Program-made: the position numbers and the translations under genes | Shown here: in pieces, positions 1 through 64,000 of the stretch | Layout of the letters: each line of letters starts with the position of its first letter | Position numbering within the stretch: position 1 is the stretch's first letter | Source of the DNA: Dehalococcoidia bacterium | Lineage (GTDB): Bacteria; Chloroflexota; Dehalococcoidia; Lucifugimonadales; UBA3495 | Length of the DNA stretch: 64,000 nt | Direction of reading: 5' to 3' | Assembly (NCBI GenBank): GCA_965243185.1 | Contig: OZ251531.1 | Location: 2,214,532 to 2,278,531, forward strand | Notes under the pieces: model-generated | Told to the model about the DNA's origin: nothing | Databases searched by the model: none | Seen by the model: the letters and a program-made list of their open reading frames with translations, nothing else

Positions 1-53
1 TCAGTTTTACGACATTAGCGAAAACCTGAAAACTGCTACAACAGAACGGAACC
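1..53 (-). repeat. B-type repeat unit, copy B0 (inverted, cut by window edge)
   Basis: Reverse complement of 1-53 (ggttccgttctgttgtagcagttttcaggttttcgctaatgtcgtaaaactga) aligns by eye at about 44/53 positions with 1229-1281. Confidence 0.75.
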
Positions 54-159
54 ATTGAGGATTTTTAGAGGTTACTGGAATTCCCGTTTTTTGCGGGAGG
101 AGGCAGCCGGCCGCTATTCCGGGTTTCCCCCTTCACCGGAATAACCCCAACCGGCCCGC

Positions 160-948
160 CTACAGCCCCAAAATGTTCTCCAAGCCCACCGCCAACCCCG
201 GCTTTTTCACCACTTCCCGAATACAGCGCATCACCCCCGGCATATAGCAGTCCCGGCTCAAAGTGTCGTGGCGCAGGGCTATTGTCTGCCCGGCAGCCCC
301 CATAATAACCTCGTGATGCGCGCTGCGGCCGGGCATTCGGATGCTGTGGATAGTTACGCCGTTATACTCCCCGCCCCGCGTATCCGGCAAATTCTCCCGT
401 TCCGGGTAGTTGCGGGTAAAACTGCGCTGGTCGCCGATGCCCTTGGCCAAAGCCATCGCAAATCCGGAAGGCGCGTCAATCTTGGCTTCATGATGGGCTT
501 CCACAATGTCCACATAGTCGAAAAACGGCGCCGCCTGCTCGACCAGTTTTTTCAGGATAACCGCCCCCAAGGCAAAGTTGGGCGCGACGATAACCCCAAT
601 GCCCCGTTCCTTGGCCAAAGCGTCCAGTCGGGCCAAATCGGCGTCCGTCAGTCCGCTGACCCCCAACACCAGGTTGACCCCCCGGGCCGCGGCCACCGGC
701 GCCGCCGCCATCGCAACGGCGGCATTGGTAAAATCCACCAGAACCCCCGGGCCGGTCTGCTCCAGTACCTGCTCCAAGTTGGTGGACAACGGAACTTCCC
801 CGCCATCAGGCAAAGCCAGCCCATCGCCCCGTTCCCGGCGGCAGACCCCGCCCACCAGAACCAAATCCTCCTCCCGGCCCAGGGCGGCCACTGTTTCCAT
901 CCCCATTTTCCCGGTTGCCCCGTTGATTGCCACCCGTATTGACGCCAT
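160..948 (-). CDS. dapB: 4-hydroxy-tetrahydrodipicolinate reductase
   Basis: 262-aa ORF with N-terminal NAD(P)-binding INGATGKMG and the diagnostic VEAHHEAKIDAPSG motif. Confidence 0.9.
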   Translation of the reverse strand: MASIRVAINGATGKMGMETVAALGREEDLVLVGGVCRRERGDGLALPDGGEVPLSTNLEQVLEQTGPGVLVDFTNAAVAMAAAPVAAARGVNLVLGVSGLTDADLARLDALAKERGIGVIVAPNFALGAVILKKLVEQAAPFFDYVDIVEAHHEAKIDAPSGFAMALAKGIGDQRSFTRNYPERENLPDTRGGEYNGVTIHSIRMPGRSAHHEVIMGAAGQTIALRHDTLSRDCYMPGVMRCIREVVKKPGLAVGLENILGL

Positions 949-1070
949 TGCAATCCCCCTTGCGCCCGCCGCAGCCGGCAGACTGAATCGCCCGGTATCT
1001 TACCACCGCCCGCCGGCCGCTGCCATTCCCTGCCGGGAGCAACGCCAAGGCAATTGCATCCTAATTATAT

Positions 1071-1079
1071 TGGTATAAT
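1071..1079 (+). promoter_or_regulatory. Extended -10 promoter (TGGTATAAT), with TTGCAT upstream
   Basis: tggtataat ends 1 nt before element A1. A TTGCAT box lies upstream at suboptimal (14 nt) spacing. Confidence 0.45.
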
Positions 1080-1080
1080 T

Positions 1081-1220
1081 GGTATTCTCAACACGGGTTG
1101 GCGTGAGGTAAAACAAGGAAAAGTCGCCCCGACCAAGAAAGGGATTCCTATTGATTCGCTGGTGCTGCTTTGGCTCCGACAAGGCCGTTTTTAGCAGTGC
1201 CAACCCGTGTTGAGAATACC
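1081..1220 (+). repeat. A-type element copy A1: ~140 nt with 22-bp perfect terminal inverted repeats (candidate structured RNA or MITE)
   Basis: GGTATTCTCAACACGGGTTGGC ... GCCAACCCGTGTTGAGAATACC. A second copy at 34955-35093 is ~85-90% identical by eye. Confidence 0.85.
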
Positions 1221-1228
1221 CTGCCGCC

Positions 1229-1306
1229 GGTTCCGTTTCGTTTTAGCAGTTTTTAACTTTTCGCTAATATCGTAAAGTTGACTAACTGCTAAAACAGAAC
1301 GGAACC
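1229..1306 (+). repeat. B-type unit copy B1, forming a 78-nt extended hairpin
   Basis: ggttccgtttcgttttagcag (1229-1249) pairs with ctgctaaaacagaacggaacc (1286-1306) at 20/21 positions. An inner AACTTT/AAAGTT stem is present. Confidence 0.8.
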
Positions 1307-1321
1307 CTGCCGCCGCCGTCC

Positions 1322-1350
1322 TTGACTACCCGCCCTTGACCCGCTAAAAT
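1322..1350 (+). promoter_or_regulatory. sigma70-type promoter TTGACT-N17-TAAAAT giving a near-leaderless PHP mRNA
   Basis: TTGACT at 1322-1327, a 17-nt spacer, TAAAAT at 1345-1350. The ATG is at 1360. Confidence 0.5.
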
Positions 1351-1359
1351 CATTCCCAA

Positions 1360-2058
1360 ATGGCTCGCATCTTTGACCTCCATATCCACACCACCAAGGG
1401 CAGCGCCGACAGCAGCCTCTCTCCCGAGGATTTGATTCTCGAAGCGGAACGGCTGGGCTTGCGCGGCTTGTGCATTACCGAACACAGCGGCCCTTGGGAT
1501 CGCCACGAATTCGAGCGGTTCGCCGCCCAACATAATGTCGTCCTGGTGCGGGCGATGGAAGCCGATACCGACATGGGGCATATGCTGGCTTTCGGGCTGG
1601 ACCAGTACCAATCCGGCTTTCACAAGGCCGCCGAACTGTGCCGGGCAGCTCGGGCCGCCGGCGGATTTGTAGTCAGCGCCCATCCCTTTCGCGGCGTCTT
1701 GGGCAAGCATATGCGGGAACGCCCCTATCTCTACCGCTCTTTGCCTAACGAACCCTTGCCCCAACTGCCGGAGGATGCCTTGACGCATCCGGTATTCCAG
1801 CTGGCTGATGCCGTCGAAGTCGTCAACGGCGGCACCGCCGACGAGGAAAATGCCTTTGCGATGGCCGTTGCCAGCAAGTTGGGGTTGCCGGTCACCGGCG
1901 GTAGCGATGCCCATTCCGTCCACGGTTTGGGCCGCTATGTTACCGCCTTTGCCGATGAAATCCATACCCAGGATGAGTTTATCACCGCCCTGCGCGCCGG
2001 CGGCTTTTTCCCGGCGGTGGGCTTGCGCGCCGGCCAACTGCGCCCCTACACTGGATAG
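1360..2058 (+). CDS. PHP-domain metal-dependent phosphoesterase
   Basis: N-terminal DLHIHT, a central ITEH motif and C-terminal GGSDAHS, which are typical PHP motifs. Confidence 0.8.
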   Translation: MARIFDLHIHTTKGSADSSLSPEDLILEAERLGLRGLCITEHSGPWDRHEFERFAAQHNVVLVRAMEADTDMGHMLAFGLDQYQSGFHKAAELCRAARAAGGFVVSAHPFRGVLGKHMRERPYLYRSLPNEPLPQLPEDALTHPVFQLADAVEVVNGGTADEENAFAMAVASKLGLPVTGGSDAHSVHGLGRYVTAFADEIHTQDEFITALRAGGFFPAVGLRAGQLRPYTG

Positions 2059-2157
2059 CCCGAAACCATCAGCCCCGGCCTGGGGAAACCCGGTCAAGTC
2101 TTTGCCATCCCTTGGCTATTCCGCCCCCGATTAGTGAATTAACTGGAAAGGTCTGCT

Positions 2158-5025
2158 GTGATGTCCCTCGGTCTGCAATTCCCGGCAACTTCCGCCTTGG
2201 AGCGGACTTTTGTTGCCCTGGACTTGGAAACTACCGGGTTGAACGCCGACCGGGGGGATAAAGTTATCCAGATTGGGGCAGTCAAGTTTCAAGGCGACCG
2301 GGTTATCGACCGCTTTGATACCTTTGTCAACCCCGGCAAAGACATCCCCGACTTTATCCAACGCTTGACCGGCATCCGCCCCGACCAAGTGCGGCGCGCC
2401 CCCCACTTCTCCTCGGTCAGCTATGACTTGGAGAGCTTTATCGAAGGCCATCCCATCATCGGCCACAACATCAGCTTTGACCTGAAATTTCTGGAAGTCG
2501 AGGGGCTGTCTCTGGCTAATCCCAGCTACGATACTTGGGATTTGGCTTACTTTCTGTTGCCGCGCAACCCGGAATACAACTTGCAATCCTTCATCCGTCA
2601 GTTTGACCTTTCCAGCGCCAAGGCGCACCAAGCCATTGACGATGCTGACGCCGCCCGCCAACTGTTTCTGCTGCTGCTGCGCCGGGCGGGCGAACTGGAG
2701 CCGGGCTTGCTGGCGTGGGTGCAGCAGCTGGCCCGCCGCAGCAACTGGCGCGTCGCCGACTTGCTGACCGGATTGGAAAGCGGCAACGGCCGTAATGGCG
2801 GCCCGGCCCTGTTTGAGGCCGCCGGGCTGAAACTGCACAGCTTGGCCGCCAAAGTTGGGCAGCCGGAACGCCGCCGCTACGATAATACTTTGCTCCATCT
2901 GGATGAAGCCAAGGCCGCCGGCTTGATGGGCCCGGACGGCCCCTTTGCTAAAACCTTTCCCAATTTCGAGCAGCGGCCGCAGCAGTCCGAAATGCTGGCC
3001 GCCGTAGCCCAAGCCATCTACCAGGGGCAGCATCTGATGGTCGAGGGCGGCACCGGTGTGGGCAAGTCAATGGCTTACCTGCTGCCGGCGGCCCTCTTTG
3101 CCCTTTCCCGCAATCAACGGGTGGTCATTTCCACCAACACCATCAACTTGCAGGAGCAGTTGATTAACAAGGATATTCCCGCACTGAATCAGGTTTTAGA
3201 GGAAGCCGGGGTTGTCGAGCCGGGTTCGATTAAATACGCCTTGCTGAAGGGGCGGGCTAATTATCTGTGCCTGAGCCGTTGGAATTATCTTGCTAATGGC
3301 GATGCTTTGGACCCGGCGGAAGCCCGCTTGCTCAGCAAAACGGCGGTTTGGCTGCAAGATGCTGGAACTGCCGATGGCGATCGCAGCGACTTGAACCTGG
3401 GGCGGGATGCCGGCAACTGGAACAAGGTATCCGCCGGGGAACGCATCCGCTGCCCCAATCTGCTCAACGGCGCCGGCCCCTGTTTCGTCCGCAGCTCCCG
3501 GGAACGGGCCGAGCAAGCCCATATTGTCGTGGTCAACCACGCCTTGCTGCTGTCCGACCTGATGCGCGGCGGCAGTATCATCCCCGACTACCAGCGCGTC
3601 ATCATCGACGAAGCCCACAACCTCGAGGATGCCGCCACCAATGAATTCAGCTTTGAGATAGCCCCGGAGCGGCTGAATGAGGAAGTCGAAGCCCTGACCC
3701 GCTTGACCCGGGAGGTGCGGCTGGCCTTGGGCGTCGAGGGACTGGATTCCACCCGGCGGCAGCAAGGGGAGCGGCTGATTGGTGATGGGGAAGCCCTATT
3801 GCCGCCGCTGCGGGACAATTGGGCTAACCTGTGGGTGGCTACGGAAGTTTTTTTCAACGCCCAGCGCAGCAAAAATGAGGAACTGCGGCTCCAGCCGCAG
3901 CACCGCAGTCAGCGCAGTTGGGCTGACTTGACTCTGGTTTGGGAAAAGGTGGATGTGGGCTTGCATAACCTCAGCCAAATCCTGGCAGACTTGGCGGACT
4001 TTCTGGAAAACAACCCCATTCCCCAAGCCAAAGAGCAGGCCGGCTTGACCCTGGAATCCGGCAATGTGCAGAGCCGCCTCGAGGAACTGAAAGGCCAGTT
4101 AGCGGCCATTATCGGCCGGGATGATGCCGCCGACATCCACTGGTTGCGCCGCGACCAGGGCAAAAGCGAGATAGCTTTTCACTCGGCGCCGCTGGAAGTT
4201 GGCCCCATCCTGTACGAACGGCTCTACTCCAAAAAGGAAAGCGTAGTTCTGACCAGCGCCACCCTGACCGTCAGTGATAGTTTTGACTTTCCCTTGCATC
4301 GCTTGGGACTGCCGTCCGCTGAAACCAATCAGCTGAAAGTAGGTTCGCCTTTTGACTACAAGCGGGCCGCCCTGCTGCTGACCCCGGAGGATACTTCCGC
4401 GCCCAATCATCCCGAATATCCCCGGGATCTATCCCGCGCCCTGGTTGACTTGGGCAAAACCCTGTCCGGGCGTACGATGGCTCTGTTCACTTCCCACAAC
4501 ACCCTCCGCAATGTGGAACGGCGCATCCGGGAACCCCTGAAAGCCGCCGGCATCGAGCTGTTGGCTCAGAATATCGACGGTTCCGCCCAGCAGATTGGCC
4601 GCCGTTTTGCCGATAATCACGACAAAGACATTCCGACGGTGCTGATTGGTACTAACAGCTTTTGGGAAGGGGTGGATTTCCCCGGCATCCTGAAAGCTCT
4701 GGTCATCACCCGACTGCCCTTTCCGGTGCCGACCAACCCGATAGTTGCCGCCCGCTCCGAATTGTACGAACGCAACGCCTTTAACGAATACTCCGTGCCG
4801 TTGGCGGTACTGCGCTTTCGGCAGGGGATGGGGCGGCTAATCCGCAGCAAGAGCGACAGCGGCGTGGTAGTGGTGCTGGATCAGCGCATCGTCAGCCAGG
4901 GCTACGGGCGGACTTTCTTTCAATCCATCCCGGACTGCACCCAGCACCCGGTCAGCTTGTCCAGCCTCGGGGAGTTGGCGGGCCGCTGGGTAACCCGGGA
5001 TAATCGCGGCGGCGGCCGGGGCTGA
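2158..5025 (+). CDS. dinG: DinG-family helicase fused to an N-terminal DnaQ-like 3'-5' exonuclease
   Basis: Exonuclease motifs LDLETTG, GHNISFD and HQAIDDAD; Walker A GTGVGKS; DEAH box IIDEAHNL. 955 aa. Confidence 0.88.
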   Translation: MMSLGLQFPATSALERTFVALDLETTGLNADRGDKVIQIGAVKFQGDRVIDRFDTFVNPGKDIPDFIQRLTGIRPDQVRRAPHFSSVSYDLESFIEGHPIIGHNISFDLKFLEVEGLSLANPSYDTWDLAYFLLPRNPEYNLQSFIRQFDLSSAKAHQAIDDADAARQLFLLLLRRAGELEPGLLAWVQQLARRSNWRVADLLTGLESGNGRNGGPALFEAAGLKLHSLAAKVGQPERRRYDNTLLHLDEAKAAGLMGPDGPFAKTFPNFEQRPQQSEMLAAVAQAIYQGQHLMVEGGTGVGKSMAYLLPAALFALSRNQRVVISTNTINLQEQLINKDIPALNQVLEEAGVVEPGSIKYALLKGRANYLCLSRWNYLANGDALDPAEARLLSKTAVWLQDAGTADGDRSDLNLGRDAGNWNKVSAGERIRCPNLLNGAGPCFVRSSRERAEQAHIVVVNHALLLSDLMRGGSIIPDYQRVIIDEAHNLEDAATNEFSFEIAPERLNEEVEALTRLTREVRLALGVEGLDSTRRQQGERLIGDGEALLPPLRDNWANLWVATEVFFNAQRSKNEELRLQPQHRSQRSWADLTLVWEKVDVGLHNLSQILADLADFLENNPIPQAKEQAGLTLESGNVQSRLEELKGQLAAIIGRDDAADIHWLRRDQGKSEIAFHSAPLEVGPILYERLYSKKESVVLTSATLTVSDSFDFPLHRLGLPSAETNQLKVGSPFDYKRAALLLTPEDTSAPNHPEYPRDLSRALVDLGKTLSGRTMALFTSHNTLRNVERRIREPLKAAGIELLAQNIDGSAQQIGRRFADNHDKDIPTVLIGTNSFWEGVDFPGILKALVITRLPFPVPTNPIVAARSELYERNAFNEYSVPLAVLRFRQGMGRLIRSKSDSGVVVVLDQRIVSQGYGRTFFQSIPDCTQHPVSLSSLGELAGRWVTRDNRGGGRG

Positions 5026-5957
5026 TGGTGGAGCTAATCGTTGACCGCCCCGTGGACCTGGAAGCCAGCTTGCTGGGCGGGCAAGCCCATCGTTGGCGGC
5101 CGGAAACGCCGGACGAAAACCCGGAAACGGAACTGGCGGAAAGCGGGATAATCTGGTACTCTGGCGTCCTCCGCGGCAACTTCATCCGCATCCGCCAAAT
5201 TACTCCCCAACGAATGGAGTTCCATTCTGCCCCCTGGCCGGAGGCAGCCGTTATCCCGCTGCTGCAAAGCTACTTCCGTATGGATGATGACCTCGACAGC
5301 ATCCACGCCCAAATCTGCCAGGATGAACGGGTGGCGGCGATGGCAGACCGCTACCCCGGCTTGCGGATTCTACGGCAAGAGCCGTGGGAGTGTCTGGTGG
5401 CCTACATCTGCTCCGCCAATTCCAACATCAAGCGCATCCATCAGGTATTGGAAAATATCGCCGGGGCTTGCGGCGACCCCATTGACCTGAAGGGCATCCG
5501 TCGCTATGCTTTTCCTAGGCCGGCTGACTTGGCGGCCGCCGGGGAAGCGGAATTGCGCCGCTTGGGGCTGGGGTTTCGCGCTCCCTATGTGGACCGGGCG
5601 GCTCAGGAAGTAGCCAGCGGCGACTTGGACTTGAACGCCCTAGTACGCCTGCCTTATGCCCCGGCTAAAGAACGCTTGCTCGAGTGTTACGGCATCGGCA
5701 GCAAAATCGCCGATTGCATCGCCGTCTTTTCTCTGGAAAAGTTGGAAGCCTTTCCCATCGATGTCTGGGTGCGGCGGGCTTTGGGCGAATGGTACTTCCC
5801 CGGTCAAAAGACGCCCCCGGACCGGGAACTGTTGGCTTGGGCGCAAAGCTACTTCGGCCCCTACGCCGGCTACGCCCAGCAGTACCTCTTTCACGGGCGG
5901 CGTCTGGAAAAACAAACGGTGGAATCCCCGGCAGCGTACCGGGAATCGGGAGGATAG
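5025..5957 (+). CDS. ogg: 8-oxoguanine DNA glycosylase (OGG1 type), paralog 1, canonical
   Basis: OGG_N motif GGQAHRWR; LRQEPWECL; HhH-GPD motif YGIGSKIADC...FPIDVW with Lys and Asp retained. The start overlaps the dinG stop (TGATG). Confidence 0.85.
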   Translation: MVELIVDRPVDLEASLLGGQAHRWRPETPDENPETELAESGIIWYSGVLRGNFIRIRQITPQRMEFHSAPWPEAAVIPLLQSYFRMDDDLDSIHAQICQDERVAAMADRYPGLRILRQEPWECLVAYICSANSNIKRIHQVLENIAGACGDPIDLKGIRRYAFPRPADLAAAGEAELRRLGLGFRAPYVDRAAQEVASGDLDLNALVRLPYAPAKERLLECYGIGSKIADCIAVFSLEKLEAFPIDVWVRRALGEWYFPGQKTPPDRELLAWAQSYFGPYAGYAQQYLFHGRRLEKQTVESPAAYRESGG

Positions 5958-5962
5958 ACCTA

Positions 5963-6832
5963 ATGGAACTGGATACCCGCGGCCAACCCTTCGACTTGGA
6001 ATTCACCCTGTTCAGCGGCCAGGCTTTCCGCTGGGCTCGGGAAAAGGATACCCCGGATAGCTGGTTCTCCGGCGTAGTGCAGGGCAACCTGATCAGAATA
6101 CGCCAGACCGATCTGGGCATCGAATTCCGCAGCACCCTGCCCGAAGGAATGACCCAATACCACCTGCAAAACTACTTCCGAATGGGGGACGATGTAGCCG
6201 CCATTTATGCGGAAATCTGCCACGACTGGCGGGTGGAGATGATGGTGCGGGAATACTGGGGAATGCGGCTGCTGCGGCAGGAACCCTGGGAGTGTCTGAT
6301 TGCTCACCTGTGTTCCCCGGACAACAGCGTGGCCCAAGTCAGTCAAATTGTCGAGCGGCTGTCGGAAACCCTGGGCAACGCTATATCCCTGGACAGCGAA
6401 ACCCGCTATTCCTTTCCCACTCCGGAGCGGCTGCTTGAAGCCGGCCCGGAGGGTCTGGAGCGGGCGCATCTGGGGCCGGAGCGGGCGACCCATCTTTACC
6501 AGGCCGCCCAAGTGGTAGCCGACGGTTCTCTGGACTTGTACGCTTTGGGGGATATTCCTTACATCCACGCCAAAAACCGCCTGCTCCGCTACCCCGGCGT
6601 CAACCCCCAAATCGCCGACGCCGTCCTGCTCTTTTCCCTCGACAAGTTCGAGGCTTTCCCCATCGACCGGACGGCGGCCCGGGCTTTGGCGGAAAAATAC
6701 TTCCCCGGCCAGGAGCCCCCGGAACAGGAGGAACTGCCCGACTGGACCGAACTGTTTCAGGAACACTTTGGCCCATACGCCGGCTATGCCGGGCAGTTTC
6801 TCTTTCACGGCATCCGGATGGGGCAGTTTTAG
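5963..6832 (+). CDS. OGG1-like glycosylase paralog 2, lacking the catalytic Lys
   Basis: SGQAFRWAR and LRQEPWECL are present, but the HhH motif reads GVNPQIADA (Lys to Gln, Cys to Ala). GGGAGGA RBS upstream of ATG 5963. Confidence 0.75.
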   Translation: MELDTRGQPFDLEFTLFSGQAFRWAREKDTPDSWFSGVVQGNLIRIRQTDLGIEFRSTLPEGMTQYHLQNYFRMGDDVAAIYAEICHDWRVEMMVREYWGMRLLRQEPWECLIAHLCSPDNSVAQVSQIVERLSETLGNAISLDSETRYSFPTPERLLEAGPEGLERAHLGPERATHLYQAAQVVADGSLDLYALGDIPYIHAKNRLLRYPGVNPQIADAVLLFSLDKFEAFPIDRTAARALAEKYFPGQEPPEQEELPDWTELFQEHFGPYAGYAGQFLFHGIRMGQF

Positions 6833-6850
6833 GGCAGGCGCGGGGTTGCT

Positions 6851-7708
6851 ATGGAACTGGAATATGACGCCGGCCAGCCGCTGGACTTGAACATATCCCT
6901 GCGGATGGGGCAAGCCTTTCGCTGGAAAGCCGCCGCCGATGGCTGGTTCAGCGGCGTAGTGCGCGGCCAGTTCATCCAAATCCGCAAGGTCCGCGACGGG
7001 CTGCTGGAGTTTCAAGCCGCCCCCGGCCCGGACGCCAAGGCCGCGGCCATCATCAGCGATTACCTGCGGTTGGATGAGGATATTACCGCCATCTATGTCG
7101 ATCTCAGTAAGAGGGACGGGAAAATTGCGGAACTGGTCGCGAAATACCGGGGTTTGCGGATTTTGCGGCAAGAGCCGTGGGAGTGTTTGGTATCATACAT
7201 CCTGTCCGCCCAATCGCCGATACCCCGCATTGAAAGGAATGTTAAGGCGTTGGCCGACCAATTCGGCGACCGTATCGTACCGGGAATGTCGGCATTTCCT
7301 ACGCCGCGGCAACTGGCAGAAGTAAGCCAAGACGAAATTTCCCAAGTGCTGGTCGGATTCAAGCGATACGCCGTGAGCGTATCAGGAGCGGCTCGGGAAG
7401 TTGCGGGCGAGCGGCTGGACTTGGATAGCTTGGCAAAGTTGGATTATGAACCAGCCAAGCAACGGTTAAAGCAGTGTTATGGGGTCGGCGATAAAGTTGC
7501 CGACTGTGTGCTGCTGTTTTCACTGGATAAACCTGAAGCATTTCCGATTGACCGGCACATCGGCCGAGCCTTGTCTGATTACTACTTCCCAAGAGTAAAA
7601 ACGCCGTCTGACGCCAAACTCCGGGATTGGGCGCAAAATCACTTTGGCCGCTACGCCGGCTATGCCGGGCAGTTCCTGTTTTACGAGGAAAGGCCGGTGC
7701 GGAACTAG
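6851..7708 (+). CDS. OGG1-like glycosylase paralog 3
   Basis: MGQAFRWK, LRQEPWECL and YGVGDKVADC...FPIDRH, with Lys and Asp retained. Confidence 0.8.
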   Translation: MELEYDAGQPLDLNISLRMGQAFRWKAAADGWFSGVVRGQFIQIRKVRDGLLEFQAAPGPDAKAAAIISDYLRLDEDITAIYVDLSKRDGKIAELVAKYRGLRILRQEPWECLVSYILSAQSPIPRIERNVKALADQFGDRIVPGMSAFPTPRQLAEVSQDEISQVLVGFKRYAVSVSGAAREVAGERLDLDSLAKLDYEPAKQRLKQCYGVGDKVADCVLLFSLDKPEAFPIDRHIGRALSDYYFPRVKTPSDAKLRDWAQNHFGRYAGYAGQFLFYEERPVRN

Positions 7709-7760
7709 CGGATTCCTTACCGACGCAGTGCATTGCCCATCCCGCCTCCTCCCGGCAATG

Positions 7761-7769
7761 TGCTATAAT
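7761..7769 (+). promoter_or_regulatory. Extended -10 promoter TGCTATAAT
   Basis: tgctataat lies 31 nt upstream of ATG 7800. Confidence 0.45.
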
Positions 7770-7799
7770 AGGCGCAAGAAAAGGGGCAAGGTTTGGAAT

Positions 7800-8093
7800 A
7801 TGGCAGTTTCTGACCGCAATACTGACCAGTCCCCCGACAAGTTCAGCTGGAAACGCTTCCTCAGCGGGCTTTTCGGTAGCAACATCCGGGAGACCATTGC
7901 CGACATCCGGGCGATTCGCGGAAAGCGTCAAACTGCCATTGCTGCATCCGACCAAAGCGCGCATAAGCCCGATTGGAAGCACATATTCAGCGGACTTTTC
8001 GGTAGCACTATCCGGGAAACTATCGCCGACCTCCGGATTATCCGCGATGGTATTCGCCATCGCCCGCCGGAACATCCCCCGGAAGCCAAGTAA
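7800..8093 (+). CDS. Small hypothetical protein (97 aa) with an internal tandem repeat
   Basis: KFSWKRFLSGLFGSNIRETIADIRAIRG and KPDWKHIFSGLFGSTIRETIADLRIIRD repeat within one ORF. Internal ATG chosen because the longer ORF overlaps the paralog 3 end. Confidence 0.5.
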   Translation: MAVSDRNTDQSPDKFSWKRFLSGLFGSNIRETIADIRAIRGKRQTAIAASDQSAHKPDWKHIFSGLFGSTIRETIADLRIIRDGIRHRPPEHPPEAK

Positions 8094-8106
8094 CCGGCCG
8101 CTATTC

Positions 8107-9144
8107 CTAAGGCCGCAATATCAACTTCCCGAAAAAGTTCGCATCCTCCATTACCCGATGCGCCTCGGCCGCTACCGGCAGCGGATATACTTGATGAATT
8201 GCCGGGCGGATGATGCCCCGGTTCAGCATCGCCACAATCTGCCGCATATCCTCCTTGCTGCCCATAAAAGTGCCGTAAATCTCAATCTGCCGGGTGAACA
8301 GCAGCCCCAGATGCAGCTCTGCCCGCAGTCCGGTGGTCGCCCCGCAAATGGTGTAACGCCCGCCCGGCCGCAGGGAATTAAAGGCCGCGCTGAAAAACTC
8401 CGCCCCTACATGATCCACCAGCACATCCACTCCCGCGCCTCCGGTCAACGCCTTGACCCGCTCGGCAATATCCTCCTCTTTGTAGTTAATAACCTCATCC
8501 GCGCCCAACTCCCGGGCCTTGGCGGCCTTGTCCGGGCTGCTGGTAGTGGCGATAACCTGCGCCCCGACCACATTTTTAGCCACCTGAATGGCTGCCGTGC
8601 CAACGCCGGCCGATGCCGACAGGACTAATACCGTCTCCCAAGGCTGCAACCGCGCCCGCCGCACCATCATATTCCACACCGGCAGAAAGGTTGTCGGCAC
8701 GGCCGCCGCTTCCTCGTAAGAAACCGTGTCGGCAATGCGATGGGCGTTGACCGCGGGAACGGCCACAAACTCGGCGTAACTGCCATCGGACGCGCTGCCC
8801 ATAAACCGGGACGCCGGGCACAAATCATCGCGCCCGGCCATACACCGGGGACACGCATTGCAGCTGATGCGCGGGTTGACTACCACCCGGTCGCCCACTT
8901 GCAAGGTGTCCACTCCGGACCCCACCTGTACCACATCTCCGGCGCAATCGCCGCCCAGAATCAACGGCGGCGGAAACTCCCGCCGCAATCCCCGGCCGCC
9001 GGCCCGGGTATAAAGGTCAAGGCGGTTCAGCGCCGCCGCCTGCACTTTCAACTTCACTTCCCCGGCTTGCGGCGCCGGCTCCGGCCGCTCCCCATAAATC
9101 AGCGTCTCCGGCCCGCCGTGGGCCTCAATATAAACTGCCTGCAT
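8107..9144 (-). CDS. Zn-dependent alcohol dehydrogenase / quinone oxidoreductase family (MDR)
   Basis: Protein starting MQAVYIEAHGGPETL, with a GroES-like domain, CNACPRC and the Rossmann motif SASAGVGTAAIQ. Confidence 0.8.
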   Translation of the reverse strand: MQAVYIEAHGGPETLIYGERPEPAPQAGEVKLKVQAAALNRLDLYTRAGGRGLRREFPPPLILGGDCAGDVVQVGSGVDTLQVGDRVVVNPRISCNACPRCMAGRDDLCPASRFMGSASDGSYAEFVAVPAVNAHRIADTVSYEEAAAVPTTFLPVWNMMVRRARLQPWETVLVLSASAGVGTAAIQVAKNVVGAQVIATTSSPDKAAKARELGADEVINYKEEDIAERVKALTGGAGVDVLVDHVGAEFFSAAFNSLRPGGRYTICGATTGLRAELHLGLLFTRQIEIYGTFMGSKEDMRQIVAMLNRGIIRPAIHQVYPLPVAAEAHRVMEDANFFGKLILRP

Positions 9145-9199
9145 AAACTGCCGCTCCCCCAGTATGATGGATGATGCCCGGGTCGGAAACAATCCCCAC

Positions 9200-9412
9200 T
9201 TACAACCGCCGCCCTTCGCCGCAATCGTTGCAGAGAAAGACGATAGCCAGGGCTTCCTCGTGGCTGCCGATACGGCCGCATTGGGGAAGATCGCTGTCCT
9301 GACTCCAAGGGCGGTGAAACTTGCCGCCGCACATTTGGCAGGCGGTCTGATTGATGCCGTCCAGCGCGCCGTTGCAGATAACGCAGGACTCCCGATCCAG
9401 CTCCTCAAGCAT
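9200..9412 (-). CDS. Small Cys-rich (zinc-ribbon-like) hypothetical protein
   Basis: 70 aa with CxxC (CVIC), CxxC (CQMC) and CxxC (CNDC). GGAGGG RBS 11 nt upstream of the ATG. Confidence 0.5.
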   Translation of the reverse strand: MLEELDRESCVICNGALDGINQTACQMCGGKFHRPWSQDSDLPQCGRIGSHEEALAIVFLCNDCGEGRRL

Positions 9413-9429
9413 AACGCCGCCAACCCTCC

Positions 9430-10734
9430 CTACTCCATAAAATTATTTGCCGCCAGCCACCCCGCAACCCGCCGCCTTTCCCCGGCGGCATCCCAAACCC
9501 GGCCATCCTGCCACGCCGCCCGAAGTTGTGCCAGGGCGGCCCCCACCGCCGGGCCGGGCGGTACGCCCATTGCCAGCAAATCATCCCCCCGCAATGACGG
9601 CTTGAGGTGCCGCAACTCGACCAGATAGCGGCGCAAATCCCGGCTGACCGCCGGGGAATCGGTCAACTTGGACACTACCGCCACCGCCGCCAAACTTACG
9701 CCCTCCAACAAACCGCACAACCGGGACGGGGGCAAAGCCGGGTCAGCGATAACTCCTTCCTGACGCCGCAAACTGATGATATCTCTTACTACCGCCGCCC
9801 ACGCTTTGGGCATATTCAGCCGGCTAATCAGCCCTTCCCCAGCGCCGGCCGATAGGGGATAAGCCAAAGCCGCCAGCCAAGTCAATTCCCGGCAAGGGTT
9901 GCTCAAACTCGTTTCCTCGATTATCTCCGGCCCGCTTTCCGCCCACCGTTGCAGATAATCAACCCGCCCCCAGTCGGGATGAATGGCCGGCAGGATACCC
10001 AGTTCTAACGCCCGCAGCAATGGCGGCCCCGGCCGGGTTTCCGCAAACATCCGCGCCAATTCGTGCCGCAGCCGGTCACCGCTGACCGTGTTAAGACAGC
10101 CTTGGGCTACCGCAGCTCGCAGCCGGCTTTCCGTATCCCTTTCCAGCGCAAACCCCAACCGCTGCTCATAACGCGCCGCTCGCAGCAGCCGGGTCGGGTC
10201 ATCGACAAAGCTGGCGGGGTGCAGGATGCGGATGATTCCCCGGTTCAGGTCCGCAACCCAGCCGGCTGGAGCCAGTAACTGCTGGTTAGCCCCGGCCAAG
10301 GGTAGCGCCATCGCGTTGACCGAAAAGTCCCGCCGGGCCAAGTCATCGTGAATCGTACCCGGAAACACTTGCGGCAGGCTGCCCGGCCGGGGATAAACTT
10401 CCCGGCGGGCGGTGACTAAGTCCACTCGCATATTGGCGGCGGTAACGGTAGCCGTGCCAAAGCGGGAATGAATAACCGCCCGGCCGCCCAATTCTGTCGC
10501 CAACCACCGGGCTAAGGCGGGCGTGTCTCCCTCCACCGCAAAATCTAGGTCTTGCCCCGGCCCGCCCAAGAGCAAATCCCGCACCGGCCCGCCTACCAGA
10601 TAAACCGGCACGGCAACGGCCGCCGCCAGCCGCCGCAGCGCATTCAGCAGGGCAAGGCCGCCGTCATTCAAGCCAGCGGCAACCGTGTCTATTGTTATCC
10701 CGGCGGATTTGCCGTCAGCAAGCAGAGTCGTCAT
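9430..10734 (-). CDS. cca: CCA-adding tRNA nucleotidyltransferase / poly(A) polymerase family
   Basis: GGPVRDLLLG...DLDFAV nucleotidyltransferase motif. Start set at the ATG 9 nt after a TGCTATAAT box. Confidence 0.8.
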   Translation of the reverse strand: MTTLLADGKSAGITIDTVAAGLNDGGLALLNALRRLAAAVAVPVYLVGGPVRDLLLGGPGQDLDFAVEGDTPALARWLATELGGRAVIHSRFGTATVTAANMRVDLVTARREVYPRPGSLPQVFPGTIHDDLARRDFSVNAMALPLAGANQQLLAPAGWVADLNRGIIRILHPASFVDDPTRLLRAARYEQRLGFALERDTESRLRAAVAQGCLNTVSGDRLRHELARMFAETRPGPPLLRALELGILPAIHPDWGRVDYLQRWAESGPEIIEETSLSNPCRELTWLAALAYPLSAGAGEGLISRLNMPKAWAAVVRDIISLRRQEGVIADPALPPSRLCGLLEGVSLAAVAVVSKLTDSPAVSRDLRRYLVELRHLKPSLRGDDLLAMGVPPGPAVGAALAQLRAAWQDGRVWDAAGERRRVAGWLAANNFME

Positions 10735-10743
10735 TGCAGCGGC

Positions 10744-10752
10744 ATTATAGCA
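10744..10752 (-). promoter_or_regulatory. Extended -10 promoter TGCTATAAT (minus strand), leaderless cca
   Basis: The minus strand reads tgctataatgccgctgcaATG. Confidence 0.45.
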
Positions 10753-10855
10753 TAATGGACGATCGCTAACTCTTGAATCCGGCTGCCCCAAAGCCGGTTG
10801 GCTAATTCTTGGGGATGTGCTACAATGCCCCTAACTTCTGTAGGAGGTGACGCTG

Positions 10856-11509
10856 ATGACTACGCCCGAAGCCGATTTCCGAACCTACTACGACTTCCGT
10901 TGACCCTTCGTGTATAACGCCGCCATGTGGCTGGCGAAGGTGCGCGAAACCACCGGACAGGACATCACGGTCGACTGGCAGCCCTTCTCTTTGGAGCAGG
11001 TCAACAGCGACAACAAGCTGGCCGAAGGGGAGACTTCGGTCAAGTTCTGGGAACTGCCCGGGGCCTTGGACGGCTCGGACCAGACCTTGCTTTCCCACCG
11101 GGCCGGCTTGGCGGCCAAGCGGCAGGGCAAGGAAGCCTTCGAGTCGTTCTTTATGGCCCTGCTGAAACTGCGCCATGAGGAGCGGCGCAGTCTCACCGAC
11201 CCGGCGGTGATGGAGGAAGCCCTAGCCAACTCCGGCATCGACGCGGCCCGGTTCCGGGAGGATTTGGCCGACCCCGACCTGCTGCGGGAGATTGGGGAAA
11301 GCCATACTACCGCCGTCGAGGAATACGGGGCTTTTGGCGTGCCGACCTATGTTTTCCCCAACGGCAGCACGGCCTTTGTCAAGATGCACATCCCCCCGGC
11401 GGAACAGGCGGGCGAGATTTACGAATCGCTGACCCGGGTGATTACCGACGCCCAGCACGTGGGCGAGGTCAAGCGCCCCTCGCCGCCGTGGCCGCACGGC
11501 ATCATCTAG
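10856..11509 (+). CDS. DsbA-like thioredoxin-fold protein with an in-frame TGA (candidate Sec) at 10901-10903
   Basis: AGGAGGTG RBS then ATG 10856. The frame reads MTTPEADFRTYYDFR-TGA-PFVYNAAMW and continues into the 199-aa track ORF. The TGA falls where the family has the first Cys of CPxC. Confidence 0.7.
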
Positions 11510-11524
11510 GCACGGACGGCAGGC

Positions 11525-12496
11525 TTGGCTTTGTCCCGCGACCGGCAGACCATTAAGGAACTGGAATCCCGGCTGGGGCTGAGTTTCCGCGACCAGGGCT
11601 TGCTGCGGCAAGCCCTGGTGCACCGCTCTTATCTTAACGAACAGGGCGGCTCCGCTCTCGATTCCTACGAGCGGATGGAGTTCCTGGGGGACGCCGTTCT
11701 GGAACTGGTGATTTCCAACGAGCTTTACCGCAGCCTGCCCCAAGAGGATGAGGGGACATTGACGAAGGGCCGGGCGGCCCTGGTTTGCCGGGAAAGCCTA
11801 GCGCAAGCCGCCCGCCGTCTGGACTTGGGCGATTATATTGCCTTGGGCCGGGGGGAACGGAGCAGCGGCGGCCCGCAACGGGATTCCATCCTCGAGGAAG
11901 TCTTTGAGGCAATGGTGGCGGCGGTCTATCTCGACCGGGGCTATGACGCCGCCCGTCAGTTCATTATGCAGGCTCTGGAGCCGGAACTGTCGGCCTACTG
12001 TAGCGGGGGACAAACTCCGGAAAACCCCAAGTCTCTGTTGCAGGAAACTCTGCAAGCCCAAGGCCGGGCTACGCCCCGCTACCAGGTATTAGCCATGGAC
12101 GGCCCCGGCCATCAGCCGGTTTTTACCGTGGCGGTTACGGTGGACGGACAAACCTTGGGGAAAGGCAGCGGCGCAAAAAAAGCCGAAGCCGAGCGCGCCG
12201 CCGCCCGGGACGCTTTAGCCCAATACGGCCCGTCCCCGGATAGGCCGGCCGCCGCCCCAACTAACCGCAAAACCGCAGCCAAGGCCACGGAACACCGGGG
12301 CAATTCCGGGAAAAATCAGTCAAACCGCAGCGCAGGATTATGCTCTCCTTCTTTCGACGCAACCGGGACGCCAATCAAGAACGCACCGCCCAAGCTACCC
12401 AACGGAGCCGTAATCAGTGGTTCGGCCGCATCCAGTCCCTTCTCCGCTCCGCTAAACTGGATGAAGCGGTTTGGGAGGAACTCGAGGAAATCCTGA
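11525..12496 (+). CDS. rnc: Ribonuclease III
   Basis: ERMEFLGDAVLE signature and a C-terminal dsRBD (PKSLLQE...GSGAKKAEAERAAA). A long low-complexity tail overlaps ftsY. Confidence 0.85.
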   Translation: MALSRDRQTIKELESRLGLSFRDQGLLRQALVHRSYLNEQGGSALDSYERMEFLGDAVLELVISNELYRSLPQEDEGTLTKGRAALVCRESLAQAARRLDLGDYIALGRGERSSGGPQRDSILEEVFEAMVAAVYLDRGYDAARQFIMQALEPELSAYCSGGQTPENPKSLLQETLQAQGRATPRYQVLAMDGPGHQPVFTVAVTVDGQTLGKGSGAKKAEAERAAARDALAQYGPSPDRPAAAPTNRKTAAKATEHRGNSGKNQSNRSAGLCSPSFDATGTPIKNAPPKLPNGAVISGSAASSPFSAPLNWMKRFGRNSRKS

Positions 12497-13296
12497 TTTC
12501 CGCGGATGTGGGTGTTGATACTTCCCTGCGGATTATCGCCGACCTGAAAGGCCAGGTGCAGGCTGAGCAGATTACCGATGCGGACGCTGTCTTTGCCCGC
12601 TTGAAGGAAATCCTGATTAGGGACTTGGAAGCCGGCGTGGATCCGGCGGCTTGGCTGGACGCCCCCAATCCGGCAGCGCCTTATGTCATCCTGATGGTGG
12701 GCGTCAACGGCGTGGGCAAAACGACCAGCATCGCCAAGCTGGCCTATCACTTTCAGCAGGAGGGCAAAAAGGTTATCCTCGGCGCGGCCGACACTTTCCG
12801 GGCGGCCGCCGAGGAGCAGCTGGAAATCCTGGGCGAGCGAGCCGGGGTAGCGGTAATCAGCCATCAGCCCGGCGCCGACCCGGGGGCCGTGGCTTATGAC
12901 GCTTACCATGCCGGCAAAGCCCGCGGGGCGGATGTGCTGATTGTGGATACGGCCGGCCGGCTGCATACCCGCGCCAACCTGATGGCGGAACTGCAAAAGG
13001 TGCGCCGGGTTATCAACCGGCTCGATGAAACTGCCCCCCATCAAGTTATCCTCACCCTCGACGCTACCACCGGACTGAACGGTTTGAGCCAGGCCAAGGC
13101 TTTTCAAGAAGCGGTGGGCTGCACCGGCATTTTTCTGGCAAAGCTGGACGGCACGGCCCGCGGCGGGATTGCCTTGGCGATTAAGCAGGAACTGCAAGTA
13201 CCCATCCTGTTCATCGGCACCGGGGAGGCTCTGGACGATTTGGCGACTTTTGAACCGGGACAGTTCGTTGATGCCCTGCTGGCTCCGGTTTCCTGA
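12340..13296 (+). CDS. ftsY: Signal recognition particle receptor FtsY
   Basis: GVNGVGKTT, DTAGR and LAKLDGTARGG motifs. Confidence 0.9.
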   Translation: MLSFFRRNRDANQERTAQATQRSRNQWFGRIQSLLRSAKLDEAVWEELEEILISADVGVDTSLRIIADLKGQVQAEQITDADAVFARLKEILIRDLEAGVDPAAWLDAPNPAAPYVILMVGVNGVGKTTSIAKLAYHFQQEGKKVILGAADTFRAAAEEQLEILGERAGVAVISHQPGADPGAVAYDAYHAGKARGADVLIVDTAGRLHTRANLMAELQKVRRVINRLDETAPHQVILTLDATTGLNGLSQAKAFQEAVGCTGIFLAKLDGTARGGIALAIKQELQVPILFIGTGEALDDLATFEPGQFVDALLAPVS

Positions 13297-13351
13297 GCGG
13301 CGGCTTTTGTGCCGGGAGTTCAAGTTGGCACTAGCGCCAATGGGATAGGCT

Positions 13352-15766
13352 GTGATGGACCTGATTGTCTGGCTGCTGCTGATTGAGGTGTTGGGCTTGC
13401 TGGCCTTTCCCCCGGCTTACCTGTTGTTGGGACGGCTGCCCGACCGGGGTTTTAGCGTGGCCAAGCCGCTGGGCTTGCTGCTCTTTGCCTTTCCCTTGTG
13501 GCTTCTGGGCTTGTCCCGCATCATTCCCAACGCTCCGGCAACCGCGCTGTTCGTATTCCTGCTGGGCGCGGCCCTGTCCGGCTGGCTGTTTTACCGAAAC
13601 CGCGCTGCAATAGTGCCGTTTGTTCAATCCCAATGGCGGATTTTAGCCGTGGCCGAAGGGCTGTTCCTGCTGCTATTTCTGGTCTGGTCGCTGCTGATTT
13701 CCGACTTTCCAGCCATTAACCACACCGAAAAGCCGATGGACTTTGCCTTTATCAACGCCGTCTTGCAAAGCCCTGCCTTTCCTCCGCAAGACCCCTGGTT
13801 GGCCGGCCATTCCATCAGCTACTACTACTTCGGCCACTTTATGCTGGCGATGCCGATGCAGTTGCTGCAAATGGTCGGCTTTGCCTCCAATGTGGGCTAC
13901 AACCTGGCTTGGGCTACTTCGCCCGGCTTGGTGGGAATGGCGGCCTTTGGCTTGACCGGAAACTTGATACGCTTGGCGGGCGGCGGTCGGAGGTTTGCGG
14001 TCGGGTTCGGGTTGACCGCCCCCCTGCTGATTGTGCTAATCGGCAATCTCGAGGGGGTTTTCGAGTTTATGCAGCTGCGCGGCTTGGGCGGCCCGGAGTT
14101 CTGGCAATGGGTGGGCATTAAGGGGTTGGAGGGCGGCGCGGCCGGTGGCTTCTTTCCGCAGGATAACTGGTGGTGGTGGCGGGCGACCCGGGTTATTGAC
14201 ACCGTAGTGGACGGGCAAAGCCTGGACTACACCATTACCGAGTTTTCATTTTTCAGCTTCCTCCTCGGCGACCTGCATCCTCATGTTTTGAGCTTGCCTT
14301 TCCTATTATTGACTTTGAGCTTGGGGTTGAACCTGTTTGTAACACCGGGGCCTTTGCGCTGGGGCTGGCTGCGGGAAAATCCGGTAACGGCTGGGGCGAT
14401 TGCTCTGCTGCTGGGCGCGTTGGCATTCATCAACATTTGGGATTTTCCCATTTACGCCTTGCTTTTCGGCGCGTTGCTGCTGGTCAAAATCTATGGCAGC
14501 GCAATGAACGAACCTTCCCGGGTGTTCAGCCTGCGTTTCAACCGGGGCAAAGCCGCCCTGGGCCAAGCTGCCGGGAACGCCGCGCTGCTAATGACGCCCC
14601 TGCTTTTGGCAGCCGTTATCCTCTTTCTGCCTTTTTATTTGACGCTGGACAGCCAAGCCTCCGGCGTTCTGCCGGTGTTGGGGCCGGGCACCGGGCTGCT
14701 GCACTTCCTTATCGTGATTGGCTTGCCCTTTCTTATCGGGGTTTCCTTTCTGCTGCGGCAGCTGCCGGGAGTGTCGAAACCCGGGCCTAATGAAAGTCCG
14801 TCCATAGTGCTGATGCTGGCGGTGGCTTTGCTGCCGATTTTGCTGTGGCTGGGGATGGCATTGGCTTGGGGGGTGATTACCGGGGACTTGAACGCCGCTT
14901 TGGCCACGGCGGCCGGTCGGCTGGTGTTGACTTTGCCTTTGCTGGCGGTGGCCGGATTGGCCGGCTACTGCGCGCTGCAACGGGCAGCCCGGCGGCAGGA
15001 GATGGCGATGGCTTTTCCGCTGCTGCTGCTGTCCGCCGCCGCCTACCTGCTGGCTATCGCCGAGTTGTTCTATCTGGTCGATTTCTTTGGCAACCGAATG
15101 AATACTGTTTTCAAGCTTTACTATCAGGCGTGGCTGCTGCTGGGCATAGCCGGGGCTTTCGGACTTTATTACTGGTATGCCCACCGGGCTTCCCGGAACG
15201 ATTGGGCTACTGCCGGCAACTACGCTTGGCTGGTATTAGCGGCGGCGTTAGTGGCGGCGTCCCTTTACTATCCGGTGGGGGCGGCTCTGGAGCGTACCGG
15301 CTGGTTTCAGGAACGGCACACCTTCCGGGATAACACGCTGGACGGCTTGGCATATATCCGGGATACGGATCCGGGAGAGTACGCCGCCATCCAATGGCTG
15401 CGGGACGAGGCCGAGTATGGGCGGATGGTCGAAGCGGTGGGCGATGCCTATTCCGCTTACGGGCGGGTTTCCGCCGCTACCGGCTTGCCGACCGTTCTGG
15501 GTTGGCCGGGCCACGAACAGCAGTGGCGGGGCGGCAGTGAACTGTTCGACGGGCGGGCAGAGGAGGTAGCCCAAATTTACCAGAGCCAAGACCCGGCGGT
15601 CGTGCGCCCGTTGCTGGAAAAGTATAATATCCGCTACATCTATTTAGGCAGCCGGGAGCGGGCCAGCTACGGCGTCAGCGCATTGCCCGATTTCGGCGGC
15701 TGGCTGCAAATCCCTTTCCAGCAGGAGGGCGTAGTCATCTACGAGCGGGTTATCGGTTTTGAGTGA
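13352..15766 (+). CDS. Chlor_Arch_YYY (DUF2298) polytopic membrane protein
   Basis: 804 aa, very hydrophobic, with the family-defining SISYYYFGHF motif. Confidence 0.75.
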   Translation: MMDLIVWLLLIEVLGLLAFPPAYLLLGRLPDRGFSVAKPLGLLLFAFPLWLLGLSRIIPNAPATALFVFLLGAALSGWLFYRNRAAIVPFVQSQWRILAVAEGLFLLLFLVWSLLISDFPAINHTEKPMDFAFINAVLQSPAFPPQDPWLAGHSISYYYFGHFMLAMPMQLLQMVGFASNVGYNLAWATSPGLVGMAAFGLTGNLIRLAGGGRRFAVGFGLTAPLLIVLIGNLEGVFEFMQLRGLGGPEFWQWVGIKGLEGGAAGGFFPQDNWWWWRATRVIDTVVDGQSLDYTITEFSFFSFLLGDLHPHVLSLPFLLLTLSLGLNLFVTPGPLRWGWLRENPVTAGAIALLLGALAFINIWDFPIYALLFGALLLVKIYGSAMNEPSRVFSLRFNRGKAALGQAAGNAALLMTPLLLAAVILFLPFYLTLDSQASGVLPVLGPGTGLLHFLIVIGLPFLIGVSFLLRQLPGVSKPGPNESPSIVLMLAVALLPILLWLGMALAWGVITGDLNAALATAAGRLVLTLPLLAVAGLAGYCALQRAARRQEMAMAFPLLLLSAAAYLLAIAELFYLVDFFGNRMNTVFKLYYQAWLLLGIAGAFGLYYWYAHRASRNDWATAGNYAWLVLAAALVAASLYYPVGAALERTGWFQERHTFRDNTLDGLAYIRDTDPGEYAAIQWLRDEAEYGRMVEAVGDAYSAYGRVSAATGLPTVLGWPGHEQQWRGGSELFDGRAEEVAQIYQSQDPAVVRPLLEKYNIRYIYLGSRERASYGVSALPDFGGWLQIPFQQEGVVIYERVIGFE

Positions 15767-18377
15767 TTCAGTCCCATACCATTCCGAAACAGCGGCGTCG
15801 GATTGCCCGGCGGCTGAGCAAGGCCGGGCGGTATCCCCTGGCCCGCCTACCGGGCCGTCCCGGCTGCTGAACTACATCCGCCATTGGCGGCCCGGCTGGT
15901 GCGAAGTTGGCTTTATCCTGCTACTTGCCGCCGCCTTGCTGCTGCGCCTGTGGGAATTGACCGGGCGCACGATGCACTACGATGAGGCGATTCATCTCTA
16001 CTACGCTTGGCAGCTTGCCAATTTCGAGGAGTATATTCACTCCCCGTGGATGCACGGCCCCTTTCAGATTGAACTGACCGCCCTGCTACTGCTCTTGTTG
16101 GGCGATACTGACTTCGTGGCCCGCCTGGGCTACGCGCTGTTTGGAACGGCGTTGGTGGGATTGCCTTGGTTCCTGCGGCGGCAACTGGGGCAAAGCGGCG
16201 CATTGCTGACCGGCGTAATGCTGGCAATATCCCCGGCTCTGCTCTACTTCAGCCGTTTCGGGCGCAACGACATACTGATGGCTTTTCTGGCGGCCGCCCT
16301 GTTCATCCTGATGTGGCGTTACTTCAGGGAAAGACAGAACCGGTATCTTTACTTGGCGGCCGTGGTGTTGGCTCTGATGTTTGCCGCCAAGGAAACGGCC
16401 TATATTATTACCCTGGTGTTCGGCGGCATTGCTTTTCTAACCGCTCTGACCGCTATGTTGCGGTGGGTGCGGGACGGCGACCACGACCGCCTTTCTTGGG
16501 CTGCCGGGGCCGGCGGGTTTCTGCTGCTACTGTTGACCTTGACTTTGCCGCAATGGTCGGCCGGCTTTGCCGTCTTTCAGGATTGGCTGGGGCTGACTTT
16601 GGCTAACCGGGATGGGGCGGTCAATGGCATTGTCGGCGCGCCGCAGTGGGAAGCGCCTTTTGTGCCGCTGCCTCTGTTTTCCGCGCCCCAATGGCTGCAC
16701 TGGCTGGTTTTGCTACCTTTCCTTGCTTTCTGGTTCCGTTCGGCTTGGCGGTACTCTAGCGACTGGCCGCGCCGTTTAGCCGGCATCGGCATACCGGTGG
16801 CAATGGTGGACGCCGGGGCGTTGCTGCTGCTCCGTCCCGCCGGCGGCAACAGCGACTGGATAGTGGCGGGCAGCATTGCCGCCTTGTGCGTAGGGGCATT
16901 GATTTATCTGCGCTACCCCTGGAAACGGGGCTTGCTGCTCTTGGCTGTGCCTTTTCTGGCGGCGGTGGCTTATGTTGCCTTGCTGCTGCCGGTGGTGGAT
17001 TTGGATGCTCTGTTGCGGGCGGTCTTGCCGGACGGCGTGCCGGTAGCCGCCCCGGACAACGCCATTCCGGTCAATTTCATCGTAGCCGGCGGGATTCTGG
17101 CGACAACAGCCTTGCTTTCCCTGATTGTCGGTTTGCGCTGGAAGGGCGGGGTCTGGTTGACTTGCGCCGCCCTTTTTTACCTGATTTGGACGGCTCTTTA
17201 CACTACCCTTTACACCAACTGGGCCGGCTTGTTCAGCGGCAGTTGGCAAGGGATGGGCTACTGGATTGCCCAGCAGGATGTAGCCCGGGGCAATCAGCCC
17301 TGGTACTACTATTTTGTTGGCTTGTCGGTGTATGAACTGCTGCCGGTGGTTTTCGGCGTTATCGCCGCCTTGGTCTTTATCAAACGGCGGGACGGGTTCG
17401 GCATTGCCCTGACCTTGTGGGCCGGAGTCAACCTGCTGGCTTACACTATTGCCAGTGAAAAGATGCCTTGGCTGCTGGTGAATATCACTCTGCCGTTTAT
17501 TTTTCTGGCCGGCAAACTTTTGGGGGAATGGATTGAACAAGGGGAATGGCGGCGGATTTTGGCACAAGGCCGGTTTCTGCTGCTGTTCTTACCGACGCTG
17601 GTTATGGCCGGCATCCTGTACGGCTTGCTGACTTTTGCCGACCCGGACATTCCCTTTTCCCTGACGCACGGCAGCGTTTCGGCCGGCGCGGCGCTGTTGG
17701 CCTTGGCGGCGGCTTGGCTAATCCGGCGTACCGGGAGTGGCGGCGCGGCGTTAGCCGGGTTGGGGATAGCCGCCTTGCTGCTGGTATTTACCGGTTTCAC
17801 CGCCGGGCGCGCTGCCTATACCTATGACGACTCCAATGTGGAAATTCTGGTTTATGCCCAAGGCGGCGCCGATTTGACGGAAACTTATCAAATCCTGGCT
17901 CAGCAGGTAATTGACGGCCCCGACCCGGCGGCTTTAGCCGACAATCCGGTAGTCGTGGACTACGACCTGTGGTTTCCCTTTCAGTGGTACGCCCGCCACT
18001 GGAAAGCGGAGGATAAACTGCGCTTTGCCTGTTTCAAGGCTGAGGACAACGGCGGCTGCGAACCGGTAGCGGCGGATACCCAAGCCGCCGCCTTGCTGCT
18101 GACGGATGCCCACCGCTACCGTGGCGGGAGTATGCCGCCCCACTACCGGCAGGAGGGGCCCAAGCGCAGCTTGCTTTGGTTCCCGGAGAGCTACCGCCGC
18201 CCCGGTGAAAACCGGCAAGCCGAAGGGCCGGGCGCGGAGTTGAGCAAAGACCTGGATTTTTTCCGGGGGGCGGCCACGAACCGGGACTTGTGGCATCAAG
18301 CCCTGAACTATTTGCTGTTCCGGGAGCTTAACTCGGACTGGTTCGCTGCCGAATACTACACTTACCTGCCCAAATAG
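15759..18377 (+). CDS. TIGR03663-like / GT-C (ArnT/PMT-like) membrane protein
   Basis: 872 aa, polytopic, with the MHYDEAIHLYYAW loop motif. It overlaps the upstream gene stop and is the usual genomic partner of YYY proteins. Confidence 0.65.
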   Translation: MSDSVPYHSETAASDCPAAEQGRAVSPGPPTGPSRLLNYIRHWRPGWCEVGFILLLAAALLLRLWELTGRTMHYDEAIHLYYAWQLANFEEYIHSPWMHGPFQIELTALLLLLLGDTDFVARLGYALFGTALVGLPWFLRRQLGQSGALLTGVMLAISPALLYFSRFGRNDILMAFLAAALFILMWRYFRERQNRYLYLAAVVLALMFAAKETAYIITLVFGGIAFLTALTAMLRWVRDGDHDRLSWAAGAGGFLLLLLTLTLPQWSAGFAVFQDWLGLTLANRDGAVNGIVGAPQWEAPFVPLPLFSAPQWLHWLVLLPFLAFWFRSAWRYSSDWPRRLAGIGIPVAMVDAGALLLLRPAGGNSDWIVAGSIAALCVGALIYLRYPWKRGLLLLAVPFLAAVAYVALLLPVVDLDALLRAVLPDGVPVAAPDNAIPVNFIVAGGILATTALLSLIVGLRWKGGVWLTCAALFYLIWTALYTTLYTNWAGLFSGSWQGMGYWIAQQDVARGNQPWYYYFVGLSVYELLPVVFGVIAALVFIKRRDGFGIALTLWAGVNLLAYTIASEKMPWLLVNITLPFIFLAGKLLGEWIEQGEWRRILAQGRFLLLFLPTLVMAGILYGLLTFADPDIPFSLTHGSVSAGAALLALAAAWLIRRTGSGGAALAGLGIAALLLVFTGFTAGRAAYTYDDSNVEILVYAQGGADLTETYQILAQQVIDGPDPAALADNPVVVDYDLWFPFQWYARHWKAEDKLRFACFKAEDNGGCEPVAADTQAAALLLTDAHRYRGGSMPPHYRQEGPKRSLLWFPESYRRPGENRQAEGPGAELSKDLDFFRGAATNRDLWHQALNYLLFRELNSDWFAAEYYTYLPK

Positions 18378-18521
18378 CCCTTTTCCGGTATCGGCATACC
18401 CGCCTTGGGCAGTGTATAATATCCAGTGGCGCGGCGCGCTGCCCGGTGTTGCCCGGGCGTCCTGAAGCGCCGCAACCCGGGCCAATCTATCAAGAATCCA
18501 ACGGTTTCAAGGACGGTCTAA

Positions 18522-19598
18522 TTGAGCATCAACAACTGGCGGCTTTGGGTCGGCATCGGCGTAAGCGCCCTGTTCATCCTGTTCCTGTTGCTGTCCATTG
18601 ACGGGGCCAAACTATGGCAGGTAATGCAGGCGGCCGATTACCGTTACGCCATTCCCGCCGCCGTCATCTACTTTATCGCGGTCTTTATCCGCTCGGCCCG
18701 CTGGCAGTATGTACTGTCCCCCCTCCGCGCCATCCCCCTCCGCCGCCTCTATCCGGTAGTGGTTATCGGCCACGCCGGCAACAATGTGCTGCCGGCTCAC
18801 ATGGGAGAACTAATCCGCGCCTACTACTTGGCCCAGCGGGAGCGGTTCAGCGGCAGCGCGGCATTGGCGACCATCGGCGTGGAGCGGGTCTATGACGGAC
18901 TTACCCTGCTGGCCTTGGCCGCCCTATCGGTGCTGCTCTTGCTGCTGGCCGGCGAGTTCACCGGCATCGGCGATTTTTCCCGGAGCGCCATCGTCATCAC
19001 CGCCGTTGGCGTGGCCGCCGTATTTTTCTCCGGTTTTGTGGTGGTTACTCTGCTGGCTGTCGCTCCCGGCGCGGCCCGGCTGCTTTACCGGCTGTCCGAC
19101 TTGCTGCCGGCCCGGTTCCGCGCCCAAGCCCGCGAACTCATCCACAGCTTTATCGAGGGTTTGACTATCCTGTCCACGCCCAAACAGCATTTTATGCTGG
19201 CCCTGCGGACTTTGCCGGTCTGGTTGGGCGAGGCTGCCGTCTATCTGACCATTGCCTACTCCTTTAACATCCAGGGCCACTTTGACAGCGCCATTGCCTT
19301 TGTCTTTGCCATCGTTCTGGTAACGGCTACTTCCAACCTGGCCTCCGCCTTTCCCTTTGCCATTGGCGGCATTGGCCCCTTCGAGCTGATCTCCCAGCTG
19401 ACCTTGGTAGTGTTGGGCGTTCCCCCGGAAGTAGCCCTCAGCTACGCCCTGGTCGCCCATCTGGTCGCCCTCTGGCTGCCGGTCAACTTGGCGGGCTTGG
19501 CTCTGATGCTCAAGCATAACCTTTCCCTGAAACAGCTGACCGTCCCCGCCGAATACGCCGACCCGGTCGAACCATCCCAACCGGCCCGGGGGGTGTAG
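18522..19598 (+). CDS. UPF0104 / lysylphosphatidylglycerol-synthase-TM-like (flippase-like) membrane protein
   Basis: 358 aa with about 8 TM segments. The RSARWQ motif follows TM2, as in this family. Confidence 0.6.
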   Translation: MSINNWRLWVGIGVSALFILFLLLSIDGAKLWQVMQAADYRYAIPAAVIYFIAVFIRSARWQYVLSPLRAIPLRRLYPVVVIGHAGNNVLPAHMGELIRAYYLAQRERFSGSAALATIGVERVYDGLTLLALAALSVLLLLLAGEFTGIGDFSRSAIVITAVGVAAVFFSGFVVVTLLAVAPGAARLLYRLSDLLPARFRAQARELIHSFIEGLTILSTPKQHFMLALRTLPVWLGEAAVYLTIAYSFNIQGHFDSAIAFVFAIVLVTATSNLASAFPFAIGGIGPFELISQLTLVVLGVPPEVALSYALVAHLVALWLPVNLAGLALMLKHNLSLKQLTVPAEYADPVEPSQPARGV

Positions 19599-19601
19599 CC
19601 G

Positions 19602-20930
19602 ATGCGTGTCGGAATTATCGGCGGCGGCGCGGCCGGCTTGGCCGCCGCCTACGAACTGACCAAACAAGGCCACTACGCCGAAGTCTTTGAGGCCGCCCCT
19701 TTCCTCGGCGGCCAGGCATCCACTTTCGAGGTCGGCGGCGGCCAGTTGGAACGCGGCTATCACCATCTCTTTGTCAGCGACACCGCCATTACCGACCTGA
19801 TTCACGAATTGGGCTTGGGGGATAAGTTGGCGTGGCTGGAGTCCAAAGTCGGCTTGTACCACAGCGGCCGCATCTGGGACTTTTCCACCCCCATGGACTT
19901 GCTGCGCTTCAAGCCCCTGTCGCTGGCCCAACGCATCCGCCTGGGCTTGTGGACTTTCGCTTTGCAAAAAACCCGCAACTGGCAGAAGTTCGAGGGCATC
20001 ACCGCCCAGGAATGGCTAACCCAACATTTGGGCGCGGCGACCTACCGCACTATTTGGGAGCCGTTGCTCCGCGGTAAGTTCGGCGAATACTACGACCAAA
20101 TCAGTATGACCTGGATTTGGGGCAAAATCTATCTGCGGGTGGCCTCCCGGGAGAAGGGGCTGCAAAAGGAACGCTTGGGCTACCCGATGGGCAGTTTCGG
20201 CGAAGTCTTTGACCGCTTGGGCGCGCGGGTTGTCGAGTTGGGCGGCAATGTGCATATCTCCGCCCGCGTCCACCGCATCGCCGCCGCTGACAATGGCGCG
20301 GCAACCGGCTTGGAAGTGCAGTTATACGGTCAAGAACCCGAAATCCGCAACTATGACGCCGTCATTGCCACCACCCCCTCCTACATCTTTACCCGACTGG
20401 CACCGCCCTTGCCTGACGCCTACCGGCAGCAACTGGAAAGCGTCCGCTACCTGTCGGCGGTGCTGCTGATTCTGACCCTGGACCGCCCCCTGTCGGCAAA
20501 GTATTGGCTCAATGTAGCCGACCGCACCTTGCCTTTTGTCGGCATCATTGAACACACCAATATGATTGACCAATCCCTCTACGGCGGCCGCCATATCCTC
20601 TACTTGACCAACTACACCCCCCGGGATAGCGACCTCTACCGCAAAACCCCGGAGGAACTGCTGGACGAATTCGTCCCCCACCTGCAAAAAATCAACCCGG
20701 CCTTTCACCGTTCCTGGATTCAGGAATACTACCATCACAAGGTGGACGGCGCGCAGCCCATCATCGGCATCAACTACGGCCGCCAAATGCCCGACCACCG
20801 CACGCACTACAAAAACCTCTACCTCGCCAACACCACCCAAATCTACCCCGAGGACCGCGGCACCAACTACTCCGTGAAAATGGGCCGGGAAGTAGCCCAA
20901 ATGGTGTTGGCCGATAACGGCGTCGGCTAG
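19602..20930 (+). CDS. FAD/NAD(P)-binding oxidoreductase (amine oxidase / phytoene desaturase-like)
   Basis: N-terminal VGIIGGGAAGLAAAYEL...FEA...GG dinucleotide-binding motif. Confidence 0.75.
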   Translation: MRVGIIGGGAAGLAAAYELTKQGHYAEVFEAAPFLGGQASTFEVGGGQLERGYHHLFVSDTAITDLIHELGLGDKLAWLESKVGLYHSGRIWDFSTPMDLLRFKPLSLAQRIRLGLWTFALQKTRNWQKFEGITAQEWLTQHLGAATYRTIWEPLLRGKFGEYYDQISMTWIWGKIYLRVASREKGLQKERLGYPMGSFGEVFDRLGARVVELGGNVHISARVHRIAAADNGAATGLEVQLYGQEPEIRNYDAVIATTPSYIFTRLAPPLPDAYRQQLESVRYLSAVLLILTLDRPLSAKYWLNVADRTLPFVGIIEHTNMIDQSLYGGRHILYLTNYTPRDSDLYRKTPEELLDEFVPHLQKINPAFHRSWIQEYYHHKVDGAQPIIGINYGRQMPDHRTHYKNLYLANTTQIYPEDRGTNYSVKMGREVAQMVLADNGVG

Positions 20931-21009
20931 AAAAGCAATCGGCCGGCAAACCCGGGCAAACCAACGGAGTTTGCCACCGCCGCTGACCGGTGCATTACCC
21001 CTTCCCGGC

Positions 21010-21018
21010 TGGTATAAT
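21010..21018 (+). promoter_or_regulatory. Extended -10 promoter TGGTATAAT
   Basis: tggtataat lies 40 nt upstream of GTG 21058. Confidence 0.4.
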
Positions 21019-21057
21019 ACCCCCCAACATCGTAACTCGAACCAGGGAGAGCTACCC

Positions 21058-21279
21058 GTGCTGAAAAAGAACACCGCAACCGTTGCCAACAACGGGCAGA
21101 GCCGCCGCCGTTTCCTGGCGGGACTCGGCATCGGCGCCGCCGCCGTAACCCTCCTTTCCGCCGGCTTGCTGCGCCGCGGCCGCCAACCCGACCCGGCCAT
21201 GGCTAAAGACTTCCCCGGCCCCGACTCCATTTTTCACCCGATCCAAGACCCGCGCAGCGATCCCCGCCGCCAGGGTTAA
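21058..21279 (+). CDS. Small (73 aa) protein with a twin-arginine signal
   Basis: SRRRFLAGLGIGAAAV Tat motif. AGGGAG RBS before GTG 21058. Confidence 0.5.
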   Translation: MLKKNTATVANNGQSRRRFLAGLGIGAAAVTLLSAGLLRRGRQPDPAMAKDFPGPDSIFHPIQDPRSDPRRQG

Positions 21280-21383
21280 AACCGGGCGGCCATTGCCCGC
21301 CCACCATTCCCGGTAAAATGAAAAGCGGCCGGCAGTACTGCCGGCCTCCCCATCCCTTTACAGCCTCCCGCCCCGCTGATTTT

Positions 21384-23138
21384 CTACCGCCGCCCGAACT
21401 CCCGCTCCATCTGATAGGAACTGAAATGCAGCAGCGTCGGCCGTCCGTGGGGGCAGGTATGGGGATTGTCCGTAACCTCCAGTTGTTCCAGCAGGGCGCG
21501 CATTTCCGCATCGGTCAACGATTGGCCGGCCCGGATGGCGCTGTGGCAGGCCACGGACGCCGCCAGTATATCCTCCCGCTCCTTCAGCAATCCCTCAAAG
21601 GCCGCCAAATCCAGCACATCCCGCAGCGACCGCGCCGGGTCTTGCGTGGTCAGCATCGCCGGCATTGCCCGCAGCAGGTAGCTGTTGCCCCCGCCAAACG
21701 GTTCCACCTCAAATCCGTAGGTTTGCAGGAACTCCCGGCTGCCTTCCAGCGTCTCCAACTGCCCCGGCGTCAACTCCACCACTGCCGGCGACAGCAGCGG
21801 CTGCGCCTGAACCTCCCGCTGCGCTGTCCCCTGCACAATGCGGTCAAACAAAACCCGCTCGTGGGCTGCGTGCTGATCCACCAGATACATCCCGTCCGGG
21901 CTTTCCGCCACAATATAAGTCAACCGCACCTGTCCCACCACCCGCAAAGCCGGCAAAGCCTGCTGCGGCGTCAAGGCGGCCCCTACCGGCCCGGCGCCGT
22001 CCTCCCCGGCCCTGGCGTCCCTGCTAATTGCCGCATTGCCCGGACTGCGCGCGTCAAAAGGACTGCGGAAAAACCCCGGAGTCCCGGAATTGCCGCCCGC
22101 CCCGATAGTCCGCACCGGCCCGCTAATATCCCGCACCGGCGCGGCCGCGACCAACGCCGCCCGGGCCGCTCGTTGCAGTGCCGCATATACTTTCCCCTCC
22201 TGATGAAACCGCACCTCCCGCTTTGCCGGGTGCGAATTCACATCCACCGCATCATAAGGCAGCGTCAAGTTCAGCGCCGCCAAGGGGTAACGCTTTTCCG
22301 GCAGCAAACCGTGATAGGCTTCCTCCAAGGCAAAGGACAGCAGCCGGCTCTGTATCCACCGCCGGTTGACGAAAAAGGTCATATAAGTGCGGTTCGCCCG
22401 GTGCAGGTTGGGCGCGCCGGCAAACCCCGCAACCCGATAGCCGGTCTCTGGGTCTTGCCCGGCGACTTCCAGCATTGCCGCCGCCGCTTCCGCCCCATAC
22501 ACCGCCAGTAAAACCTCCGCCGGCCGCCCGCTGCCCGGCGTGGCTAAGGCTTGCCGGTCGCCCAATGTCAAGCGGAAAGCGATTTCCGGGTACGCCAGCG
22601 CATAGCGGGAAACCAGCTCGTGGACGCGGCCGCCCTCAGCATTAGCCGATTTCAGAAACTTCCGCCGGGCTGGCAGATTGCCGAACAAATCCGCCACCGT
22701 CACCGCCGTTCCCGGCGGCCCGCCTTCCGCCCCTTCCTTCAGCAGCTTGCCCCAGACGAAATCAATGCAATAGCACCGGTCGGCAGCCGCCGGCCGGGTG
22801 GTCAAAGTCATTCGGGAAACGGCGGCGATACTGGGCAGGGCTTCACCGCGAAAGCCCAAAGTGCCGATAGCGTCCAACTGCTCCGGCCCGCTCAGCTTGC
22901 TGGTAGCGTGATGCTGAAACGCCAGCGCGACTTCATCCGGCGGGATACCCGAACCGTCATCCACCACCCGGATGCGCTCAATCCCGCCGCCCCGGATTTC
23001 CACGCTGATGCGACCAGCCCCGGCGTCAATGGCATTCTCCACCAACTCCTTGACCACCGACGCCGGCCGTTCCACTACCTCGCCGGCCGCAATCTGCGCC
23101 GCCAATTCCGGGGACAGCAGTCTGATCGGCATCAGCAA
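21384..23138 (-). CDS. mutL: DNA mismatch repair protein MutL
   Basis: GHKL ATPase motifs (VVKELVENAIDAG, GFRGEAL) and a C-terminal dimerisation domain. Confidence 0.92.
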   Translation of the reverse strand: MLMPIRLLSPELAAQIAAGEVVERPASVVKELVENAIDAGAGRISVEIRGGGIERIRVVDDGSGIPPDEVALAFQHHATSKLSGPEQLDAIGTLGFRGEALPSIAAVSRMTLTTRPAAADRCYCIDFVWGKLLKEGAEGGPPGTAVTVADLFGNLPARRKFLKSANAEGGRVHELVSRYALAYPEIAFRLTLGDRQALATPGSGRPAEVLLAVYGAEAAAAMLEVAGQDPETGYRVAGFAGAPNLHRANRTYMTFFVNRRWIQSRLLSFALEEAYHGLLPEKRYPLAALNLTLPYDAVDVNSHPAKREVRFHQEGKVYAALQRAARAALVAAAPVRDISGPVRTIGAGGNSGTPGFFRSPFDARSPGNAAISRDARAGEDGAGPVGAALTPQQALPALRVVGQVRLTYIVAESPDGMYLVDQHAAHERVLFDRIVQGTAQREVQAQPLLSPAVVELTPGQLETLEGSREFLQTYGFEVEPFGGGNSYLLRAMPAMLTTQDPARSLRDVLDLAAFEGLLKEREDILAASVACHSAIRAGQSLTDAEMRALLEQLEVTDNPHTCPHGRPTLLHFSSYQMEREFGRR

Positions 23139-23156
23139 ACCCCGGCCGGCAAACGC

Positions 23157-23594
23157 CTACCACAACGGCAGCACGGTGCCTTTCGCCCGATACTGCTTAT
23201 CCTCGGAAGTCCCTGCCGTGGCAAAATCGCAGACGATTTGATAGACCCGGGCCATCTGCTGGTCCACATTCCGCGCAAAAAAGTACGGCGGCACCCACGC
23301 CCCCCCAAAGGCCGCTACTACCTCCGGGTAATCGTCAATCACGAACTCCGGCTCAAAGGGAATCCGCAGCTCCTCCAGCCGCTCGTGAAAGTGGTGCGTC
23401 GGCTTCTCGTACACCCCGCTGATGAACGGGTTCAGGTGATGCTTCTCCACCACCTCCCACCGTTCCCCCATCCCCGACCAGATGTAGATTTCGTGCTGGT
23501 CTTCCAGCAGCTTCTGAAAGGTCTCCTTGGTGCCGGGCCGCAGCGTGTCGTCCAGCCCCAGGATGGTGTAGTCCACATCAAAGAATATCTTCAT
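23157..23594 (-). CDS. Small HAD-like hydrolase
   Basis: N-terminal FFDVDYT (DxD nucleophile motif); 145 aa. Confidence 0.55.
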   Translation of the reverse strand: MKIFFDVDYTILGLDDTLRPGTKETFQKLLEDQHEIYIWSGMGERWEVVEKHHLNPFISGVYEKPTHHFHERLEELRIPFEPEFVIDDYPEVVAAFGGAWVPPYFFARNVDQQMARVYQIVCDFATAGTSEDKQYRAKGTVLPLW

Positions 23595-23821
23595 CGTCCG
23601 ACTAAAGTCCCCCCGACGGTAAAAATCGGCTAAAAGAATATCATAACCGTTAATATGTCAACAATAGAATCATTGCAATTTTCTCCGTCTTTTTTGCCGA
23701 ACCGCGACTCGTCCTTCCCACGAAAGGGGAATCCAGCGTCCCCGCAACTTCCGGATTCCCCCTTTCTCGGCTCTCGGCAATGACCGGTTTAAGCGGTAGT
23801 AGCAATAACCGGCTAGACCCG

Positions 23822-24172
23822 CTACTCCAACGCCGCCGCCAGTGCCTTCAGGTTCGCCCCGATAATCAGCCGGTCGCCCAGCCGGGTTATCGGCCGCCGC
23901 AGCAAGCGCGGCTCCTCCAGAATCAGCCGACGCAGCTCCGCATCGGCCAGCTCCTGCCCGGCCAACCCCAGCTGATTCAGGCTAGGACTCCGCCACGCAA
24001 ACAGCTCCGACAGCGGCGCCAATCCCGCCAGTTCCTCCAACTCCTCCGGCCGCAGCGGCTCCTTGAAATAATCCCGTTCCGCCACCGCGATCCCCTTCTG
24101 CAAGAGCAACTCTCTCGCCTTGCGGCAGGAACTTCAACGCGGCCACCAGTAAAAAGTTGCTTGTTCCCCCAA
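23822..24172 (-). CDS. ArsC/Spx-family thioredoxin-fold protein with an in-frame TGA (candidate Sec) at 24134-24136
   Basis: GGGAGGG RBS then TTG 24172. The frame reads MGEQATFYWWPR-TGA-SSCRKARELLLQKGI and continues into the 95-aa track ORF. The TGA replaces the first Cys of the family CxxC / PRC motif. Confidence 0.7.
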
Positions 24173-24314
24173 AGCGTCCCTCCCGGCGGCTTGGCTAACT
24201 ATCGGTATCCCCCGGCCCGCCGCCAATTCCGCCCTATTCTAGCCCCGGTCGTCGGGGAATTAAAAGGCATTACCAGCGCGGTTTATGCCGAAATCCTTGC
24301 CGGCTGAACCCGCG

Positions 24315-26975
24315 CTAACCCTTGCTCCCATTGCGCGCCCGCTCCTGCAACTCATACAACTTGTTAATCGCCTCCAGCGGCGTCAAGTTGGGAATATCCA
24401 AGTCCAGCACCGCATCCCGCAGCGGCTCCTCCGGCTGAAACAACGGCATTTGCGCGATAGCCGCCTCCTGCCCCGACCGCCGGCCCTTGCCGCCGGCCCG
24501 GCTCGATGCCGCGCCCTGCTCCAGTTCCGCCAACGCCTCCCACGCCCGGCTCACTACCGCCCGCGGCAGCCCGGCCAGTTGCGCCACATGAACCCCGTAA
24601 CTGCGGTCGGCTCCCCCCGGCACAATCCGATGCAGAAACACTACCCGCCCCTCCTCCTCGGCCACTGCCACGCTGTAGTTGCGGACGCCCGGCAAAGTCT
24701 GCGCCAACTCCGTCAATTCGTGGTAGTGCGTGGCAAACAGCGACTTGCAGCCCAAACGCGGGTCATTATGCAGATGTTCAATCACCGCCCGGGCAATTGA
24801 CAACCCGTCATAAGTGCTAGTGCCGCGCCCGATTTCATCCAGCACCACCAGCGACCGCGGCGTGGCTTGGTTCAATATCGCCGCCGTTTCCACCATCTCC
24901 ACCATAAAAGTGGACTGCCCGGTGGTCAAATCATCCTGCAACCCCACCCGCGTAAAAATCCGATCCACTAACCCGATTTCCGCCGCCGCCGCCGGCACAA
25001 AGCTCCCGATTTGCGCCATCAAAACGATAATCGCCGCTTGCCGTATATAGGTGGACTTCCCCGCCATATTCGGCCCGGTCAGCACAATCACCCGCGCCGC
25101 GCCATTGGCAATCTGCAAATCGTTAGGCACATAAGCCCCCGCCCCCAGCGTCCGCTCCACTACCGGATGCCGCCCGTCCTTGATACTGATGGCATCCCCA
25201 CCGTTCAGCTTCGGCCGCACATAGTCGTACCGCACTGCTACTTCAGCCAGGGCCGCGAACACATCCAAAGCCGCAATCCCGGCCGCTAACCGCCCGATTG
25301 GCTCCGCATATCCCCCCAACTGGCTGCACACCTGCCGAAACAGCGATCGCTCCAATTCCTGAATCCGTTCCTGCGAATGTAGCACCAGCGACTCGTACTC
25401 TTTCAACTCCGGGACGATGAACCGTTCCCCGTTAGTCAAAGTCTGCCGGCGGATATAATCCGGCGGCGCCTGCCGCAGGTTGGCTTTGCTGATCTCGATG
25501 TAATACCCGAAAATCTGATTGTAGCCTACCCGCAGGTTGCGGATGCCGGTGCGTTGCCGTTCCCGGCTTTCCAACCCGGCGATAAAACCCCGGGCATCCC
25601 GCCCGGCCGCTTTCAATTCATCCAGTTCCGGGGAAAAGCCTTCCCGGATAACCTTGCCTTCCCCCACAATCCCCGTCGGTTCCGCGGCGATAGATTCCTC
25701 AATCAGCGCCGCCGCCGCTGGCACCGGCCCCAACTGCCGCGCCAGCCAAGCCACCGACTCCGCCGCCCCATCCTCTCTTGCCAAAGTAGCCGCCAGCGAC
25801 TCCGCCGCCGCCAGCCCCGCTTTCAACGCCGTCAAGTCCCGGGGCATCGCCGTGCCGGCTTGCACCCGCCCCAGTATCCGCTCCAAATCGGCAATGTTGC
25901 CCAACAGACTGCGGGCATCGCTGCGGCGGAAAGCGTCGGCGAAAAAATGCTCCACCGCATCCAGCCGCTGCTCCAACTCCCCGGTCTCCAGCAGCGGCTG
26001 CCCCAGCCATCGCCGCAGCAGACGCCCGCCCATCGCCGTCCGGGTATCATCCAACGCCGCCAGCAGCGAAAACTGCCGGCTTTCCCACCGCCCGGCTGCA
26101 AACAACTCCAGATTGCGCCGGGTTTGCGCATCCAGCGTCATATAAGCCGCCGTGGAATAAACCCCCAACGCCGCCAGCCGGGGCTTGGCCGCCTTGTAAG
26201 TCTGCCCCAAGTAATCCACAATCGCCCCGGCCGCCCGCGTCGCCAACGGCAAATCGGCGCACCCAAAGGCTTCCAAAGAGCGAATGTCATAGTGGGACAG
26301 CAGCGCATCCCGGGCGATGTCCCAGTCAAAAGTAGCCGGGTTCAGCCGGGTCAAGGAATAGCCCGACCGGTCAACGCCCTCTCCGCCATCCTCTACGGAA
26401 CCGGAGCCGTATCCGTGGCCGTTGCCGGCCCCCAACCATGCCGGCGGCGTATCGGCCGCCGCGATCAGAACTTCCGCCGGCCCAATCCGCTCCAACTCCG
26501 GCAATAGTCGCTCCACCGCCAGTTGTGTTGCCGCAAACTCCCCAGTGGTAATGTCCACATAAGCCAGCCCCGCCGCCGCCTCATCCACTACTACCGCCGC
26601 CAAGTAGTTGTTGGCTTTCTGCTCCAGCAGCCCCGTCTCTACCACTGTGCCCGGCGTAACCACCCGCACCACATCCCGCTCCACCAATCCTCGGGATGCC
26701 GCCGGGTCCGACAGCTGTTCGCAGATGGCTACCTTATGCCCCTTCTTGATCAGCCGCGCCAAGTACGACTCCAGCGCCACCGCCGGGATCCCGGCCATTG
26801 GCACTTTCAGGCTCTTGCCCAAGCGGCGCGAAGTGAGCGCAATCTCCAACTCCCGCGCCGCCAAATGCGCGTCATCGTCAAAAGTTTCGTAAAAATCCCC
26901 CATCCGGAACAGCACCAACGCGTCCGGATAGGAATGTTTGATTTTTAGATACTGGCGGCGTACCGGCGTAACCAT
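24315..26975 (-). CDS. mutS: DNA mismatch repair protein MutS
   Basis: Mismatch-binding N-terminus (FYETF), Walker A GPNMAGKST and DEIGRGTSTYDG. Confidence 0.93.
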   Translation of the reverse strand: MVTPVRRQYLKIKHSYPDALVLFRMGDFYETFDDDAHLAARELEIALTSRRLGKSLKVPMAGIPAVALESYLARLIKKGHKVAICEQLSDPAASRGLVERDVVRVVTPGTVVETGLLEQKANNYLAAVVVDEAAAGLAYVDITTGEFAATQLAVERLLPELERIGPAEVLIAAADTPPAWLGAGNGHGYGSGSVEDGGEGVDRSGYSLTRLNPATFDWDIARDALLSHYDIRSLEAFGCADLPLATRAAGAIVDYLGQTYKAAKPRLAALGVYSTAAYMTLDAQTRRNLELFAAGRWESRQFSLLAALDDTRTAMGGRLLRRWLGQPLLETGELEQRLDAVEHFFADAFRRSDARSLLGNIADLERILGRVQAGTAMPRDLTALKAGLAAAESLAATLAREDGAAESVAWLARQLGPVPAAAALIEESIAAEPTGIVGEGKVIREGFSPELDELKAAGRDARGFIAGLESRERQRTGIRNLRVGYNQIFGYYIEISKANLRQAPPDYIRRQTLTNGERFIVPELKEYESLVLHSQERIQELERSLFRQVCSQLGGYAEPIGRLAAGIAALDVFAALAEVAVRYDYVRPKLNGGDAISIKDGRHPVVERTLGAGAYVPNDLQIANGAARVIVLTGPNMAGKSTYIRQAAIIVLMAQIGSFVPAAAAEIGLVDRIFTRVGLQDDLTTGQSTFMVEMVETAAILNQATPRSLVVLDEIGRGTSTYDGLSIARAVIEHLHNDPRLGCKSLFATHYHELTELAQTLPGVRNYSVAVAEEEGRVVFLHRIVPGGADRSYGVHVAQLAGLPRAVVSRAWEALAELEQGAASSRAGGKGRRSGQEAAIAQMPLFQPEEPLRDAVLDLDIPNLTPLEAINKLYELQERARNGSKG

Positions 26976-27074
26976 CAGCCCACCGAACCCTTCCCGCTCT
27001 GAACAAATATCCCCTTTGCCCGGATCCGGTTGCCAGGTCTCTCCGACTCACGCCGGGCAAATACCCCGCATACC

Positions 27075-27118
27075 AAAGAAAACCGGTTAGGGCAGCGCTG
27101 CCATTCTACCCTAACCGG
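27075..27118 (-). terminator. Rho-independent terminator after the FNR gene
   Basis: On the minus strand, a 10-bp perfect stem CCGGTTAGGG/CCCTAACCGG is followed by TTTTCTTT, 28 nt after the stop. Confidence 0.55.
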
Positions 27119-27145
27119 CGTACCCTTACCAAGGGCAAAGCGGCC

Positions 27146-27913
27146 CTACTCTTTCCAGAACCGTTCCTCCCGGAACTGCCAACCCTGCGGCGTAACTATT
27201 TCCTTCACCCCGGCAATCATCCCCGGATGCCCGCAGGTATAGACCATCGTATCCTCTGGCGGCAGGTCAAACTCGGCCAGGTAATGCTCCACCAGATTGT
27301 TGAGCCGTCCCGTTGCCCCGGCCCACCCGGCGTTGCGCTCCTCATTAGGACGACTCACCGCCGGCACAAACTTGATAAAATCCGGATACTGCGCCGCCAG
27401 TGCCGCCAACTCCCGGTCATAGGTCAGCTCATCCTGATAACTGGCGCCCAGCAGCACATAAAAATAGTGGCCCGTCCCGCCCTGATGCAGATACTCCCGG
27501 ATGATGCTCAAGTACGGCCCCACCCCGGTCACCGTGGCCAGCATCAAATGATGATGTACCTTTTCGTTCAGGGTAAAAATCCCCTTGGGCCGCGGCCGGA
27601 TGGACATTGTATCCCCCACCGCCATTTGCCACATCTTGGGCGTCAACCCCCCCTCCGGCACCAACTCCACGAAAATCTCCAGCGTCTCCTCGTACGGCGC
27701 GGACACGATGGAATAGGCCCGTTCCACTCCCTCTTTGCCCAGGGTGCAATACTGCCCCGGCTTGAACTTGAACGGCCCCTCCTGCGGCGCCAGCTTCATC
27801 ACCATCAACTCCTCGGTGATGTCCCGCCGTTCAACCAGTTCGGCTTGCGGCAGCTGGTCCGTGCGGTATTGCGGCCGCCCCGGGGCCGCCGCCCTATCGC
27901 TGCTGGTGGTCAT
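27146..27913 (-). CDS. Ferredoxin-NADP+ reductase-type FAD/NAD(P) oxidoreductase
   Basis: RAYSIVS FAD-binding (RxYS) motif and a C-terminal NAD(P)-binding domain; 255 aa. Confidence 0.8.
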   Translation of the reverse strand: MTTSSDRAAAPGRPQYRTDQLPQAELVERRDITEELMVMKLAPQEGPFKFKPGQYCTLGKEGVERAYSIVSAPYEETLEIFVELVPEGGLTPKMWQMAVGDTMSIRPRPKGIFTLNEKVHHHLMLATVTGVGPYLSIIREYLHQGGTGHYFYVLLGASYQDELTYDRELAALAAQYPDFIKFVPAVSRPNEERNAGWAGATGRLNNLVEHYLAEFDLPPEDTMVYTCGHPGMIAGVKEIVTPQGWQFREERFWKE

Positions 27914-28048
27914 CTTTACCTCGCTTCAACTAATTTTCCAGGGATTGCCGGGGACAATTCACCCCGAACGTTTCCCAAACCGTCCGAAACTAAACCGCCG
28001 TCTCCGAACTACCCTCCGGTCAATCCGTCCCCGCCGGCTCGCAATACC

Positions 28049-30910
28049 CTAATCCCCGTTACCGCCCTCCGCCGCCACTTTCACCACCCGCGCCGGCAAA
28101 ATATCCAACCCCGGCACCCGGGACATCGGATCCGGCTCCGTCGAATTCTGCAAATCCACCGCCAGTTGCCCGAACAGAATCGTCGCCGCCACCGTCCCCC
28201 TCGGCCGCGCCGAATCCAGCCGCGCTTGCCCGGCCAGCCGTCCTCCCGGCGTCTGCACTTCCACTGTATCCCCCTCGACAATGCCCCACGCGGCCGCATC
28301 CTCCGGGTTCAACTCCACCACTTCCTCCCGTTCAATGCGGTTGCTACCGCCCGGCCCATCCGCCGTCACCCGGGTATCCCGATCCCGTTGCAGCAGCACC
28401 CGCCCCGGCACAAACCGCGCCGGATAATCCCCATCCACATCCGCCGCGGCCAGCGCCGCCCGGAATTGCGGAATCAGCCAATCCGCCTTGCCCCCGGGAA
28501 AACCATCCTGGTACAGAATCGCCGTCCCGCCGCCGCTTTCCCCCGCCGGCCACTGTAGCCCCCGCTGCTCCTTGCTGACATAAAGCAACTGTGTCGGCTG
28601 CGGACTTTCCAACCCGCTCCGCAAAGTCAACCCCGTTTCCTTTTCCAACCGGGCATAGGATATTCCGGCATAATTGGGAACCACTTCCGCGATTTCATCC
28701 ATCACCGCCCCGGCATCCGGATAGTCAAAGCCGGCCGCGCCCAACCGTTGCCCCAACTGGCAAAACACCCACTGCTCCGGTTTAGCGTTGCCGCTTTGCG
28801 GCTGAAACACCGGCCGCACCCGCTGCACCCGTCGCTCCAAATTGGTATAAGTCCCATCCTTTTCCGCAAAGGATACCCGCGGCAAAACTACCTCCGCCAG
28901 TTGCGCCGGCCGGCTCAGGAAAGTATCCATCACCACCAGAAACTCCAGGTTCTGCAATGCCGCCAACCCGTCCCCCAAGCGGCCGTTCACCAGGTTATAG
29001 CTGTCTCCCACCAGCAGCATTGCCTTGACCGTCCCTTGCCGCGCCGCCGCCGCCATTTGCGGCAAGCCCAAACCGGCCTCCGTTGGCAAAGCGCAGCCCC
29101 ACCGTTCCTCCAGTTCCTGCCGCGCCGGACGTTCCCCCCGCCCGGGTTTCACTCCCGGCAGTAGGTCGTGAACGCAGCCCACATCCACCGCGCCCGCTTC
29201 ATTAGTTCCTTGCGGCAGCGGATAAATCCCTGCCCCCGCCTTGCCCACATTCCCGGTCAGTAACGCCAGGTTCACCAAAGCGTTGACGCAATCCCGCTGC
29301 AAATCCGGGTCGATGTTGTCCAGCGAATAGCAAACCGCGGCCTTATCCGCCTCCCCGAAAAACTCGGCCGCCCGGGCCATTTCCGCCCGCCCCACTCCGG
29401 TAATGGCGGCGATTTCCTCCAGATCCAGGTTGTTCAGGTAGTAATACAGCGTAGCCGGATCCTCGCACCGCTGCTCCACCCATTCCTTATCGACCCGCCC
29501 CTGCTCCACCACTTCCCGCAGTAATCCCCCCAGTAGCAGCAACTCCGTGCCGGGAATCGGCCGCAGCCAGCAGGCGGCGTAGCGGGTCAGCTCTACCTCC
29601 CGGGGGTCAATAACTATCAGCTTCGCCCCGGCTTTCACCGCCCGCTTTATCGGCACCCCCACCACATTGTTGTCCTCGGTCAGGTTGCTGTTGAACACCA
29701 AAATCGCCCCGGCCCGCTCCAAATCCCAAATCGGATTGGTCGCCCACCGGTAACCCAAGGCTTGCTCCAACCCCCCGGTCAATTCCGGCTGCAAGTTGGA
29801 AGTCAAGTCCACATTGTTGGACTGCATCGCCACCCGCGCCAACTTCTGCGCCAGGTAATGCTCCTCCGTAGTCCCGTTGGGCGCTGCCAACAGCCCGAAA
29901 GCCGCTCCCCGGTACTCGGCCAGCCGTTGGGCAATGTAGTCCAACGCCTCCTCCCAGCTGCATTCCGTCAGTTGCCCCTCCCGCCGTAGCAGCGGCGTCT
30001 GCAACCGGTCGCCCCGGTTAATAAACTCCAACCCGAACTTCCCCTTGAAACACCCTTGCCCCCGGTTGGCGGGCGAATTATATTCCGGCACCACCCGAAT
30101 CAGCTGCCCGTCCCCGTTCAGCTCCAAATTCAGCTGACAGCCCACCGGGCAGTGCGGGCAAATCGTCCGTTCCACCCGCCGCGCCTTTTCCCACTTGTGT
30201 TCCCGCTCCACCAACGCCCCTACCGGGCAGACATCAATACACGCCCCGCAAAACTCGCACCCCGACTCCAGTAGCGATGACCCGAAAGAAGTCCCCACCA
30301 ACGCCTTGCCCGACCGTTCGGTGAAACAAATAGCGTCATCCCCCCGGATTTCCTCACACGCCCGCACGCACCGCCCGCAGGTGATGCACAGGTTATAGTC
30401 CCGGTCATAAAAGGGATCCGCCACTTCCAGCGGAATCTGCTTGTATTTATAGTTCAGCGGCGACTCCAGCTCCATCCCCAGATAGCGCACCGTATCCTTG
30501 AACTCGCACCGCTCATTCTTGGGACAGGTAACGCAGCGGTCATTCACCGCCACATGACGCAGGCAAATATCCTGCGGCCCGCAAATGTCAATCCGATGGC
30601 AGGTCAGGCAGCCGTTGGGATGTTCCGCAATCAGCATCTGCATTACCGACCGCCGCAGTTCGTTCACATCCCGCGTCTCGCTGCGAATTCGCATCCCGTC
30701 CGCCGCCGGCAAAGTGCAGGCCGCCGGAAAGCCCCGCCCGCCTTCGACCGCCACCACGCACATTCGGCAGGCCGCGTACGGCTCCATCCCCGGATGGTAG
30801 CACAGATACGGAACATAGATGCCGGCGTCAATGGCCGCTTCCAGGACCATTTTGCCCCGTTCCGTAGTTATCTCCACCCCGTCAATGGCGATGGTAATTT
30901 CCTCAGCCAT
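28049..30910 (-). CDS. nuoG: NuoG-like Fe-S / molybdopterin-oxidoreductase-fold subunit (FdsA architecture, no catalytic Cys/Sec)
   Basis: N-terminal 2Fe-2S motif (CYHPGMEPYAACRMC), 4Fe-4S motifs and CPHCPVGC. At the formate dehydrogenase Cys/Sec-His position the sequence reads NNVDLTSNLQPE. Confidence 0.8.
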   Translation of the reverse strand: MAEEITIAIDGVEITTERGKMVLEAAIDAGIYVPYLCYHPGMEPYAACRMCVVAVEGGRGFPAACTLPAADGMRIRSETRDVNELRRSVMQMLIAEHPNGCLTCHRIDICGPQDICLRHVAVNDRCVTCPKNERCEFKDTVRYLGMELESPLNYKYKQIPLEVADPFYDRDYNLCITCGRCVRACEEIRGDDAICFTERSGKALVGTSFGSSLLESGCEFCGACIDVCPVGALVEREHKWEKARRVERTICPHCPVGCQLNLELNGDGQLIRVVPEYNSPANRGQGCFKGKFGLEFINRGDRLQTPLLRREGQLTECSWEEALDYIAQRLAEYRGAAFGLLAAPNGTTEEHYLAQKLARVAMQSNNVDLTSNLQPELTGGLEQALGYRWATNPIWDLERAGAILVFNSNLTEDNNVVGVPIKRAVKAGAKLIVIDPREVELTRYAACWLRPIPGTELLLLGGLLREVVEQGRVDKEWVEQRCEDPATLYYYLNNLDLEEIAAITGVGRAEMARAAEFFGEADKAAVCYSLDNIDPDLQRDCVNALVNLALLTGNVGKAGAGIYPLPQGTNEAGAVDVGCVHDLLPGVKPGRGERPARQELEERWGCALPTEAGLGLPQMAAAARQGTVKAMLLVGDSYNLVNGRLGDGLAALQNLEFLVVMDTFLSRPAQLAEVVLPRVSFAEKDGTYTNLERRVQRVRPVFQPQSGNAKPEQWVFCQLGQRLGAAGFDYPDAGAVMDEIAEVVPNYAGISYARLEKETGLTLRSGLESPQPTQLLYVSKEQRGLQWPAGESGGGTAILYQDGFPGGKADWLIPQFRAALAAADVDGDYPARFVPGRVLLQRDRDTRVTADGPGGSNRIEREEVVELNPEDAAAWGIVEGDTVEVQTPGGRLAGQARLDSARPRGTVAATILFGQLAVDLQNSTEPDPMSRVPGLDILPARVVKVAAEGGNGD

Positions 30911-30955
30911 TCAATCCTCGCGCAGCCCTTGCCCAATGCTGCTGCTAATCGTCAA

Positions 30956-32680
30956 CTACCGCCGGCTCAGCCGCGGCGTAAAATGCGGCTCCCCGCACCG
31001 GCCGGTCGGACACCGCTTCTCCTCAATATGCGCCGCAAACTCCTCGGGAAAATACCGCAGCGCCGACGCCACCGGGCTGAACCCCAATTGCCCATGCCCG
31101 CACAGCGAACCGGCTTGCATATTCAACCCCACCGACCGCATCAAATCCAAATCCTCCGGGCCGCCCTCCAGCCGTCCAATCCGCTCCAACGCCTCCAGCA
31201 GATGACTCATCCCCATCCGACAGGGAAAGCACTTGCCGCAGGACTCGTACTGGCAAAAGGCAATCAATACCCGCGTCAAATCCACCACGCAGGCATCATC
31301 CCCCGCGGCGATTATCCCCCCGGAACCCAAAATCGCCCCGGCATTGCGAAACACCTCAAAATCCAGCAGCAAATCCGCCGCATCGATCCCCAGCACGCCC
31401 CCCAACGGCCCCCCGGTCTGAATAAACTTCAACTTCCGGCCCGCCGGCGGCCCCCCGGCAATTTCATACAGCACCTCTTGCAGGTTCAACCCCATCGGCA
31501 GCTCCACCATTCCGGTATAATTCAACGCCCCGCTCAGGCACAAAATCACCGTCCCGGTGCTGCGCTCGTGGCCGATGCCCGCAAACCACTCTCCGCCCTT
31601 GGCGATAATCTCCGGCACATACGCCAAAGTTTTGACATTGTTGATATTGGTCGGCTTCCCGAAAACTCCCACTTGCGCCGGAAACGGCGGCCGGTACCGC
31701 GGCATCGACCGCTTCCCCTCAATGGCCTCCATCAACGCCGTTTCCTCCCCGGCAACATAGGAATCCCCGGTTAAAGCCACCTCCAGGTCAAACTGGAACC
31801 CCGACCCCAGAATATCCGCCCCCAGTAGTCCCAACTCGTAGGCTTGCGCCACCGCCGCCTTGGCCCGCTCAATCGGCCCATCGTGCCCGTGCCGAATGAA
31901 AATATACCCGTAGTTGGCCCCGGTAGCGTACCCGGCCAGTATCATCCCCTCCACTACCGTATGCGGGTCGCTCTCCAAAATCCCCTTATCGTTAAACGCC
32001 CCCGGGTCGCCCTCCTCGCAGTTGCACAGAATATACTTGTCCGCCGCCCCGTTATCCGCCAGAAACTTCCACTTAACCCCGGTGGCAAAGGCCGCGCCGC
32101 CGCGCCCCCGCAGCCCCGACGCCGTAACCTCCTCCCTTACCCCCTCCGGCGTCATTGCCGTCAACGCCTGCTGCAAAGCCGCGTAACCCCCGTTAGCCAC
32201 ATACTGGTAAATATCCAGCGGGTCAATCTGCCCGGCATTCCGCAAAGCAATCCGCTGCTCCTTAACCCGCATCGGATGCCGGTTCAAGTCCGGCAGCCCA
32301 ATGCCGCCGCTGTCATCCCCCTCGGGATAAATGCAGCCCAACGCAGCCGCCGCTACCGGTACGCCCCCGACAATATGGGACGCCACAATTTCCTCGGCCA
32401 ATTCCGGGCTGACCTTCCCGTAAAAAACCCGCGCCTGCCCCGGCACGGCCACCTCCACCAACGGCTCCGCAAAGCACAGCCCCAAGCAGCCCACCCGACT
32501 CACCACCGCATCCAAACCCCGCCTTGCCAACGCCGTCTCCAGCGCCGCCGCCGCTTCCTCCGCTCCCGCCGCCTGCCCGCACAACGCCGTCCCCACCCGC
32601 AGCCACGGCCGCCCGCCGGCCGTCAACTCCGTCCAGCGGCTGGCCGCGGCGGCCTGGATTTCCTCAAAAGTGGGGAACAT
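30956..32680 (-). CDS. nuoF: NuoF-like NADH-binding FMN/4Fe-4S subunit with an N-terminal extension
   Basis: GRGGAAFATGVKW FMN/NADH motif and ESCGKCFPCR 4Fe-4S motif. Confidence 0.88.
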   Translation of the reverse strand: MFPTFEEIQAAAASRWTELTAGGRPWLRVGTALCGQAAGAEEAAAALETALARRGLDAVVSRVGCLGLCFAEPLVEVAVPGQARVFYGKVSPELAEEIVASHIVGGVPVAAAALGCIYPEGDDSGGIGLPDLNRHPMRVKEQRIALRNAGQIDPLDIYQYVANGGYAALQQALTAMTPEGVREEVTASGLRGRGGAAFATGVKWKFLADNGAADKYILCNCEEGDPGAFNDKGILESDPHTVVEGMILAGYATGANYGYIFIRHGHDGPIERAKAAVAQAYELGLLGADILGSGFQFDLEVALTGDSYVAGEETALMEAIEGKRSMPRYRPPFPAQVGVFGKPTNINNVKTLAYVPEIIAKGGEWFAGIGHERSTGTVILCLSGALNYTGMVELPMGLNLQEVLYEIAGGPPAGRKLKFIQTGGPLGGVLGIDAADLLLDFEVFRNAGAILGSGGIIAAGDDACVVDLTRVLIAFCQYESCGKCFPCRMGMSHLLEALERIGRLEGGPEDLDLMRSVGLNMQAGSLCGHGQLGFSPVASALRYFPEEFAAHIEEKRCPTGRCGEPHFTPRLSRR

Positions 32681-32688
32681 ACCGAACT

Positions 32689-33162
32689 TTACTCCGGAGA
32701 CTGACCCAAGGCTTGGGTCACCCGGCGGCCCGCTTCCTCCGGCGAAAGCCGGCCGACTAAATGATGATTAACCGACATCACCGGCGCCAGGGCGCAGGCC
32801 CCCAAGCAGGTATTGTACCGCACCGACAGCCGCCCGTCCGGGGTATCGCCTTCCTCCTCCAACCCGGCCGCCGCCAGCGTCGCCGCAATCACCGGCATTG
32901 CCCCAACCAAATGGCACGACGGCCCCCAGCAGACCTCAATCCGCTGCTCGCAAGGCGGCGTCGTGCGAAAATTGGGATAAAAGGACACCACCGCCCAAAC
33001 ATCATTGACCGTAGCCTGGTTGAACTCCGCCACCGCCGCCACCGCTTCCTTGGGGATATACCCCAATTCATCCTCCACCGCCAGCAGCGACGACAGAATC
33101 GTAATCGTCCGTTGCGGCTGCCGCGCCACCGCCCGGCTGCTCCGTTCCTTCAGCCCATCCAT
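32689..33162 (-). CDS. nuoE: NuoE-like 2Fe-2S thioredoxin-like subunit
   Basis: CWGPSCHLVG ... CLGACALAP cysteine pattern. Start set at MDGLKER. Confidence 0.85.
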   Translation of the reverse strand: MDGLKERSSRAVARQPQRTITILSSLLAVEDELGYIPKEAVAAVAEFNQATVNDVWAVVSFYPNFRTTPPCEQRIEVCWGPSCHLVGAMPVIAATLAAAGLEEEGDTPDGRLSVRYNTCLGACALAPVMSVNHHLVGRLSPEEAGRRVTQALGQSPE

Positions 33163-33284
33163 CTGCCGGGAACCTGACCTCTGCCTAAATACTCTGCGCC
33201 TGACTATCGCCCCGCCCCGTAACCCCGCCGGAATGTTACCACAGGAAAATAGGCGGTTCAACCAATTTTCCCGCCGCCAGCCCC

Positions 33285-33929
33285 CTACTCCCCCTGCAAA
33301 TACTGCCGCATCGCCGACCGGAAAATATCGTATGGATGCGCCCCGGTGAACATCAAATTCCCCACCACAAAGGTCGGAATCCCCCGGATCCCGTACTGCA
33401 ACGCCTCCTGATACTGCTGCATCACCACCCCCGAATAGGTATGCGCCGCCAAATGCTCCAGCAGCTCCTCGGCATTCAGCGATACCGCCCGCGCCACCTC
33501 CGCCAACGCCGCCGGCTGCCCCAAATCCAGCCCTTCCTCCCAATAGGCTTTATAGGCGGCGTGATGAAACTCCAGAAACTTCCCCTGCTGCTGGGCATAC
33601 TCCGTCGCTTCCAGCGCATACAGCGTATTCGGCGTAACCGCCGGCGGCCGCATAATCAATCCGGCCTCCCGCACCTGCGACCGAATCGGTTCCGCCAATT
33701 CCTCCGCCGTTTCCCCGGCCCGCGGCTGCCGCTGCAAACCCTCCTGCGGCGTATCCGGCCGCAACAGATAAGCCCGCCCCTCCACGGCGATGTTGTAATC
33801 CTGACCCAACTTGTCAACCCGCTCCAGGCCGACATAGCACCAGGGTCAAATATAGTCATACCAGACGATAACCCGCACCGGCTCCGTCCCCTTGCCCCCC
33901 GCCGCCATCCCCTGCGCCGCTTCCTCCAT
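33285..33929 (-). CDS. DsbA/FrnE-like oxidoreductase with an in-frame TGA (candidate Sec) at 33846-33848
   Basis: AGGAGG RBS then ATG 33929. The frame reads ...PVRVIVWYDYI-TGA-PWCYVGLERVDKLGQDY and continues into the 174-aa track ORF. The TGA replaces the first Cys of CPWC. Confidence 0.75.
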
Positions 33930-34018
33930 AACCAACCTCCTGTTCAACCGGACTTACCCGCCCGGCGCGAGCAATCCTCGGTAAAACTCCCGGCCCCTGG
34001 TGAATTGAATCAGCCCCC

Positions 34019-34795
34019 CTACTCCGCCGCCTGCTCCCCATAGGAATACTCCGCCGCCATCCCCTTCCCTTGTGGCGGCATCAACGACCCCGGCGCCGCC
34101 GCCAGCAGCCCATCCAACTCATCCAAACCCGCTATCCGGACGCAATCTGTCACCTCCCGCTGCCATCCGCCCCGATCCAGCAGCACCGGATAAATCCCGG
34201 CGGAACGCGCCCCCAACACATCCGAACGCGGCTGATCGCCGATATGCACCGCCTCGCCCGGCAGCGCATCCACCCGGGCCAGCGCCGCCGCAAAAAACTC
34301 CGCCGCCGGCTTCTCCACCCCCGCCTCCGCCGCCGTCAAACAAAAATCCAGATACGGCGCCAACCCCATCCGGTCGCAAAGCTCATCCATATCCCGCCGC
34401 AGGTTGGTGATAACCCCCAGCCGGTAGCCCTGATCCCGCAGCCGCGCCAACGCCGGCCGCGCATCCGGAAAGGCCGCAAAATCCTTGGGAACGCTAATGG
34501 CAATTTCCCAGATTTGCCGCGCCAAATCCCGCGACACCGCCAACCCCGCCTTCTCCAGCAGGATTTGCTCATAGCGGGCGAAAAAAGCCAGCCGCTCCGC
34601 CGCGCTCCGCTCCGCCAGCGGCTTAACCTCATTCTCCCGGTTAAAATACACATCCGCCACCGCATAGCCGTACTTAATGCCCTCGGCATCCACCTTCAGC
34701 CCCAACTCCCGGCACGCCGCCTGCTGAATCTGATCCAACGGCGGCCAGAACCGCGCCAGCGTATTGTAGAAGTCGAAAAATACGGCTTTAATCAT
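34019..34795 (-). CDS. HAD-superfamily hydrolase
   Basis: MIKAVFFDFYNTL (DxD-type motif I) and a C-terminal HIGDQPRSDVLGA motif. Confidence 0.8.
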   Translation of the reverse strand: MIKAVFFDFYNTLARFWPPLDQIQQAACRELGLKVDAEGIKYGYAVADVYFNRENEVKPLAERSAAERLAFFARYEQILLEKAGLAVSRDLARQIWEIAISVPKDFAAFPDARPALARLRDQGYRLGVITNLRRDMDELCDRMGLAPYLDFCLTAAEAGVEKPAAEFFAAALARVDALPGEAVHIGDQPRSDVLGARSAGIYPVLLDRGGWQREVTDCVRIAGLDELDGLLAAAPGSLMPPQGKGMAAEYSYGEQAAE

Positions 34796-34954
34796 CGCCC
34801 CTGCCCCAATCGGCTTTTGCCCACCCGATGGCCTTGGTAGCACCGGGTCAATATCTACTACTCCGGCCTTTCCCTGAACCCTCCGGCTTGGAAAAGCCCT
34901 TGCGCCCCGCCATTCTAGCACACCCGCCCAACTTGTGCATCACCCCGGGCAACT

Positions 34955-35093
34955 GGTATTCTCAACACGGGTTGGCATAAGTTAAAACAGGGAAAAATCG
35001 CCCCGACCAAGAAGGGGATTCCTATTGATTCTCTGACACTGCTTCGGCTCCGACAAGTCCGTTTTTAGCAGTGCCAGCCCGTGTTGAGAACAC
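34955..35093 (+). repeat. A-type element copy A2
   Basis: Same 22-nt arms as A1, with one G:U and one mismatch, and a conserved interior (CGCCCCGACCAAGAA, GGATTCCTATTGATTC, GGCTCCGACAAG, CCGTTTTTAGCAGTGCC). Confidence 0.85.
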
Positions 35094-35107
35094 ACGAATC
35101 GTGGCGG

Positions 35108-35136
35108 CATTGACCGGAATTGCCAGATAATCTATA
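35108..35136 (+). promoter_or_regulatory. sigma70-type promoter TTGACC-N17-TATATT
   Basis: ttgacc ggaattgccagataatc tatatt, located between A2 and B2. Confidence 0.45.
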
Positions 35137-35181
35137 TTTATTAGCCAGCTTTAGAGCCGGCTATTTTATGCGTTTCGGAGT

Positions 35182-35236
35182 GGATTCCGTTTGCTTTTAG
35201 GGCATATTCAACTTAACGACAAAATCGTAAAGTTGA
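35182..35236 (+). repeat. B-type unit copy B2 (degenerate)
   Basis: ggattccgtttgcttttagggcatattcaacttaacgacaaaatcgtaaagttgaa is ~70% identical to B1 by eye, with the same inner CAACTT/AAGTTG stem. Confidence 0.6.
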
Positions 35237-35369
35237 ACGCAGATTGTTGCTTTGCAATACCAAGCCCGGTTGCGCGGTAAAATCTGCCTTAACTAAAAAT
35301 GCTCTGAAAGCAAATGGAGACATCGCGGGGATTAAGGCACAGCGGCCGCCGGGCGGCAAGGAGCTATTG

Positions 35370-38300
35370 ATGGACGGAGATGGAGCAAATCGTCTCTTTT
35401 TCTGCCCGGCCGGGCCAGCGGCCGCGGCGGCCTTGGGATCTTATGTCCGGGCCATACAAGGGGATGACCCCTTGGCGCCGGTTACCGTGGTCGGGCCATC
35501 GACTTACGCCAACCTGGCCTTGCGGCGGGAGTTGGGGCGCGGCGGGTTGGCTAATGTGGGATTTGTGCATCCGCATCGGTTGGCCGATTTGTTGGGTGGG
35601 CCGCGGCTGGCGGCGCGGGGATTGCGGCCGCTGACGCCGCTAGTGGAAAGCCAAGCCCTACGGCAGGCGGTGAGCCAGACGGACGGCTTGCTGCGGGAAA
35701 AAGGCTACCATCCCGCTACGCACCGGACGCTAAAGGCGGCGATACGGGAACTGGCGCAGCTCTCCCCGGCGGAAAAGACGGCGTGGCAAGGGCGCGGCAG
35801 CCAGTTGAGCCGGGAGATATTGCAGATTGAGACCGCCTTTCGGGAGCTTACGGCCGGTTACTACACCGAGGCCGAGGATTTGGCGCAGGCGGCGGCGTAC
35901 GGGGTAAGAACCGGCGGACAGGGCAACGCCCTGACCGACTTGGGATTGGTGATTTTCTTTCAACTGCGGCGGATTACGGCGGGGCAGCAGGAGCTTATTG
36001 AATCGTTAGCGGCCGCCGGTAAATGCGCCGTTTTTTTGCCGCTGGTGGGCGATGACGAAGGCGACCGGGCGGCGCGGGAAATCGCGGAACGATTGACCGG
36101 CGCTTTGGGGACGCCGACGGTTTATGCTGAGGTTGGGTCAAGTAGGGATGGAAATGCGCCGCCCGCCGACCGGGTTTCCGGGATGCGGCTGCTGGTAGCC
36201 CAAGACGCCCATCAGGAAATACGGTGGGTTATCCGCAACATTTTCCGCCAGATCAGCAGCGGTACGCCGCTGCACCGGATCGCGGTTCTGTATCGGCAGA
36301 CTTTCTACGGCGCGCTGATACCGGAGGAGTTGGCATTAGCCGGTCTGCCGGCAGCCGGGCCAAATACGACGCCGCTGACGCAAACCGGGCCGGGGCGGAC
36401 GCTGACCGGCTTGGTCAACTTGGCGCAAGGCGTCCGGGCGGCGCAAGGGCGGGAACTGCCCCGGGAGGAAGTTACGGCGTGGCTGACCGCTTGCCCGGTG
36501 CGCTTTCCGGGCGGGTTAGCGGCGGATTTTAACCCCAGCCAGTGGGACAATATATCCAAGCAAGCCGGCATCGTCCGGGGCTTGGCGCAGTGGCAGGATA
36601 AGCTGAGCCGGTTGGCTAGTGACCGGGCGCGGCAAGCGGAACGTTTAGCTGCGCAGGGGGAAGTGTCCGAGGCCAAGGCGGAATTGATGGCGGCGGAAAG
36701 CCGGGCCGCCGGACAACTGCGCGGGTTTATTACCGGGTTGGCGGCGGCGTTGATGCCGCCAGCCGAGGGCAGTTCGTGGGGCGAGTTTGCTCAGTGGGTC
36801 AGGAAACTGCTGGAACGCTACGGGGCGGCGGCTACCCTGTCCGATGCCGAAGCGCAAAACCGGGAACGGATTGGCGAAGTAGTAGCAAGCCTGGCCGAAC
36901 TGGATCAACTGGAGACCGGCGGTATCGGGTCTGACCGGTTCCGGGAGACTCTGGATGAAGCCTTGGCCGGAACGCCGGGACGCTTGGGGGCAACGGGGCA
37001 AGGGGTCTTTGTTGCGCCGTTAAGCCAAGCGGCCGGAATGTCCTTTGACGCGGTACATCTGGTCGGAATGGTCGAGGGGGCGTTTCCGCCGCCACTACGG
37101 GAATCGCCGCTGCTGCCGGAGTCGGAAAAACCGGCTGAAGTGGGCGCTGGTTGGCGGCCATCCCGGTCGGAACGGTTAGCCGATGAGCGGCACAACTTTA
37201 TGGCGGCCCTGGCGGCGGCGCCGCTGCAAACCCTTTCCTATCCCTTGGCCGACGCCGGCGGTTCCCGGGGCAACTACCCGTCCCGGTGGTTTCTGGAACA
37301 GGCAACGCGGCTGGAAGGGAAAGCGGTGCGGAGTTCCACCCTGAAATCCCTGGTCAATCAAAAGGAGTGGCTGACCGCCATCGGTTCCCCGGAACAGGAA
37401 TTTGGCAGCATCGCGGGTTTGGCGGCGGCCGACCAGCACGATTATGACCTGGCAAGTTTGTGGGATTGCCGGGAACGGAGCGGCGGCATTCGGCAGCATC
37501 CCCTGGCTAAAGAGGGCATCCTGGCCGGCGCGCTGCAAGTAGGTCGGAGCCGCTACAATCCCTATTACGGCTCCTACTTTTCGGAATGGAACGGCAACTT
37601 GGCTGGGGCCGCCGGCCCGTCGGGATTGGCCGGCGGGTTGAGCGGACAAGTGCTTTCGCCGACCGGCTTGGAAAAGTGGTCCAACTGCCCCTTCAGCTAC
37701 TTTCTGGGGCAGCAACTGCGGTTGAGCGCGCAGGACAGCCCGGAGGACATCTACCGCATATCGGCCTTGGAGCAGGGTTCGCTGATCCACGAAATCCTGG
37801 AGCAGTTTATCGGGCAAGCCCGGGAGCGGGGAACGGTGCCGCCGCCGGGGCAAGGGTGGACGGATGCGGACGCCGGGGTTTTGCAGGAAATTGCGGAAAG
37901 GGCGTTCCAGGAAGCGGAAAGCCGGGGCATTACCGGACGGACGCTGCTGTGGCGAATGTCCCAAGCGGATATTCGGGATGATTTGACGGCATTTCTCGAA
38001 GCGGATACGTATGTGCGGGAACGGTTCGGCTTGTCGCCGGCGCGGGAGGAAGCGCGGTTCGGCATTGACGGCGACAACGCCGCCGATAGCTGGGCGGCGG
38101 CGGTCTATCGGCTGCGGGACGGGACGGAAATACGGTTCCGGGGCGTGATTGACCGGGTTGACCGGTCGGCAGACGGGCGGGCGGCTTTGGTGCTGGACTA
38201 CAAGAGCGGGGGCGCCAGTCGGTACGCCGGTTTGGAGGAGGATGCCATTGATAAGGGGCGGCGATTGCAGTTGGGCATTTACGGACTGGCGGCGCAGCAG

Positions 38301-38663
38301 GCTTTGGGCGCGGAAGTGCAGGTGCGGGCGGCGTACTGGTTCGTGAGCAGCCGGGGCGGGTTCAAGCTGATACCCGAGGAGCCGGTGCGTATGGAGGATG
38401 CGGCGGTGCAGGAACGGTTTGAGGAAGGCATCGCCGCCATCGTCTCCGGGATTCGGGGCGGCGTGTTTCCGGCTAATCCGGGGCCGTGGGATTTCAACAG
38501 TTTCTTGGGCAAGTCCAACGGCAAGAACTGCCATTACTGCGATTTTGACGCCCTGTGTCCGGCGCGGCGGGTGAACCTGTGGGAACGGCTGAAAGGCCGC
38601 CGGGAAAATCAGCGGGCCCTGGCCGGCTATCTGGAATTGGCTGAGGAGGAGTCTGAGGAATGA
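35370..38663 (+). CDS. addB: AddB/AdnA-like helicase-nuclease subunit (PD-(D/E)XK nuclease with C-terminal Fe-S cysteines)
   Basis: About 1100 aa. C-terminal DYKSG nuclease motif and CHYCDFDALCP. AAGGAG RBS before ATG 35370. The stop overlaps the next gene's start (ATGA). Confidence 0.75.
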   Translation: MDGDGANRLFFCPAGPAAAAALGSYVRAIQGDDPLAPVTVVGPSTYANLALRRELGRGGLANVGFVHPHRLADLLGGPRLAARGLRPLTPLVESQALRQAVSQTDGLLREKGYHPATHRTLKAAIRELAQLSPAEKTAWQGRGSQLSREILQIETAFRELTAGYYTEAEDLAQAAAYGVRTGGQGNALTDLGLVIFFQLRRITAGQQELIESLAAAGKCAVFLPLVGDDEGDRAAREIAERLTGALGTPTVYAEVGSSRDGNAPPADRVSGMRLLVAQDAHQEIRWVIRNIFRQISSGTPLHRIAVLYRQTFYGALIPEELALAGLPAAGPNTTPLTQTGPGRTLTGLVNLAQGVRAAQGRELPREEVTAWLTACPVRFPGGLAADFNPSQWDNISKQAGIVRGLAQWQDKLSRLASDRARQAERLAAQGEVSEAKAELMAAESRAAGQLRGFITGLAAALMPPAEGSSWGEFAQWVRKLLERYGAAATLSDAEAQNRERIGEVVASLAELDQLETGGIGSDRFRETLDEALAGTPGRLGATGQGVFVAPLSQAAGMSFDAVHLVGMVEGAFPPPLRESPLLPESEKPAEVGAGWRPSRSERLADERHNFMAALAAAPLQTLSYPLADAGGSRGNYPSRWFLEQATRLEGKAVRSSTLKSLVNQKEWLTAIGSPEQEFGSIAGLAAADQHDYDLASLWDCRERSGGIRQHPLAKEGILAGALQVGRSRYNPYYGSYFSEWNGNLAGAAGPSGLAGGLSGQVLSPTGLEKWSNCPFSYFLGQQLRLSAQDSPEDIYRISALEQGSLIHEILEQFIGQARERGTVPPPGQGWTDADAGVLQEIAERAFQEAESRGITGRTLLWRMSQADIRDDLTAFLEADTYVRERFGLSPAREEARFGIDGDNAADSWAAAVYRLRDGTEIRFRGVIDRVDRSADGRAALVLDYKSGGASRYAGLEEDAIDKGRRLQLGIYGLAAQQALGAEVQVRAAYWFVSSRGGFKLIPEEPVRMEDAAVQERFEEGIAAIVSGIRGGVFPANPGPWDFNSFLGKSNGKNCHYCDFDALCPARRVNLWERLKGRRENQRALAGYLELAEEESEE

Positions 38664-41600
38664 CCAGCGCATTTACGCCGCAGGATGACGCCGCCCGGCA
38701 GCGGATCTTGCACGGGTTGGGCGATACCCTTTTTGTCGAAGCCGGCGCTGGCACCGGCAAAACCACCAGCTTGGTGGGTCGAGTGGCAAACCTGGTTTCC
38801 AGCGGCGCAACTACCTTGGATCGGGTAGCGGCCATTACCTTTACCGAAGCGGCGGCGGCGGAACTGCGCGACAAAATCCGGGAACGATTAGAGGAGTCGG
38901 CGGCGCCGGATTCGGCGTTGCGCGACCTTGAACGGGAACGGTGCGAGCGGGGATTAGCCGACCTGGATCAGGCATCCTTTCAGACTTTGCACAGTTTCGC
39001 CGGCGGCCTGCTGCGGGAGCGGCCGCTGGAAGCCGGGCTGCCCATTGCCTTTCAGATTGCCGACCCCATTGTCAGCCAGTTGGATTTTGACCGGGCGTGG
39101 CGGGATTGGCTGGATACGGCGTTGGAAAGGGAGGAGTTACAGGTACCGCTGACTATGGCTTTGTCTTTGGGATTGAACCTGACGCGATTGCGGGAGGTAG
39201 CCGTCGCCTTTCACCAGAATTATGACATCGTGGAACAGACGGATTTTGAGGATGGAGAGGACTCCGAGGATAAGGAGCCGGCAAATCCGGTAGCCGGTCA
39301 ACTGGCGGCGGAAGCGGATGAACTGGCGCGGCTGTGCGGTTACTCCCGGTTGGGCGCGGAGGATGCCCTGTATCAGCATACGCAGGGGGTAATTGCCGCC
39401 GGCCGCCGCCTGGACGGGATGAACCCCACGGCGGCGGAAAGCTATCGGCTGCTGCAAAAAGTGCGGCTGTCCTGCGGCCGCGGCCGGCAAGGGGATTGGG
39501 ATAACGACCCTAAATCGGGCGGCAACGCTTGCAAACTGCTGAAAGACCGGCTTAAAGAACTGCAAGCTGCCGCCAATGATGAATTGGCCGCGGCCCGACG
39601 CCAATCCCTGTTGCTACTGCTGCGGGAACTGCGGACTTTCGTTCTGGACTACGCGGCGCAACGGAAGGCGGCGGGCAAGGCGGAATATAATGACCTGCTG
39701 ATTTGGGCGCGGGATTTGCTGCGGGACAACCTGGCAGCCCGGGATTACTTTCGGGGGCGGTTTTCCCATCTGCTGATTGACGAAGTGCAGGATACGGATC
39801 CCATCCAAGCGGAAATCGCAATGTTTCTGGCCGAAGCGGTTACGCCGGGGATAGCGGCCGCCGGGCGTCCCCAAGAGTGGGAAGCGATTACCCCGGAAGC
39901 CGGCAAACTGTTCGTCGTGGGCGACCCGAAACAGTCCATCTATCGGTTTCGGCGGGCCGATGTGCGGCAGATGAACCGGCTGCGGCAACGAATGGGCGGG
40001 GAAACTCTGCAACTGACCCAAAACTTCCGCTCCCAGCGGCCGGTTATCGCTTGGGTCAACCGACTCTTTGAGCAGTGGATGAGGCAAGGCAGCCCGGAGC
40101 AAGCCCAGTATGTGGACTTAATCCACCGCTGGGACGGGGCGTCGGAACATCTCCAGAAGCCGGGAGTGTGGCGGCTGGGCGCCGGCATTGACGAAAATGT
40201 TAATGCAGTACGGCGGGAAGGCGCGGAAGCAGTGGCCAGCCTGCTGTCCGGCATTCCGGGGGAAGGCTGGCCAGTGCGGGATACGGCCGCTGCCGGGGAA
40301 CAGTACCGGGACGCCGGCTTTTCCGATGTGTGCATCCTGATGCCGCGGCGGACTTCCCTGCGGGAGTTGGAGCAGGCGTTGGATGACGCTGACCTACCGT
40401 ATCGGCTGGAGGGTTCGTCGCTGATTTTTGACACCCAGGAAGTGCGGGATTTGCTGAACTGCCTGCGGGCCATTGACGACCCGGCGAATCAAGTAGCCAT
40501 TGCGGCGGCGCTGCGCTCGCCGGCCTTCGGCTGTTCCGATATTTCCCTGCTGGAGTTGGTACAGGCGGGCGGCAGTTTTGACTATCTGGCCGAACTGCCG
40601 ACAGCGGCGGCGGCCGGGCCGGCCAGTCAGGGTTTGCGCGAATTGAAAGGGTATCACTACGCCCGGCTGGAGGAATCGCCGGCTTTGCTGATGGAGCGGT
40701 TTATCCGGGAGCGGCAGCTGATGGCGGCGGCGTTGGAACAGCAACGGCCGCGGCAGCAGTGGCGGCGGTATCGGTTTATGATTAACCAGACGCGGGCCTT
40801 TACCGAAGCCGGCGGCGGTTCCCTGAGGGAGTTTTTGAGTTGGGCGGAACAGCAAGCGGCGGAAAATGCGCGGGTTACTGAAACGCCGGTTCCCGAGGAG
40901 CAAGAGGAAGCGGTGCGGGTGATGACGGTCCACGGAGCCAAGGGGCTGGAGTTTCCGATAGTGATTCTGACCGGGTTGGATTCGGGCAGTCCGAACCGCA
41001 CTGAGACCGTATTGGTGGACCGGGAACGGGGGCAAGTCGAGGTTCGGATGGGCAGCGGCAGTCAGGTTTTTGAGACGCCGGGCTATGCCGAACTACGGGA
41101 ACGGGAAGGGCAGCTTGGCGCGGATGAAGCGGTACGGCTGCTCTATGTAGCGGCAACCCGGGCCAAAGAGCATCTGGTGGTGAATATGTACCACCGGGAG
41201 GAAGGGCGGGATTGCCCGGCCCGGCAAATCGCCGCCTTGCTGGAAAGCGATGATGGAACGGGAATGTGGGAAAGGATTGACGCGCCGCCCCTCGACCCAG
41301 CGGCGGCCGAATTGTTAGCGGCGGCGGCCCCGGCAACGCCGGAAACGGCAAGGGATTTTATGGGGCAGCGGGAGCGGTGGCGTCAAGAACGGGCGAAACT
41401 AATCCGGGCGCAGAGCCGGCCGATTTCCGTAGCGGCCACTACCCTGGCCCGGGTGGCTAAAGAGGAAGCGGCCGAAACGGCGGCTGAAACCGAACCGTGG
41501 CGGCGGGGGCGCGGCGGAACTTCAATCGGGCGGGCGGTACACGCCGTCCTACAAACCATTGACCTGGCGACCGGGGAAGGATTAGCGGAAACGGCCCAAG

Positions 41601-42034
41601 CCCAAGCCGCCGGGGAGAATATCCCGGGGCGGCGGCAGGAAATTATTGACTTGGTCCAAGTAGCTTTAGATAGCCCGGCAGTGCGGCGGGCGGTGGCGTC
41701 CGGGCGGTACTGGCGGGAAGTGCCGGTAGCCGCGCCTTTGGGCGACGGGCTGGTCGAGGGCTTTATCGACCTGCTCTATGAAACCGAGGGCGGGTTGGCC
41801 GTGGTCGATTACAAGACGGACGATATTGACGCGGCGGAAACCGGGGAGACGCTGCAACGTTACCGGTTGCAGGGCGGCACCTACGCTTTGGCCGTGGAGC
41901 GGGCGACGGGGAAAGCAGTAAAGGAAGTCGCGTTCCTGTTCCTGCGCCCCAACCGGGAGGAACGGCTGACCGACATCGGGCAACTGACCGCGGAAGCGGA
42001 AGGGCGGGCGTTGGCGTATTTGCAGGGCGGGTAG
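38660..42034 (+). CDS. addA: AddA/AdnB/RecB-like UvrD-family helicase-nuclease
   Basis: Walker A AGAGTGKT, DEVQDT, VMTVHGAKGLEFP, and a C-terminal GFIDLLY...VVDYKTD nuclease motif. Confidence 0.85.
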   Translation: MTSAFTPQDDAARQRILHGLGDTLFVEAGAGTGKTTSLVGRVANLVSSGATTLDRVAAITFTEAAAAELRDKIRERLEESAAPDSALRDLERERCERGLADLDQASFQTLHSFAGGLLRERPLEAGLPIAFQIADPIVSQLDFDRAWRDWLDTALEREELQVPLTMALSLGLNLTRLREVAVAFHQNYDIVEQTDFEDGEDSEDKEPANPVAGQLAAEADELARLCGYSRLGAEDALYQHTQGVIAAGRRLDGMNPTAAESYRLLQKVRLSCGRGRQGDWDNDPKSGGNACKLLKDRLKELQAAANDELAAARRQSLLLLLRELRTFVLDYAAQRKAAGKAEYNDLLIWARDLLRDNLAARDYFRGRFSHLLIDEVQDTDPIQAEIAMFLAEAVTPGIAAAGRPQEWEAITPEAGKLFVVGDPKQSIYRFRRADVRQMNRLRQRMGGETLQLTQNFRSQRPVIAWVNRLFEQWMRQGSPEQAQYVDLIHRWDGASEHLQKPGVWRLGAGIDENVNAVRREGAEAVASLLSGIPGEGWPVRDTAAAGEQYRDAGFSDVCILMPRRTSLRELEQALDDADLPYRLEGSSLIFDTQEVRDLLNCLRAIDDPANQVAIAAALRSPAFGCSDISLLELVQAGGSFDYLAELPTAAAAGPASQGLRELKGYHYARLEESPALLMERFIRERQLMAAALEQQRPRQQWRRYRFMINQTRAFTEAGGGSLREFLSWAEQQAAENARVTETPVPEEQEEAVRVMTVHGAKGLEFPIVILTGLDSGSPNRTETVLVDRERGQVEVRMGSGSQVFETPGYAELREREGQLGADEAVRLLYVAATRAKEHLVVNMYHREEGRDCPARQIAALLESDDGTGMWERIDAPPLDPAAAELLAAAAPATPETARDFMGQRERWRQERAKLIRAQSRPISVAATTLARVAKEEAAETAAETEPWRRGRGGTSIGRAVHAVLQTIDLATGEGLAETAQAQAAGENIPGRRQEIIDLVQVALDSPAVRRAVASGRYWREVPVAAPLGDGLVEGFIDLLYETEGGLAVVDYKTDDIDAAETGETLQRYRLQGGTYALAVERATGKAVKEVAFLFLRPNREERLTDIGQLTAEAEGRALAYLQGG

Positions 42035-42136
42035 CAGCCGGTACTTCCCCTCTTTCCCCTTGGCCCGAACCGGTCGGTTTTGATAAGGGATTGCCCGGCG
42101 CCATCGGGCTTGTGCGGCCGGTCTTGCCCCAAGCGG

Positions 42137-43435
42137 TTACAAGGCTCCGTCGAGGCGGTGGAGGAGCAAGCCGGTAGGGAGTTTGGGGTAAAAGAAGGTG
42201 GATTTGGAAGGGAGCCGCTGGCCGCCGCTGACGATGGATTCAAAGGCGTCCATAGGAAAGGGTTTGAGCAGAAATGCTATTTGCCGGCGGCCGGCGGCAA
42301 TCAGTTGGGCCGCTTGGGCCGGGTCGTGGCTGTAGTCCACATATTGGGCGGTATCACCTAGAAGGGGCTGAATAACCTGTTCATCCAACAGCCAAGCCGT
42401 AGAGACCGCCAAGCTGCCCCAGCGTTGCCAGTCAATTTCCGGTTTAAGGGTCAATAGCTGCGGCGGAGTGTCGCCGGGGCCGAGGATCCCGACGGTATGC
42501 CGGCCCGGGCCGCGGTCAATGACCTGCTGAGCCAATTGCGCCGGGCTGATGGTCGGGTCGAGGGGTTCCGGGTCGAACAGCTCCAGCAATCGCTGCGGCA
42601 AGGCGGTCAGTTGCTCCGGGGAAAGGCCGCCGATAAGTTTGTGGTAGGGGAGCAAGAGCAAGCCGGGGTCGTCAAACTCGGTAAGGGACATCATTACATA
42701 GTTATGGGCGGCGTCCGGGCTGGCGGCGTTGGCGGCTTGTTCCTGGCCTTGACGGTAGCGGCGGGCGGCCTCGTAGCGATGATGACCGTCGGCAAGAAAG
42801 ACCGGGCGGGCGGCGAAAAAGTCGGTGATGGCCTGCTGCGCGGCCGGGTCAGCAATCGGCCACAGGGCAAGCGCTCCGATATTGCTGTCCGGGATCGGCA
42901 GCGTTTCCAAGTCCGGGGGCGCTGCCATTACCTGGTCAAAGATATGGCGGAGTTCCCCGGCAGAATCGCGATAGAGGGTCATCAGGGGGCTGAACTGGGT
43001 TTGCGCGGCTTGCAGCAAGTCTACCCGGTCAAGGACTGCCGGCTCCCGGGTGAATTCGTGGGGCAGCACGGAGCCGCCATCGTAATCCTCGACCAGCACC
43101 GCGCCAAATAGTCCCAACTGGGCCCGTTCCTGTCCCTGATGCCGGTAGGAATGGCGCATCAGGTAAAAGGCGGGCTGTCCGTCGCGGCGGAGGATGCCGG
43201 CGGTTTGCCACTGCTGAAAGAGGTCGGCGGCCTGCTGGTAGCCGGCAGCCGGGTTCACCGGGTCGGGCTGTTCGCCGCCTTCGAGGTGTACGGCGTTGTA
43301 GGGGCTGCGCCGTTGCAAGACGGCTTTGAGTTCGGGGCCAATCATATCGTAGGGGGGGCAAAGGACGGCGTCAAGGGGGCCGCCGAGGGCCGGCGGATGG
43401 TAGCGAAGGCCGCGGAAGGGACGGAATACGGTCAT
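42137..43435 (-). CDS. DUF1015 family protein
   Basis: N-terminal MTVFRPFRGLRY, typical of DUF1015/COG4198; 432 aa. Confidence 0.7.
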   Translation of the reverse strand: MTVFRPFRGLRYHPPALGGPLDAVLCPPYDMIGPELKAVLQRRSPYNAVHLEGGEQPDPVNPAAGYQQAADLFQQWQTAGILRRDGQPAFYLMRHSYRHQGQERAQLGLFGAVLVEDYDGGSVLPHEFTREPAVLDRVDLLQAAQTQFSPLMTLYRDSAGELRHIFDQVMAAPPDLETLPIPDSNIGALALWPIADPAAQQAITDFFAARPVFLADGHHRYEAARRYRQGQEQAANAASPDAAHNYVMMSLTEFDDPGLLLLPYHKLIGGLSPEQLTALPQRLLELFDPEPLDPTISPAQLAQQVIDRGPGRHTVGILGPGDTPPQLLTLKPEIDWQRWGSLAVSTAWLLDEQVIQPLLGDTAQYVDYSHDPAQAAQLIAAGRRQIAFLLKPFPMDAFESIVSGGQRLPSKSTFFYPKLPTGLLLHRLDGAL

Positions 43436-43644
43436 AAGGGGGCTGCTCCCTGGGGATTATTGGCATTATTCTACCGGATAGACGGGATTTGAGGGTGCCG
43501 GAATCCCGTTGGCAAGAGAATAACAATTGTGGGAGTGCCGTAGGGATTTCGGGTAAGAATTTTTAGATTCCGCGGCGCAACCGCGGAATGACCCGGAAGG
43601 GCGGCGGGAGTTTCCGGTGAAATTTCAGACCCGGCCGCCCTTTA

Positions 43645-44082
43645 CTAAGGTTCCCCCAAAGTGGAGCGCATATCGCCCCGGGCGCGGCGGCGGCGGACGA
43701 TGTTGAGGCGAACTTGGGCGCGGCGGACAGCGGCGGCGGCGCGTTCCAGTTCCAGGTCGGTGGCATGGGTTTGCAGTCGTTCCTGGGCGCGGGTCATGGC
43801 GGTTTGGGCGCGTTCCTCGTTGATTTCTTGGGAATACTCGCAGGCGGCGGCAAGGATGGTTACTTTGTTGGCCAGCACTTCCATAAAGCCGCCGGTAACG
43901 GCGAGGTAGGAAGGTTCGCCGTCTTTGCGAATCATAACTTCGCCGGGCTGCAAGGCGGTCATCAGGGGGGCGTGGCGGGGCAGGATGCCCAACTGGCCGC
44001 CGATGCCGGGGGCGACGACGCTGTCCACCTGGTCGGCAAAGACCTGGCGCTCGGCGGTGATGATTTCGAGTTGCATGGGCAT
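43645..44082 (-). CDS. atpC: F1 ATP synthase subunit epsilon
   Basis: 145 aa. N-terminal beta-sandwich motif (GILPRHAPL) and C-terminal helical hairpin. Last gene of the atp cluster. Confidence 0.88.
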   Translation of the reverse strand: MPMQLEIITAERQVFADQVDSVVAPGIGGQLGILPRHAPLMTALQPGEVMIRKDGEPSYLAVTGGFMEVLANKVTILAAACEYSQEINEERAQTAMTRAQERLQTHATDLELERAAAAVRRAQVRLNIVRRRRARGDMRSTLGEP

Positions 44083-44085
44083 AGC

Positions 44086-44796
44086 TTAAACTCCCGCTAC
44101 TTCTAAAACTAGCTGCTTGACCGCTTCCGTCGCTGGGGCGGCTGCTGCATCCAAGGCCAACTTTACGTCGCTCATTTTCTTGAGCGGCAATGCCGCTTCC
44201 TGCAACAGCAACTGATGATTTCCCTCTCTTTCTGGGGTCAGCTTCGAGTAAGAGACCGCCCACAGGGGCTTGCCCTGCTTTACGCACTCCATTGCGGCGT
44301 TGATGGTTCCACCGGTTTCTTGGGCTTCCACCACGAACAAGCCCGTGGACAAGCCCACAATCAGCTTGTTGCGGGTCATTGCCCGCCAAGACTGCCAAGT
44401 CGCCTCCGGCTCAAACATAGAGATAGCCAGAAAATTACTGTCCATCTCCACAAGACTCGCCAACTCCCGCCGGATGGAGAACCCCGCAATGCCCTCGGGA
44501 AGCACCGCGATAGTGCTTCCCCCGGCAGCCAATGCGCCTTTATGGGCTTGCCGGTCAACGCCGCGGGCGTACCCGCTGACTACTAACAGGCCGCGTTTGG
44601 CTGCCTCGTTGCCAAACCGGAATGCCCATTCGTGGGCCTCGGCAGAAGCCGCCCGGGAGCCGCAAATGCCAACCCCGGGCTGGGTCAACAGGTCGATGTT
44701 TCCGATGGCGTACAGGGTTACGCTGCCAAGGACGCCCCGCAGCCGCTCCGGGTAACTGGGGTTGGTAGGGGGAATGGCAATGTATTGCATTTTCAT
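44086..44796 (-). CDS. DprA/Smf-like (SLOG Rossmann) protein, ShosA-like
   Basis: GSRAAS...VVSGYARGVDRQAHKGALAAGGSTIAVLPEGI matches the DprA core. Its ATGA overlaps the upstream PRTase stop (an alternative ATG is at 44802). Its stop is 3 nt before the atpC ATG. Confidence 0.75.
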   Translation of the reverse strand: MKMQYIAIPPTNPSYPERLRGVLGSVTLYAIGNIDLLTQPGVGICGSRAASAEAHEWAFRFGNEAAKRGLLVVSGYARGVDRQAHKGALAAGGSTIAVLPEGIAGFSIRRELASLVEMDSNFLAISMFEPEATWQSWRAMTRNKLIVGLSTGLFVVEAQETGGTINAAMECVKQGKPLWAVSYSKLTPEREGNHQLLLQEAALPLKKMSDVKLALDAAAAPATEAVKQLVLEVAGV

Positions 44797-45605
44797 TCCC
44801 ATCGCTCCTTATTCAGGCCGACGCCCCCATTAGTGAATTTGGCGTCTTTGGCAACAGACAGACCGTAAACTTCCCTCGCGCCAGCTTCTCGTAACGCCCG
44901 CGCTATTTCCTTCAGCGTCCCTCCTGAGCGGATTGTGTCGTCCAGAATAAGAACCCGCTCACCGCCGGTTATCTCGGACACCCCTACGCTATGGGCAATT
45001 CGGTTGGTTAAGTCGGTTTCGTTTTCTCCTTCGTTCCAGTCTTTTTGCGGGCCAGTTACTCGGGTCTTGTAACTGCTTATCCGACGCCAACCCCGGTTGC
45101 GGGCAATCTCTTGCGCCCACTTGCCAACCAAGTCTGGAGTACCAGGGTCGCTTTTGGGAGCGGAGATAATAGCGTTAACCGTCCTGATCGGTAGATGTCC
45201 CTCTATGAAATCCTCAATACGAGTTAGGCAATAAGAACTCGCAGACGAGTTGCGCCAATACTTCGCCTGATTGACCGCATTGCCCCACGAGGAGGTGCTT
45301 CTCCGTTCACCCTCAAACAAACTGTAGGGACCGAGAGCATAGCACTCATCCAGCTCTGGCGACAGGTCAATAATTACCCTATGTTTAAGCAGGTCAAAGA
45401 ACCTGAACAGCGTATCCGGTTCCCTGACCCCCTCCAGAATAAACGCAGGGTCGAGAAAGTCGACTTGAGACATCGCCGAAGCCAAGCCAGACCGCTTTAC
45501 TACCTCCTCCAAGTTGCCATGCCCTTCCAGCCGCAACTGCAACCGGTAATCTTGCCCGGACACCGGCGTGAGTTCGTAGGAGTGGAAACAACAGCAGTTG
45601 GGCAT
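44793..45605 (-). CDS. Phosphoribosyltransferase-domain protein, ShosT-like
   Basis: C-terminal PRPP-binding loop VLILDDTIRSGGTLKE; 270 aa. GC is visibly lower than in flanking atp genes. Confidence 0.75.
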   Translation of the reverse strand: MPNCCCFHSYELTPVSGQDYRLQLRLEGHGNLEEVVKRSGLASAMSQVDFLDPAFILEGVREPDTLFRFFDLLKHRVIIDLSPELDECYALGPYSLFEGERRSTSSWGNAVNQAKYWRNSSASSYCLTRIEDFIEGHLPIRTVNAIISAPKSDPGTPDLVGKWAQEIARNRGWRRISSYKTRVTGPQKDWNEGENETDLTNRIAHSVGVSEITGGERVLILDDTIRSGGTLKEIARALREAGAREVYGLSVAKDAKFTNGGVGLNKERWE

Positions 45606-45635
45606 ACGACAAACCTGATAGAACTTTTGTTTGCC

Positions 45636-45664
45636 ATTATTGCATCCCCGTAAAGGGATGTCAA
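45636..45664 (-). promoter_or_regulatory. sigma70-type promoter TTGACA-N17-AATAAT in front of the PRTase gene
   Basis: The minus strand reads ttgaca tccctttacggggatgc aataat, immediately after the atpD stop. Confidence 0.5.
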
Positions 45665-45671
45665 TACCCGC

Positions 45672-47138
<1,467 letters not shown>

Positions 47139-47999
47139 TTATCCTTCGAGGGCAATCTGCCCGCCGACCAGGTCGAGCAGTTCGTTGGTGATGCTGTCCT
47201 GTCGCAGTTTGTTCATTACCAGGGTCAAATCGCCGGCCAGAGATTTGGCGTTGTCGGTAGCGTTCCGCATTGCCACCATCCGGGCCGACTGCTCGCTGGC
47301 AATGGATTCGAGCAGGGCGTGATAGACCTGCATATCGACGAATTGCGGCAGCAATTCCCCCAAGACCGTCAGGGAATCCGGTTCGTAGATGTAGCCGGAA
47401 CGGTCGGATGCGGCGAGTTCGCTGGGTTCGACCGGCAGCAGCTTTTCCACCGTCGGCACTTGGGACACGGTGGAGGCAAAGCGGGTATAGCCGAGATACA
47501 CTTCGTCCATTTCCCCGGCGGTGAACTGGTCGATAATCATTCGGGAAATGGGCAGGGTGTCCTCGACCACCGGCCGGTCGCCCAAGTCGGTAAAGACGGC
47601 GAGCAAATCCTGGCTGTAGCGGGCCATAAAGTCGCGGCCCTTGCGGCCCAGGGCAATGCTGCGTACCGGGGCGGTCTGTTCGAGGATGAACTGGGCGGCG
47701 CGGCGGTTGATGGCGGAGTGCATCCCGCCCGCCAAGCCCCGGTCGGGAGTGATAACCAGCAAGCCGACCCGATGCACCGGGCGGGCGGCGAGGAGGGGAT
47801 GCAAAGTGCCATCATCCCGGGGCTGCGCCGCCAGGTGCGCGATTACTTCGTGAATTTTTTGGGCGTAGGGCCGGCCCTGGACGGTGGCATTCTGGGCCCG
47901 CCGCATTTTTGAGGCGGCAATCAACGACATGGCGTTAGTTACCTTGCCGGTGTTTTCCACGCTGCGGATTCGCCGCCTGATGTCCCTTACGCTAGGCAT
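47139..47999 (-). CDS. atpG: F1 ATP synthase subunit gamma
   Basis: 286 aa. N-terminal IRRRIRSVENTGKVTNAM and C-terminal ITNELLDLVGG. Confidence 0.92.
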   Translation of the reverse strand: MPSVRDIRRRIRSVENTGKVTNAMSLIAASKMRRAQNATVQGRPYAQKIHEVIAHLAAQPRDDGTLHPLLAARPVHRVGLLVITPDRGLAGGMHSAINRRAAQFILEQTAPVRSIALGRKGRDFMARYSQDLLAVFTDLGDRPVVEDTLPISRMIIDQFTAGEMDEVYLGYTRFASTVSQVPTVEKLLPVEPSELAASDRSGYIYEPDSLTVLGELLPQFVDMQVYHALLESIASEQSARMVAMRNATDNAKSLAGDLTLVMNKLRQDSITNELLDLVGGQIALEG

Positions 48000-48026
48000 C
48001 CTGTTTTTCCCGGTTCAGGTTTGGGG

Positions 48027-49535
48027 TTAGCTGAAAGTAGCCTTGAAATTGTTGATCGCTTGGGTCAACTGGGCGGAGACCTCATCCTCGAGACGGCCGC
48101 TGTCGGCAATGCTCTGCCCGATTTCCGGGTGGGTGGTCTCGAGGTAGCTTAACAGCTCCCGCTCAAAGGCGTTCACCCGCTCCAGCGGCACTTCGTCGGT
48201 CAAGCCGGCGTTGACCGCATAGAGAATCATCACTTCCTGCTCCAGTCGCAGGGGCTGGTACTGGGGCTGTTTCAGCACTTCGGTGGAAAGCTGGCCGCGG
48301 GCCAACTGGGCCCGGGTGGCCGCGTCCAGGTCAGAAGTGCCGAATTGGGCAAAGCTGGCTAGTTCCCGGTATTGGGCCAAGTCCAGGCGCAACCGGCCGG
48401 CCACTTGACGAATGGCGCGGGTTTGGGCGGCGCCGCCCACCCGGGAGACGGACAAACCCACATTCACCGCCGGCCGGACGCCGATATTGAACAGTTCCGG
48501 CTCGAGGTAAATCTGCCCGTCGGTGATAGAGATGACATTAGTGGGAATGTAGGCGGAAACATCGCCGGCCTGGGTTTCGATGATAGGCAGAGCGGTAATC
48601 GAGCCGCCGCCGTGTTCAGCGTCGAGACGGGCGGCCCGCTCGAGCAGGCGGCTGTGCAGGTAGAAAACATCCCCCGGGTAGGCTTCCCGGCCGGCCGGCC
48701 GGCGCAGCAACAGGGACATCTGCCGGTAAGCCCAGGCGTGCTTGGTCAAGTCATCATAGACCACCAGCACATCCCTACCCTGCGCCATAAACTCCTCAGC
48801 CATGGCGCAGCCGGCGTAGGGAGCGATGAATTGCAGGGGCGCGGAGTCGGCCGCCCCGGCGTTGACGACGATGGTATGCGCCATCGCGTCGTTTTCCTCG
48901 AGGATGCCCACTACCTGGGAAACCTTGCCCTGCTTCTGCCCGACCGCGACATAGACGCAAATCAGGTCGCCGCCGCGCTGGTTAATGATGGTGTCGAGGG
49001 CAATGGCGGTTTTGCCGGTAGAGCGGTCGCCGATAATCAGTTCCCGCTGCCCCCGGCCAATGGGAATCATTGCGTCAATGGCCTTAATGCCGGTCTGCAC
49101 CGGAGTATCGACCGATTGCCGCACCACCACATTGGGGGCGGTCTGTTCCACCGGGCGGGTGGTCGTGGTGTTAATCGGCCCCTTGCCGTCGAGCGGCCGC
49201 CCCATCGGGTCGACGACCCGGCCAATAAGGGCATCCCCCACCGGAATCTCGATAATCTGGCCGGTGGAGCGGACCTGATGGCCTTCCTTGACGGCGTTGG
49301 CGTCGCCGAGGATGGCCGCGCCCACGATGTCGGACTCGAGGTTGAGAGCCAGCCCCATAATGTCATTGCCGAAGTCCAGCAGTTCGTTGGAGCGGACGCC
49401 TTGCAGTCCCTGAATGCTGGCAATGCCGTCGCCAACCTGCACCACAGTGCCGACATCGACCAGGCTCAAGTCGCCGCCAAACTCCTCAATCTGGCGTCGG
49501 ATTAACGAAACGATTTCCTGACCCCTGATGGCCAT
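48027..49535 (-). CDS. atpA: F1 ATP synthase subunit alpha
   Basis: Walker A GDRSTGKT; 502 aa. Confidence 0.95.
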
Positions 49536-49661
49536 GGAGCATTCTCCTTACGATTTCAGACTCTCCGGGTTTCCCCCGGCTTCGGCCGCTTGCCGCCCGC
49601 CGGCAAACCTAATTGCCGGATAAGGGGGATGCCGGCCCCAGCCAAAGTTAACCCCGGAACT

Positions 49662-50204
49662 TCAGGCTGCCGCCTCAGTTCGCAGTTGTTTCCGCAGTCC
49701 TTCCAGTTTAGCCCGGGCGCTGCCGTCGAGGAGCCGGTCGCCAATCTGAATGATGATGCCGCCGAGGATAGCCGGGTCAACCCGGGCGGTCAGCGCCACT
49801 TCCTTGCGGATGAGGCCGGCGACGAATTGACGGACTTGCTCCGTTTCCTCGTCGTTCAATTCCACGGCGGTGGTAACGGCGACCTGCTGACGGTCCAGGC
49901 GGGCGTCAAGGCGGCGGCGGTAGCCGATTGCCACATCCCCGACGGTGTCCACGGCGTTGCGGGTAATCAGCAGCGCGCCCAGGTTCCGCACCAGGGGGTC
50001 GACTTCCGGCAGCACCGCGGCCAGAGCGGCGATTTTCCGCTCCAGCGGCACCTCGGCGTGTTTCAGGAAGGCGTTAAACTCGCCATCCTGCAAAGCCGCC
50101 GCCATAAAGTCCAGCTCCGCCGCCCACGGCTCCGCCTGATCCTGCTGCACCGCCAACTCAAACAGGGCTTGGGCGTAGCGGCTGCCGGCCACTTGTTTAG
50201 CCAT
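49662..50204 (-). CDS. atpH: F1 ATP synthase subunit delta (OSCP)
   Basis: 180 aa, N-terminal RYAQALFELA, positioned between atpF and atpA. Confidence 0.85.
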   Translation of the reverse strand: MAKQVAGSRYAQALFELAVQQDQAEPWAAELDFMAAALQDGEFNAFLKHAEVPLERKIAALAAVLPEVDPLVRNLGALLITRNAVDTVGDVAIGYRRRLDARLDRQQVAVTTAVELNDEETEQVRQFVAGLIRKEVALTARVDPAILGGIIIQIGDRLLDGSARAKLEGLRKQLRTEAAA

Positions 50205-50210
50205 CGCTGC

Positions 50211-50711
50211 CTACCCCCGCCGCAGGCTTTCGCCTTCCTGGAGTACCTGGGCAATCAGCTCCTCGTGGGCTTGCCGGTCGAGGGAACGCTGAATAACCCG
50301 CTCGGCGGCGGTAATGGCCAAGTCGCCGAAACCGGCGCGCAGTTCCTCGAGGGCGGCGTCCCGTTCCCGTTGGATGTCGGCCCGGGCCCGCTCGGCAAAG
50401 GCTTCGGCTTCCTGCCGGGCCCGTTCCATTTCACCCTCCCGGTAACGCTGCGCCGCCTCCCGGGCCTGGTCGAGGAGCCGCTGCCCCTCCCGCCGGGCTT
50501 CGTTCAACTGCTCCTCGACGGCGGCTTGGGAAGTGGCGGCCTCCGCCCGGGCCTGTTCGGCCGCCGACAGACCCTCCTGGATGCGGGCCGTGCGCTGATC
50601 CATCGCCGCCATCAGCGGCTTGTAGGCGAACTGGTAGAGGATTGCCAACAGGATTACGAAGGTAATCAGGTAGGCAATGAGCAGGGGCAGGTTGATTCCG
50701 AGTTCAACCAT
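50211..50711 (-). CDS. atpF: Fo ATP synthase subunit b
   Basis: One N-terminal TM segment followed by a long charged helix; 166 aa; position in the operon. Confidence 0.85.
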   Translation of the reverse strand: MVELGINLPLLIAYLITFVILLAILYQFAYKPLMAAMDQRTARIQEGLSAAEQARAEAATSQAAVEEQLNEARREGQRLLDQAREAAQRYREGEMERARQEAEAFAERARADIQRERDAALEELRAGFGDLAITAAERVIQRSLDRQAHEELIAQVLQEGESLRRG

Positions 50712-50715
50712 AACG

Positions 50716-50982
50716 CTAGACCACGAACAGCAGGATTACCGCGACGATAAGGGAGTAAATCCCCAGAGCCTCGGCGAAGGCAATCGCCAGGATCATATTG
50801 GTGGTGATGGAACCGGCCGCCTCCGGGTTGCGGCCGATGGCGCCCATCGCGCCGGCGCCCAGTATGCCGATGCCGATGCCCGGCCCAATAACGCCGATGG
50901 CAATCGCCAAGCCGGCGCCCAGAAACTTGGCCGCTTGCGGCTCCAGCTGCAAGAGAAGGGGTAGTAGCTCCAGTGCTGCCAT
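50716..50982 (-). CDS. atpE: Fo ATP synthase subunit c
   Basis: Helical hairpin with a GxGxGxG-type helix 1, RNPE loop and conserved carboxylate (AFAEALGIY). Confidence 0.9.
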   Translation of the reverse strand: MAALELLPLLLQLEPQAAKFLGAGLAIAIGVIGPGIGIGILGAGAMGAIGRNPEAAGSITTNMILAIAFAEALGIYSLIVAVILLFVV

Positions 50983-51123
50983 TTGTCCGAGTCCTCCCTT
51001 ATGTGTTGGGTTCCGGGTTCCGGGCCGCAGCCCGTCCCGTTAACCGCCGTGAGTAACCCTCTAGGTTAGTGGACCGTCCCGGTTAATCGCGTTGTTCCCG
51101 ATTTTACCGGATTATAGCGGAAT

Positions 51124-52193
51124 CTAATGCTCCTCGTGATGCACCGCCAGGGACAGGAATACCAGGGTCAAGCCGGCAAAGATTACCGCCTGAATCAGCC
51201 CCACCAGCAGCTCGAGGCCGAATACAAAGACATTGGCGACGAACGGCACCAGGAAAGTAATCATCACTACCAGGATTTCCCCGGCGGTCATATTGCCGAA
51301 CAAGCGGAAGGTAAAACTGACAATCCGCACCAGTTCGCTGATGAGTTCCAGGATGCCGACGAAGGCGTCAATAAGACCGCTCGGCCGCAGCCGCAGCAGG
51401 TTGCCAAAGGCAAAGAACTTCTTGAAATAGCCCAAGCCCAATACCCGGATGCCCCAATACTCGACAAAAACGAAAGACACCAGAGCCAAAGCCAGGGGCA
51501 TATTAACATCGGTGCCGGCCGGCCGAATCAGATGGGCTTTCAGCTGAAAGTCCCACCAGCCGCCGCTGCCAAAGCCCACCGCTTGGTACAGCGGCACCAG
51601 AAACAGCGCAATCCAGGCGTTGAACAGCACAAAGAAAAATATCGTTGCCACTACCGGAAAGGCTTTGCGCGCCATCTCCCGCCCTAGCACACTGGCCGCA
51701 AAGTTCAGCACCCCCTCAAAGATACTTTCGACCAACGACTGAAAGCGTCCCGGCACCATCGCCCGTTTGCGCGCCCCAGGACAAAGAACAGGACAATGAC
51801 GATGCTGGCCACCCAAGCGGAGAGCAGGGTGTTGGTAACGGCGAATTGGGTAACGCCGAGGGGGGTGAAGTGGTGTTCCTCCGCCCCGTGTTCGTCATGT
51901 TCCCCGGCATCGGCCGGGTGCTGTTCGGCGTCCACGGCGGCGGTAGCGTGTTCGGCGGCGGGTTTTTCCGCCTCGGGGTATTGGGTATCCGCATAGCCGA
52001 GGCTGCTTTTGACGGCGGAAAAGGGAAAGACCGGCTGCGGCGGCAAATGAATCTCCGGCTGCGCCAAAAACGGCCGCTCCAGCCCGAACATCGTAGAACC
52101 GATGGCCCCGACCACGAATCCGGCAATCAACAGCGCCAGCATAACCACGCCGGCCAGCAACGCAAACCTTTTAGCTCCGGCCCCCGAAGGCAC
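51124..52193 (-). CDS. atpB: Fo ATP synthase subunit a, reading frame broken by a 1-nt shift at the C/G run 51774-51777
   Basis: The N-terminal part (track ORF 51705-52193) ends ...IVIVLFFVLG in one frame. The C-terminal part (51124-51816) continues ARKRAMVPGRFQSLVES in the -1 frame. Joined, they give a normal subunit a. Confidence 0.8.
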
Positions 52194-52456
52194 TACTTGT
52201 CGCTCCCTTTTCCTGCCGGCTCCGCCGGGCCTTTCCGCCCGTACAGTACCGGCAGTATCATCTTATACACGCCCCAAAAGGCGGCAACGCTGCCCAAGAC
52301 TACCCCGACCAATAGCAGCCAGGGCGAAGTCCCGGCAACCCTATCGAGGCCGATACCGATTAGAATGCCCGCGACAATACAGAGGGCCACATACCAGCCC
52401 AATCCGGTCAGGCGCAGGGCAACCAGCCACCAAACCATCCCGCTCACCAAGCGCAA
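52193..52456 (-). CDS. AtpZ/AtpI-family small membrane protein
   Basis: 87 aa with two TM helices; first gene of the atp cluster. Confidence 0.65.
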   Translation of the reverse strand: MRLVSGMVWWLVALRLTGLGWYVALCIVAGILIGIGLDRVAGTSPWLLLVGVVLGSVAAFWGVYKMILPVLYGRKGPAEPAGKGSDK

Positions 52457-52699
52457 GGCATATTACCACTGGATTCGGGAAAAGTCAAACCGGTAATTGG
52501 CGATGATTTTCCCATACTTTTGGCCTATCGGTTTTCAGCAGTTTCCCCCTCGCCTTGAACTTGCTGCCGGCCGGGAAATCGCTGAACGCAAACAAACCCT
52601 TTTAACCAACCTTGCCACCAATAACCGGAGCCGCATCCTGTTTGACACCCGCCAGCATCAACCCTACAATCCCCTTACTCCAGCCCCCGGAGGTCAAAC

Positions 52700-53338
52700 G
52701 TGTCCGTCCGCTACAGCATATCCGTTATTCCCGAATCCCGTTTCACCGTCCGGGCTTATCAGGCCCGGCAGCTAATCTGCGGCCAGTACGCCAGCTGGGC
52801 GGCGGAAATGCACCCGATACACCTGCCCCTGGTGGACTATTTTGCCCTCCCGGAGGATAAAGTCGCGGCGGTTTCGACCGGGCTGCAAGCGGCGGTGCCG
52901 GATTTCGTGCGCTACCACCGCCGCGCCTTGTTGCCGGTATGGGAATTGAACGCCGCCGCCGGGCACCTCTACCTGGACTTTGCCGCCAAAGAAACCTATC
53001 AGCCGCCCGCCCAATGGCCGGTCAACCTCCTGCGGCAGGGAGTTATTGAGCAGCTGCGACCAATTGACCAGTTGCCCCCTTTGCCGGCAATCGACCCGGA
53101 CAATCCGCCCCTCCGCCTGCCCTTAATGCAGTATGCCAACCTGCCGGAACCCGTCTTTGCCGCCGCCGCCGATTTTGCCCAAGCCGTCCTGCGGGAACTG
53201 CTGCTCCCCCGCTACGCCCGCCTGGGCCAGCTGACCCTCCTCCGTTTTGAATCCGCGGCCGCCGGCGATGACTGGAGCCACGGCCGCTGGGCGGCCGATT
53301 TGCGCTTTCAAGTTGTTGACAGCTACCCCCTGAATTAG
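52700..53338 (+). CDS. Hypothetical protein
   Basis: 212-aa ORF with a GTG start and coding-like composition. No motif I can name with confidence. Confidence 0.5.
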   Translation: MSVRYSISVIPESRFTVRAYQARQLICGQYASWAAEMHPIHLPLVDYFALPEDKVAAVSTGLQAAVPDFVRYHRRALLPVWELNAAAGHLYLDFAAKETYQPPAQWPVNLLRQGVIEQLRPIDQLPPLPAIDPDNPPLRLPLMQYANLPEPVFAAAADFAQAVLRELLLPRYARLGQLTLLRFESAAAGDDWSHGRWAADLRFQVVDSYPLN

Positions 53339-53570
53339 AAAGGTCTTTCCCCCCTCTATTTCCCGCCCAGCCTTTAATCCCCCATCCCCCATTTGCCTCC
53401 CGTCCCCAAAAAATCGCCCAAAATCGCCCTTCCTGCCCTTATTGACAAATCCCATTATGTTATATTCTATACCCCGGCTATCCCTTGCAAAACCAGTCCC
53501 GACCCGAACCTAACCCGCCGCCCGGCATCCCGCTAATTTCCGCCGCGCGGCCCCCAAGCGAGCCGGAACT

Positions 53571-54494
53571 ATGTCTCTCGAACGCTTCCTCGACACCCTC
53601 GCCGACCCGGCCCAACCCCTCGGCAACTCCGACTTCATCGAAGTCTCCGACCTCTCCCCCGCCGAGTTAGGCATCTTTGCCCGCGCTTGGTTCCGAATGC
53701 CCCGGGACCGCCGCCGCGCCATCATCGCCGCCATGGTCGAACTGGCCGAGGACAACCCCGAACTCGACTTCGGCGCCGTCTTTAAGATGTGCCTCAAAGA
53801 CCAGGACGAACCCGTCCTCGAACAAGCCATCGCCGGCCTCTGGGAACACGACGACCGCTCCGTCATCCCCGGCCTCCTCCAAATCCTCAACTCCGACAAA
53901 AGCCCCCCAATCCGCGCCGCTGCCGCCGCCGCCCTCGGCAAATTCGCCGCCCTGGCCCAAGAAGGCGTCCTCCTCCCCAAAGACGCCGGCTGCGTCCGCG
54001 ACCACCTCCGCGCCATCCTCGACAACCCCGCCGAAAATCCCGAAGTCCGCCGCCGCAGTCTCGAAGCCATCGCCCCCTTCAACACCCCCGACATCCACGA
54101 CTACTTGTCCCAAGCCTACGCCAGCCCCGACCTCAAACTCAAATCCAGCTCCATCTACGCCATGGGCCGCACCGGCGAATCCGTCTGGCTGCCCTTGCTC
54201 ATCAAAGAACTCCAAAACTGCGAACCCGCCCTCCGCTACGAAACCGCCAACGCCTGCGGCGAACTCGGCGACGAAACCGTCGTCCCCCACCTCATTTGCC
54301 TGCTCCAGGATGAGGATGACCAAGTGCAAATGGCCAGCCTCGCCGCCCTCGGCAAAATCGGCGGCATCCTTGCCAAACGCGCCCTCCTCCGCTGCCTCAA
54401 AGACGGCGACGCCGCTATCGCCGACGCCGCCCGCGATGCCCTCGAAAATGTCGAATTCCTCGAAGACCCCCTCGCCTTCGCCCCCGACCTCTGA
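53571..54494 (+). CDS. HEAT-repeat (PBS-lyase-like) protein
   Basis: Repeated helical units: PIRAAAAAALG, EVRRRSLEAI, ALRYETANACGELG, QVQMASLAALGKIG. Confidence 0.75.
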   Translation: MSLERFLDTLADPAQPLGNSDFIEVSDLSPAELGIFARAWFRMPRDRRRAIIAAMVELAEDNPELDFGAVFKMCLKDQDEPVLEQAIAGLWEHDDRSVIPGLLQILNSDKSPPIRAAAAAALGKFAALAQEGVLLPKDAGCVRDHLRAILDNPAENPEVRRRSLEAIAPFNTPDIHDYLSQAYASPDLKLKSSSIYAMGRTGESVWLPLLIKELQNCEPALRYETANACGELGDETVVPHLICLLQDEDDQVQMASLAALGKIGGILAKRALLRCLKDGDAAIADAARDALENVEFLEDPLAFAPDL

Positions 54495-54938
54495 ATGAAC
54501 CTCACCCCCCGGCAAATCCAACGCCTCAACGCCGCTCCGGTCGGCCGCCTCGCCACCGCCGGCCCGGACGCCGCCCCCCATATCATTCCGGTCTGCTTCG
54601 CCCTGGCCCACCCCGCCGCCGGCGCCCGCCTCTATTCCGTACTAGACCAAAAACCCAAACGCGCCCCCTTGACCCGCCTCCGCCGCGTCCGCAACATCCT
54701 CGCCAACCCCCAGGCCGCCTTCCTCATCGACCACTACAATGCCGACTGGCGGCAGCTCTGGTATCTGCTCCTCAGCGGCCCGGCCCAACTGCTGACCGAC
54801 CCCGCTGACCCGGAGCGTCAAACCGCCCTCCGCCGCCTCCAACAAAAATACCCCCAATACCGAACCATGGCCATCGCCGCCAACCCGGTAATCAAACTGA
54901 CCATCGCCCAAGCCGTAAGTTGGGACGCCGCCCCCTAG
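54495..54938 (+). CDS. PPOX-class (pyridoxamine 5'-phosphate oxidase-like, probably F420-dependent) split-barrel protein
   Basis: 147 aa; GRLATAGPDAAPHIIPVCF ... FLIDHY pattern typical of the family. Confidence 0.65.
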   Translation: MNLTPRQIQRLNAAPVGRLATAGPDAAPHIIPVCFALAHPAAGARLYSVLDQKPKRAPLTRLRRVRNILANPQAAFLIDHYNADWRQLWYLLLSGPAQLLTDPADPERQTALRRLQQKYPQYRTMAIAANPVIKLTIAQAVSWDAAP

Positions 54939-55364
54939 CCGCCGCCGCGCCCTCCCCCAACAGCAAAACCGGCCCCGATTAAAGGAATCAAGGCCGGCTA
55001 ACTCTCTTTGGTTTTGCCCGTCAATAAATACGATGGTACGCATAAAAGTACACCCGCCCGGGGTGTCTTGACTAAAGCCAAGTCCATGCGGGCGGGGAGA
55101 AAATCAATATAATCCTAGCCGGAGGGCAATCCTTTGTCCAGGGGCCGGCCGCCGATTTTCCTGAATTGCCGGAACTAAAAGACCCGCACCATCCCCCAAA
55201 CTCCAAAAGTTTTGAGGGGGTGCGGGGGAACTTTTACAAAAGTTCCCCCGCCGTCTCCCCGGCTGACAACCGTCATCCCCACCCTCTCACCGTCATTCCC
55301 ACGAAAGTGGGAATCCAGAACCCCCAATCCCAAAAACTAATCCGAAAATCCGTCTCAAACCCCC

Positions 55365-55393
55365 TTGACAACTACAAATCCACCCCCCATAAT
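55365..55393 (+). promoter_or_regulatory. Near-consensus sigma70 promoter TTGACA-N17-CATAAT
   Basis: ttgaca actacaaatccaccccc cataat. No ORF with an RBS follows it. Confidence 0.5.
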
Positions 55394-55399
55394 AATACC

Positions 55400-56160
55400 C
55401 GTCGAGGTCAGACCCGGCCCCTGGACGCAGGGACTTAAACGATTCGCTAGCTTACCGTTGCTTTACCGCCACAGCGCGCTGTGGGCGTCCGCCCAGCCCT
55501 AACCGGCAACGCGGCCGCCTCAACTCCTCCCCCGGGGAAAACGGCCCAGGAACCCGTATTCCCCAACCGGAGCGAACGGAAAACGGCAAATCCCAATCGC
55601 CGCCAAACCGCCGCCCCATCCTGATAGGAGTTCGAGCTTAGGGTTGACTGGAGCGTGGTCAACCAACGGTAGCCGGACTGGGCCAACCCGCCGGAATGGC
55701 CACCATACCAACCGGCGTCAGTAGCCAATTCAAGGTACAGCTGCCGTAATCGGCAGTCTGGTCGGGCATTACCGGAATGTGCAGCAAGGTATCCAACCGG
55801 CGTAGCAACCCAAATGACCAGCCTGCCAACCACCTTCCGCGACGGGCGGAACCCCTAGGTACCCAGGGGTTCCGCCAATACCGCTTTGCAATTTCTCCCC
55901 ATCCCCTTTCCCCCAACAACCGGCCGAAAAACACCGCCATCCCGGCCGTAACCGGAATGGCGGGCATCCATACTAAACGGTATGACCTCAGCCCAAATGC
56001 CGGATATTCTAATTCCGGTGCCGGGTTGTTTTGTAACCCATTGCGAACGGCACGAGGGAACCGTTGGCATAGTCCTCAGTCGCAAAATCGAGAGGTAGCA
56101 AGTGCCGGTCAACACCAGTTGGGGCCGGGAAAGAGTCAATGACTGGCCCCCTGTTACCAA
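55400..56160 (+). other. ORF-free, hairpin- and repeat-rich region (candidate large ncRNA or decayed element; strand uncertain)
   Basis: Only short overlapping ORFs in all six frames. 12-bp perfect stem at 55845-55876. ccggaatg...ccaaccggcgt units recur 81 nt apart (55691 and 55772). Confidence 0.3.
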
Positions 56161-56169
56161 CCTACGCTG

Positions 56170-56584
56170 CGGTTTCAGCCGGGGCTTATCGTACAGGAGT
56201 ATCTAATTCAGGCACTTAAAGAGCGTTACCCCCAACACCCGGTAGTCCAGATTAACGGCGGTATGTCCTTGGGCGAGAAGCGGCGAGGGCATTAACCTGC
56301 ACCAAAATTGCCATGTGCTGGTCAACTATGACTTGCCGTGGAACCCCAGCCGCTTGGTGCAAAGGGCCGGCCGGCTTTACCGCTATGGTCAGACCCAGCG
56401 GGTAATCGTCTTTAACCTGATGGCGGATGACGGGTTTGACAATCGGGCTATCAGCTTGATGTTGGAGCGGGTTGACCGGATTGCCGCCGCTCTGCGGCCG
56501 GTAAGCTCCGAGGTCACTTTCCAAAAGTTCGGCGACGCTGATGTAATCCTTTCCTGGAGGGCGTTCTGCCGTATAAAGGCGTAG
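56170..56584 (+). pseudogene. SNF2-family helicase C-terminal remnant (N-terminally truncated, internal deletion/frameshift near 56285)
   Basis: Frame 1 reads ...VQINGGMSLGEKRRGH*. The +1 frame continues GEGINLHQNCHVLVNYDLPWNPSRLVQRAGRLYRYGQ (helicase motifs V-VI). Confidence 0.7.
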
Positions 56585-56783
56585 AAATCAGGAACCGGTT
56601 GTACGGCGGCAAAGTGCTGGAACTGGAGTTGCCACATGATATGCGGGGAGCCTATTCGGAGTTTCCGGCCAGAGCAACGTTAGTTCGAGTGTCGGCAGAC
56701 CGGCAGTGTACTGCCCTGCGACCCTAACGACATCGTGCGTATGGCATCGGCAACCATCACTGCCCCTTAACTGGTTGCCCCCT

Positions 56784-56819
56784 AAGGAAAACCGGGGCCG
56801 GTGAAGTTGCCCGCCCCGG
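56784..56819 (-). terminator. Candidate rho-independent terminator
   Basis: On the minus strand, the CCGGGGC/GCCCCGG stem is followed by TTTTCCTT, 60 nt after the 56880 stop. Confidence 0.4.
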
Positions 56820-56879
56820 CATCATTATTTCCCGGCGCCGCTTCCGCGCCATCCGGGTTATTTGCTGACCGCCGCTCCG

Positions 56880-57719
56880 CTAATACCCGGCAAAGGCGGT
56901 GGTAAAGAGCAAGGCTTTTTCCAGCGGGCCGTCAATTTCCAGTTGGGCGGTGGCCGGCGCGCCGCCGCTGAGGTCGAGGCGGCCGTAGGTCAGCAGCACA
57001 TAGGCGCTGGCGTTGCCGCGAAAGGTTACATCGGCCGGCGTATCTGCTGCGTCCTCAATGGTGAAACTATCCCCAGCCAAGACCACATCTTGGCGGCGGG
57101 CGGCAGACCCGGAAACCTCAAAGCGGAAACGGGCCGATTCTGCCACCGGGGTAAAGCAGGCGTTCAGCCAACGGTGGGTCAGGGACATTATGGCGGCGGC
57201 CGCCCCCTCGGAGATTTCCGCCGCCGGGTCGAGGGCAGAACGCAAGTCCCAGCCGTGAATGGCGATTTCCTGAATGCGGCGGGCGATGTTTTCGTGGACG
57301 GGAATGATGCCGCGGCGGTGGAAAGAGGGCTTTCCCCAATCCTCCCCTTGCAGCGCGCCGGCGGCGGCCGCCAAGCGGCCGGAGGCGGCATCATAGGCCG
57401 CCAGCAGTTCCCGGGGCGTCTGCTCGCCCCGGTAGGCAATGGCCCGTTCCGCCGTCATTTGGGAGGCCCGCTCCCCGGCGTCAAGGAGCCGCTGCCCCGG
57501 CGGCGGGCTGGGGTCGCCGGCTTTAGCCCGGGTCAAAGCTACCGCCGCGCCGTCCGCGCCCTGGGTCAAATGGGCGACCACATCGGAGATAGTCCAGTCG
57601 GTGCAGGCGCTTTCCCGCGTCCACCAGTCCGCAGGAATAACCGACAGCGCCCCGCTCAGAAAGGCGGATTCGTGGCGCAGCAGGGCAATGGAGCTTTCCA
57701 TTTCCGGTAGTTCGGGCAT
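56880..57719 (-). CDS. DinB-like / mycothiol-maleylpyruvate-isomerase N-terminal-domain family protein
   Basis: N-terminal four-helix DinB-type segment with WTISDVVAHL. Start set at MPELPEM. Confidence 0.6.
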   Translation of the reverse strand: MPELPEMESSIALLRHESAFLSGALSVIPADWWTRESACTDWTISDVVAHLTQGADGAAVALTRAKAGDPSPPPGQRLLDAGERASQMTAERAIAYRGEQTPRELLAAYDAASGRLAAAAGALQGEDWGKPSFHRRGIIPVHENIARRIQEIAIHGWDLRSALDPAAEISEGAAAAIMSLTHRWLNACFTPVAESARFRFEVSGSAARRQDVVLAGDSFTIEDAADTPADVTFRGNASAYVLLTYGRLDLSGGAPATAQLEIDGPLEKALLFTTAFAGY

Positions 57720-57724
57720 TGTTT

Positions 57725-58630
57725 TTACTCCTTTGTTGATTTCGTTTGTTCCTGTACCCACTGCCAGGTTGCCGTCAAACCGGCGCGCAAATCCACTTCC
57801 GGCTGCCAGTCCAGGCATTGTTTAGCCCGGCGGATGTCCGGGCGGCGCTGTCGAGGTTCGCCGGCCCGGGGCGGCAGCCAAGCAATTTCCGCCGTTATGC
57901 CGGTTACTTCCTGGAGCCGGGCTACCAGTTCCAAGATGGTCAGTTCGGCGGGATTGCCCAGGTTGACCGGTTCGCTTACTTCCGAGTTCATCAGCTTAAT
58001 CAGCCCGCGTACCAAGTCAGAAATGTAGCAGAAGGAGCGGGTTTGCGTACCAGGCGGCACCAGCGGCAGGGGTTGGCCTTTGACCAAGGCATCCATAAAG
58101 GCGGGAATGACCCGCCCGTCATCCAGCCGCATCCCCGGCCCGTAGGTGTTGAAAATGCGGGCGGTGCGGGTTTCAATGCGGTGGGAAACCAGGGTAAGCA
58201 GCGTTTCGGCGGCCCGCTTGCCTTCGTCGTAGCAGGCCCGGGGGCCACGGCAGTCCACATTGCCCCAATAATCCTCCCGCTGCGGATGCTCCAAAGGGTC
58301 GCCGTAAATCTCCGAAGTGGAAGCCAGCAGCAGGCGGGCTTGCTTGCGGTCGGCTAACTCGGTCAGCAGCCGGGTGCCGAATACGGCGGCGTTGAAAGTG
58401 TCGAGGGGGTCGCGGCTATATTCAACCGGGGAAGCCGGACAAGCCAGATGATAAATCTGTTCGACCGGCCCCATTCCATCAAAATCGGCGATGGCGGCTT
58501 GGGTCAAATCCAGTTGCCAATCCCCGCCGGGGCGGCGGTCGAGGGCAATAACCGACTGACCGCCCGCCCGCAGGGCATTTACCAGGTGCTGGCCGATAAA
58601 GCCGGCGGCGCCGGTTACCAGGAGGGACAT
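57725..58630 (-). CDS. UDP-glucuronate decarboxylase (UDP-xylose synthase)-type SDR
   Basis: VTGAAGFIG Rossmann motif and catalytic YDEGKR; 301 aa. Confidence 0.8.
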   Translation of the reverse strand: MSLLVTGAAGFIGQHLVNALRAGGQSVIALDRRPGGDWQLDLTQAAIADFDGMGPVEQIYHLACPASPVEYSRDPLDTFNAAVFGTRLLTELADRKQARLLLASTSEIYGDPLEHPQREDYWGNVDCRGPRACYDEGKRAAETLLTLVSHRIETRTARIFNTYGPGMRLDDGRVIPAFMDALVKGQPLPLVPPGTQTRSFCYISDLVRGLIKLMNSEVSEPVNLGNPAELTILELVARLQEVTGITAEIAWLPPRAGEPRQRRPDIRRAKQCLDWQPEVDLRAGLTATWQWVQEQTKSTKE

Positions 58631-58750
58631 GGGGGCTTCCTTTCGGCAGGCATCGGCGGAATTGTAGCAGGGGCGGGTAAGAGTGTCAAAAGATGGCGGT
58701 CAAGGGGGCACTGTTTCAGAAAGGGAATTATATGCCCGCGGAAAGCCTGA

Positions 58751-59332
58751 CTACTCCCGCCGTTTCCGCACCACATAAGTGCCGCCGATGTGGTCGTGCC
58801 AGCCCCGCTTTTCCTTGTCCCAGCCGACCCACAAGTAGCCCAAGTACAAGGCGATGTTGGAAAGGAACTTGCCGACGGTTTCCCGCAGCAGAACCGAGCC
58901 GAATCTCGGGGTATTGCCGCCCCGGTTCACTACTTGGATGCCCACAGCCATTTTACCGGGGGTCTGACCCTTAGTCGTGATGAAAGCGACATGGTAAATC
59001 CAAGGGCTGGCGATCAAGATGATCAAGAATGCCACGCCCAGACCGATACCGACCGAACCGAAAGATGTAAAAATTCCTCCCAGCAACGTGAACCACAACA
59101 ACAGGAGCAACAGGGAAGTGACGCTAAGCAGGATAGCGTCAATCAAGGCTGCCGCAACCCGAATCCAGAAGCCCATATACTCGCCGTCGACCAGGTCAGG
59201 CAGCCCCGGGACATAGCCCGGGCCGCCGCCGGGAGATGACGCTCCGCAGTTGGAGCAGAAGGGCGTACCCGGTTCCTGTTCCCGGCCGCAGGTGGCGCAG
59301 GAAGTTCCGTTGGCTCTCGGGCGGTAGTCCAT
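58751..59332 (-). CDS. RDD-family membrane protein with an N-terminal zinc ribbon
   Basis: CATCG...CSNCG ribbon followed by an RDD-type TM domain (GFWIRVAAALIDAI ... GWHDHIGGTYVV). AGGAGA RBS. Confidence 0.7.
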   Translation of the reverse strand: MDYRPRANGTSCATCGREQEPGTPFCSNCGASSPGGGPGYVPGLPDLVDGEYMGFWIRVAAALIDAILLSVTSLLLLLLWFTLLGGIFTSFGSVGIGLGVAFLIILIASPWIYHVAFITTKGQTPGKMAVGIQVVNRGGNTPRFGSVLLRETVGKFLSNIALYLGYLWVGWDKEKRGWHDHIGGTYVVRKRRE

Positions 59333-59526
59333 TGACTTTCTCCTGTGGCGGCTAGTTTTAGTAATGGCTGGCGGCCCGGTTCGAGTCCCGCTGTGCCAAG
59401 AACCATACCACCGCCCCACCGCCTTCGCAAGATGGATTTCCTCTGCTACTAAAGTGTCAAAAAGCGGCGGACGAGGGGGGTGCCGGAGCCGGCGGCAAAG
59501 GGCGCAAGCGGTCACCGCAGTATCCG

Positions 59527-59730
59527 CTATTCCCGGTAAAACGCCCGCAGAAACAAGCCGGACAGGAAAAATGCCAAGCTAATCCCCAACAGCCAGTAGT
59601 TAAAGCCGAAGGAGGGCATAGTCGGAACTGACCGCACAAAGAATAAGGCCGCTATCCCCAGACAAGAAGTGCCAATGTCCGGGAAAGTCAGCCGCATTCC
59701 ATCGTAGAAACGCCGGAACAAGTCGCCCAC
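59527..59730 (-). CDS. Small hypothetical membrane protein
   Basis: 67 aa with two hydrophobic segments. GTG start 8 nt after AAGGAG, directly after the upstream stop. Confidence 0.4.
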   Translation of the reverse strand: MGDLFRRFYDGMRLTFPDIGTSCLGIAALFFVRSVPTMPSFGFNYWLLGISLAFFLSGLFLRAFYRE

Positions 59731-59732
59731 GC

Positions 59733-59954
59733 TTACGGCTCCTTCTTGAACACCGCCAGCAACAAGCCAGCGCCGGTAACGCCGATGGACAGAGCAACTA
59801 CGGTGTAGGCGCCGTACAGCGAATCCTTCAGGGAGGGGTACTGCTCGACATTCAGCGCACCCCAATTCAATTGATGCCCCAGCACCAGCATCCAGCACAG
59901 GGCAATAAGGGCAACTACCAACAGGATGATGAACTTTTGCAGGAAAGTCCGCAT
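59733..59954 (-). CDS. Small hypothetical membrane protein
   Basis: 73 aa with two clear TM helices (FIILLVVALIALCWMLVL and VVALSIGVTGAGLLLAVF). Confidence 0.5.
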   Translation of the reverse strand: MRTFLQKFIILLVVALIALCWMLVLGHQLNWGALNVEQYPSLKDSLYGAYTVVALSIGVTGAGLLLAVFKKEP

Positions 59955-60105
59955 AAGACCACTTCCTCAACCGGCCGGCTGATTATCGGGCGGGTTGAGT
60001 TGATTATAACAGATTGCCGGTAAAGGCAACCCGGCCCATTCCGCAACAGTATGCGGAATGGGCGGATTTTTACGGGACGGGACGGTTTGGATGGACGCTC
60101 GACCT

Positions 60106-61776
60106 CTACCCGCCCGTGCGCCGGTTAATCATCGCCGCGGCCAGGGGGCTGGCCCCGGAGCGGACGACCACATTGACCAGAGACGGGCGGCCGGAGTTGA
60201 TGGCCCGTTCCACCGCTGGGGCTACTTCGGCCGGCTTTTCCACATATTCGGCATAGCCGCCGATTGCAGCGACTACCTGGTCGTAGCGGATAAAGCGCAG
60301 GTCAGTGCCTACTGCCCGCCCGTAATACGCCACTTGAAAGGTCTTGTCAATGCCCCAAGTGGCATCGTTGCCCATTACGGTGGTGATGGGCAGGTTGTGG
60401 CGGATGCAGGTATCGTATTCCATCGGGTAAAAGCCAAAGGAACCGTCGCCGCAGAACACCAGTACCTTGCTTTCCGGGTGGGCCAACTTGGCCGCCATTC
60501 CGTAGGGGATGCCGCCGCCCAAGTGTCCCAACGGCCCCAAACGCAGGAATCGCCCCGGCTTACGGGCGCTGAAATAGGAACGACCCCACTGCACATAGTC
60601 GCCGCCGTCCAGGATGATGAAAGTATCATCGTCAATCAGCGGCTCAATGCCGGTGAACACATCGACCGGGTGCATCGGTTCCGCGCCGGTGGCGTTGGCG
60701 CGCATCTGCTCGAGCCAGGCCGCCCGGTCCTGGTTCAGTTGGGCTACCCAAGGGGATAGATCGGACTTGCCGCCGCGCCCGGCGGCCGCGGTCAGCTGTT
60801 CGGCAATGGCCCCCAAATCGCCCAACAAGCCGACGGCTACGCCCCGGTTGCGGCCGATTTCCGCCGGGGCCGGGTCGGCTTGGATCAGCTGGGCATCCGG
60901 GCTGAAAATCTGACCGTAGCGATAGCGATGGTCTAACCGCTTGCCCAGCAGCAGTACCACATCCGCCTCCCGGAACCGGCGGGCCGCGCCATTCAGCGCG
61001 CCGTCAGCGTAGCCGAAACAGAGGGGATGTTCGTCATCAATCATCCCCCGGGCTTGCTCCACAGTAAAAGCCGGTATGCCGGTGGCTTCGACCAGGGCGG
61101 TCAACTGCTCTTGGGTAGCGGTGTAGCGGGCCGGGTTGCCGACGATGATGACCGGCCGCCGGGCTTGCCGCAGCAGGTCGGCGGCTTGCTGAATCAGGGT
61201 CGGGTCGCCTTGAGCTTTGCCCATATTGCGGTATTCCTGCGGCAGGTAGGGCGGCAGTTCCTCCTCGGCGATGGGCTGGTCCTGGATGTCGATGGGCAGG
61301 GTGAGATGCACCGGGCCAGGGCGGCCGGACATTGCGGTGCGAAAGGCGGTGGCGATAAACTCCGGGATGCGCTTGCGGTCGTGAATCAGCCAGGAGCCTT
61401 TGGTGACCGGGGCGGTCATCCCTACCTGGTCCACTTCCTGAAAGGTGGTCATACCCTTTTCCGGCAGTTCGGCGCAGCCGGCGACAAAGATGACCGGGCT
61501 TTCCGAGGTGTAAATGGCCGGCAAGCCGGAGATGGCGTTGGAAAAGCCGGGGCCGCCGGTGAACATTGCCACGGCCGGCTCTCCGGTGATGCGGGCGTAG
61601 CCGTCAGCCATATGCATCGCCGCCCCTTCGTGGCGGGTGTCGATGAACTCGATGCCTTCGTCGGCCGCCGCGTCCACCAGGGGCAGGATGGTATCGCCGA
61701 CGATGGTGAACACCCGCTTGACGCCTTCCTGTTTCAGACAGCGGATGAAAAGATGGCCTCCGTTCAGGTTGGGCAT
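60106..61776 (-). CDS. Thiamine-pyrophosphate enzyme (acetolactate synthase large-subunit-like)
   Basis: N-terminal TPP-pyrimidine domain (HEGAAMHMADGYAR) and C-terminal GDGSFGF TPP-binding motif. Confidence 0.85.
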   Translation of the reverse strand: MPNLNGGHLFIRCLKQEGVKRVFTIVGDTILPLVDAAADEGIEFIDTRHEGAAMHMADGYARITGEPAVAMFTGGPGFSNAISGLPAIYTSESPVIFVAGCAELPEKGMTTFQEVDQVGMTAPVTKGSWLIHDRKRIPEFIATAFRTAMSGRPGPVHLTLPIDIQDQPIAEEELPPYLPQEYRNMGKAQGDPTLIQQAADLLRQARRPVIIVGNPARYTATQEQLTALVEATGIPAFTVEQARGMIDDEHPLCFGYADGALNGAARRFREADVVLLLGKRLDHRYRYGQIFSPDAQLIQADPAPAEIGRNRGVAVGLLGDLGAIAEQLTAAAGRGGKSDLSPWVAQLNQDRAAWLEQMRANATGAEPMHPVDVFTGIEPLIDDDTFIILDGGDYVQWGRSYFSARKPGRFLRLGPLGHLGGGIPYGMAAKLAHPESKVLVFCGDGSFGFYPMEYDTCIRHNLPITTVMGNDATWGIDKTFQVAYYGRAVGTDLRFIRYDQVVAAIGGYAEYVEKPAEVAPAVERAINSGRPSLVNVVVRSGASPLAAAMINRRTGG

Positions 61777-61941
61777 AACTTCTCCTTTTGCGGTGGGGGG
61801 ATAATCGGCCCCGGTTTTGCCCTACAGATTACCTTGACGGCGGGTTTTAGGCAAGGGCGGGCGGCGCTGGTTTCCTGTCCCGGATAGCGATGTCGGTAGA
61901 ATCCGGTCAGCGGCGGGAGGCAAGGCCGGGCATAGGGGGTG

Positions 61942-61950
61942 TGTTATAAT
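61942..61950 (+). promoter_or_regulatory. Extended -10 promoter TGTTATAAT, leaderless start
   Basis: tgttataat lies 8 nt before ATG 61959. Confidence 0.45.
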
Positions 61951-61958
61951 GCGGCACT

Positions 61959-64000
61959 ATGCTGCCATCCTTGCCCCAACCGGTCGCAGACTTCTGCCGG
62001 GCTGCGCTTAACTTGCTGCCAACCCGCGGTTGGGCTTGGTTAGTCTGCGCTATGTTTGCACTGGCCGGCGCGGCTTTGGTCGACGATTACGGGGTGTCCG
62101 TGGACGAATGGGCGCAGCGTAACGTTGCCATTAGAAACCTGAACATTATTCGGCAAGGCGGCGCGTTGCCGTTTACCCGAGACGAAGCTTTTAACTGGGA
62201 AACTGTGACCAGAGCTTATGGGGCTACAGTTGAGTTGCCCTTGTTGCTGGTTGAGCGCGTCTTGAGATTAGAGGATACTCGCCAAATCCACCTCAGCCGC
62301 CACATTCTGTTGCACTTTTTCTTTATTATTGGCGGCTTTTTCTGCTACCTGCTGGTGTACCGATTATTCAATAATCGGCTGCTGGCGTTGCTGGCCTTGC
62401 TGCTGTTTCTGCTGCACCCCCGGCTGTACGCCCATTCTTTCTTTAACTCCAAAGATTTGCCCTTCGTCAGTATGTTTATGATTGCCCTGTTTCTGATACA
62501 CCGGGCCTTCCGGAAAGACACGGTTGGAGCCTTTGTGCTTTGCGGTGTGGCAGTGGGGCTATTGACCACCGCTCGGATTATGGGATTGATACTGCTCGTC
62601 GCCGTTATCGCAATGCGGGGTTGGGATTTACTCTTTGCTGCCGGGGTAGTAGAACGCCGCCGCGTTTTGCTGACCGCTGGGTTGTTTTTACTGGCGGGCG
62701 GCTTGGCTTATTATGTCGCCACCCCGTATCTTTGGCGCGACCCCTCATCAATAGCGCGGATACTTACGGCGCTTTTCCAATTTCCCGCGATTATAGGGCA
62801 GGTATTCCAAGGCGAGCTTATCCTTTCTACGGAAGCCCCGCCCCGTTACCTCCCGGTTTGGATTGCCATTACCACCCCTCCGGTTGTCCTGCTGACAGCA
62901 CTGATTGGAGCGGCGGCTGTTCTAGCGCGCGGCATCAGTAGTCCCCTTGCGATTTTCCGCAACGGCGACTTGCGCTTTGGCTTCCTCTTGCTGGCCGGCG
63001 GCGCGTTGCCGGTGCTGGCGATTGCCCTAGCTGGTTCCTCCGTTCACAACGGCTGGCGGTTGGTATTTTTTCTCTATGCCCCCCTATGCCTGCTGGCGGT
63101 GTTTGGAATAAGTTGGCTGGTGGCCAACTTAAACCGTAAAGCTCTGCGAACCGGCGTCTATGGCTTGGGCGGCGTCGGCTTGGCTCTGGTCGTCCTGCAG
63201 ATGGTGCAACTGCACCCCAGCCAGCAAGTCTATTTCAACTTGCTGGTGGACCGTACAACCCCGGAATATCTGCGCTCCCGGTACGATTTGGACTATTGGG
63301 GGCTGTCCTACCGGGCAAGCCTGGAATGTTTGTTGAAGGAATACCCGGATTTGCCGCTCTATTTGGAAGGGCTGGGGCGAAACGACTTGAAGCGAAACCG
63401 GGAAATCCTGCCGCTGGCCGACCGGCAGCGGATATTTATTCGCGGTGAAAATGTCGGTTTTGCGCTGCCCGGTTATTACGCCGGCGGCTGGCAACGGGAA
63501 TTGCCGGCCACGGCCAAGTGCGTCGTTCAAGCGTATGGCAACACCCTGATGGCAGCGGAGCCGACCGAGCCGAGCCGCCCTTATACCGACCTGGCAGCCG
63601 AGTACCGGCAGACCACCCAAGCAGTTTATCAGTCCCTAGCCGCCGACCATCCGGATGCTCGCGCTGATTTTGACCTGTACCTGCGGGAGCAGACCCTGCA
63701 TTATCTGAAGGAGCAATGCCGCCCGGCGGATACTGAGACCAAATTTTCTTTGCACATCATCCCCACTAACCAATCCGACTTGCACCCTGAACGGCGTCAG
63801 TATCGCTTTGACAATCGGGACTTCTATTTCTACCGCAATGGCGCGAGACTGGACGGAGTATGCTTGGCGACGGTTCCCCTGCCGGATTATCCCATTGACG
63901 AAATCCGCACCGGCCAGGGCGACCGGTGGCGGGTCCGTCTGCCGCTGGGACTAGCTGAACGCCGTCAAGCGACCTGGCAGGAACTGACCCGCGGCAAACC
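61959..64000 (+). CDS. GT-C fold (GT39/ArnT-like) membrane glycosyltransferase, 3' end outside the window
   Basis: My own translation from ATG 61959 runs stop-free to the window end (680 codons). It is absent from the track because it has no stop. Polytopic; DDYGVSVDE loop and FFNSKDLPF motif. Confidence 0.7.
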   Translation, partial: MLPSLPQPVADFCRAALNLLPTRGWAWLVCAMFALAGAALVDDYGVSVDEWAQRNVAIRNLNIIRQGGALPFTRDEAFNWETVTRAYGATVELPLLLVERVLRLEDTRQIHLSRHILLHFFFIIGGFFCYLLVYRLFNNRLLALLALLLFLLHPRLYAHSFFNSKDLPFVSMFMIALFLIHRAFRKDTVGAFVLCGVAVGLLTTARIMGLILLVAVIAMRGWDLLFAAGVVERRRVLLTAGLFLLAGGLAYYVATPYLWRDPSSIARILTALFQFPAIIGQVFQGELILSTEAPPRYLPVWIAITTPPVVLLTALIGAAAVLARGISSPLAIFRNGDLRFGFLLLAGGALPVLAIALAGSSVHNGWRLVFFLYAPLCLLAVFGISWLVANLNRKALRTGVYGLGGVGLALVVLQMVQLHPSQQVYFNLLVDRTTPEYLRSRYDLDYWGLSYRASLECLLKEYPDLPLYLEGLGRNDLKRNREILPLADRQRIFIRGENVGFALPGYYAGGWQRELPATAKCVVQAYGNTLMAAEPTEPSRPYTDLAAEYRQTTQAVYQSLAADHPDARADFDLYLREQTLHYLKEQCRPADTETKFSLHIIPTNQSDLHPERRQYRFDNRDFYFYRNGARLDGVCLATVPLPDYPIDEIRTGQGDRWRVRLPLGLAERRQATWQELTRGK

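Follow-up and report, generated by a model that had tools for sequence, protein, structure and literature searches.

A predicted cytoplasmic thiol-disulfide oxidoreductase of the DsbA/FrnE family is encoded on the minus strand of the 64-kb window (the whole stretch of DNA that was analysed) by a gene with an in-frame UGA in its active-site motif. The UGA is a conserved recoding: tblastn located TGA at the same codon in 36/36 orthologous loci covering the site, or 37/37 with the window itself. These 36 loci come from representative genomes, each of another Dehalococcoidia/SAR202/Chloroflexota species, with protein identities of 56-97%, and in all of them the match runs across the TGA. The comparison with other genomes, with TGA in every one of the 36 loci, puts the observation far beyond chance, and it is confirmed. 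The best explanation is that selenocysteine (Sec) serves as the nucleophile of a U28-P-W-C31 active site through SECIS-dependent decoding, a reading that, judged from sequence, is given a probability of about 0.92.

Under this model translation would begin at ATG 33929 and would continue past the UGA at 33848-33846, owing to an mRNA hairpin at 33834-33812, 12 nt downstream, that would act as a bacterial SECIS. The hairpin would recruit SelB-GTP with Sec-tRNA(Sec), Sec would be inserted and the 214-residue protein completed; both the identity of the inserted residue as Sec and the binding of SelB to the putative SECIS are steps that we infer. The finished protein would be expected to alternate between two states, selenolate/thiol and U28-C31 selenenylsulfide, by exchange with putative substrate disulfides or thiols of the cytoplasm, in the same way that Cys-type FrnE does via CPWC. 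The features on which this model is built are collected in Table 1, together with the neighbouring genes and two other recoded TGA codons in the same window.

Table 1. Coordinates of the predicted selenoprotein gene, its decoding signals, its neighbours and the other conserved TGA recodings in the window.
Feature	Position	Strand	Remarks
DsbA/FrnE-like CDS, predicted selenoprotein	33285..33929	-	214 codons including predicted Sec28; stop TAG 33287-33285
Shine-Dalgarno AGGAGG	33936..33941	-	spacing to ATG 6 nt
ATG start codon	33927..33929	-	27 codons 5' of TGA
In-frame UGA, codon 28, predicted Sec	33846..33848	-	first (nucleophilic) position of U-P-W-C
TGC, Cys31	33837..33839	-	resolving Cys of UPWC; column invariant against Cys-type homologues
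Putative SECIS-type hairpin UGUCGGCCU-GGAGC-GGGUUGACA	33812..33834	-	starts 12 nt past UGA; apical loop ~20 nt from UGA
CCG, Pro185 in G-I-P-T-F	33375..33377	-	column invariant against Cys-type homologues
HAD-type hydrolase	34022..34921	-	immediately upstream, gap ~90 nt; Pfam Hydrolase/HAD_2 match
FdsG/NuoE-like	32692-33177	-	NF004638 FdsG, E = 5e-27
NuoF-like	30959-32680	-	TIGR01959 NuoF, E = 1.5e-128
Fdh-alpha/NuoG-like molybdopterin subunit	28052-30910	-	TIGR01591 Fdh-alpha, E = 2.8e-138
TGA, DsbA-like, YYDFR-U-PFVY	10901		conserved in 39/39 metagenome loci
TGA, ArsC-like, YWWPR-U-SSC	24136		conserved in 4/4 related genomes

Reading frame, protein family and active site

Translation from ATG 33929-33927 gives a 214-codon minus-strand frame closed by TAG at 33287-33285, in which the only internal stop is the TGA at 33848-33846, in the context ...PVRVIVWYDYI-TGA-PWCYVGLERVDKLGQDY. 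The initial annotation of this DNA had proposed an AGGAGG seven nucleotides ahead of ATG 33929; both the ribosome-binding site and the start were recovered, and the spacing of 6 nt is a trivial correction. It had further placed the in-frame TGA at the first Cys of a DsbA/FrnE active-site motif, and the translation and the alignment of homologues bear this out.

With U written as C, the protein matches the PF01323 DSBA profile at E = 9.2e-35 (120.6 bits, the cut-off being 25.6), residues 20-207 covering positions 2-190 of the 191 in the profile. A search of PDB sequences returned Deinococcus radiodurans FrnE (5cnw/5cp1, E = 8e-14) as the closest solved relative, with SCO1869 (3gl5) also among the best, and the CPWCY of both proteins aligns on U-P-W-C-Y. 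The profile match and the ranking of FrnE as best solved relative thus uphold the DsbA/FrnE-like identity that had been assigned from the sequence. Comparison with Cys-containing homologues, which had been recommended as a check, likewise turned out in favour of the assignment: the U column is Cys in 16/16 Cys-type homologues, as CP[WFY]C, as it is in FrnE, and the nearest of these homologues, P0121, carries TGC at the U codon. Across the same alignment D25, P29, C31 and P185 are invariant. Cys31 is the only Cys in the translated protein, and Pro185 lies in what we take to be the cis-proline loop of the thioredoxin/DsbA fold, facing the active site.

The N-terminus, MEEAAQGMAAGGKGTEPVR, is on direct reading acidic and has no hydrophobic core, and the N-termini of the orthologues are similarly polar. 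Since no hydrophobic N-terminal segment is present, the enzyme is probably cytoplasmic.

The SECIS-type hairpin

The TGA is separated by 11 nt, CCCUGGUGCUA, from a hairpin with the arms UGUCGGCCU and GGGUUGACA. ViennaRNA folds the 23-mer at -12.0 kcal/mol, either with 10 bp around a 3-nt loop or, as an equivalent structure, with 9 bp and a GGAGC loop, which agrees with the structure originally proposed at 33812-33834, 11 nt past the TGA. The hairpin alone is not beyond chance in coding DNA of 61% G+C, because the fold in the window is only modestly better than that of dinucleotide shuffles (z-scores of -1.2 over 71 nt and -2.5 over 60 nt). Folding energy was also dropped as a discriminating criterion, since the Cys-type P0121, with its TGC codon, forms a hairpin of -11.5 kcal/mol at the same place. 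No Rfam family was detected at gathering thresholds anywhere in the window, hairpin included.

Conservation of the element was assessed over the 37 sequences, in which 92% of cells are paired, compared with 25-50% in slid registers. Two isolated compensatory changes were found, G-C to A-U in orthologue L036 and C-G to U-A in L022; covariation is nevertheless weak because the sequence hardly varies, and 32/500 shuffles reach two compensations. Synonymous entropy is 0.33-0.38 at codons +1 to +12 after the TGA, as against 0.77 over the remaining 120 scored codons, and codon choice within the hairpin region is correspondingly narrow (Val16 is GTC in 31/31, Gly17 is GGC in 37/37 and Leu18 is CTG in 36/37). 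Published constraints on bacterial SECIS elements, or bSECIS (PMC13188914), specify a loop of 3-9 nt with a G in its first two positions, a stem of 4-16 bp, a UGA-to-loop distance of 16-37 nt and an MFE of <= -7.5 kcal/mol. All 37 sequences fall within these bounds, with stems of 6-10 bp, loops of 3-6 nt starting G, GG or UG, spacings of ~19-21 nt and MFEs from -8.0 to -14.0 kcal/mol. The SECIS prediction that had been suggested as a follow-up is therefore consistent with the bSECIS model throughout, and the predicted element coincides with the trough of synonymous variation.

Alternative readings of the UGA

DNA alone cannot show whether a SECIS-dependent UGA is read as Sec or as Cys, and the codon might be read through with a residue other than Sec, either Cys via a non-canonical tRNA-Cys(UCA) and SelB or Trp/Gly by near-cognate read-through, so that the product would be a conventional CPWC-type or an inactive FrnE. 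A Cys-at-UGA route through SelB is the subject of Vargas-Rodriguez et al. 2018, listed among the references of PMC13582414. The absence of Sec-machinery genes from the DNA covered also leaves room for such a route: selA, selB, selD and tRNA-Sec were found neither in the 64-kb window nor in the flanks that were fetched, Pfam gave no hit to SelA, SelB or SelD among essentially all of the window's long coding-like ORFs, and ARAGORN predicted neither a tRNA nor a tRNA-Sec in the window or in any of 37 loci. Against it, the family has an established place among catalogued selenoproteins, and a database paper attributes the Sec pathway, along with 46 selenoproteins, to the sister genome that carries orthologue L022 (PMC13326102); it is through this relative that the machinery is supported. 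Furthermore, the UGA has been fixed over the long term, with no TGC/TGT orthologue at >=56% identity and no Cys orthologue above ~50% among the matches listed; such fixation is hard to square with a Cys product, because one base change to TGC/TGT would yield Cys and make dedicated machinery unnecessary. Insertion of a residue other than Sec is accordingly regarded as improbable, and Sec is retained as the predicted residue.

Were the TGA a genuine stop, the locus would encode a 27-residue peptide and a separate 174-aa protein starting at TTG 33809 and lacking the active site. Gene callers do annotate it in this way, the exact 174-aa product being on record (NCBI/ENA), and the best 120 homologues among public calls are all truncated proteins of 150-183 aa that cover only 70-84% of the full protein and omit the active site. 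The truncated calls start at differing places, however, and roughly half of the orthologues have CTG where the window has TTG, so that there is no conserved downstream start. The conserved signals lie instead 5' of the TGA, where 37/37 sequences carry an ATG in the same frame, uninterrupted by any other stop. This ATG is exactly 24 codons upstream in 33/37 and is preceded by a GGAGG-type Shine-Dalgarno sequence in nearly all orthologues. The upstream peptide corresponds to the first beta-strand and active-site motif of DSBA, and PVRVxVWYDY[IV] is kept while synonymous change at its third positions is free (normalised synonymous entropy 0.63), which speaks for translation of this region. In addition, a product without U28 would be left with one Cys and no redox pair. 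Termination at this TGA is thus very hard to credit, even more so than the insertion of a different residue.

The TGA is one base change from TGC/TGT, but an error of sequencing or assembly, or mutation in a pseudogene, is effectively refuted as its origin by the identical TGA in 36 other species-level genomes, which originate from many independent projects and include closed chromosomes. Both flanks of the codon are under purifying selection.

Sec decoding of the DsbA-like gene had been proposed as one of three Sec-type thiol oxidoreductases within 64 kb, and the TGA codons of the other two, at 10901 and 24136, are also conserved recodings (Table 1). Two more in-frame TGA codons with coding-like sequence on either side were considered as Sec codons and rejected: TGA 7195 (-) lies in an ORF without a family match that is antisense to validated OGG genes, and TGA 54492 (+) simply terminates a HEAT-repeat gene, with the ATG of a PNPOx-like gene directly after it. 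As a normal terminator TGA closes 8/38 coding-like long ORFs in the window and 88/289 over all loci, and 7/37 of the DsbA-like orthologues themselves terminate with TGA. Stop-codon usage in the lineage is unusually TAG-rich and TGA-poor, alongside a large selenoproteome.

Gene neighbourhood and comparison with known systems

The most conserved neighbour of the DsbA-like gene is the HAD hydrolase, which precedes it in the same orientation in 33/36 orthologous loci. On the other side, an FdsG/NuoF/Fdh-alpha module spanning 28052..33177 (-) adjoins the gene in 18/36 loci and is inverted in locus L014. This module had been described as NuoEFG-like and as lying next to the gene; it does so in the window, but it is better termed FdsG/FdsB/FdsA-like, i.e. 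of the formate-dehydrogenase type, and the adjacency holds in only about half of the loci. No terminator-like sites were found in two intergenic gaps, that between the HAD and dsbA-like genes included, and the promoter/terminator scan was otherwise uninformative on operon structure. Because the HAD gene keeps its strand and position in 33/36 species while only half have the formate-dehydrogenase-like module next to the gene, it could be argued that the Sec-containing FrnE and the upstream hydrolase make up a conserved two-gene unit with a dedicated redox-dependent function, and that Sec was fixed throughout the clade as Cys cannot substitute. This proposal is improbable; if it did hold, the setting of the unit would be aerobic marine and sponge-associated SAR202/Dehalococcoidia.

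DsbA-like selenoproteins (COG2761, UxxC) were first reported as a family by Zhang, Fomenko and Gladyshev 2005 (PMC1088965) and are listed again in later surveys (PMC1794560, PMC5029168, PMC13188914). The proposal that the present lineage is rich in selenoproteins also accords with published data, namely the top-ten ranking of two Dehalococcoidia genomes in BSepDB (2026, PMC13326102), a database that admits only species in which >=2 of SelA, SelB and SelD are found; one of these two genomes carries orthologue L022 and has 46 selenoprotein genes. The gene described here is real and its interpretation as a Sec gene is supported, and the result is correct but ordinary because the family was described in 2005 and the lineage has already been reported as selenoprotein-rich. 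Its scientific weight is small, as one more correctly decoded copy of a known family, and its practical value lies in annotation. Any metabolic reconstruction of SAR202/Dehalococcoidia that relies on the truncated public calls misses this redox enzyme and at least two further ones in the same 64 kb. Meanwhile, fixation of the Sec form throughout the clade, with no close Cys orthologue, provides a clean data set on the retention of Sec at CxxC sites.

The closest known system is the DsbA-like selenoprotein form 1 (PF01323/COG2761, FrnE-type), with which the predicted protein has in common the Pfam domain, a UxxC motif with Sec in first position and a stem-loop with a G-containing apical loop directly 3' of the UGA; Cys-type homologues of this form are widespread. 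Membership is assigned through the UPWC motif, PF01323 and the family definition; published representatives of form 1 are AACY01178397 and NIP15863.1. By domain, motif and hairpin no difference from form 1 was found, and in the present case a whole Dehalococcoidia/SAR202 clade is fixed for the Sec form. The putative SECIS resembles the E. coli fdhF-type and consensus bSECIS in its position within the coding sequence, its start 11-12 nt past the UGA and the GG that opens a small apical loop, whereas its primary sequence is unrelated to that of the fdhF element.

Among enzymes of known structure, D. radiodurans FrnE, a cytoplasmic DsbA-family disulfide isomerase/oxidoreductase, matches the window protein over residues 14-206. 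The two have in common the lack of a signal peptide, a G-[IV]-P loop and the alignment of CPWCY on UPWCY, and they differ at the active site, where FrnE has Cys and the window protein a predicted Sec. FrnE is also longer, at 260 aa, with a C-terminal extension beyond chain residue 214, at which the match ends, that has no counterpart here. In D. radiodurans FrnE this tail bears a second Cys pair, CxxxxC, which the window protein, ending with …RQYLQGE at residue 214, does not have. The wider FrnE family is probably not defined by such a tail.

More distant members of PF01323 include the 2-hydroxychromene-2-carboxylate isomerase/kappa-GST branch (3fz5 and 2imd, similar at E = 7e-10 and 4e-5, respectively), which scores below FrnE; as is typical of FrnE-type oxidoreductases, the window protein has a full dithiol-type U/CxxC pair. 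Classical DsbA chains match at only E ~4e-4 in the PDB sequence search. E. coli DsbA (CPHC) belongs to the same Pfam family and has the thioredoxin fold with helical insertion in common with the window protein, its CxxC lying at the equivalent structural position. It is secreted to the periplasm, where DsbB reoxidises it. Unlike E. coli DsbA, the window protein has neither a signal-peptide-like N-terminus nor a DsbB-like neighbour.

In-frame TGA of the DsbA/FrnE-like gene

The DsbA/FrnE-like gene runs in a single frame in which, as proposed for the extension of a 174-aa ORF in the initial annotation, one TGA is the only stop before the terminal TAG. The AGGAGG and ATG described there are both present, but their spacing is 6 nt and not 7. 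The public record of the locus (NCBI, ENA; a 3,374,202-bp contig) holds only the 174-aa product, starting at TTG 33809 (window 33288-33809, minus), and every one of the best 120 database homologues is a shortened call covering 70-84% of the protein, either unnamed or named 'predicted DsbA family dithiol-disulfide isomerase'. As a result, the annotated proteomes of the Dehalococcoidia/SAR202 clade lack the active-site half-motif.

Coordinates of the features discussed, in window positions
Feature	Position	Strand	Details
DsbA/FrnE-like ORF	ATG 33929-33927 to TAG 33287-33285	minus	214 codons
AGGAGG	33941-33936	minus	ahead of ATG
In-frame TGA	33848-33846	minus	PVRVIVWYDYI-TGA-PWCYVGLERVDKLGQDY
Hairpin	33834-33812	minus	UGUCGGCCU-GGAGC-GGGUUGACA; 23 nt, after 11 nt past TGA
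Four-gene module	27149-33177	minus	directly downstream of selenoprotein gene; FdsG/NuoE-like, NuoF-like (574 aa, N-terminal extension), molybdopterin subunit, FNR-like reductase
Fdh-alpha/NuoG-type molybdopterin subunit	in 27149-33177	minus	953 aa; TIGR01591, E = 3e-138, below cut-off
Second DsbA-like gene	10856-11509	plus	PF01323, E = 1e-19; TGA 10901-10903
ArsC/Spx-like gene	23822-24172	minus	PF03960, E = 6e-15; TGA 24136-24134
8-oxoguanine DNA glycosylase gene	5004-5954	plus	OGG_N + HhH-GPD
8-oxoguanine DNA glycosylase gene	6833-7705	plus	OGG_N + HhH-GPD
DinG-like exonuclease-helicase	2143-5022		
AddAB-like pair	35244-42031		

A single scan of species-representative genomes yielded 37 orthologous loci (56 to 97% protein identity; titles all Dehalococcoidia, SAR202 cluster or Chloroflexota), and the tblastn matches cross the TGA uninterrupted. 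TGA is found at the site in all 36 loci that contain it. The preceding peptide, PVRVxVWYDY[IV], is kept with variable third codon positions (normalised synonymous entropy 0.63), its Val being encoded by four codons about equally used. In 37/37 sequences scored, the TGA is preceded by an in-frame ATG that has a Shine-Dalgarno site of GGAGG type, with no stop between, and the ATG-to-TGA distance is exactly 24 codons in 33 of these. This is how a translated stretch ahead of the TGA would look. No conserved start was found 3' of the TGA, either in the best 120 homologue calls, which vary from 150 to 183 aa, or among the orthologues compared, about half of which have CTG in place of the window's TTG 33809.

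Against a general reassignment of TGA in the lineage stands its continued use as an ordinary stop, terminating 88 of 289 coding-like long ORFs over all loci, 8 of 38 in the window and 7 of the 37 DsbA-like genes themselves; these stop counts are approximate, being based on crude gene calling by a frame-specific G+C filter. Stop usage is itself odd for DNA of ~60% G+C, as TAG is commonest among the coding-like long ORFs (21 TAG, 9 TAA and 8 TGA in the window; 117 TAG, 88 TGA and 84 TAA in the window and orthologous loci together). Taken together, the conserved TGA, the translated upstream region, the missing downstream start and the use of TGA as an ordinary stop exclude a split gene, pseudogenisation and sequencing error, and site-specific recoding remains. 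The gene with its in-frame TGA is real, the initial interpretation of it is supported, and we put the probability that it is a Sec-decoded FrnE-type oxidoreductase at roughly 0.92.

Protein family and active site

Once U is replaced by C, Pfam places the protein in DSBA (PF01323) at E = 9e-35, with profile positions 2-190 of 191 covered. Among solved structures, the nearest in sequence are Deinococcus radiodurans FrnE (5cnw/5cp1, E = 8e-14) and SCO1869 (3gl5), whose own CPWCY aligns on the U-P-W-C-Y of the window protein, in keeping with the FrnE/DsbA-like identity first assigned; two 2-hydroxychromene-2-carboxylate isomerases are further solved relatives. The post-UGA fragment, run in an exhaustive HMMER search against 1.84 billion cluster representatives, gave 4,289 relatives, many full-length Cys forms among them. 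The suggested comparison with Cys-containing orthologues was run as an alignment with 16 full-length Cys-type homologues, in which the U column is Cys in 16/16 and D25, P29, C31 and P185 (GIPTF loop) are invariant. The N-terminus is polar and without a hydrophobic segment, which speaks against a secreted DsbA and predicts a cytoplasmic FrnE-type enzyme; C31 is its sole Cys. By analogy with CxxC oxidoreductases, Sec28 would be the exposed nucleophile and would form a selenenylsulfide with Cys31, and thiol-disulfide exchange would be expected to run faster with a selenol, given its low pKa and high nucleophilicity.

SECIS-type hairpin

The hairpin predicted 11 nt past the TGA, with its GGAGC, was found, and a ViennaRNA fold of the 23-mer (-12.0 kcal/mol) adds one G-C pair, for a stem of 10 bp with a 3-nt loop. 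Against dinucleotide shuffles of this 61% G+C sequence its advantage is just 1.2-2.5 sd, so that chance could account for the hairpin taken by itself; the argument depends on comparison with other genomes. Scored over 37 sequences, the helix formed by alignment columns 22-29 and 35-42 has 92% of its cells paired, a share that falls to 25-50% in controls with the 3' arm shifted 1-3 nt. Changes on both sides of the stem comprise one G-C to A-U and one C-G to U-A (orthologous loci L036 and L022, respectively), a number reached by 32 of 500 shuffles, and one-side changes comprise five G-C to G-U. With so little variation in the arms, covariation is weak. The stem codons are Val GTC in 31/31, Gly GGC in 37/37 and Leu CTG in 36/37. 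Free variation is seen at the two loop codons (Glu, Arg). For codons +1 to +12, normalised synonymous entropy is 0.33-0.38, versus 0.77 in the other 120 scored codons, and this synonymous-site constraint, a stronger signal than the covariation, is the signature expected of an RNA element overlapping coding sequence.

All 37 sequences fit a bacterial SECIS model that calls for a 4-16-bp stem, a 3-9-nt loop with a G within its first two nucleotides, a UGA-to-loop distance of 16-37 nt and an MFE of -7.5 kcal/mol or lower (PMC13188914); their MFEs are -8.0 to -14.0 kcal/mol, their loops start G, GG or UG, and the UGA-to-loop spacing is ~19-21 nt. Among Cys-type homologues, the nearest one (P0121; 46% identity, TGC codon; locus L081, 262-915) folds at this position too, at -11.5 kcal/mol, so that folding energy does not by itself identify a SECIS. 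Its loop, unlike those of the Sec forms, has no G at either of its two opening positions, and in this single sequence the hairpin may have arisen by chance, given coding DNA rich in G+C, or be what remains of a SECIS.

Bacterial Sec insertion relies on SelB-GTP and Sec-tRNA(Sec) acting on an in-frame SECIS 11-12 nt past the UGA. The gene architecture, Sec/Cys pair, conserved upstream start and conserved, synonymously constrained hairpin are observed here; by the same mechanism, the UGA would be decoded by SelB-GTP/Sec-tRNA(Sec) bound to the hairpin.

Genomic setting and known selenoproteins

The two further Sec-type genes initially proposed within the 64 kb are likewise conserved. The second DsbA-like gene has the motif YYDFR-U-PFVY, a Sec without a resolving Cys, in agreement with the DxxUP motif that a 2026 review gives for 'DsbA-like form 2' (PMC13188914); its TGA is kept in 39/39 marine metagenome loci containing the site and is followed by a conserved GCCGCC/GGCUGGC-type hairpin. 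The ArsC/Spx-like gene (YWWPR-U-SSCRKA, with a hairpin 3' of the TGA) matches NF041106 'ArsC family (seleno)protein' at E = 3e-8, below cut-off. It has a probable TTG start ~12 codons ahead of the TGA in the window, and its database homologues are shortened to ~95-100 aa. The TGA, an ATG 12 codons upstream and a place just 3' of mutS are kept in 4/4 related Dehalococcoidia genomes, three of which (contigs of 3,084,362, 3,588,130 and 5,000,579 bp) also have the DsbA-like orthologue, and an A-U to G-C change in the hairpin stem looks compensatory. Three conserved TGA genes in 64 kb provide independent evidence of UGA decoding at redox Cys sites in the lineage.

A HAD-type hydrolase gene lies ~90 nt upstream on the same strand, a position it keeps in 33 of 36 orthologous loci. 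The NuoEFG-like module does adjoin the gene in the window, as initially described, but such adjacency is seen in no more than 18 of 36 loci, with a distance that varies and, in one, an inverted orientation; the ORF of its molybdopterin subunit is uninterrupted and so without Sec. No terminator-like site was found in either intergenic gap (HAD-gene, gene-module), so co-transcription of the selenoprotein gene with its neighbours would be possible. The neighbourhood points to no firm substrate. Elsewhere in the window, two paralogous 8-oxoguanine DNA glycosylase genes 0.9 kb apart lie within a DNA-repair-rich stretch with the DinG-like gene, MutL, MutS and the AddAB-like pair.

The window contains no tRNA and no Rfam match, Pfam scans of essentially all its coding-like ORFs gave no SelA, SelB or SelD, and no tRNA was found in the flanks of the 37 loci. 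The suggested selenoprotein richness of the lineage agrees with BSepDB, which admits only species with at least two of SelA, SelB and SelD found and whose top ten includes 'Dehalococcoidia bacterium UBA1141' (49 selenoprotein genes) and 'Dehalococcoidia bacterium 10f4566d-ab44-49ae-b774-fc9f760c6436' (46 selenoprotein genes) (PMC13326102). The latter is the genome with orthologue L022, and its listing is indirect support for Sec machinery in the present genome.

Perhaps new, in a minor way, is the apparent fixation of the Sec form throughout the clade, the listed matches including no Cys orthologue of more than ~50% identity; the tight linkage to the HAD hydrolase gene and the shortened public gene calls may be so too. 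A 'DsbA-like protein' (COG2761, UxxC) was described as a new selenoprotein family from nine sequences in Sargasso Sea data in 2005 (PMC1088965), was known from four bacterial genomes by 2006 (PMC1794560) and 41 organisms by 2016 (PMC5029168), and is entered in the 2026 review as 'DsbA-like protein form 1, PF01323, UxxC' (PMC13188914). Since this family has been published since 2005, the selenoprotein richness of Dehalococcoidia is also published and every tested defining feature of form 1 is found in the window gene, the gene is classed with a kind of selenoprotein already known.

Follow-up and report, generated by a model that had tools for sequence, protein, structure and literature searches.

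A PRTase and DprA-like gene pair, probably a conflict-type module, at a conserved site within the ATP synthase operon of Dehalococcoidia

The window, the whole 64-kb stretch of DNA analysed here, contains an ATP synthase operon in which two genes, encoding a PRTase and a DprA-like protein, lie between atpD (beta subunit) and atpC (epsilon subunit), with all four ORFs read from the minus strand (Table 1). The AtpD and AtpC proteins are canonical by Pfam. An earlier note on this DNA had described both ORFs, their ATGA overlap, a PRPP loop, a DprA core, a TTGACA-N17-AATAAT promoter and a short gap to atpC, and each of these was found in the sequence. The ATGA is formed where the start of the DprA-like gene overlaps the stop codon of the PRTase gene. 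An alternative ATG at 44802 gives an ORF (44086-44802) of 238 aa, and the start at the ATGA overlap (44796), which gives 236 aa, is the one chosen by gene callers in relatives. The DprA-like stop codon (TAA, 44086-44088) is followed 3 nt on by the atpC ATG (44082), and the ribosome-binding site of atpC lies inside the DprA-like ORF, which bears out the claimed physical coupling of atpC to the cassette. Across 16 loci this gap ranges from -1 to +16 nt. No terminator-like site was seen between atpD, the cassette and atpC in a scan of the window, and an Rfam search of 43400-46000 at E up to 1 returned no match, and thus no riboswitch or leader. The literature searched holds no description of such a pair at an atpD-atpC location, in keeping with the novelty claimed for this insertion site.

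Table 1. Features of the atpD-cassette-atpC region, in window coordinates
Feature	Position	Strand	Basis and remarks
atpD, F1 beta subunit	45672..47069	-	Pfam PF00006, PF02874, PF22919; conserved upstream flank of cassette
Hypervariable segment, apparently swapped by recombination	44950..45675	-	Promoter region and roughly the first 215 PRTase codons; identity profile against L113
Sigma-70-type promoter of cassette, predicted	45636..45664	-	-35 TTGACA at 45659-45664, 17-nt spacer, extended -10 TGcAATAAT ending at 45636
LexA-box-like palindrome AAACAAAAGTTC	45621..45632	-	One mismatch to GAAC-N4-GTTC
PRTase gene, 270 aa, putative toxin/effector	44793..45605	-	Pfam PF00156
PRPP-binding loop VLILDDTIRSGGT, residues 218-230	44916..44954	-	Sequence reading
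DprA-like gene, 236 aa, putative neutraliser, SLOG/Rossmann core only	44086..44796	-	Pfam PF02481, PF18306
GGGAG, ribosome-binding site of atpC	44091..44095	-	Sequence reading; within 3' end of DprA-like ORF
atpC, F1 epsilon subunit	43645..44082	-	Pfam PF02823, PF00401; alignment A2; conserved downstream flank of cassette

The PRTase protein matches PF00156 over residues 184-246 (E 4.6e-8), and neither a second Pfam domain nor a helicase domain was found in it. An AF2 model (pLDDT 91.8) has a type I PRTase core after a short beta-rich N-terminus, a variable part (residues 1-75) that includes a C4/C6/H8 motif. Across 29 PRTase family members (alignment A1), residues D222, D223, G228, G229 and T230 of the PRPP loop are at least 90% conserved. 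The DECYALGPY motif is also conserved, its C88 being invariant; C4, C6 and H8 are conserved together with C88, yet a CxxC...CxxC finger is absent. Among PADLOC profiles the C-terminal domain of PsyrT scores best (1e-13, 48.5 bits, residues 104-254), the match being limited to positions 537-684 of the 689-position profile, and ShosT follows (5e-7). The top Foldseek matches of the model are PurF, ShosT (8zvb/c/d), APRT and ComF (rank 20). The best TM-scores belong to the ShosT structures, with a TMq of only 0.45-0.46 and about 220-236 columns aligned at a TMt of 0.30-0.33, roughly one domain. The family profile also returns long proteins matched by their C-termini only, like the PsyrT/RqlH fusions. 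Membership in ShosT proper was considered and rejected because this profile, run on PDB sequences, matches the generic PRPP loop only and does not recover ShosT; by sequence, the protein resembles E. coli ShosT no more than it does other PRTases.

The DprA-like ORF carries PF02481 (DNA_processg_A, E 1.3e-45) and a lesser match to the SLOG family PF18306 (4.9e-9). Its best match in any library is the PADLOC profile PsyrA (4.3e-49, 165.7 bits), and ShosA is matched at 5e-34 over positions 85-287 of a 303-position profile. The match covers the Rossmann part alone of both profiles, and the first ~100 positions of PsyrA have no counterpart. In the 374-position PRK10736 model the protein corresponds to positions 76-278, with no N-terminal SAM and no C-terminal winged-helix domain. 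Sequence matches in the PDB include DprA (3uqz, 1.5e-20) and ShosA (9vzo, 1.3e-9). The motifs GICGSRxAS and SGxAxGxDR are invariant among the DprA-like proteins (alignment A3), and about 35 aa form a C-terminal tail that clade 3 alleles lack.

By PADLOC profiles both proteins are nearest to PsyrTA/RqlHI and then to ShosTA, and the two Pfam families that the earlier note proposed to look for, PF00156 and PF02481, are both present. As in PsyrTA/RqlHI, the PRTase gene comes first and the DprA-like gene immediately downstream. In those systems, however, the toxin joins a RecQ-like helicase to a PRTase domain at its C-terminus, and here the helicase domain is absent and the pair sits in an atp operon with a candidate LexA-type operator. 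The PRTase pocket of RqlH is its genotoxic, SOS-inducing part, and RqlI neutralises RqlH (PMC4670107). The Asp residues of the PRPP pocket are required for toxicity in both ShosT (PMC11961720) and RqlH (PMC4670107). Across the characterised relatives the toxin leads to DNA damage, SOS induction or filamentation, and the DprA-like partner neutralises it via ssDNA and RecA, without binding the toxin (PMC11961720, PMC12961424, PMC4670107).

The earlier note had likened the pair to ShosTA, a type IV toxin-antitoxin and anti-phage system of E. coli, and to the DprA-PRTase system. The likeness holds for the domain pair, for the order of a PRTase gene and an overlapping, co-oriented DprA-like gene, for the PADLOC matches to ShosA and ShosT, and for the intact Asp-Asp pair of the PRPP loop (D222, D223), which is essential in ShosT. 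It does not extend to overall architecture. ShosT (424 aa) consists of a pyrophosphatase-like Rossmann domain of about 164 aa at the N-terminus and a PRTase domain (PMC11961720); the PRTase described here lacks the former. ShosA consists of a SAM domain, a DprA Rossmann domain and an unstable C-terminal tail, and the SAM domain is missing here. The DprA + PRTase system of P2/P4 hotspots, which protects against T7 and lambda (Rousset et al. 2022), was compared by its description and has both domains in common with the present pair; it lies on prophages and satellites beside cos sites, whereas the pair here is chromosomal and inside an essential operon.

Another possible source of a PRTase-fold protein and a DprA core is natural transformation, in which ComFC and DprA both handle ssDNA. 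The pair could then be canonical competence genes (comFC and dprA) merely placed in the atp operon. The two domain types, the N-terminal Cys residues of the PRTase-fold protein and its weak matches to comF (1.4e-4) and GntX (4.2e-4) are in line with this. The scores fall far below the equivalog cut-offs, however, with comF (TIGR00201) at 21.8 bits against 233.6, confined to the PRPP loop, and dprA (TIGR00732) at 134.9 against 191.2. The SAM and winged-helix domains are missing, and the pair is accessory, hypervariable and absent from most relatives. Canonical competence genes are therefore a most improbable identification, which agrees with the earlier note's reading of the pair.

Base composition sets the cassette apart from its surroundings, although unevenly. 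The PRTase gene has a GC content of 0.539 (GC3 0.60) and the DprA-like gene 0.589 (GC3 0.69), compared to 0.60-0.67 (GC3 0.71-0.80) in the atp genes and ten other, unrelated genes of the window. The GC dip reported for the cassette is thus confirmed as a value lower than the flanks but not as a uniform one. Low GC3 recurs in every one of the related atpD-PRT-DprA-atpC loci, and is therefore a standing property of the cassette rather than a signature of arrival.

Gene context could be read at 24 loci of this PRTase family, all from Dehalococcoidia/Chloroflexota; a more distant member (P0098) lies on a 1.3-kb contig that gives no context. The atpD-PRT-DprA-atpC layout is found at 19 of the 24, one carries the pair just after atpC, three after dnaN and one at another site, so 20 are within or adjoining the atp operon. 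AtpD identity to the related loci is 74-100%, showing that the site is shared across divergent Dehalococcoidia, and the branching of the cassette tree agrees broadly with the atp clades. Even so, the cassette is accessory, being present or absent among close relatives: L031, whose atpD is 92% identical to that of L009-L011 at the nucleotide level, does not have it, and neither do most relatives. Only short chance matches were found in a search for flanking repeats (att-like, terminal, direct or inverted) bounding the cassette. No integrase, transposase or other recombinase was present in any locus, the PRTase profile found no relatives in IMG/VR viral contigs, and PHROGs offered no meaningful family for the PRTase.

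These results bear on the possibility that the cassette is a recently acquired mobile defence element that landed by chance in the atp operon and whose low GC is the footprint of transfer. GC below that of the flanks, a promoter of its own and close relatives without the cassette all suit such an event, and the earlier note had described a mobile-type module of visibly lower GC at this insertion site. This reading of the low GC was rejected, since the low GC is found in every locus. It also sits badly with relatives that carry both genes at the same site, as they do at 19 of the 24 loci in divergent Dehalococcoidia, and with the absence of repeats, integrases and phage copies. Comparison of atpD-atpC junctions, as had been proposed, thus revealed presence and absence among close kin but no one-off insertion. 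A single recent event is already contradicted and no site-specific recombinase was seen at other loci, which leaves recent acquisition extremely unlikely.

Comparison of the window with L113 revealed a different kind of mobility. The two share about 95% nucleotide identity over atpA, atpG, atpD, the DprA-like gene and atpC, but only 11-57% from about 45710 to about 45150, with 88-93% regained by about 44940. The pairs L016/L017, L021/L024 and L009/L010 show the same drop. The loss of identity is abrupt at the atpD stop codon, and similarity returns either close to the PRPP loop or where atpC starts. PRTase alleles only 52-61% identical in amino acids occur in operons with 97-100% identical Atp proteins (about 95% at the nucleotide level). 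Synonymous sites of the PRTase are saturated (pS 0.66-0.79), compared to a flank dS of 0.04-0.33, about 0.1. In L016/L017 the DprA-like proteins are 99% identical and the PRTases 61%. The dN/dS ratio is 0.1-0.3. Both genes are under purifying selection, which acts within alleles, and the catalytic loop and the DprA motifs are kept across alleles. Such divergent PRTases with saturated synonymous sites in near-identical operons indicate, as judged from the sequences, allele replacement by recombination. In L112 the window's allele is found at about 95% nucleotide identity, in step with its flanks, which again argues against recent arrival of the cassette. The constancy of the DprA-like gene beside a swapped PRTase fits a type IV system without contact between toxin and antitoxin, as in ShosTA, where ShosT and ShosA do not bind each other; that the genes of the present pair have evolved in a decoupled way agrees with this mode. 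The swapping of alleles would be compatible with a conflict gene under diversifying or frequency-dependent selection. Accessory status and allele replacement together therefore restore and sharpen the reading of the pair as a conflict system.

The location might instead point to a role in metabolism or regulation linked to ATP synthase, in which the pair would adjust the adenylate pool, or the expression of the epsilon subunit, according to energy status. The PRTase would be of salvage type, producing a nucleotide (e.g. AMP from adenine and PRPP), and its SLOG partner would bind or hydrolyse nucleotides. The concentration of loci in or beside the atp operon, the predicted coupling of atpC to the pair, the intact PRPP loop and weak LOG/SLOG matches of the partner (PF18306, above; TIGR00725, 4e-9) could be taken this way. 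The DprA signal (1e-45) is far above the LOG signal, however, no NCBIfam salvage-enzyme model comes near its cut-off, and the hypervariability of PRTase alleles is unexpected of a salvage enzyme. With the pair also found after dnaN and elsewhere, and with most relatives doing without it, a metabolic role of this kind is very unlikely.

The predicted cassette promoter has 11/12 consensus matches plus the TG extension in a consensus scan. Three promoter-like sites were found in the region against 1.6 expected, so the window promoter by itself is weak evidence. About 15 other loci have a -35 TTGAC in the corresponding position, and the alternative allele of L113 is without it. An inverted repeat in the promoter spacer of the window (CATCCC..GGGATG) was considered as a regulatory element and treated as chance, since it is not conserved in other loci.

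A palindrome resembling a LexA box lies between the -10 element and the PRTase ATG, 4 nt from the former and 15 nt from the latter. The window copy is not significant alone, one-mismatch sites numbering 22 in the window against 19.4 expected; exact GAAC-N4-GTTC is absent from the 64 kb (0.7 expected). The exact motif is found at -17 to -25 from the ATG in L007, L012, L014, L015, L016 and L017, with a different N4 in each, and one-mismatch versions are at the matching place in L009, L010, L013 and L018. The palindrome thus holds a fixed position in 11 loci and is exact in six, and most alleles carry it between the -10 element and the start codon; palindrome or promoter is missing from clade 3 alleles, the dnaN-linked loci and L113. 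The remaining exact matches in the loci are all within coding regions. GAAC-N4-GTTC is also the LexA motif of Dehalococcoides, and the literature searched did not yield that motif. It is the LexA motif of Firmicutes and Actinobacteria (PMC3323433). Neither lexA nor recA occurs in the window or among the 112 sequences searched, and a scan of the window found no LexA-type box upstream of any large ORF, including its DinG-like, MutS and AddAB-like genes. The cassette may be under LexA/SOS control, with the palindrome as a candidate operator by its motif.

SOS control would suit a repair function equally well. The pair might be an SOS-inducible DNA-repair or recombination accessory, non-toxic and in the atp operon only incidentally, with the DprA-like protein acting as a RecA mediator on damaged DNA and the PRTase-fold protein as a ComFC-like handler of ssDNA or nucleotides. 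The LexA-type palindromes over the promoter, the intact DprA core motifs, and closest solved relatives that are bona fide DprA (3uqz) can all be accommodated, as can ComF among the fold matches, N-terminal Cys/His residues reminiscent of the ComF zinc finger, purifying selection on both genes and long retention of the site. A repair factor would not be expected to have such divergent alleles amid near-identical flanks, to be absent from the closest relatives or to keep an atypical GC3. Moreover, defence and toxin-antitoxin profiles outscore the dprA and comF equivalog models, both of which fall below cut-off, and the cargo found nearby in sister operons belongs to defence or toxin-antitoxin types. 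A repair pair is accordingly considered unlikely, though it deserves some weight.

The explanation we prefer, at a little better than an even chance, is that the pair is a minimal PRTase + DprA-like type IV toxin-antitoxin or abortive-infection module, SOS-gated and long lodged at atpD-atpC. Homology and architecture, the shared site, the replacement of alleles, the purifying selection acting within them and the recurrent palindrome are seen in the sequences. The persistently low GC3 also fits such a module, as do other genes of defence or toxin-antitoxin kind at atp junctions of related genomes: L019 has HEC-01A/B between atpG and atpD and an HSDR_N-like gene before atpC, and L050 and L066 each have a PaREP1/HEPN pair between atpD and atpC. 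Toxicity, neutralisation by the partner and defence against phage are predictions, as is LexA control; the first three are carried over from E. coli systems whose proteins have extra domains that this pair lacks. The PRTase would bind PRPP via its intact DD-x3-SGGT loop and pass the phosphoribosyl group to some acceptor, upsetting purine and DNA metabolism and so being genotoxic. The co-translated DprA-like protein would bind ssDNA and RecA and counter the damage without touching the toxin. Expression would come from read-through of the atp operon and, in the window allele, also from the sigma-70 promoter, whose LexA-type operator would allow SOS induced by DNA damage or phage to raise it. Translation of atpC would take place from the cassette mRNA, 3 nt past the DprA-like stop codon. 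On either side, the highly conserved atpD and atpC may act as anchors for homologous recombination, by which PRTase alleles, and sometimes the whole pair, would be swapped between relatives. Retention of one site across deep divergence (AtpD 74%) under purifying selection would also fit a housekeeping role as well.

Defence and toxin-antitoxin modules are usually catalogued in islands, prophages and intergenic hotspots, and to our knowledge almost nothing is known of phage defence in uncultured Chloroflexota. The pair is best read as a known kind of module, of the PsyrTA/ShosTA class, in a stripped-down form and in a previously undescribed niche. Its presence at a shared site in many relatives, with a swapped toxin-like gene, suggests that the essential atp operon on balance probably harbours a conflict-type (defence or toxin-antitoxin) module. 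Few essential operons of bacteria are as well conserved as this one, and the module is predicted to be co-transcribed with it and coupled to one of its essential subunits. Near-identical operons that differ in carrying 52-61% identical PRTase alleles, or no cassette, constitute a natural experiment. The alleles point to the promoter and the N-terminal ~215 residues as the part of a PsyrT/ShosT-type toxin under diversifying pressure, and suggest that co-evolution with the toxin is not required of the DprA-like partner. SOS (LexA) control of PRTase + DprA-like modules is likewise suggested, and a single-domain, minimal member of the class would be convenient for biochemistry. In uncultured Chloroflexota, junctions inside the atp operon and the region downstream of dnaN would repay a search for defence cargo.

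A stronger proposal, which we think quite unlikely, is that the SOS-controlled promoter and the predicted coupling make synthesis of the epsilon subunit dependent on the cassette, and that the atp operon acts as a defence hotspot driven by recombination. Addiction through an essential gene would in that case make the module difficult to lose; alternatively, the regulation of ATP synthase would take direct input from DNA-damage or phage signals. The low GC3, constant across loci, could, in a module wired into the operon in this way, be a selected translation brake on a toxin in a highly expressed operon. The locus does resemble defence hotspots flanked by core genes in having variable, low-GC cargo between conserved genes, exchanged by homologous recombination, and different systems in matching junctions of different genomes. 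Those hotspots are usually between operons or beside tRNA genes, whereas the cargo here is inside a single essential operon, at atpD-atpC and also at atpG-atpD, and is predicted to be coupled to an essential gene.

Two genes, encoding a PRTase and a DprA-like protein, lie between atpD and atpC in the window, and on the minus strand the start of the DprA-like ORF overlaps the PRTase stop codon. The earlier note had described these ORFs, with a PRPP loop, a promoter right after atpD, a 3-nt gap to atpC and an atpC ribosome-binding site inside the DprA-like ORF, and this observation is confirmed in all particulars since the ORFs, Pfam domains, loop, promoter, ribosome-binding site position and GC figures all check out. 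The lower GC claimed for the cassette is also real: GC and GC3 are 0.539 and 0.60 in the PRTase gene and 0.589 and 0.69 in the DprA-like gene, against a GC3 of 0.71-0.80 in the atp genes and ten unrelated window genes.

Features of the window and of related loci (L-numbers)
Locus	Feature	Position	Strand	Remarks
Window	atpD	45672-47069	minus	canonical by Pfam
Window	atpD-PRTase spacer		minus	66 nt
Window	promoter TTGACA-N17-AATAAT	45664-45636	minus	11/12 matches plus TG extension
Window	GAAC-N4-GTTC palindrome	45621-45632		one mismatch
Window	PRTase ORF, 270 aa	44793-45605	minus	Pfam PF00156
Window	PRPP loop VLILDDTIRSGGT	PRTase residues 218-230
Window	DprA-like ORF, 236/238 aa	44086-44796/44802	minus	Pfam PF02481 (E 1.3e-45), SLOG family PF18306
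Window	atpC ribosome-binding site GGGAG	within DprA-like ORF	minus
Window	atpC	43645-44082	minus	begins 3 nt past DprA-like ORF; canonical by Pfam
Window	DUF1015 gene	42137-43435
Window	AddAB-like pair	35244-42034
Window	overlapping atpB ORFs	51705-52193; 51124-51816	minus	near 51777
L006	dnaN-linked pair	4810-7451
L022	dnaN-linked pair	6671-9328
L023	dnaN-linked pair	6796-9443
L019	HEC-01 pair	4750-6482		between atpG and atpD
L019	HSDR_N-like nuclease-fold gene, 343 aa	9635-10666		between DprA-like gene and atpC
L014	retropepsin-like ORF	6117-6497		between atpG and atpD
L016	retropepsin-like ORF	6001-6375		between atpG and atpD
L017	retropepsin-like ORF	6134-6508		between atpG and atpD
L018	retropepsin-like ORF	6121-6501		between atpG and atpD
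L050	two-ORF cassette	2241-2867		between atpD and atpC
L066	two-ORF cassette	265-899		between atpD and atpC
L096	partial copy of two-ORF cassette	4616-4825

The PRTase family formed only 73 clusters in a search of 5.8 billion proteins, and an exhaustive HMM search gave 69 representatives at E <= 1e-30. When each GTDB species was represented by a single genome, 18 genomes proved to be carriers, and the titles of all 18 label them as MAGs of Dehalococcoidia or Chloroflexota. Together with contigs fetched by exact protein look-up, these gave 24 loci with readable context, of which 19 have the order atpD-PRTase-DprA-like-atpC (one with an extra gene before atpC). The pair directly follows atpC in one locus and dnaN in three, and lies elsewhere in the last. 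The downstream side of dnaN is a second conserved landing place, beside an essential, highly conserved gene; DnaN is 90% identical among the three loci. Spacing is stereotyped, with atpD-PRTase gaps of mostly 49-78 nt, PRTase/DprA-like overlaps of 1-10 nt and DprA-like-atpC gaps of -1 to +16 nt, while AtpD identity among carriers spans 74-100%.

Comparing relatives' atpD-atpC junctions, which the earlier note proposed as a way of showing presence or absence, revealed both: beside the family loci, nearly all of the best 80 metagenomic AtpC relatives have atpC directly after atpD. Carriers are scattered over an AtpD+AtpC tree in five or more groups interspersed with non-carriers, two of which, L029 and L031, are nested within the window's own clade. 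In atpD nucleotide sequence L031 is 92% identical to carriers L009-L011, more than these are to carrier L007. The cassette is accessory. Its tree broadly tracks the atp clades, with the exceptions of L012 and L013, which cluster with each other, and of the non-atp locus L004, which falls within clade 2. Low GC had been taken as the mark of a mobile insertion, but cassette GC3 (0.38-0.74) is much lower than that of atpD (0.74-0.94) in every locus, and low GC is thus a lasting trait of the pool of cassette genes rather than evidence that they came in recently. A repeat search showed no repeats flanking the window cassette, no recombinase was seen near the cassette in loci with context, and IMG/VR holds no copy; given these results and the shared layout, a recent mobile insertion is hardly credible.

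Near-identical operons can carry very different PRTases. Operon nucleotide identity is ~95% in the tabulated pairs, drops abruptly at the atpD stop codon and is regained either just past the PRPP-loop codons or at the atpC start. Synonymous sites are saturated in the PRTase gene (pS 0.66-0.79) at a flank dS of 0.04-0.33, which rules out divergence in place. PRTase dN between alleles is 0.29-0.47 and dN/dS, where computable, 0.1-0.3, so that the alleles are long-standing and functional and have been exchanged through homologous recombination, with the conserved atp genes as anchors. In the window the swapped segment (~45675-44950) comprises the promoter and the first ~215 PRTase codons. L112 has the window's allele, at ~95% identity throughout; L113 has a 225-aa allele without the promoter, behind a 26-nt spacer with an AAGGAG ribosome-binding site. 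DprA-like proteins up to 99% identical despite PRTase replacement are consistent with a neutraliser that does not touch its toxin.

Amino acid identity (%) in pairs of loci with replaced PRTase alleles
Pair	AtpA/AtpG/AtpD/AtpC	PRTase	DprA-like
L016/L017	97/99/100/97	61	99
L021/L024	99/100/100/99	52	92
L009/L010	99/99/100/98	60	78
Window/L113	99/100/100/99	60	94

The earlier note likened the pair to ShosTA and the DprA-PRTase system. The core domains, gene order and PADLOC matches bear this out, as they do for PsyrTA; the architecture of either named family does not. The DprA-like protein matches PsyrA (4.3e-49) and ShosA (4.7e-34), and the PRTase matches ShosT (5.2e-7) and PsyrT (1e-13), the latter in the C-terminal PRTase part alone (profile positions 537-684 of 689). 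The PRTase has neither the helicase domain of the PsyrTA toxin nor the pyrophosphatase domain of ShosT, the DprA-like protein lacks the SAM domain of ShosA, and architectural membership tests for both families were negative. A confident AlphaFold model of the PRTase from 29 family members (pLDDT 91.8) matched PurF, ShosT (8zvb/c/d), APRT, PurR and ComF in Foldseek, ShosT giving the highest query TM-scores (0.45-0.46); the family profile matched only the generic PRPP loop among PDB chain sequences and did not recover E. coli ShosT. That these are canonical competence genes has very little probability, as NCBIfam profiles for comF (21.8 bits against a cut-off of 233.6) and dprA (134.9 against 191.2) both fell far short. 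We file the pair as a minimal new variant outside both families. In alignment A1 of the PRTase family, a conserved C-x-C-x-H (residues 4, 6 and 8) at the extreme N-terminus and an invariant Cys (residue 88, in DECYALGPY) could together make up a metal site. Some alleles (L113 and family proteins P0063 and P0065) lack the N-terminal ~75 residues.

ShosT (424 aa) has a pyrophosphatase-like N-domain and a PRTase domain, its toxicity requires PRPP binding, and in ShosA a SAM domain and a Rossmann domain are accompanied by a labile tail (PMC11961720). ShosT and ShosA do not form a complex, and ShosA works via ssDNA and RecA (PMC11961720, PMC12961424). In RqlH/RqlI (PsyrTA) genotoxicity and SOS induction come from the PRTase pocket, which DprA-like RqlI keeps in check (PMC4670107), and a DprA+PRTase pair found in P2/P4 hotspots confers protection from T7 and lambda (Rousset et al. 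2022). On present evidence, the window pair would act like PsyrTA and ShosTA.

A TTGAC -35 element and a -10-like element recur in the atpD-PRTase spacer from locus to locus, followed, ahead of the start codon, by a GAAC-N4-GTTC palindrome. Exact versions of this palindrome occur in L007, L012 and L014-L017, each with a different N4, and versions with one mismatch in the window, L009, L010, L013 and L018. Exact copies number 0 in the 64-kb window (0.7 expected) and only a handful elsewhere in ~970 kb of loci, the five examined all lying in coding sequence. LexA of Dehalococcoides reportedly uses GAAC-N4-GTTC. In Firmicutes and Actinobacteria this motif serves as the LexA operator (PMC3323433). 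The palindrome is absent from clade 3 alleles, dnaN-linked loci and L113, suggesting that LexA-type control is allele-specific. Another inverted repeat in the window's promoter spacer, CATCCC-N6-GGGATG (45643-45660), is not conserved in other loci and is probably due to chance. Palindrome-bearing alleles would combine SOS-gated expression with read-through from the atp promoter; no terminator-like site was found between atpD, the cassette and atpC in the window. A metabolic coupling to ATP synthase is, like the competence and mobile-insertion readings, poorly supported, and we consider it very improbable.

We lean towards a minimal PsyrTA/ShosTA-class module in the atpD-atpC junction, for which we infer toxicity, neutralisation, LexA binding and defence: the PRTase would be a genotoxic, SOS-responsive toxin, the DprA-like protein would neutralise it, and divergent PRTase alleles are traded by recombination anchored in the atp flanks. 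The main rival, that the two proteins form a non-toxic SOS repair pair, is unlikely. Other cargo in atp junctions, some of it of defence or toxin type, supports the pair being conflict-type cargo. L019, a Dehalococcoidia genome, has a complete HEC-01 candidate defence pair (HEC-01A, an AAA_21 ATPase, 2.5e-119; HEC-01B, a DUF4276 protein, 7.8e-54) and a nuclease-fold gene. Four clade 2 loci encode a retropepsin-like aspartyl protease of 124-126 aa (DTGA motif, PF13975 at 9e-9, GC ~0.53). L050 and L066, Chloroflexota-like metagenome contigs, have instead of the PRTase pair a 74-aa ORF that matches no family and a 128-129-aa PaREP1/HEPN-like ORF. The atp operon may be a recombination-friendly, core-flanked site for such cargo. 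The pair adds a variant to a known kind of module, in a genomic niche for which our literature search found no published description.

Synteny with the near-identical L112 and L113 stops right after the atpC stop codon (window 43000-43640), and the window's DUF1015 gene and AddAB-like pair are not what trails atpC there. The window's subunit a gene (atpB) is split into two overlapping ORFs; aligned with L112 and L113, the window is one nucleotide short in a run of G (G5 to G4), probably a homopolymer sequencing error in the long-read assembly rather than a genuine frameshift.
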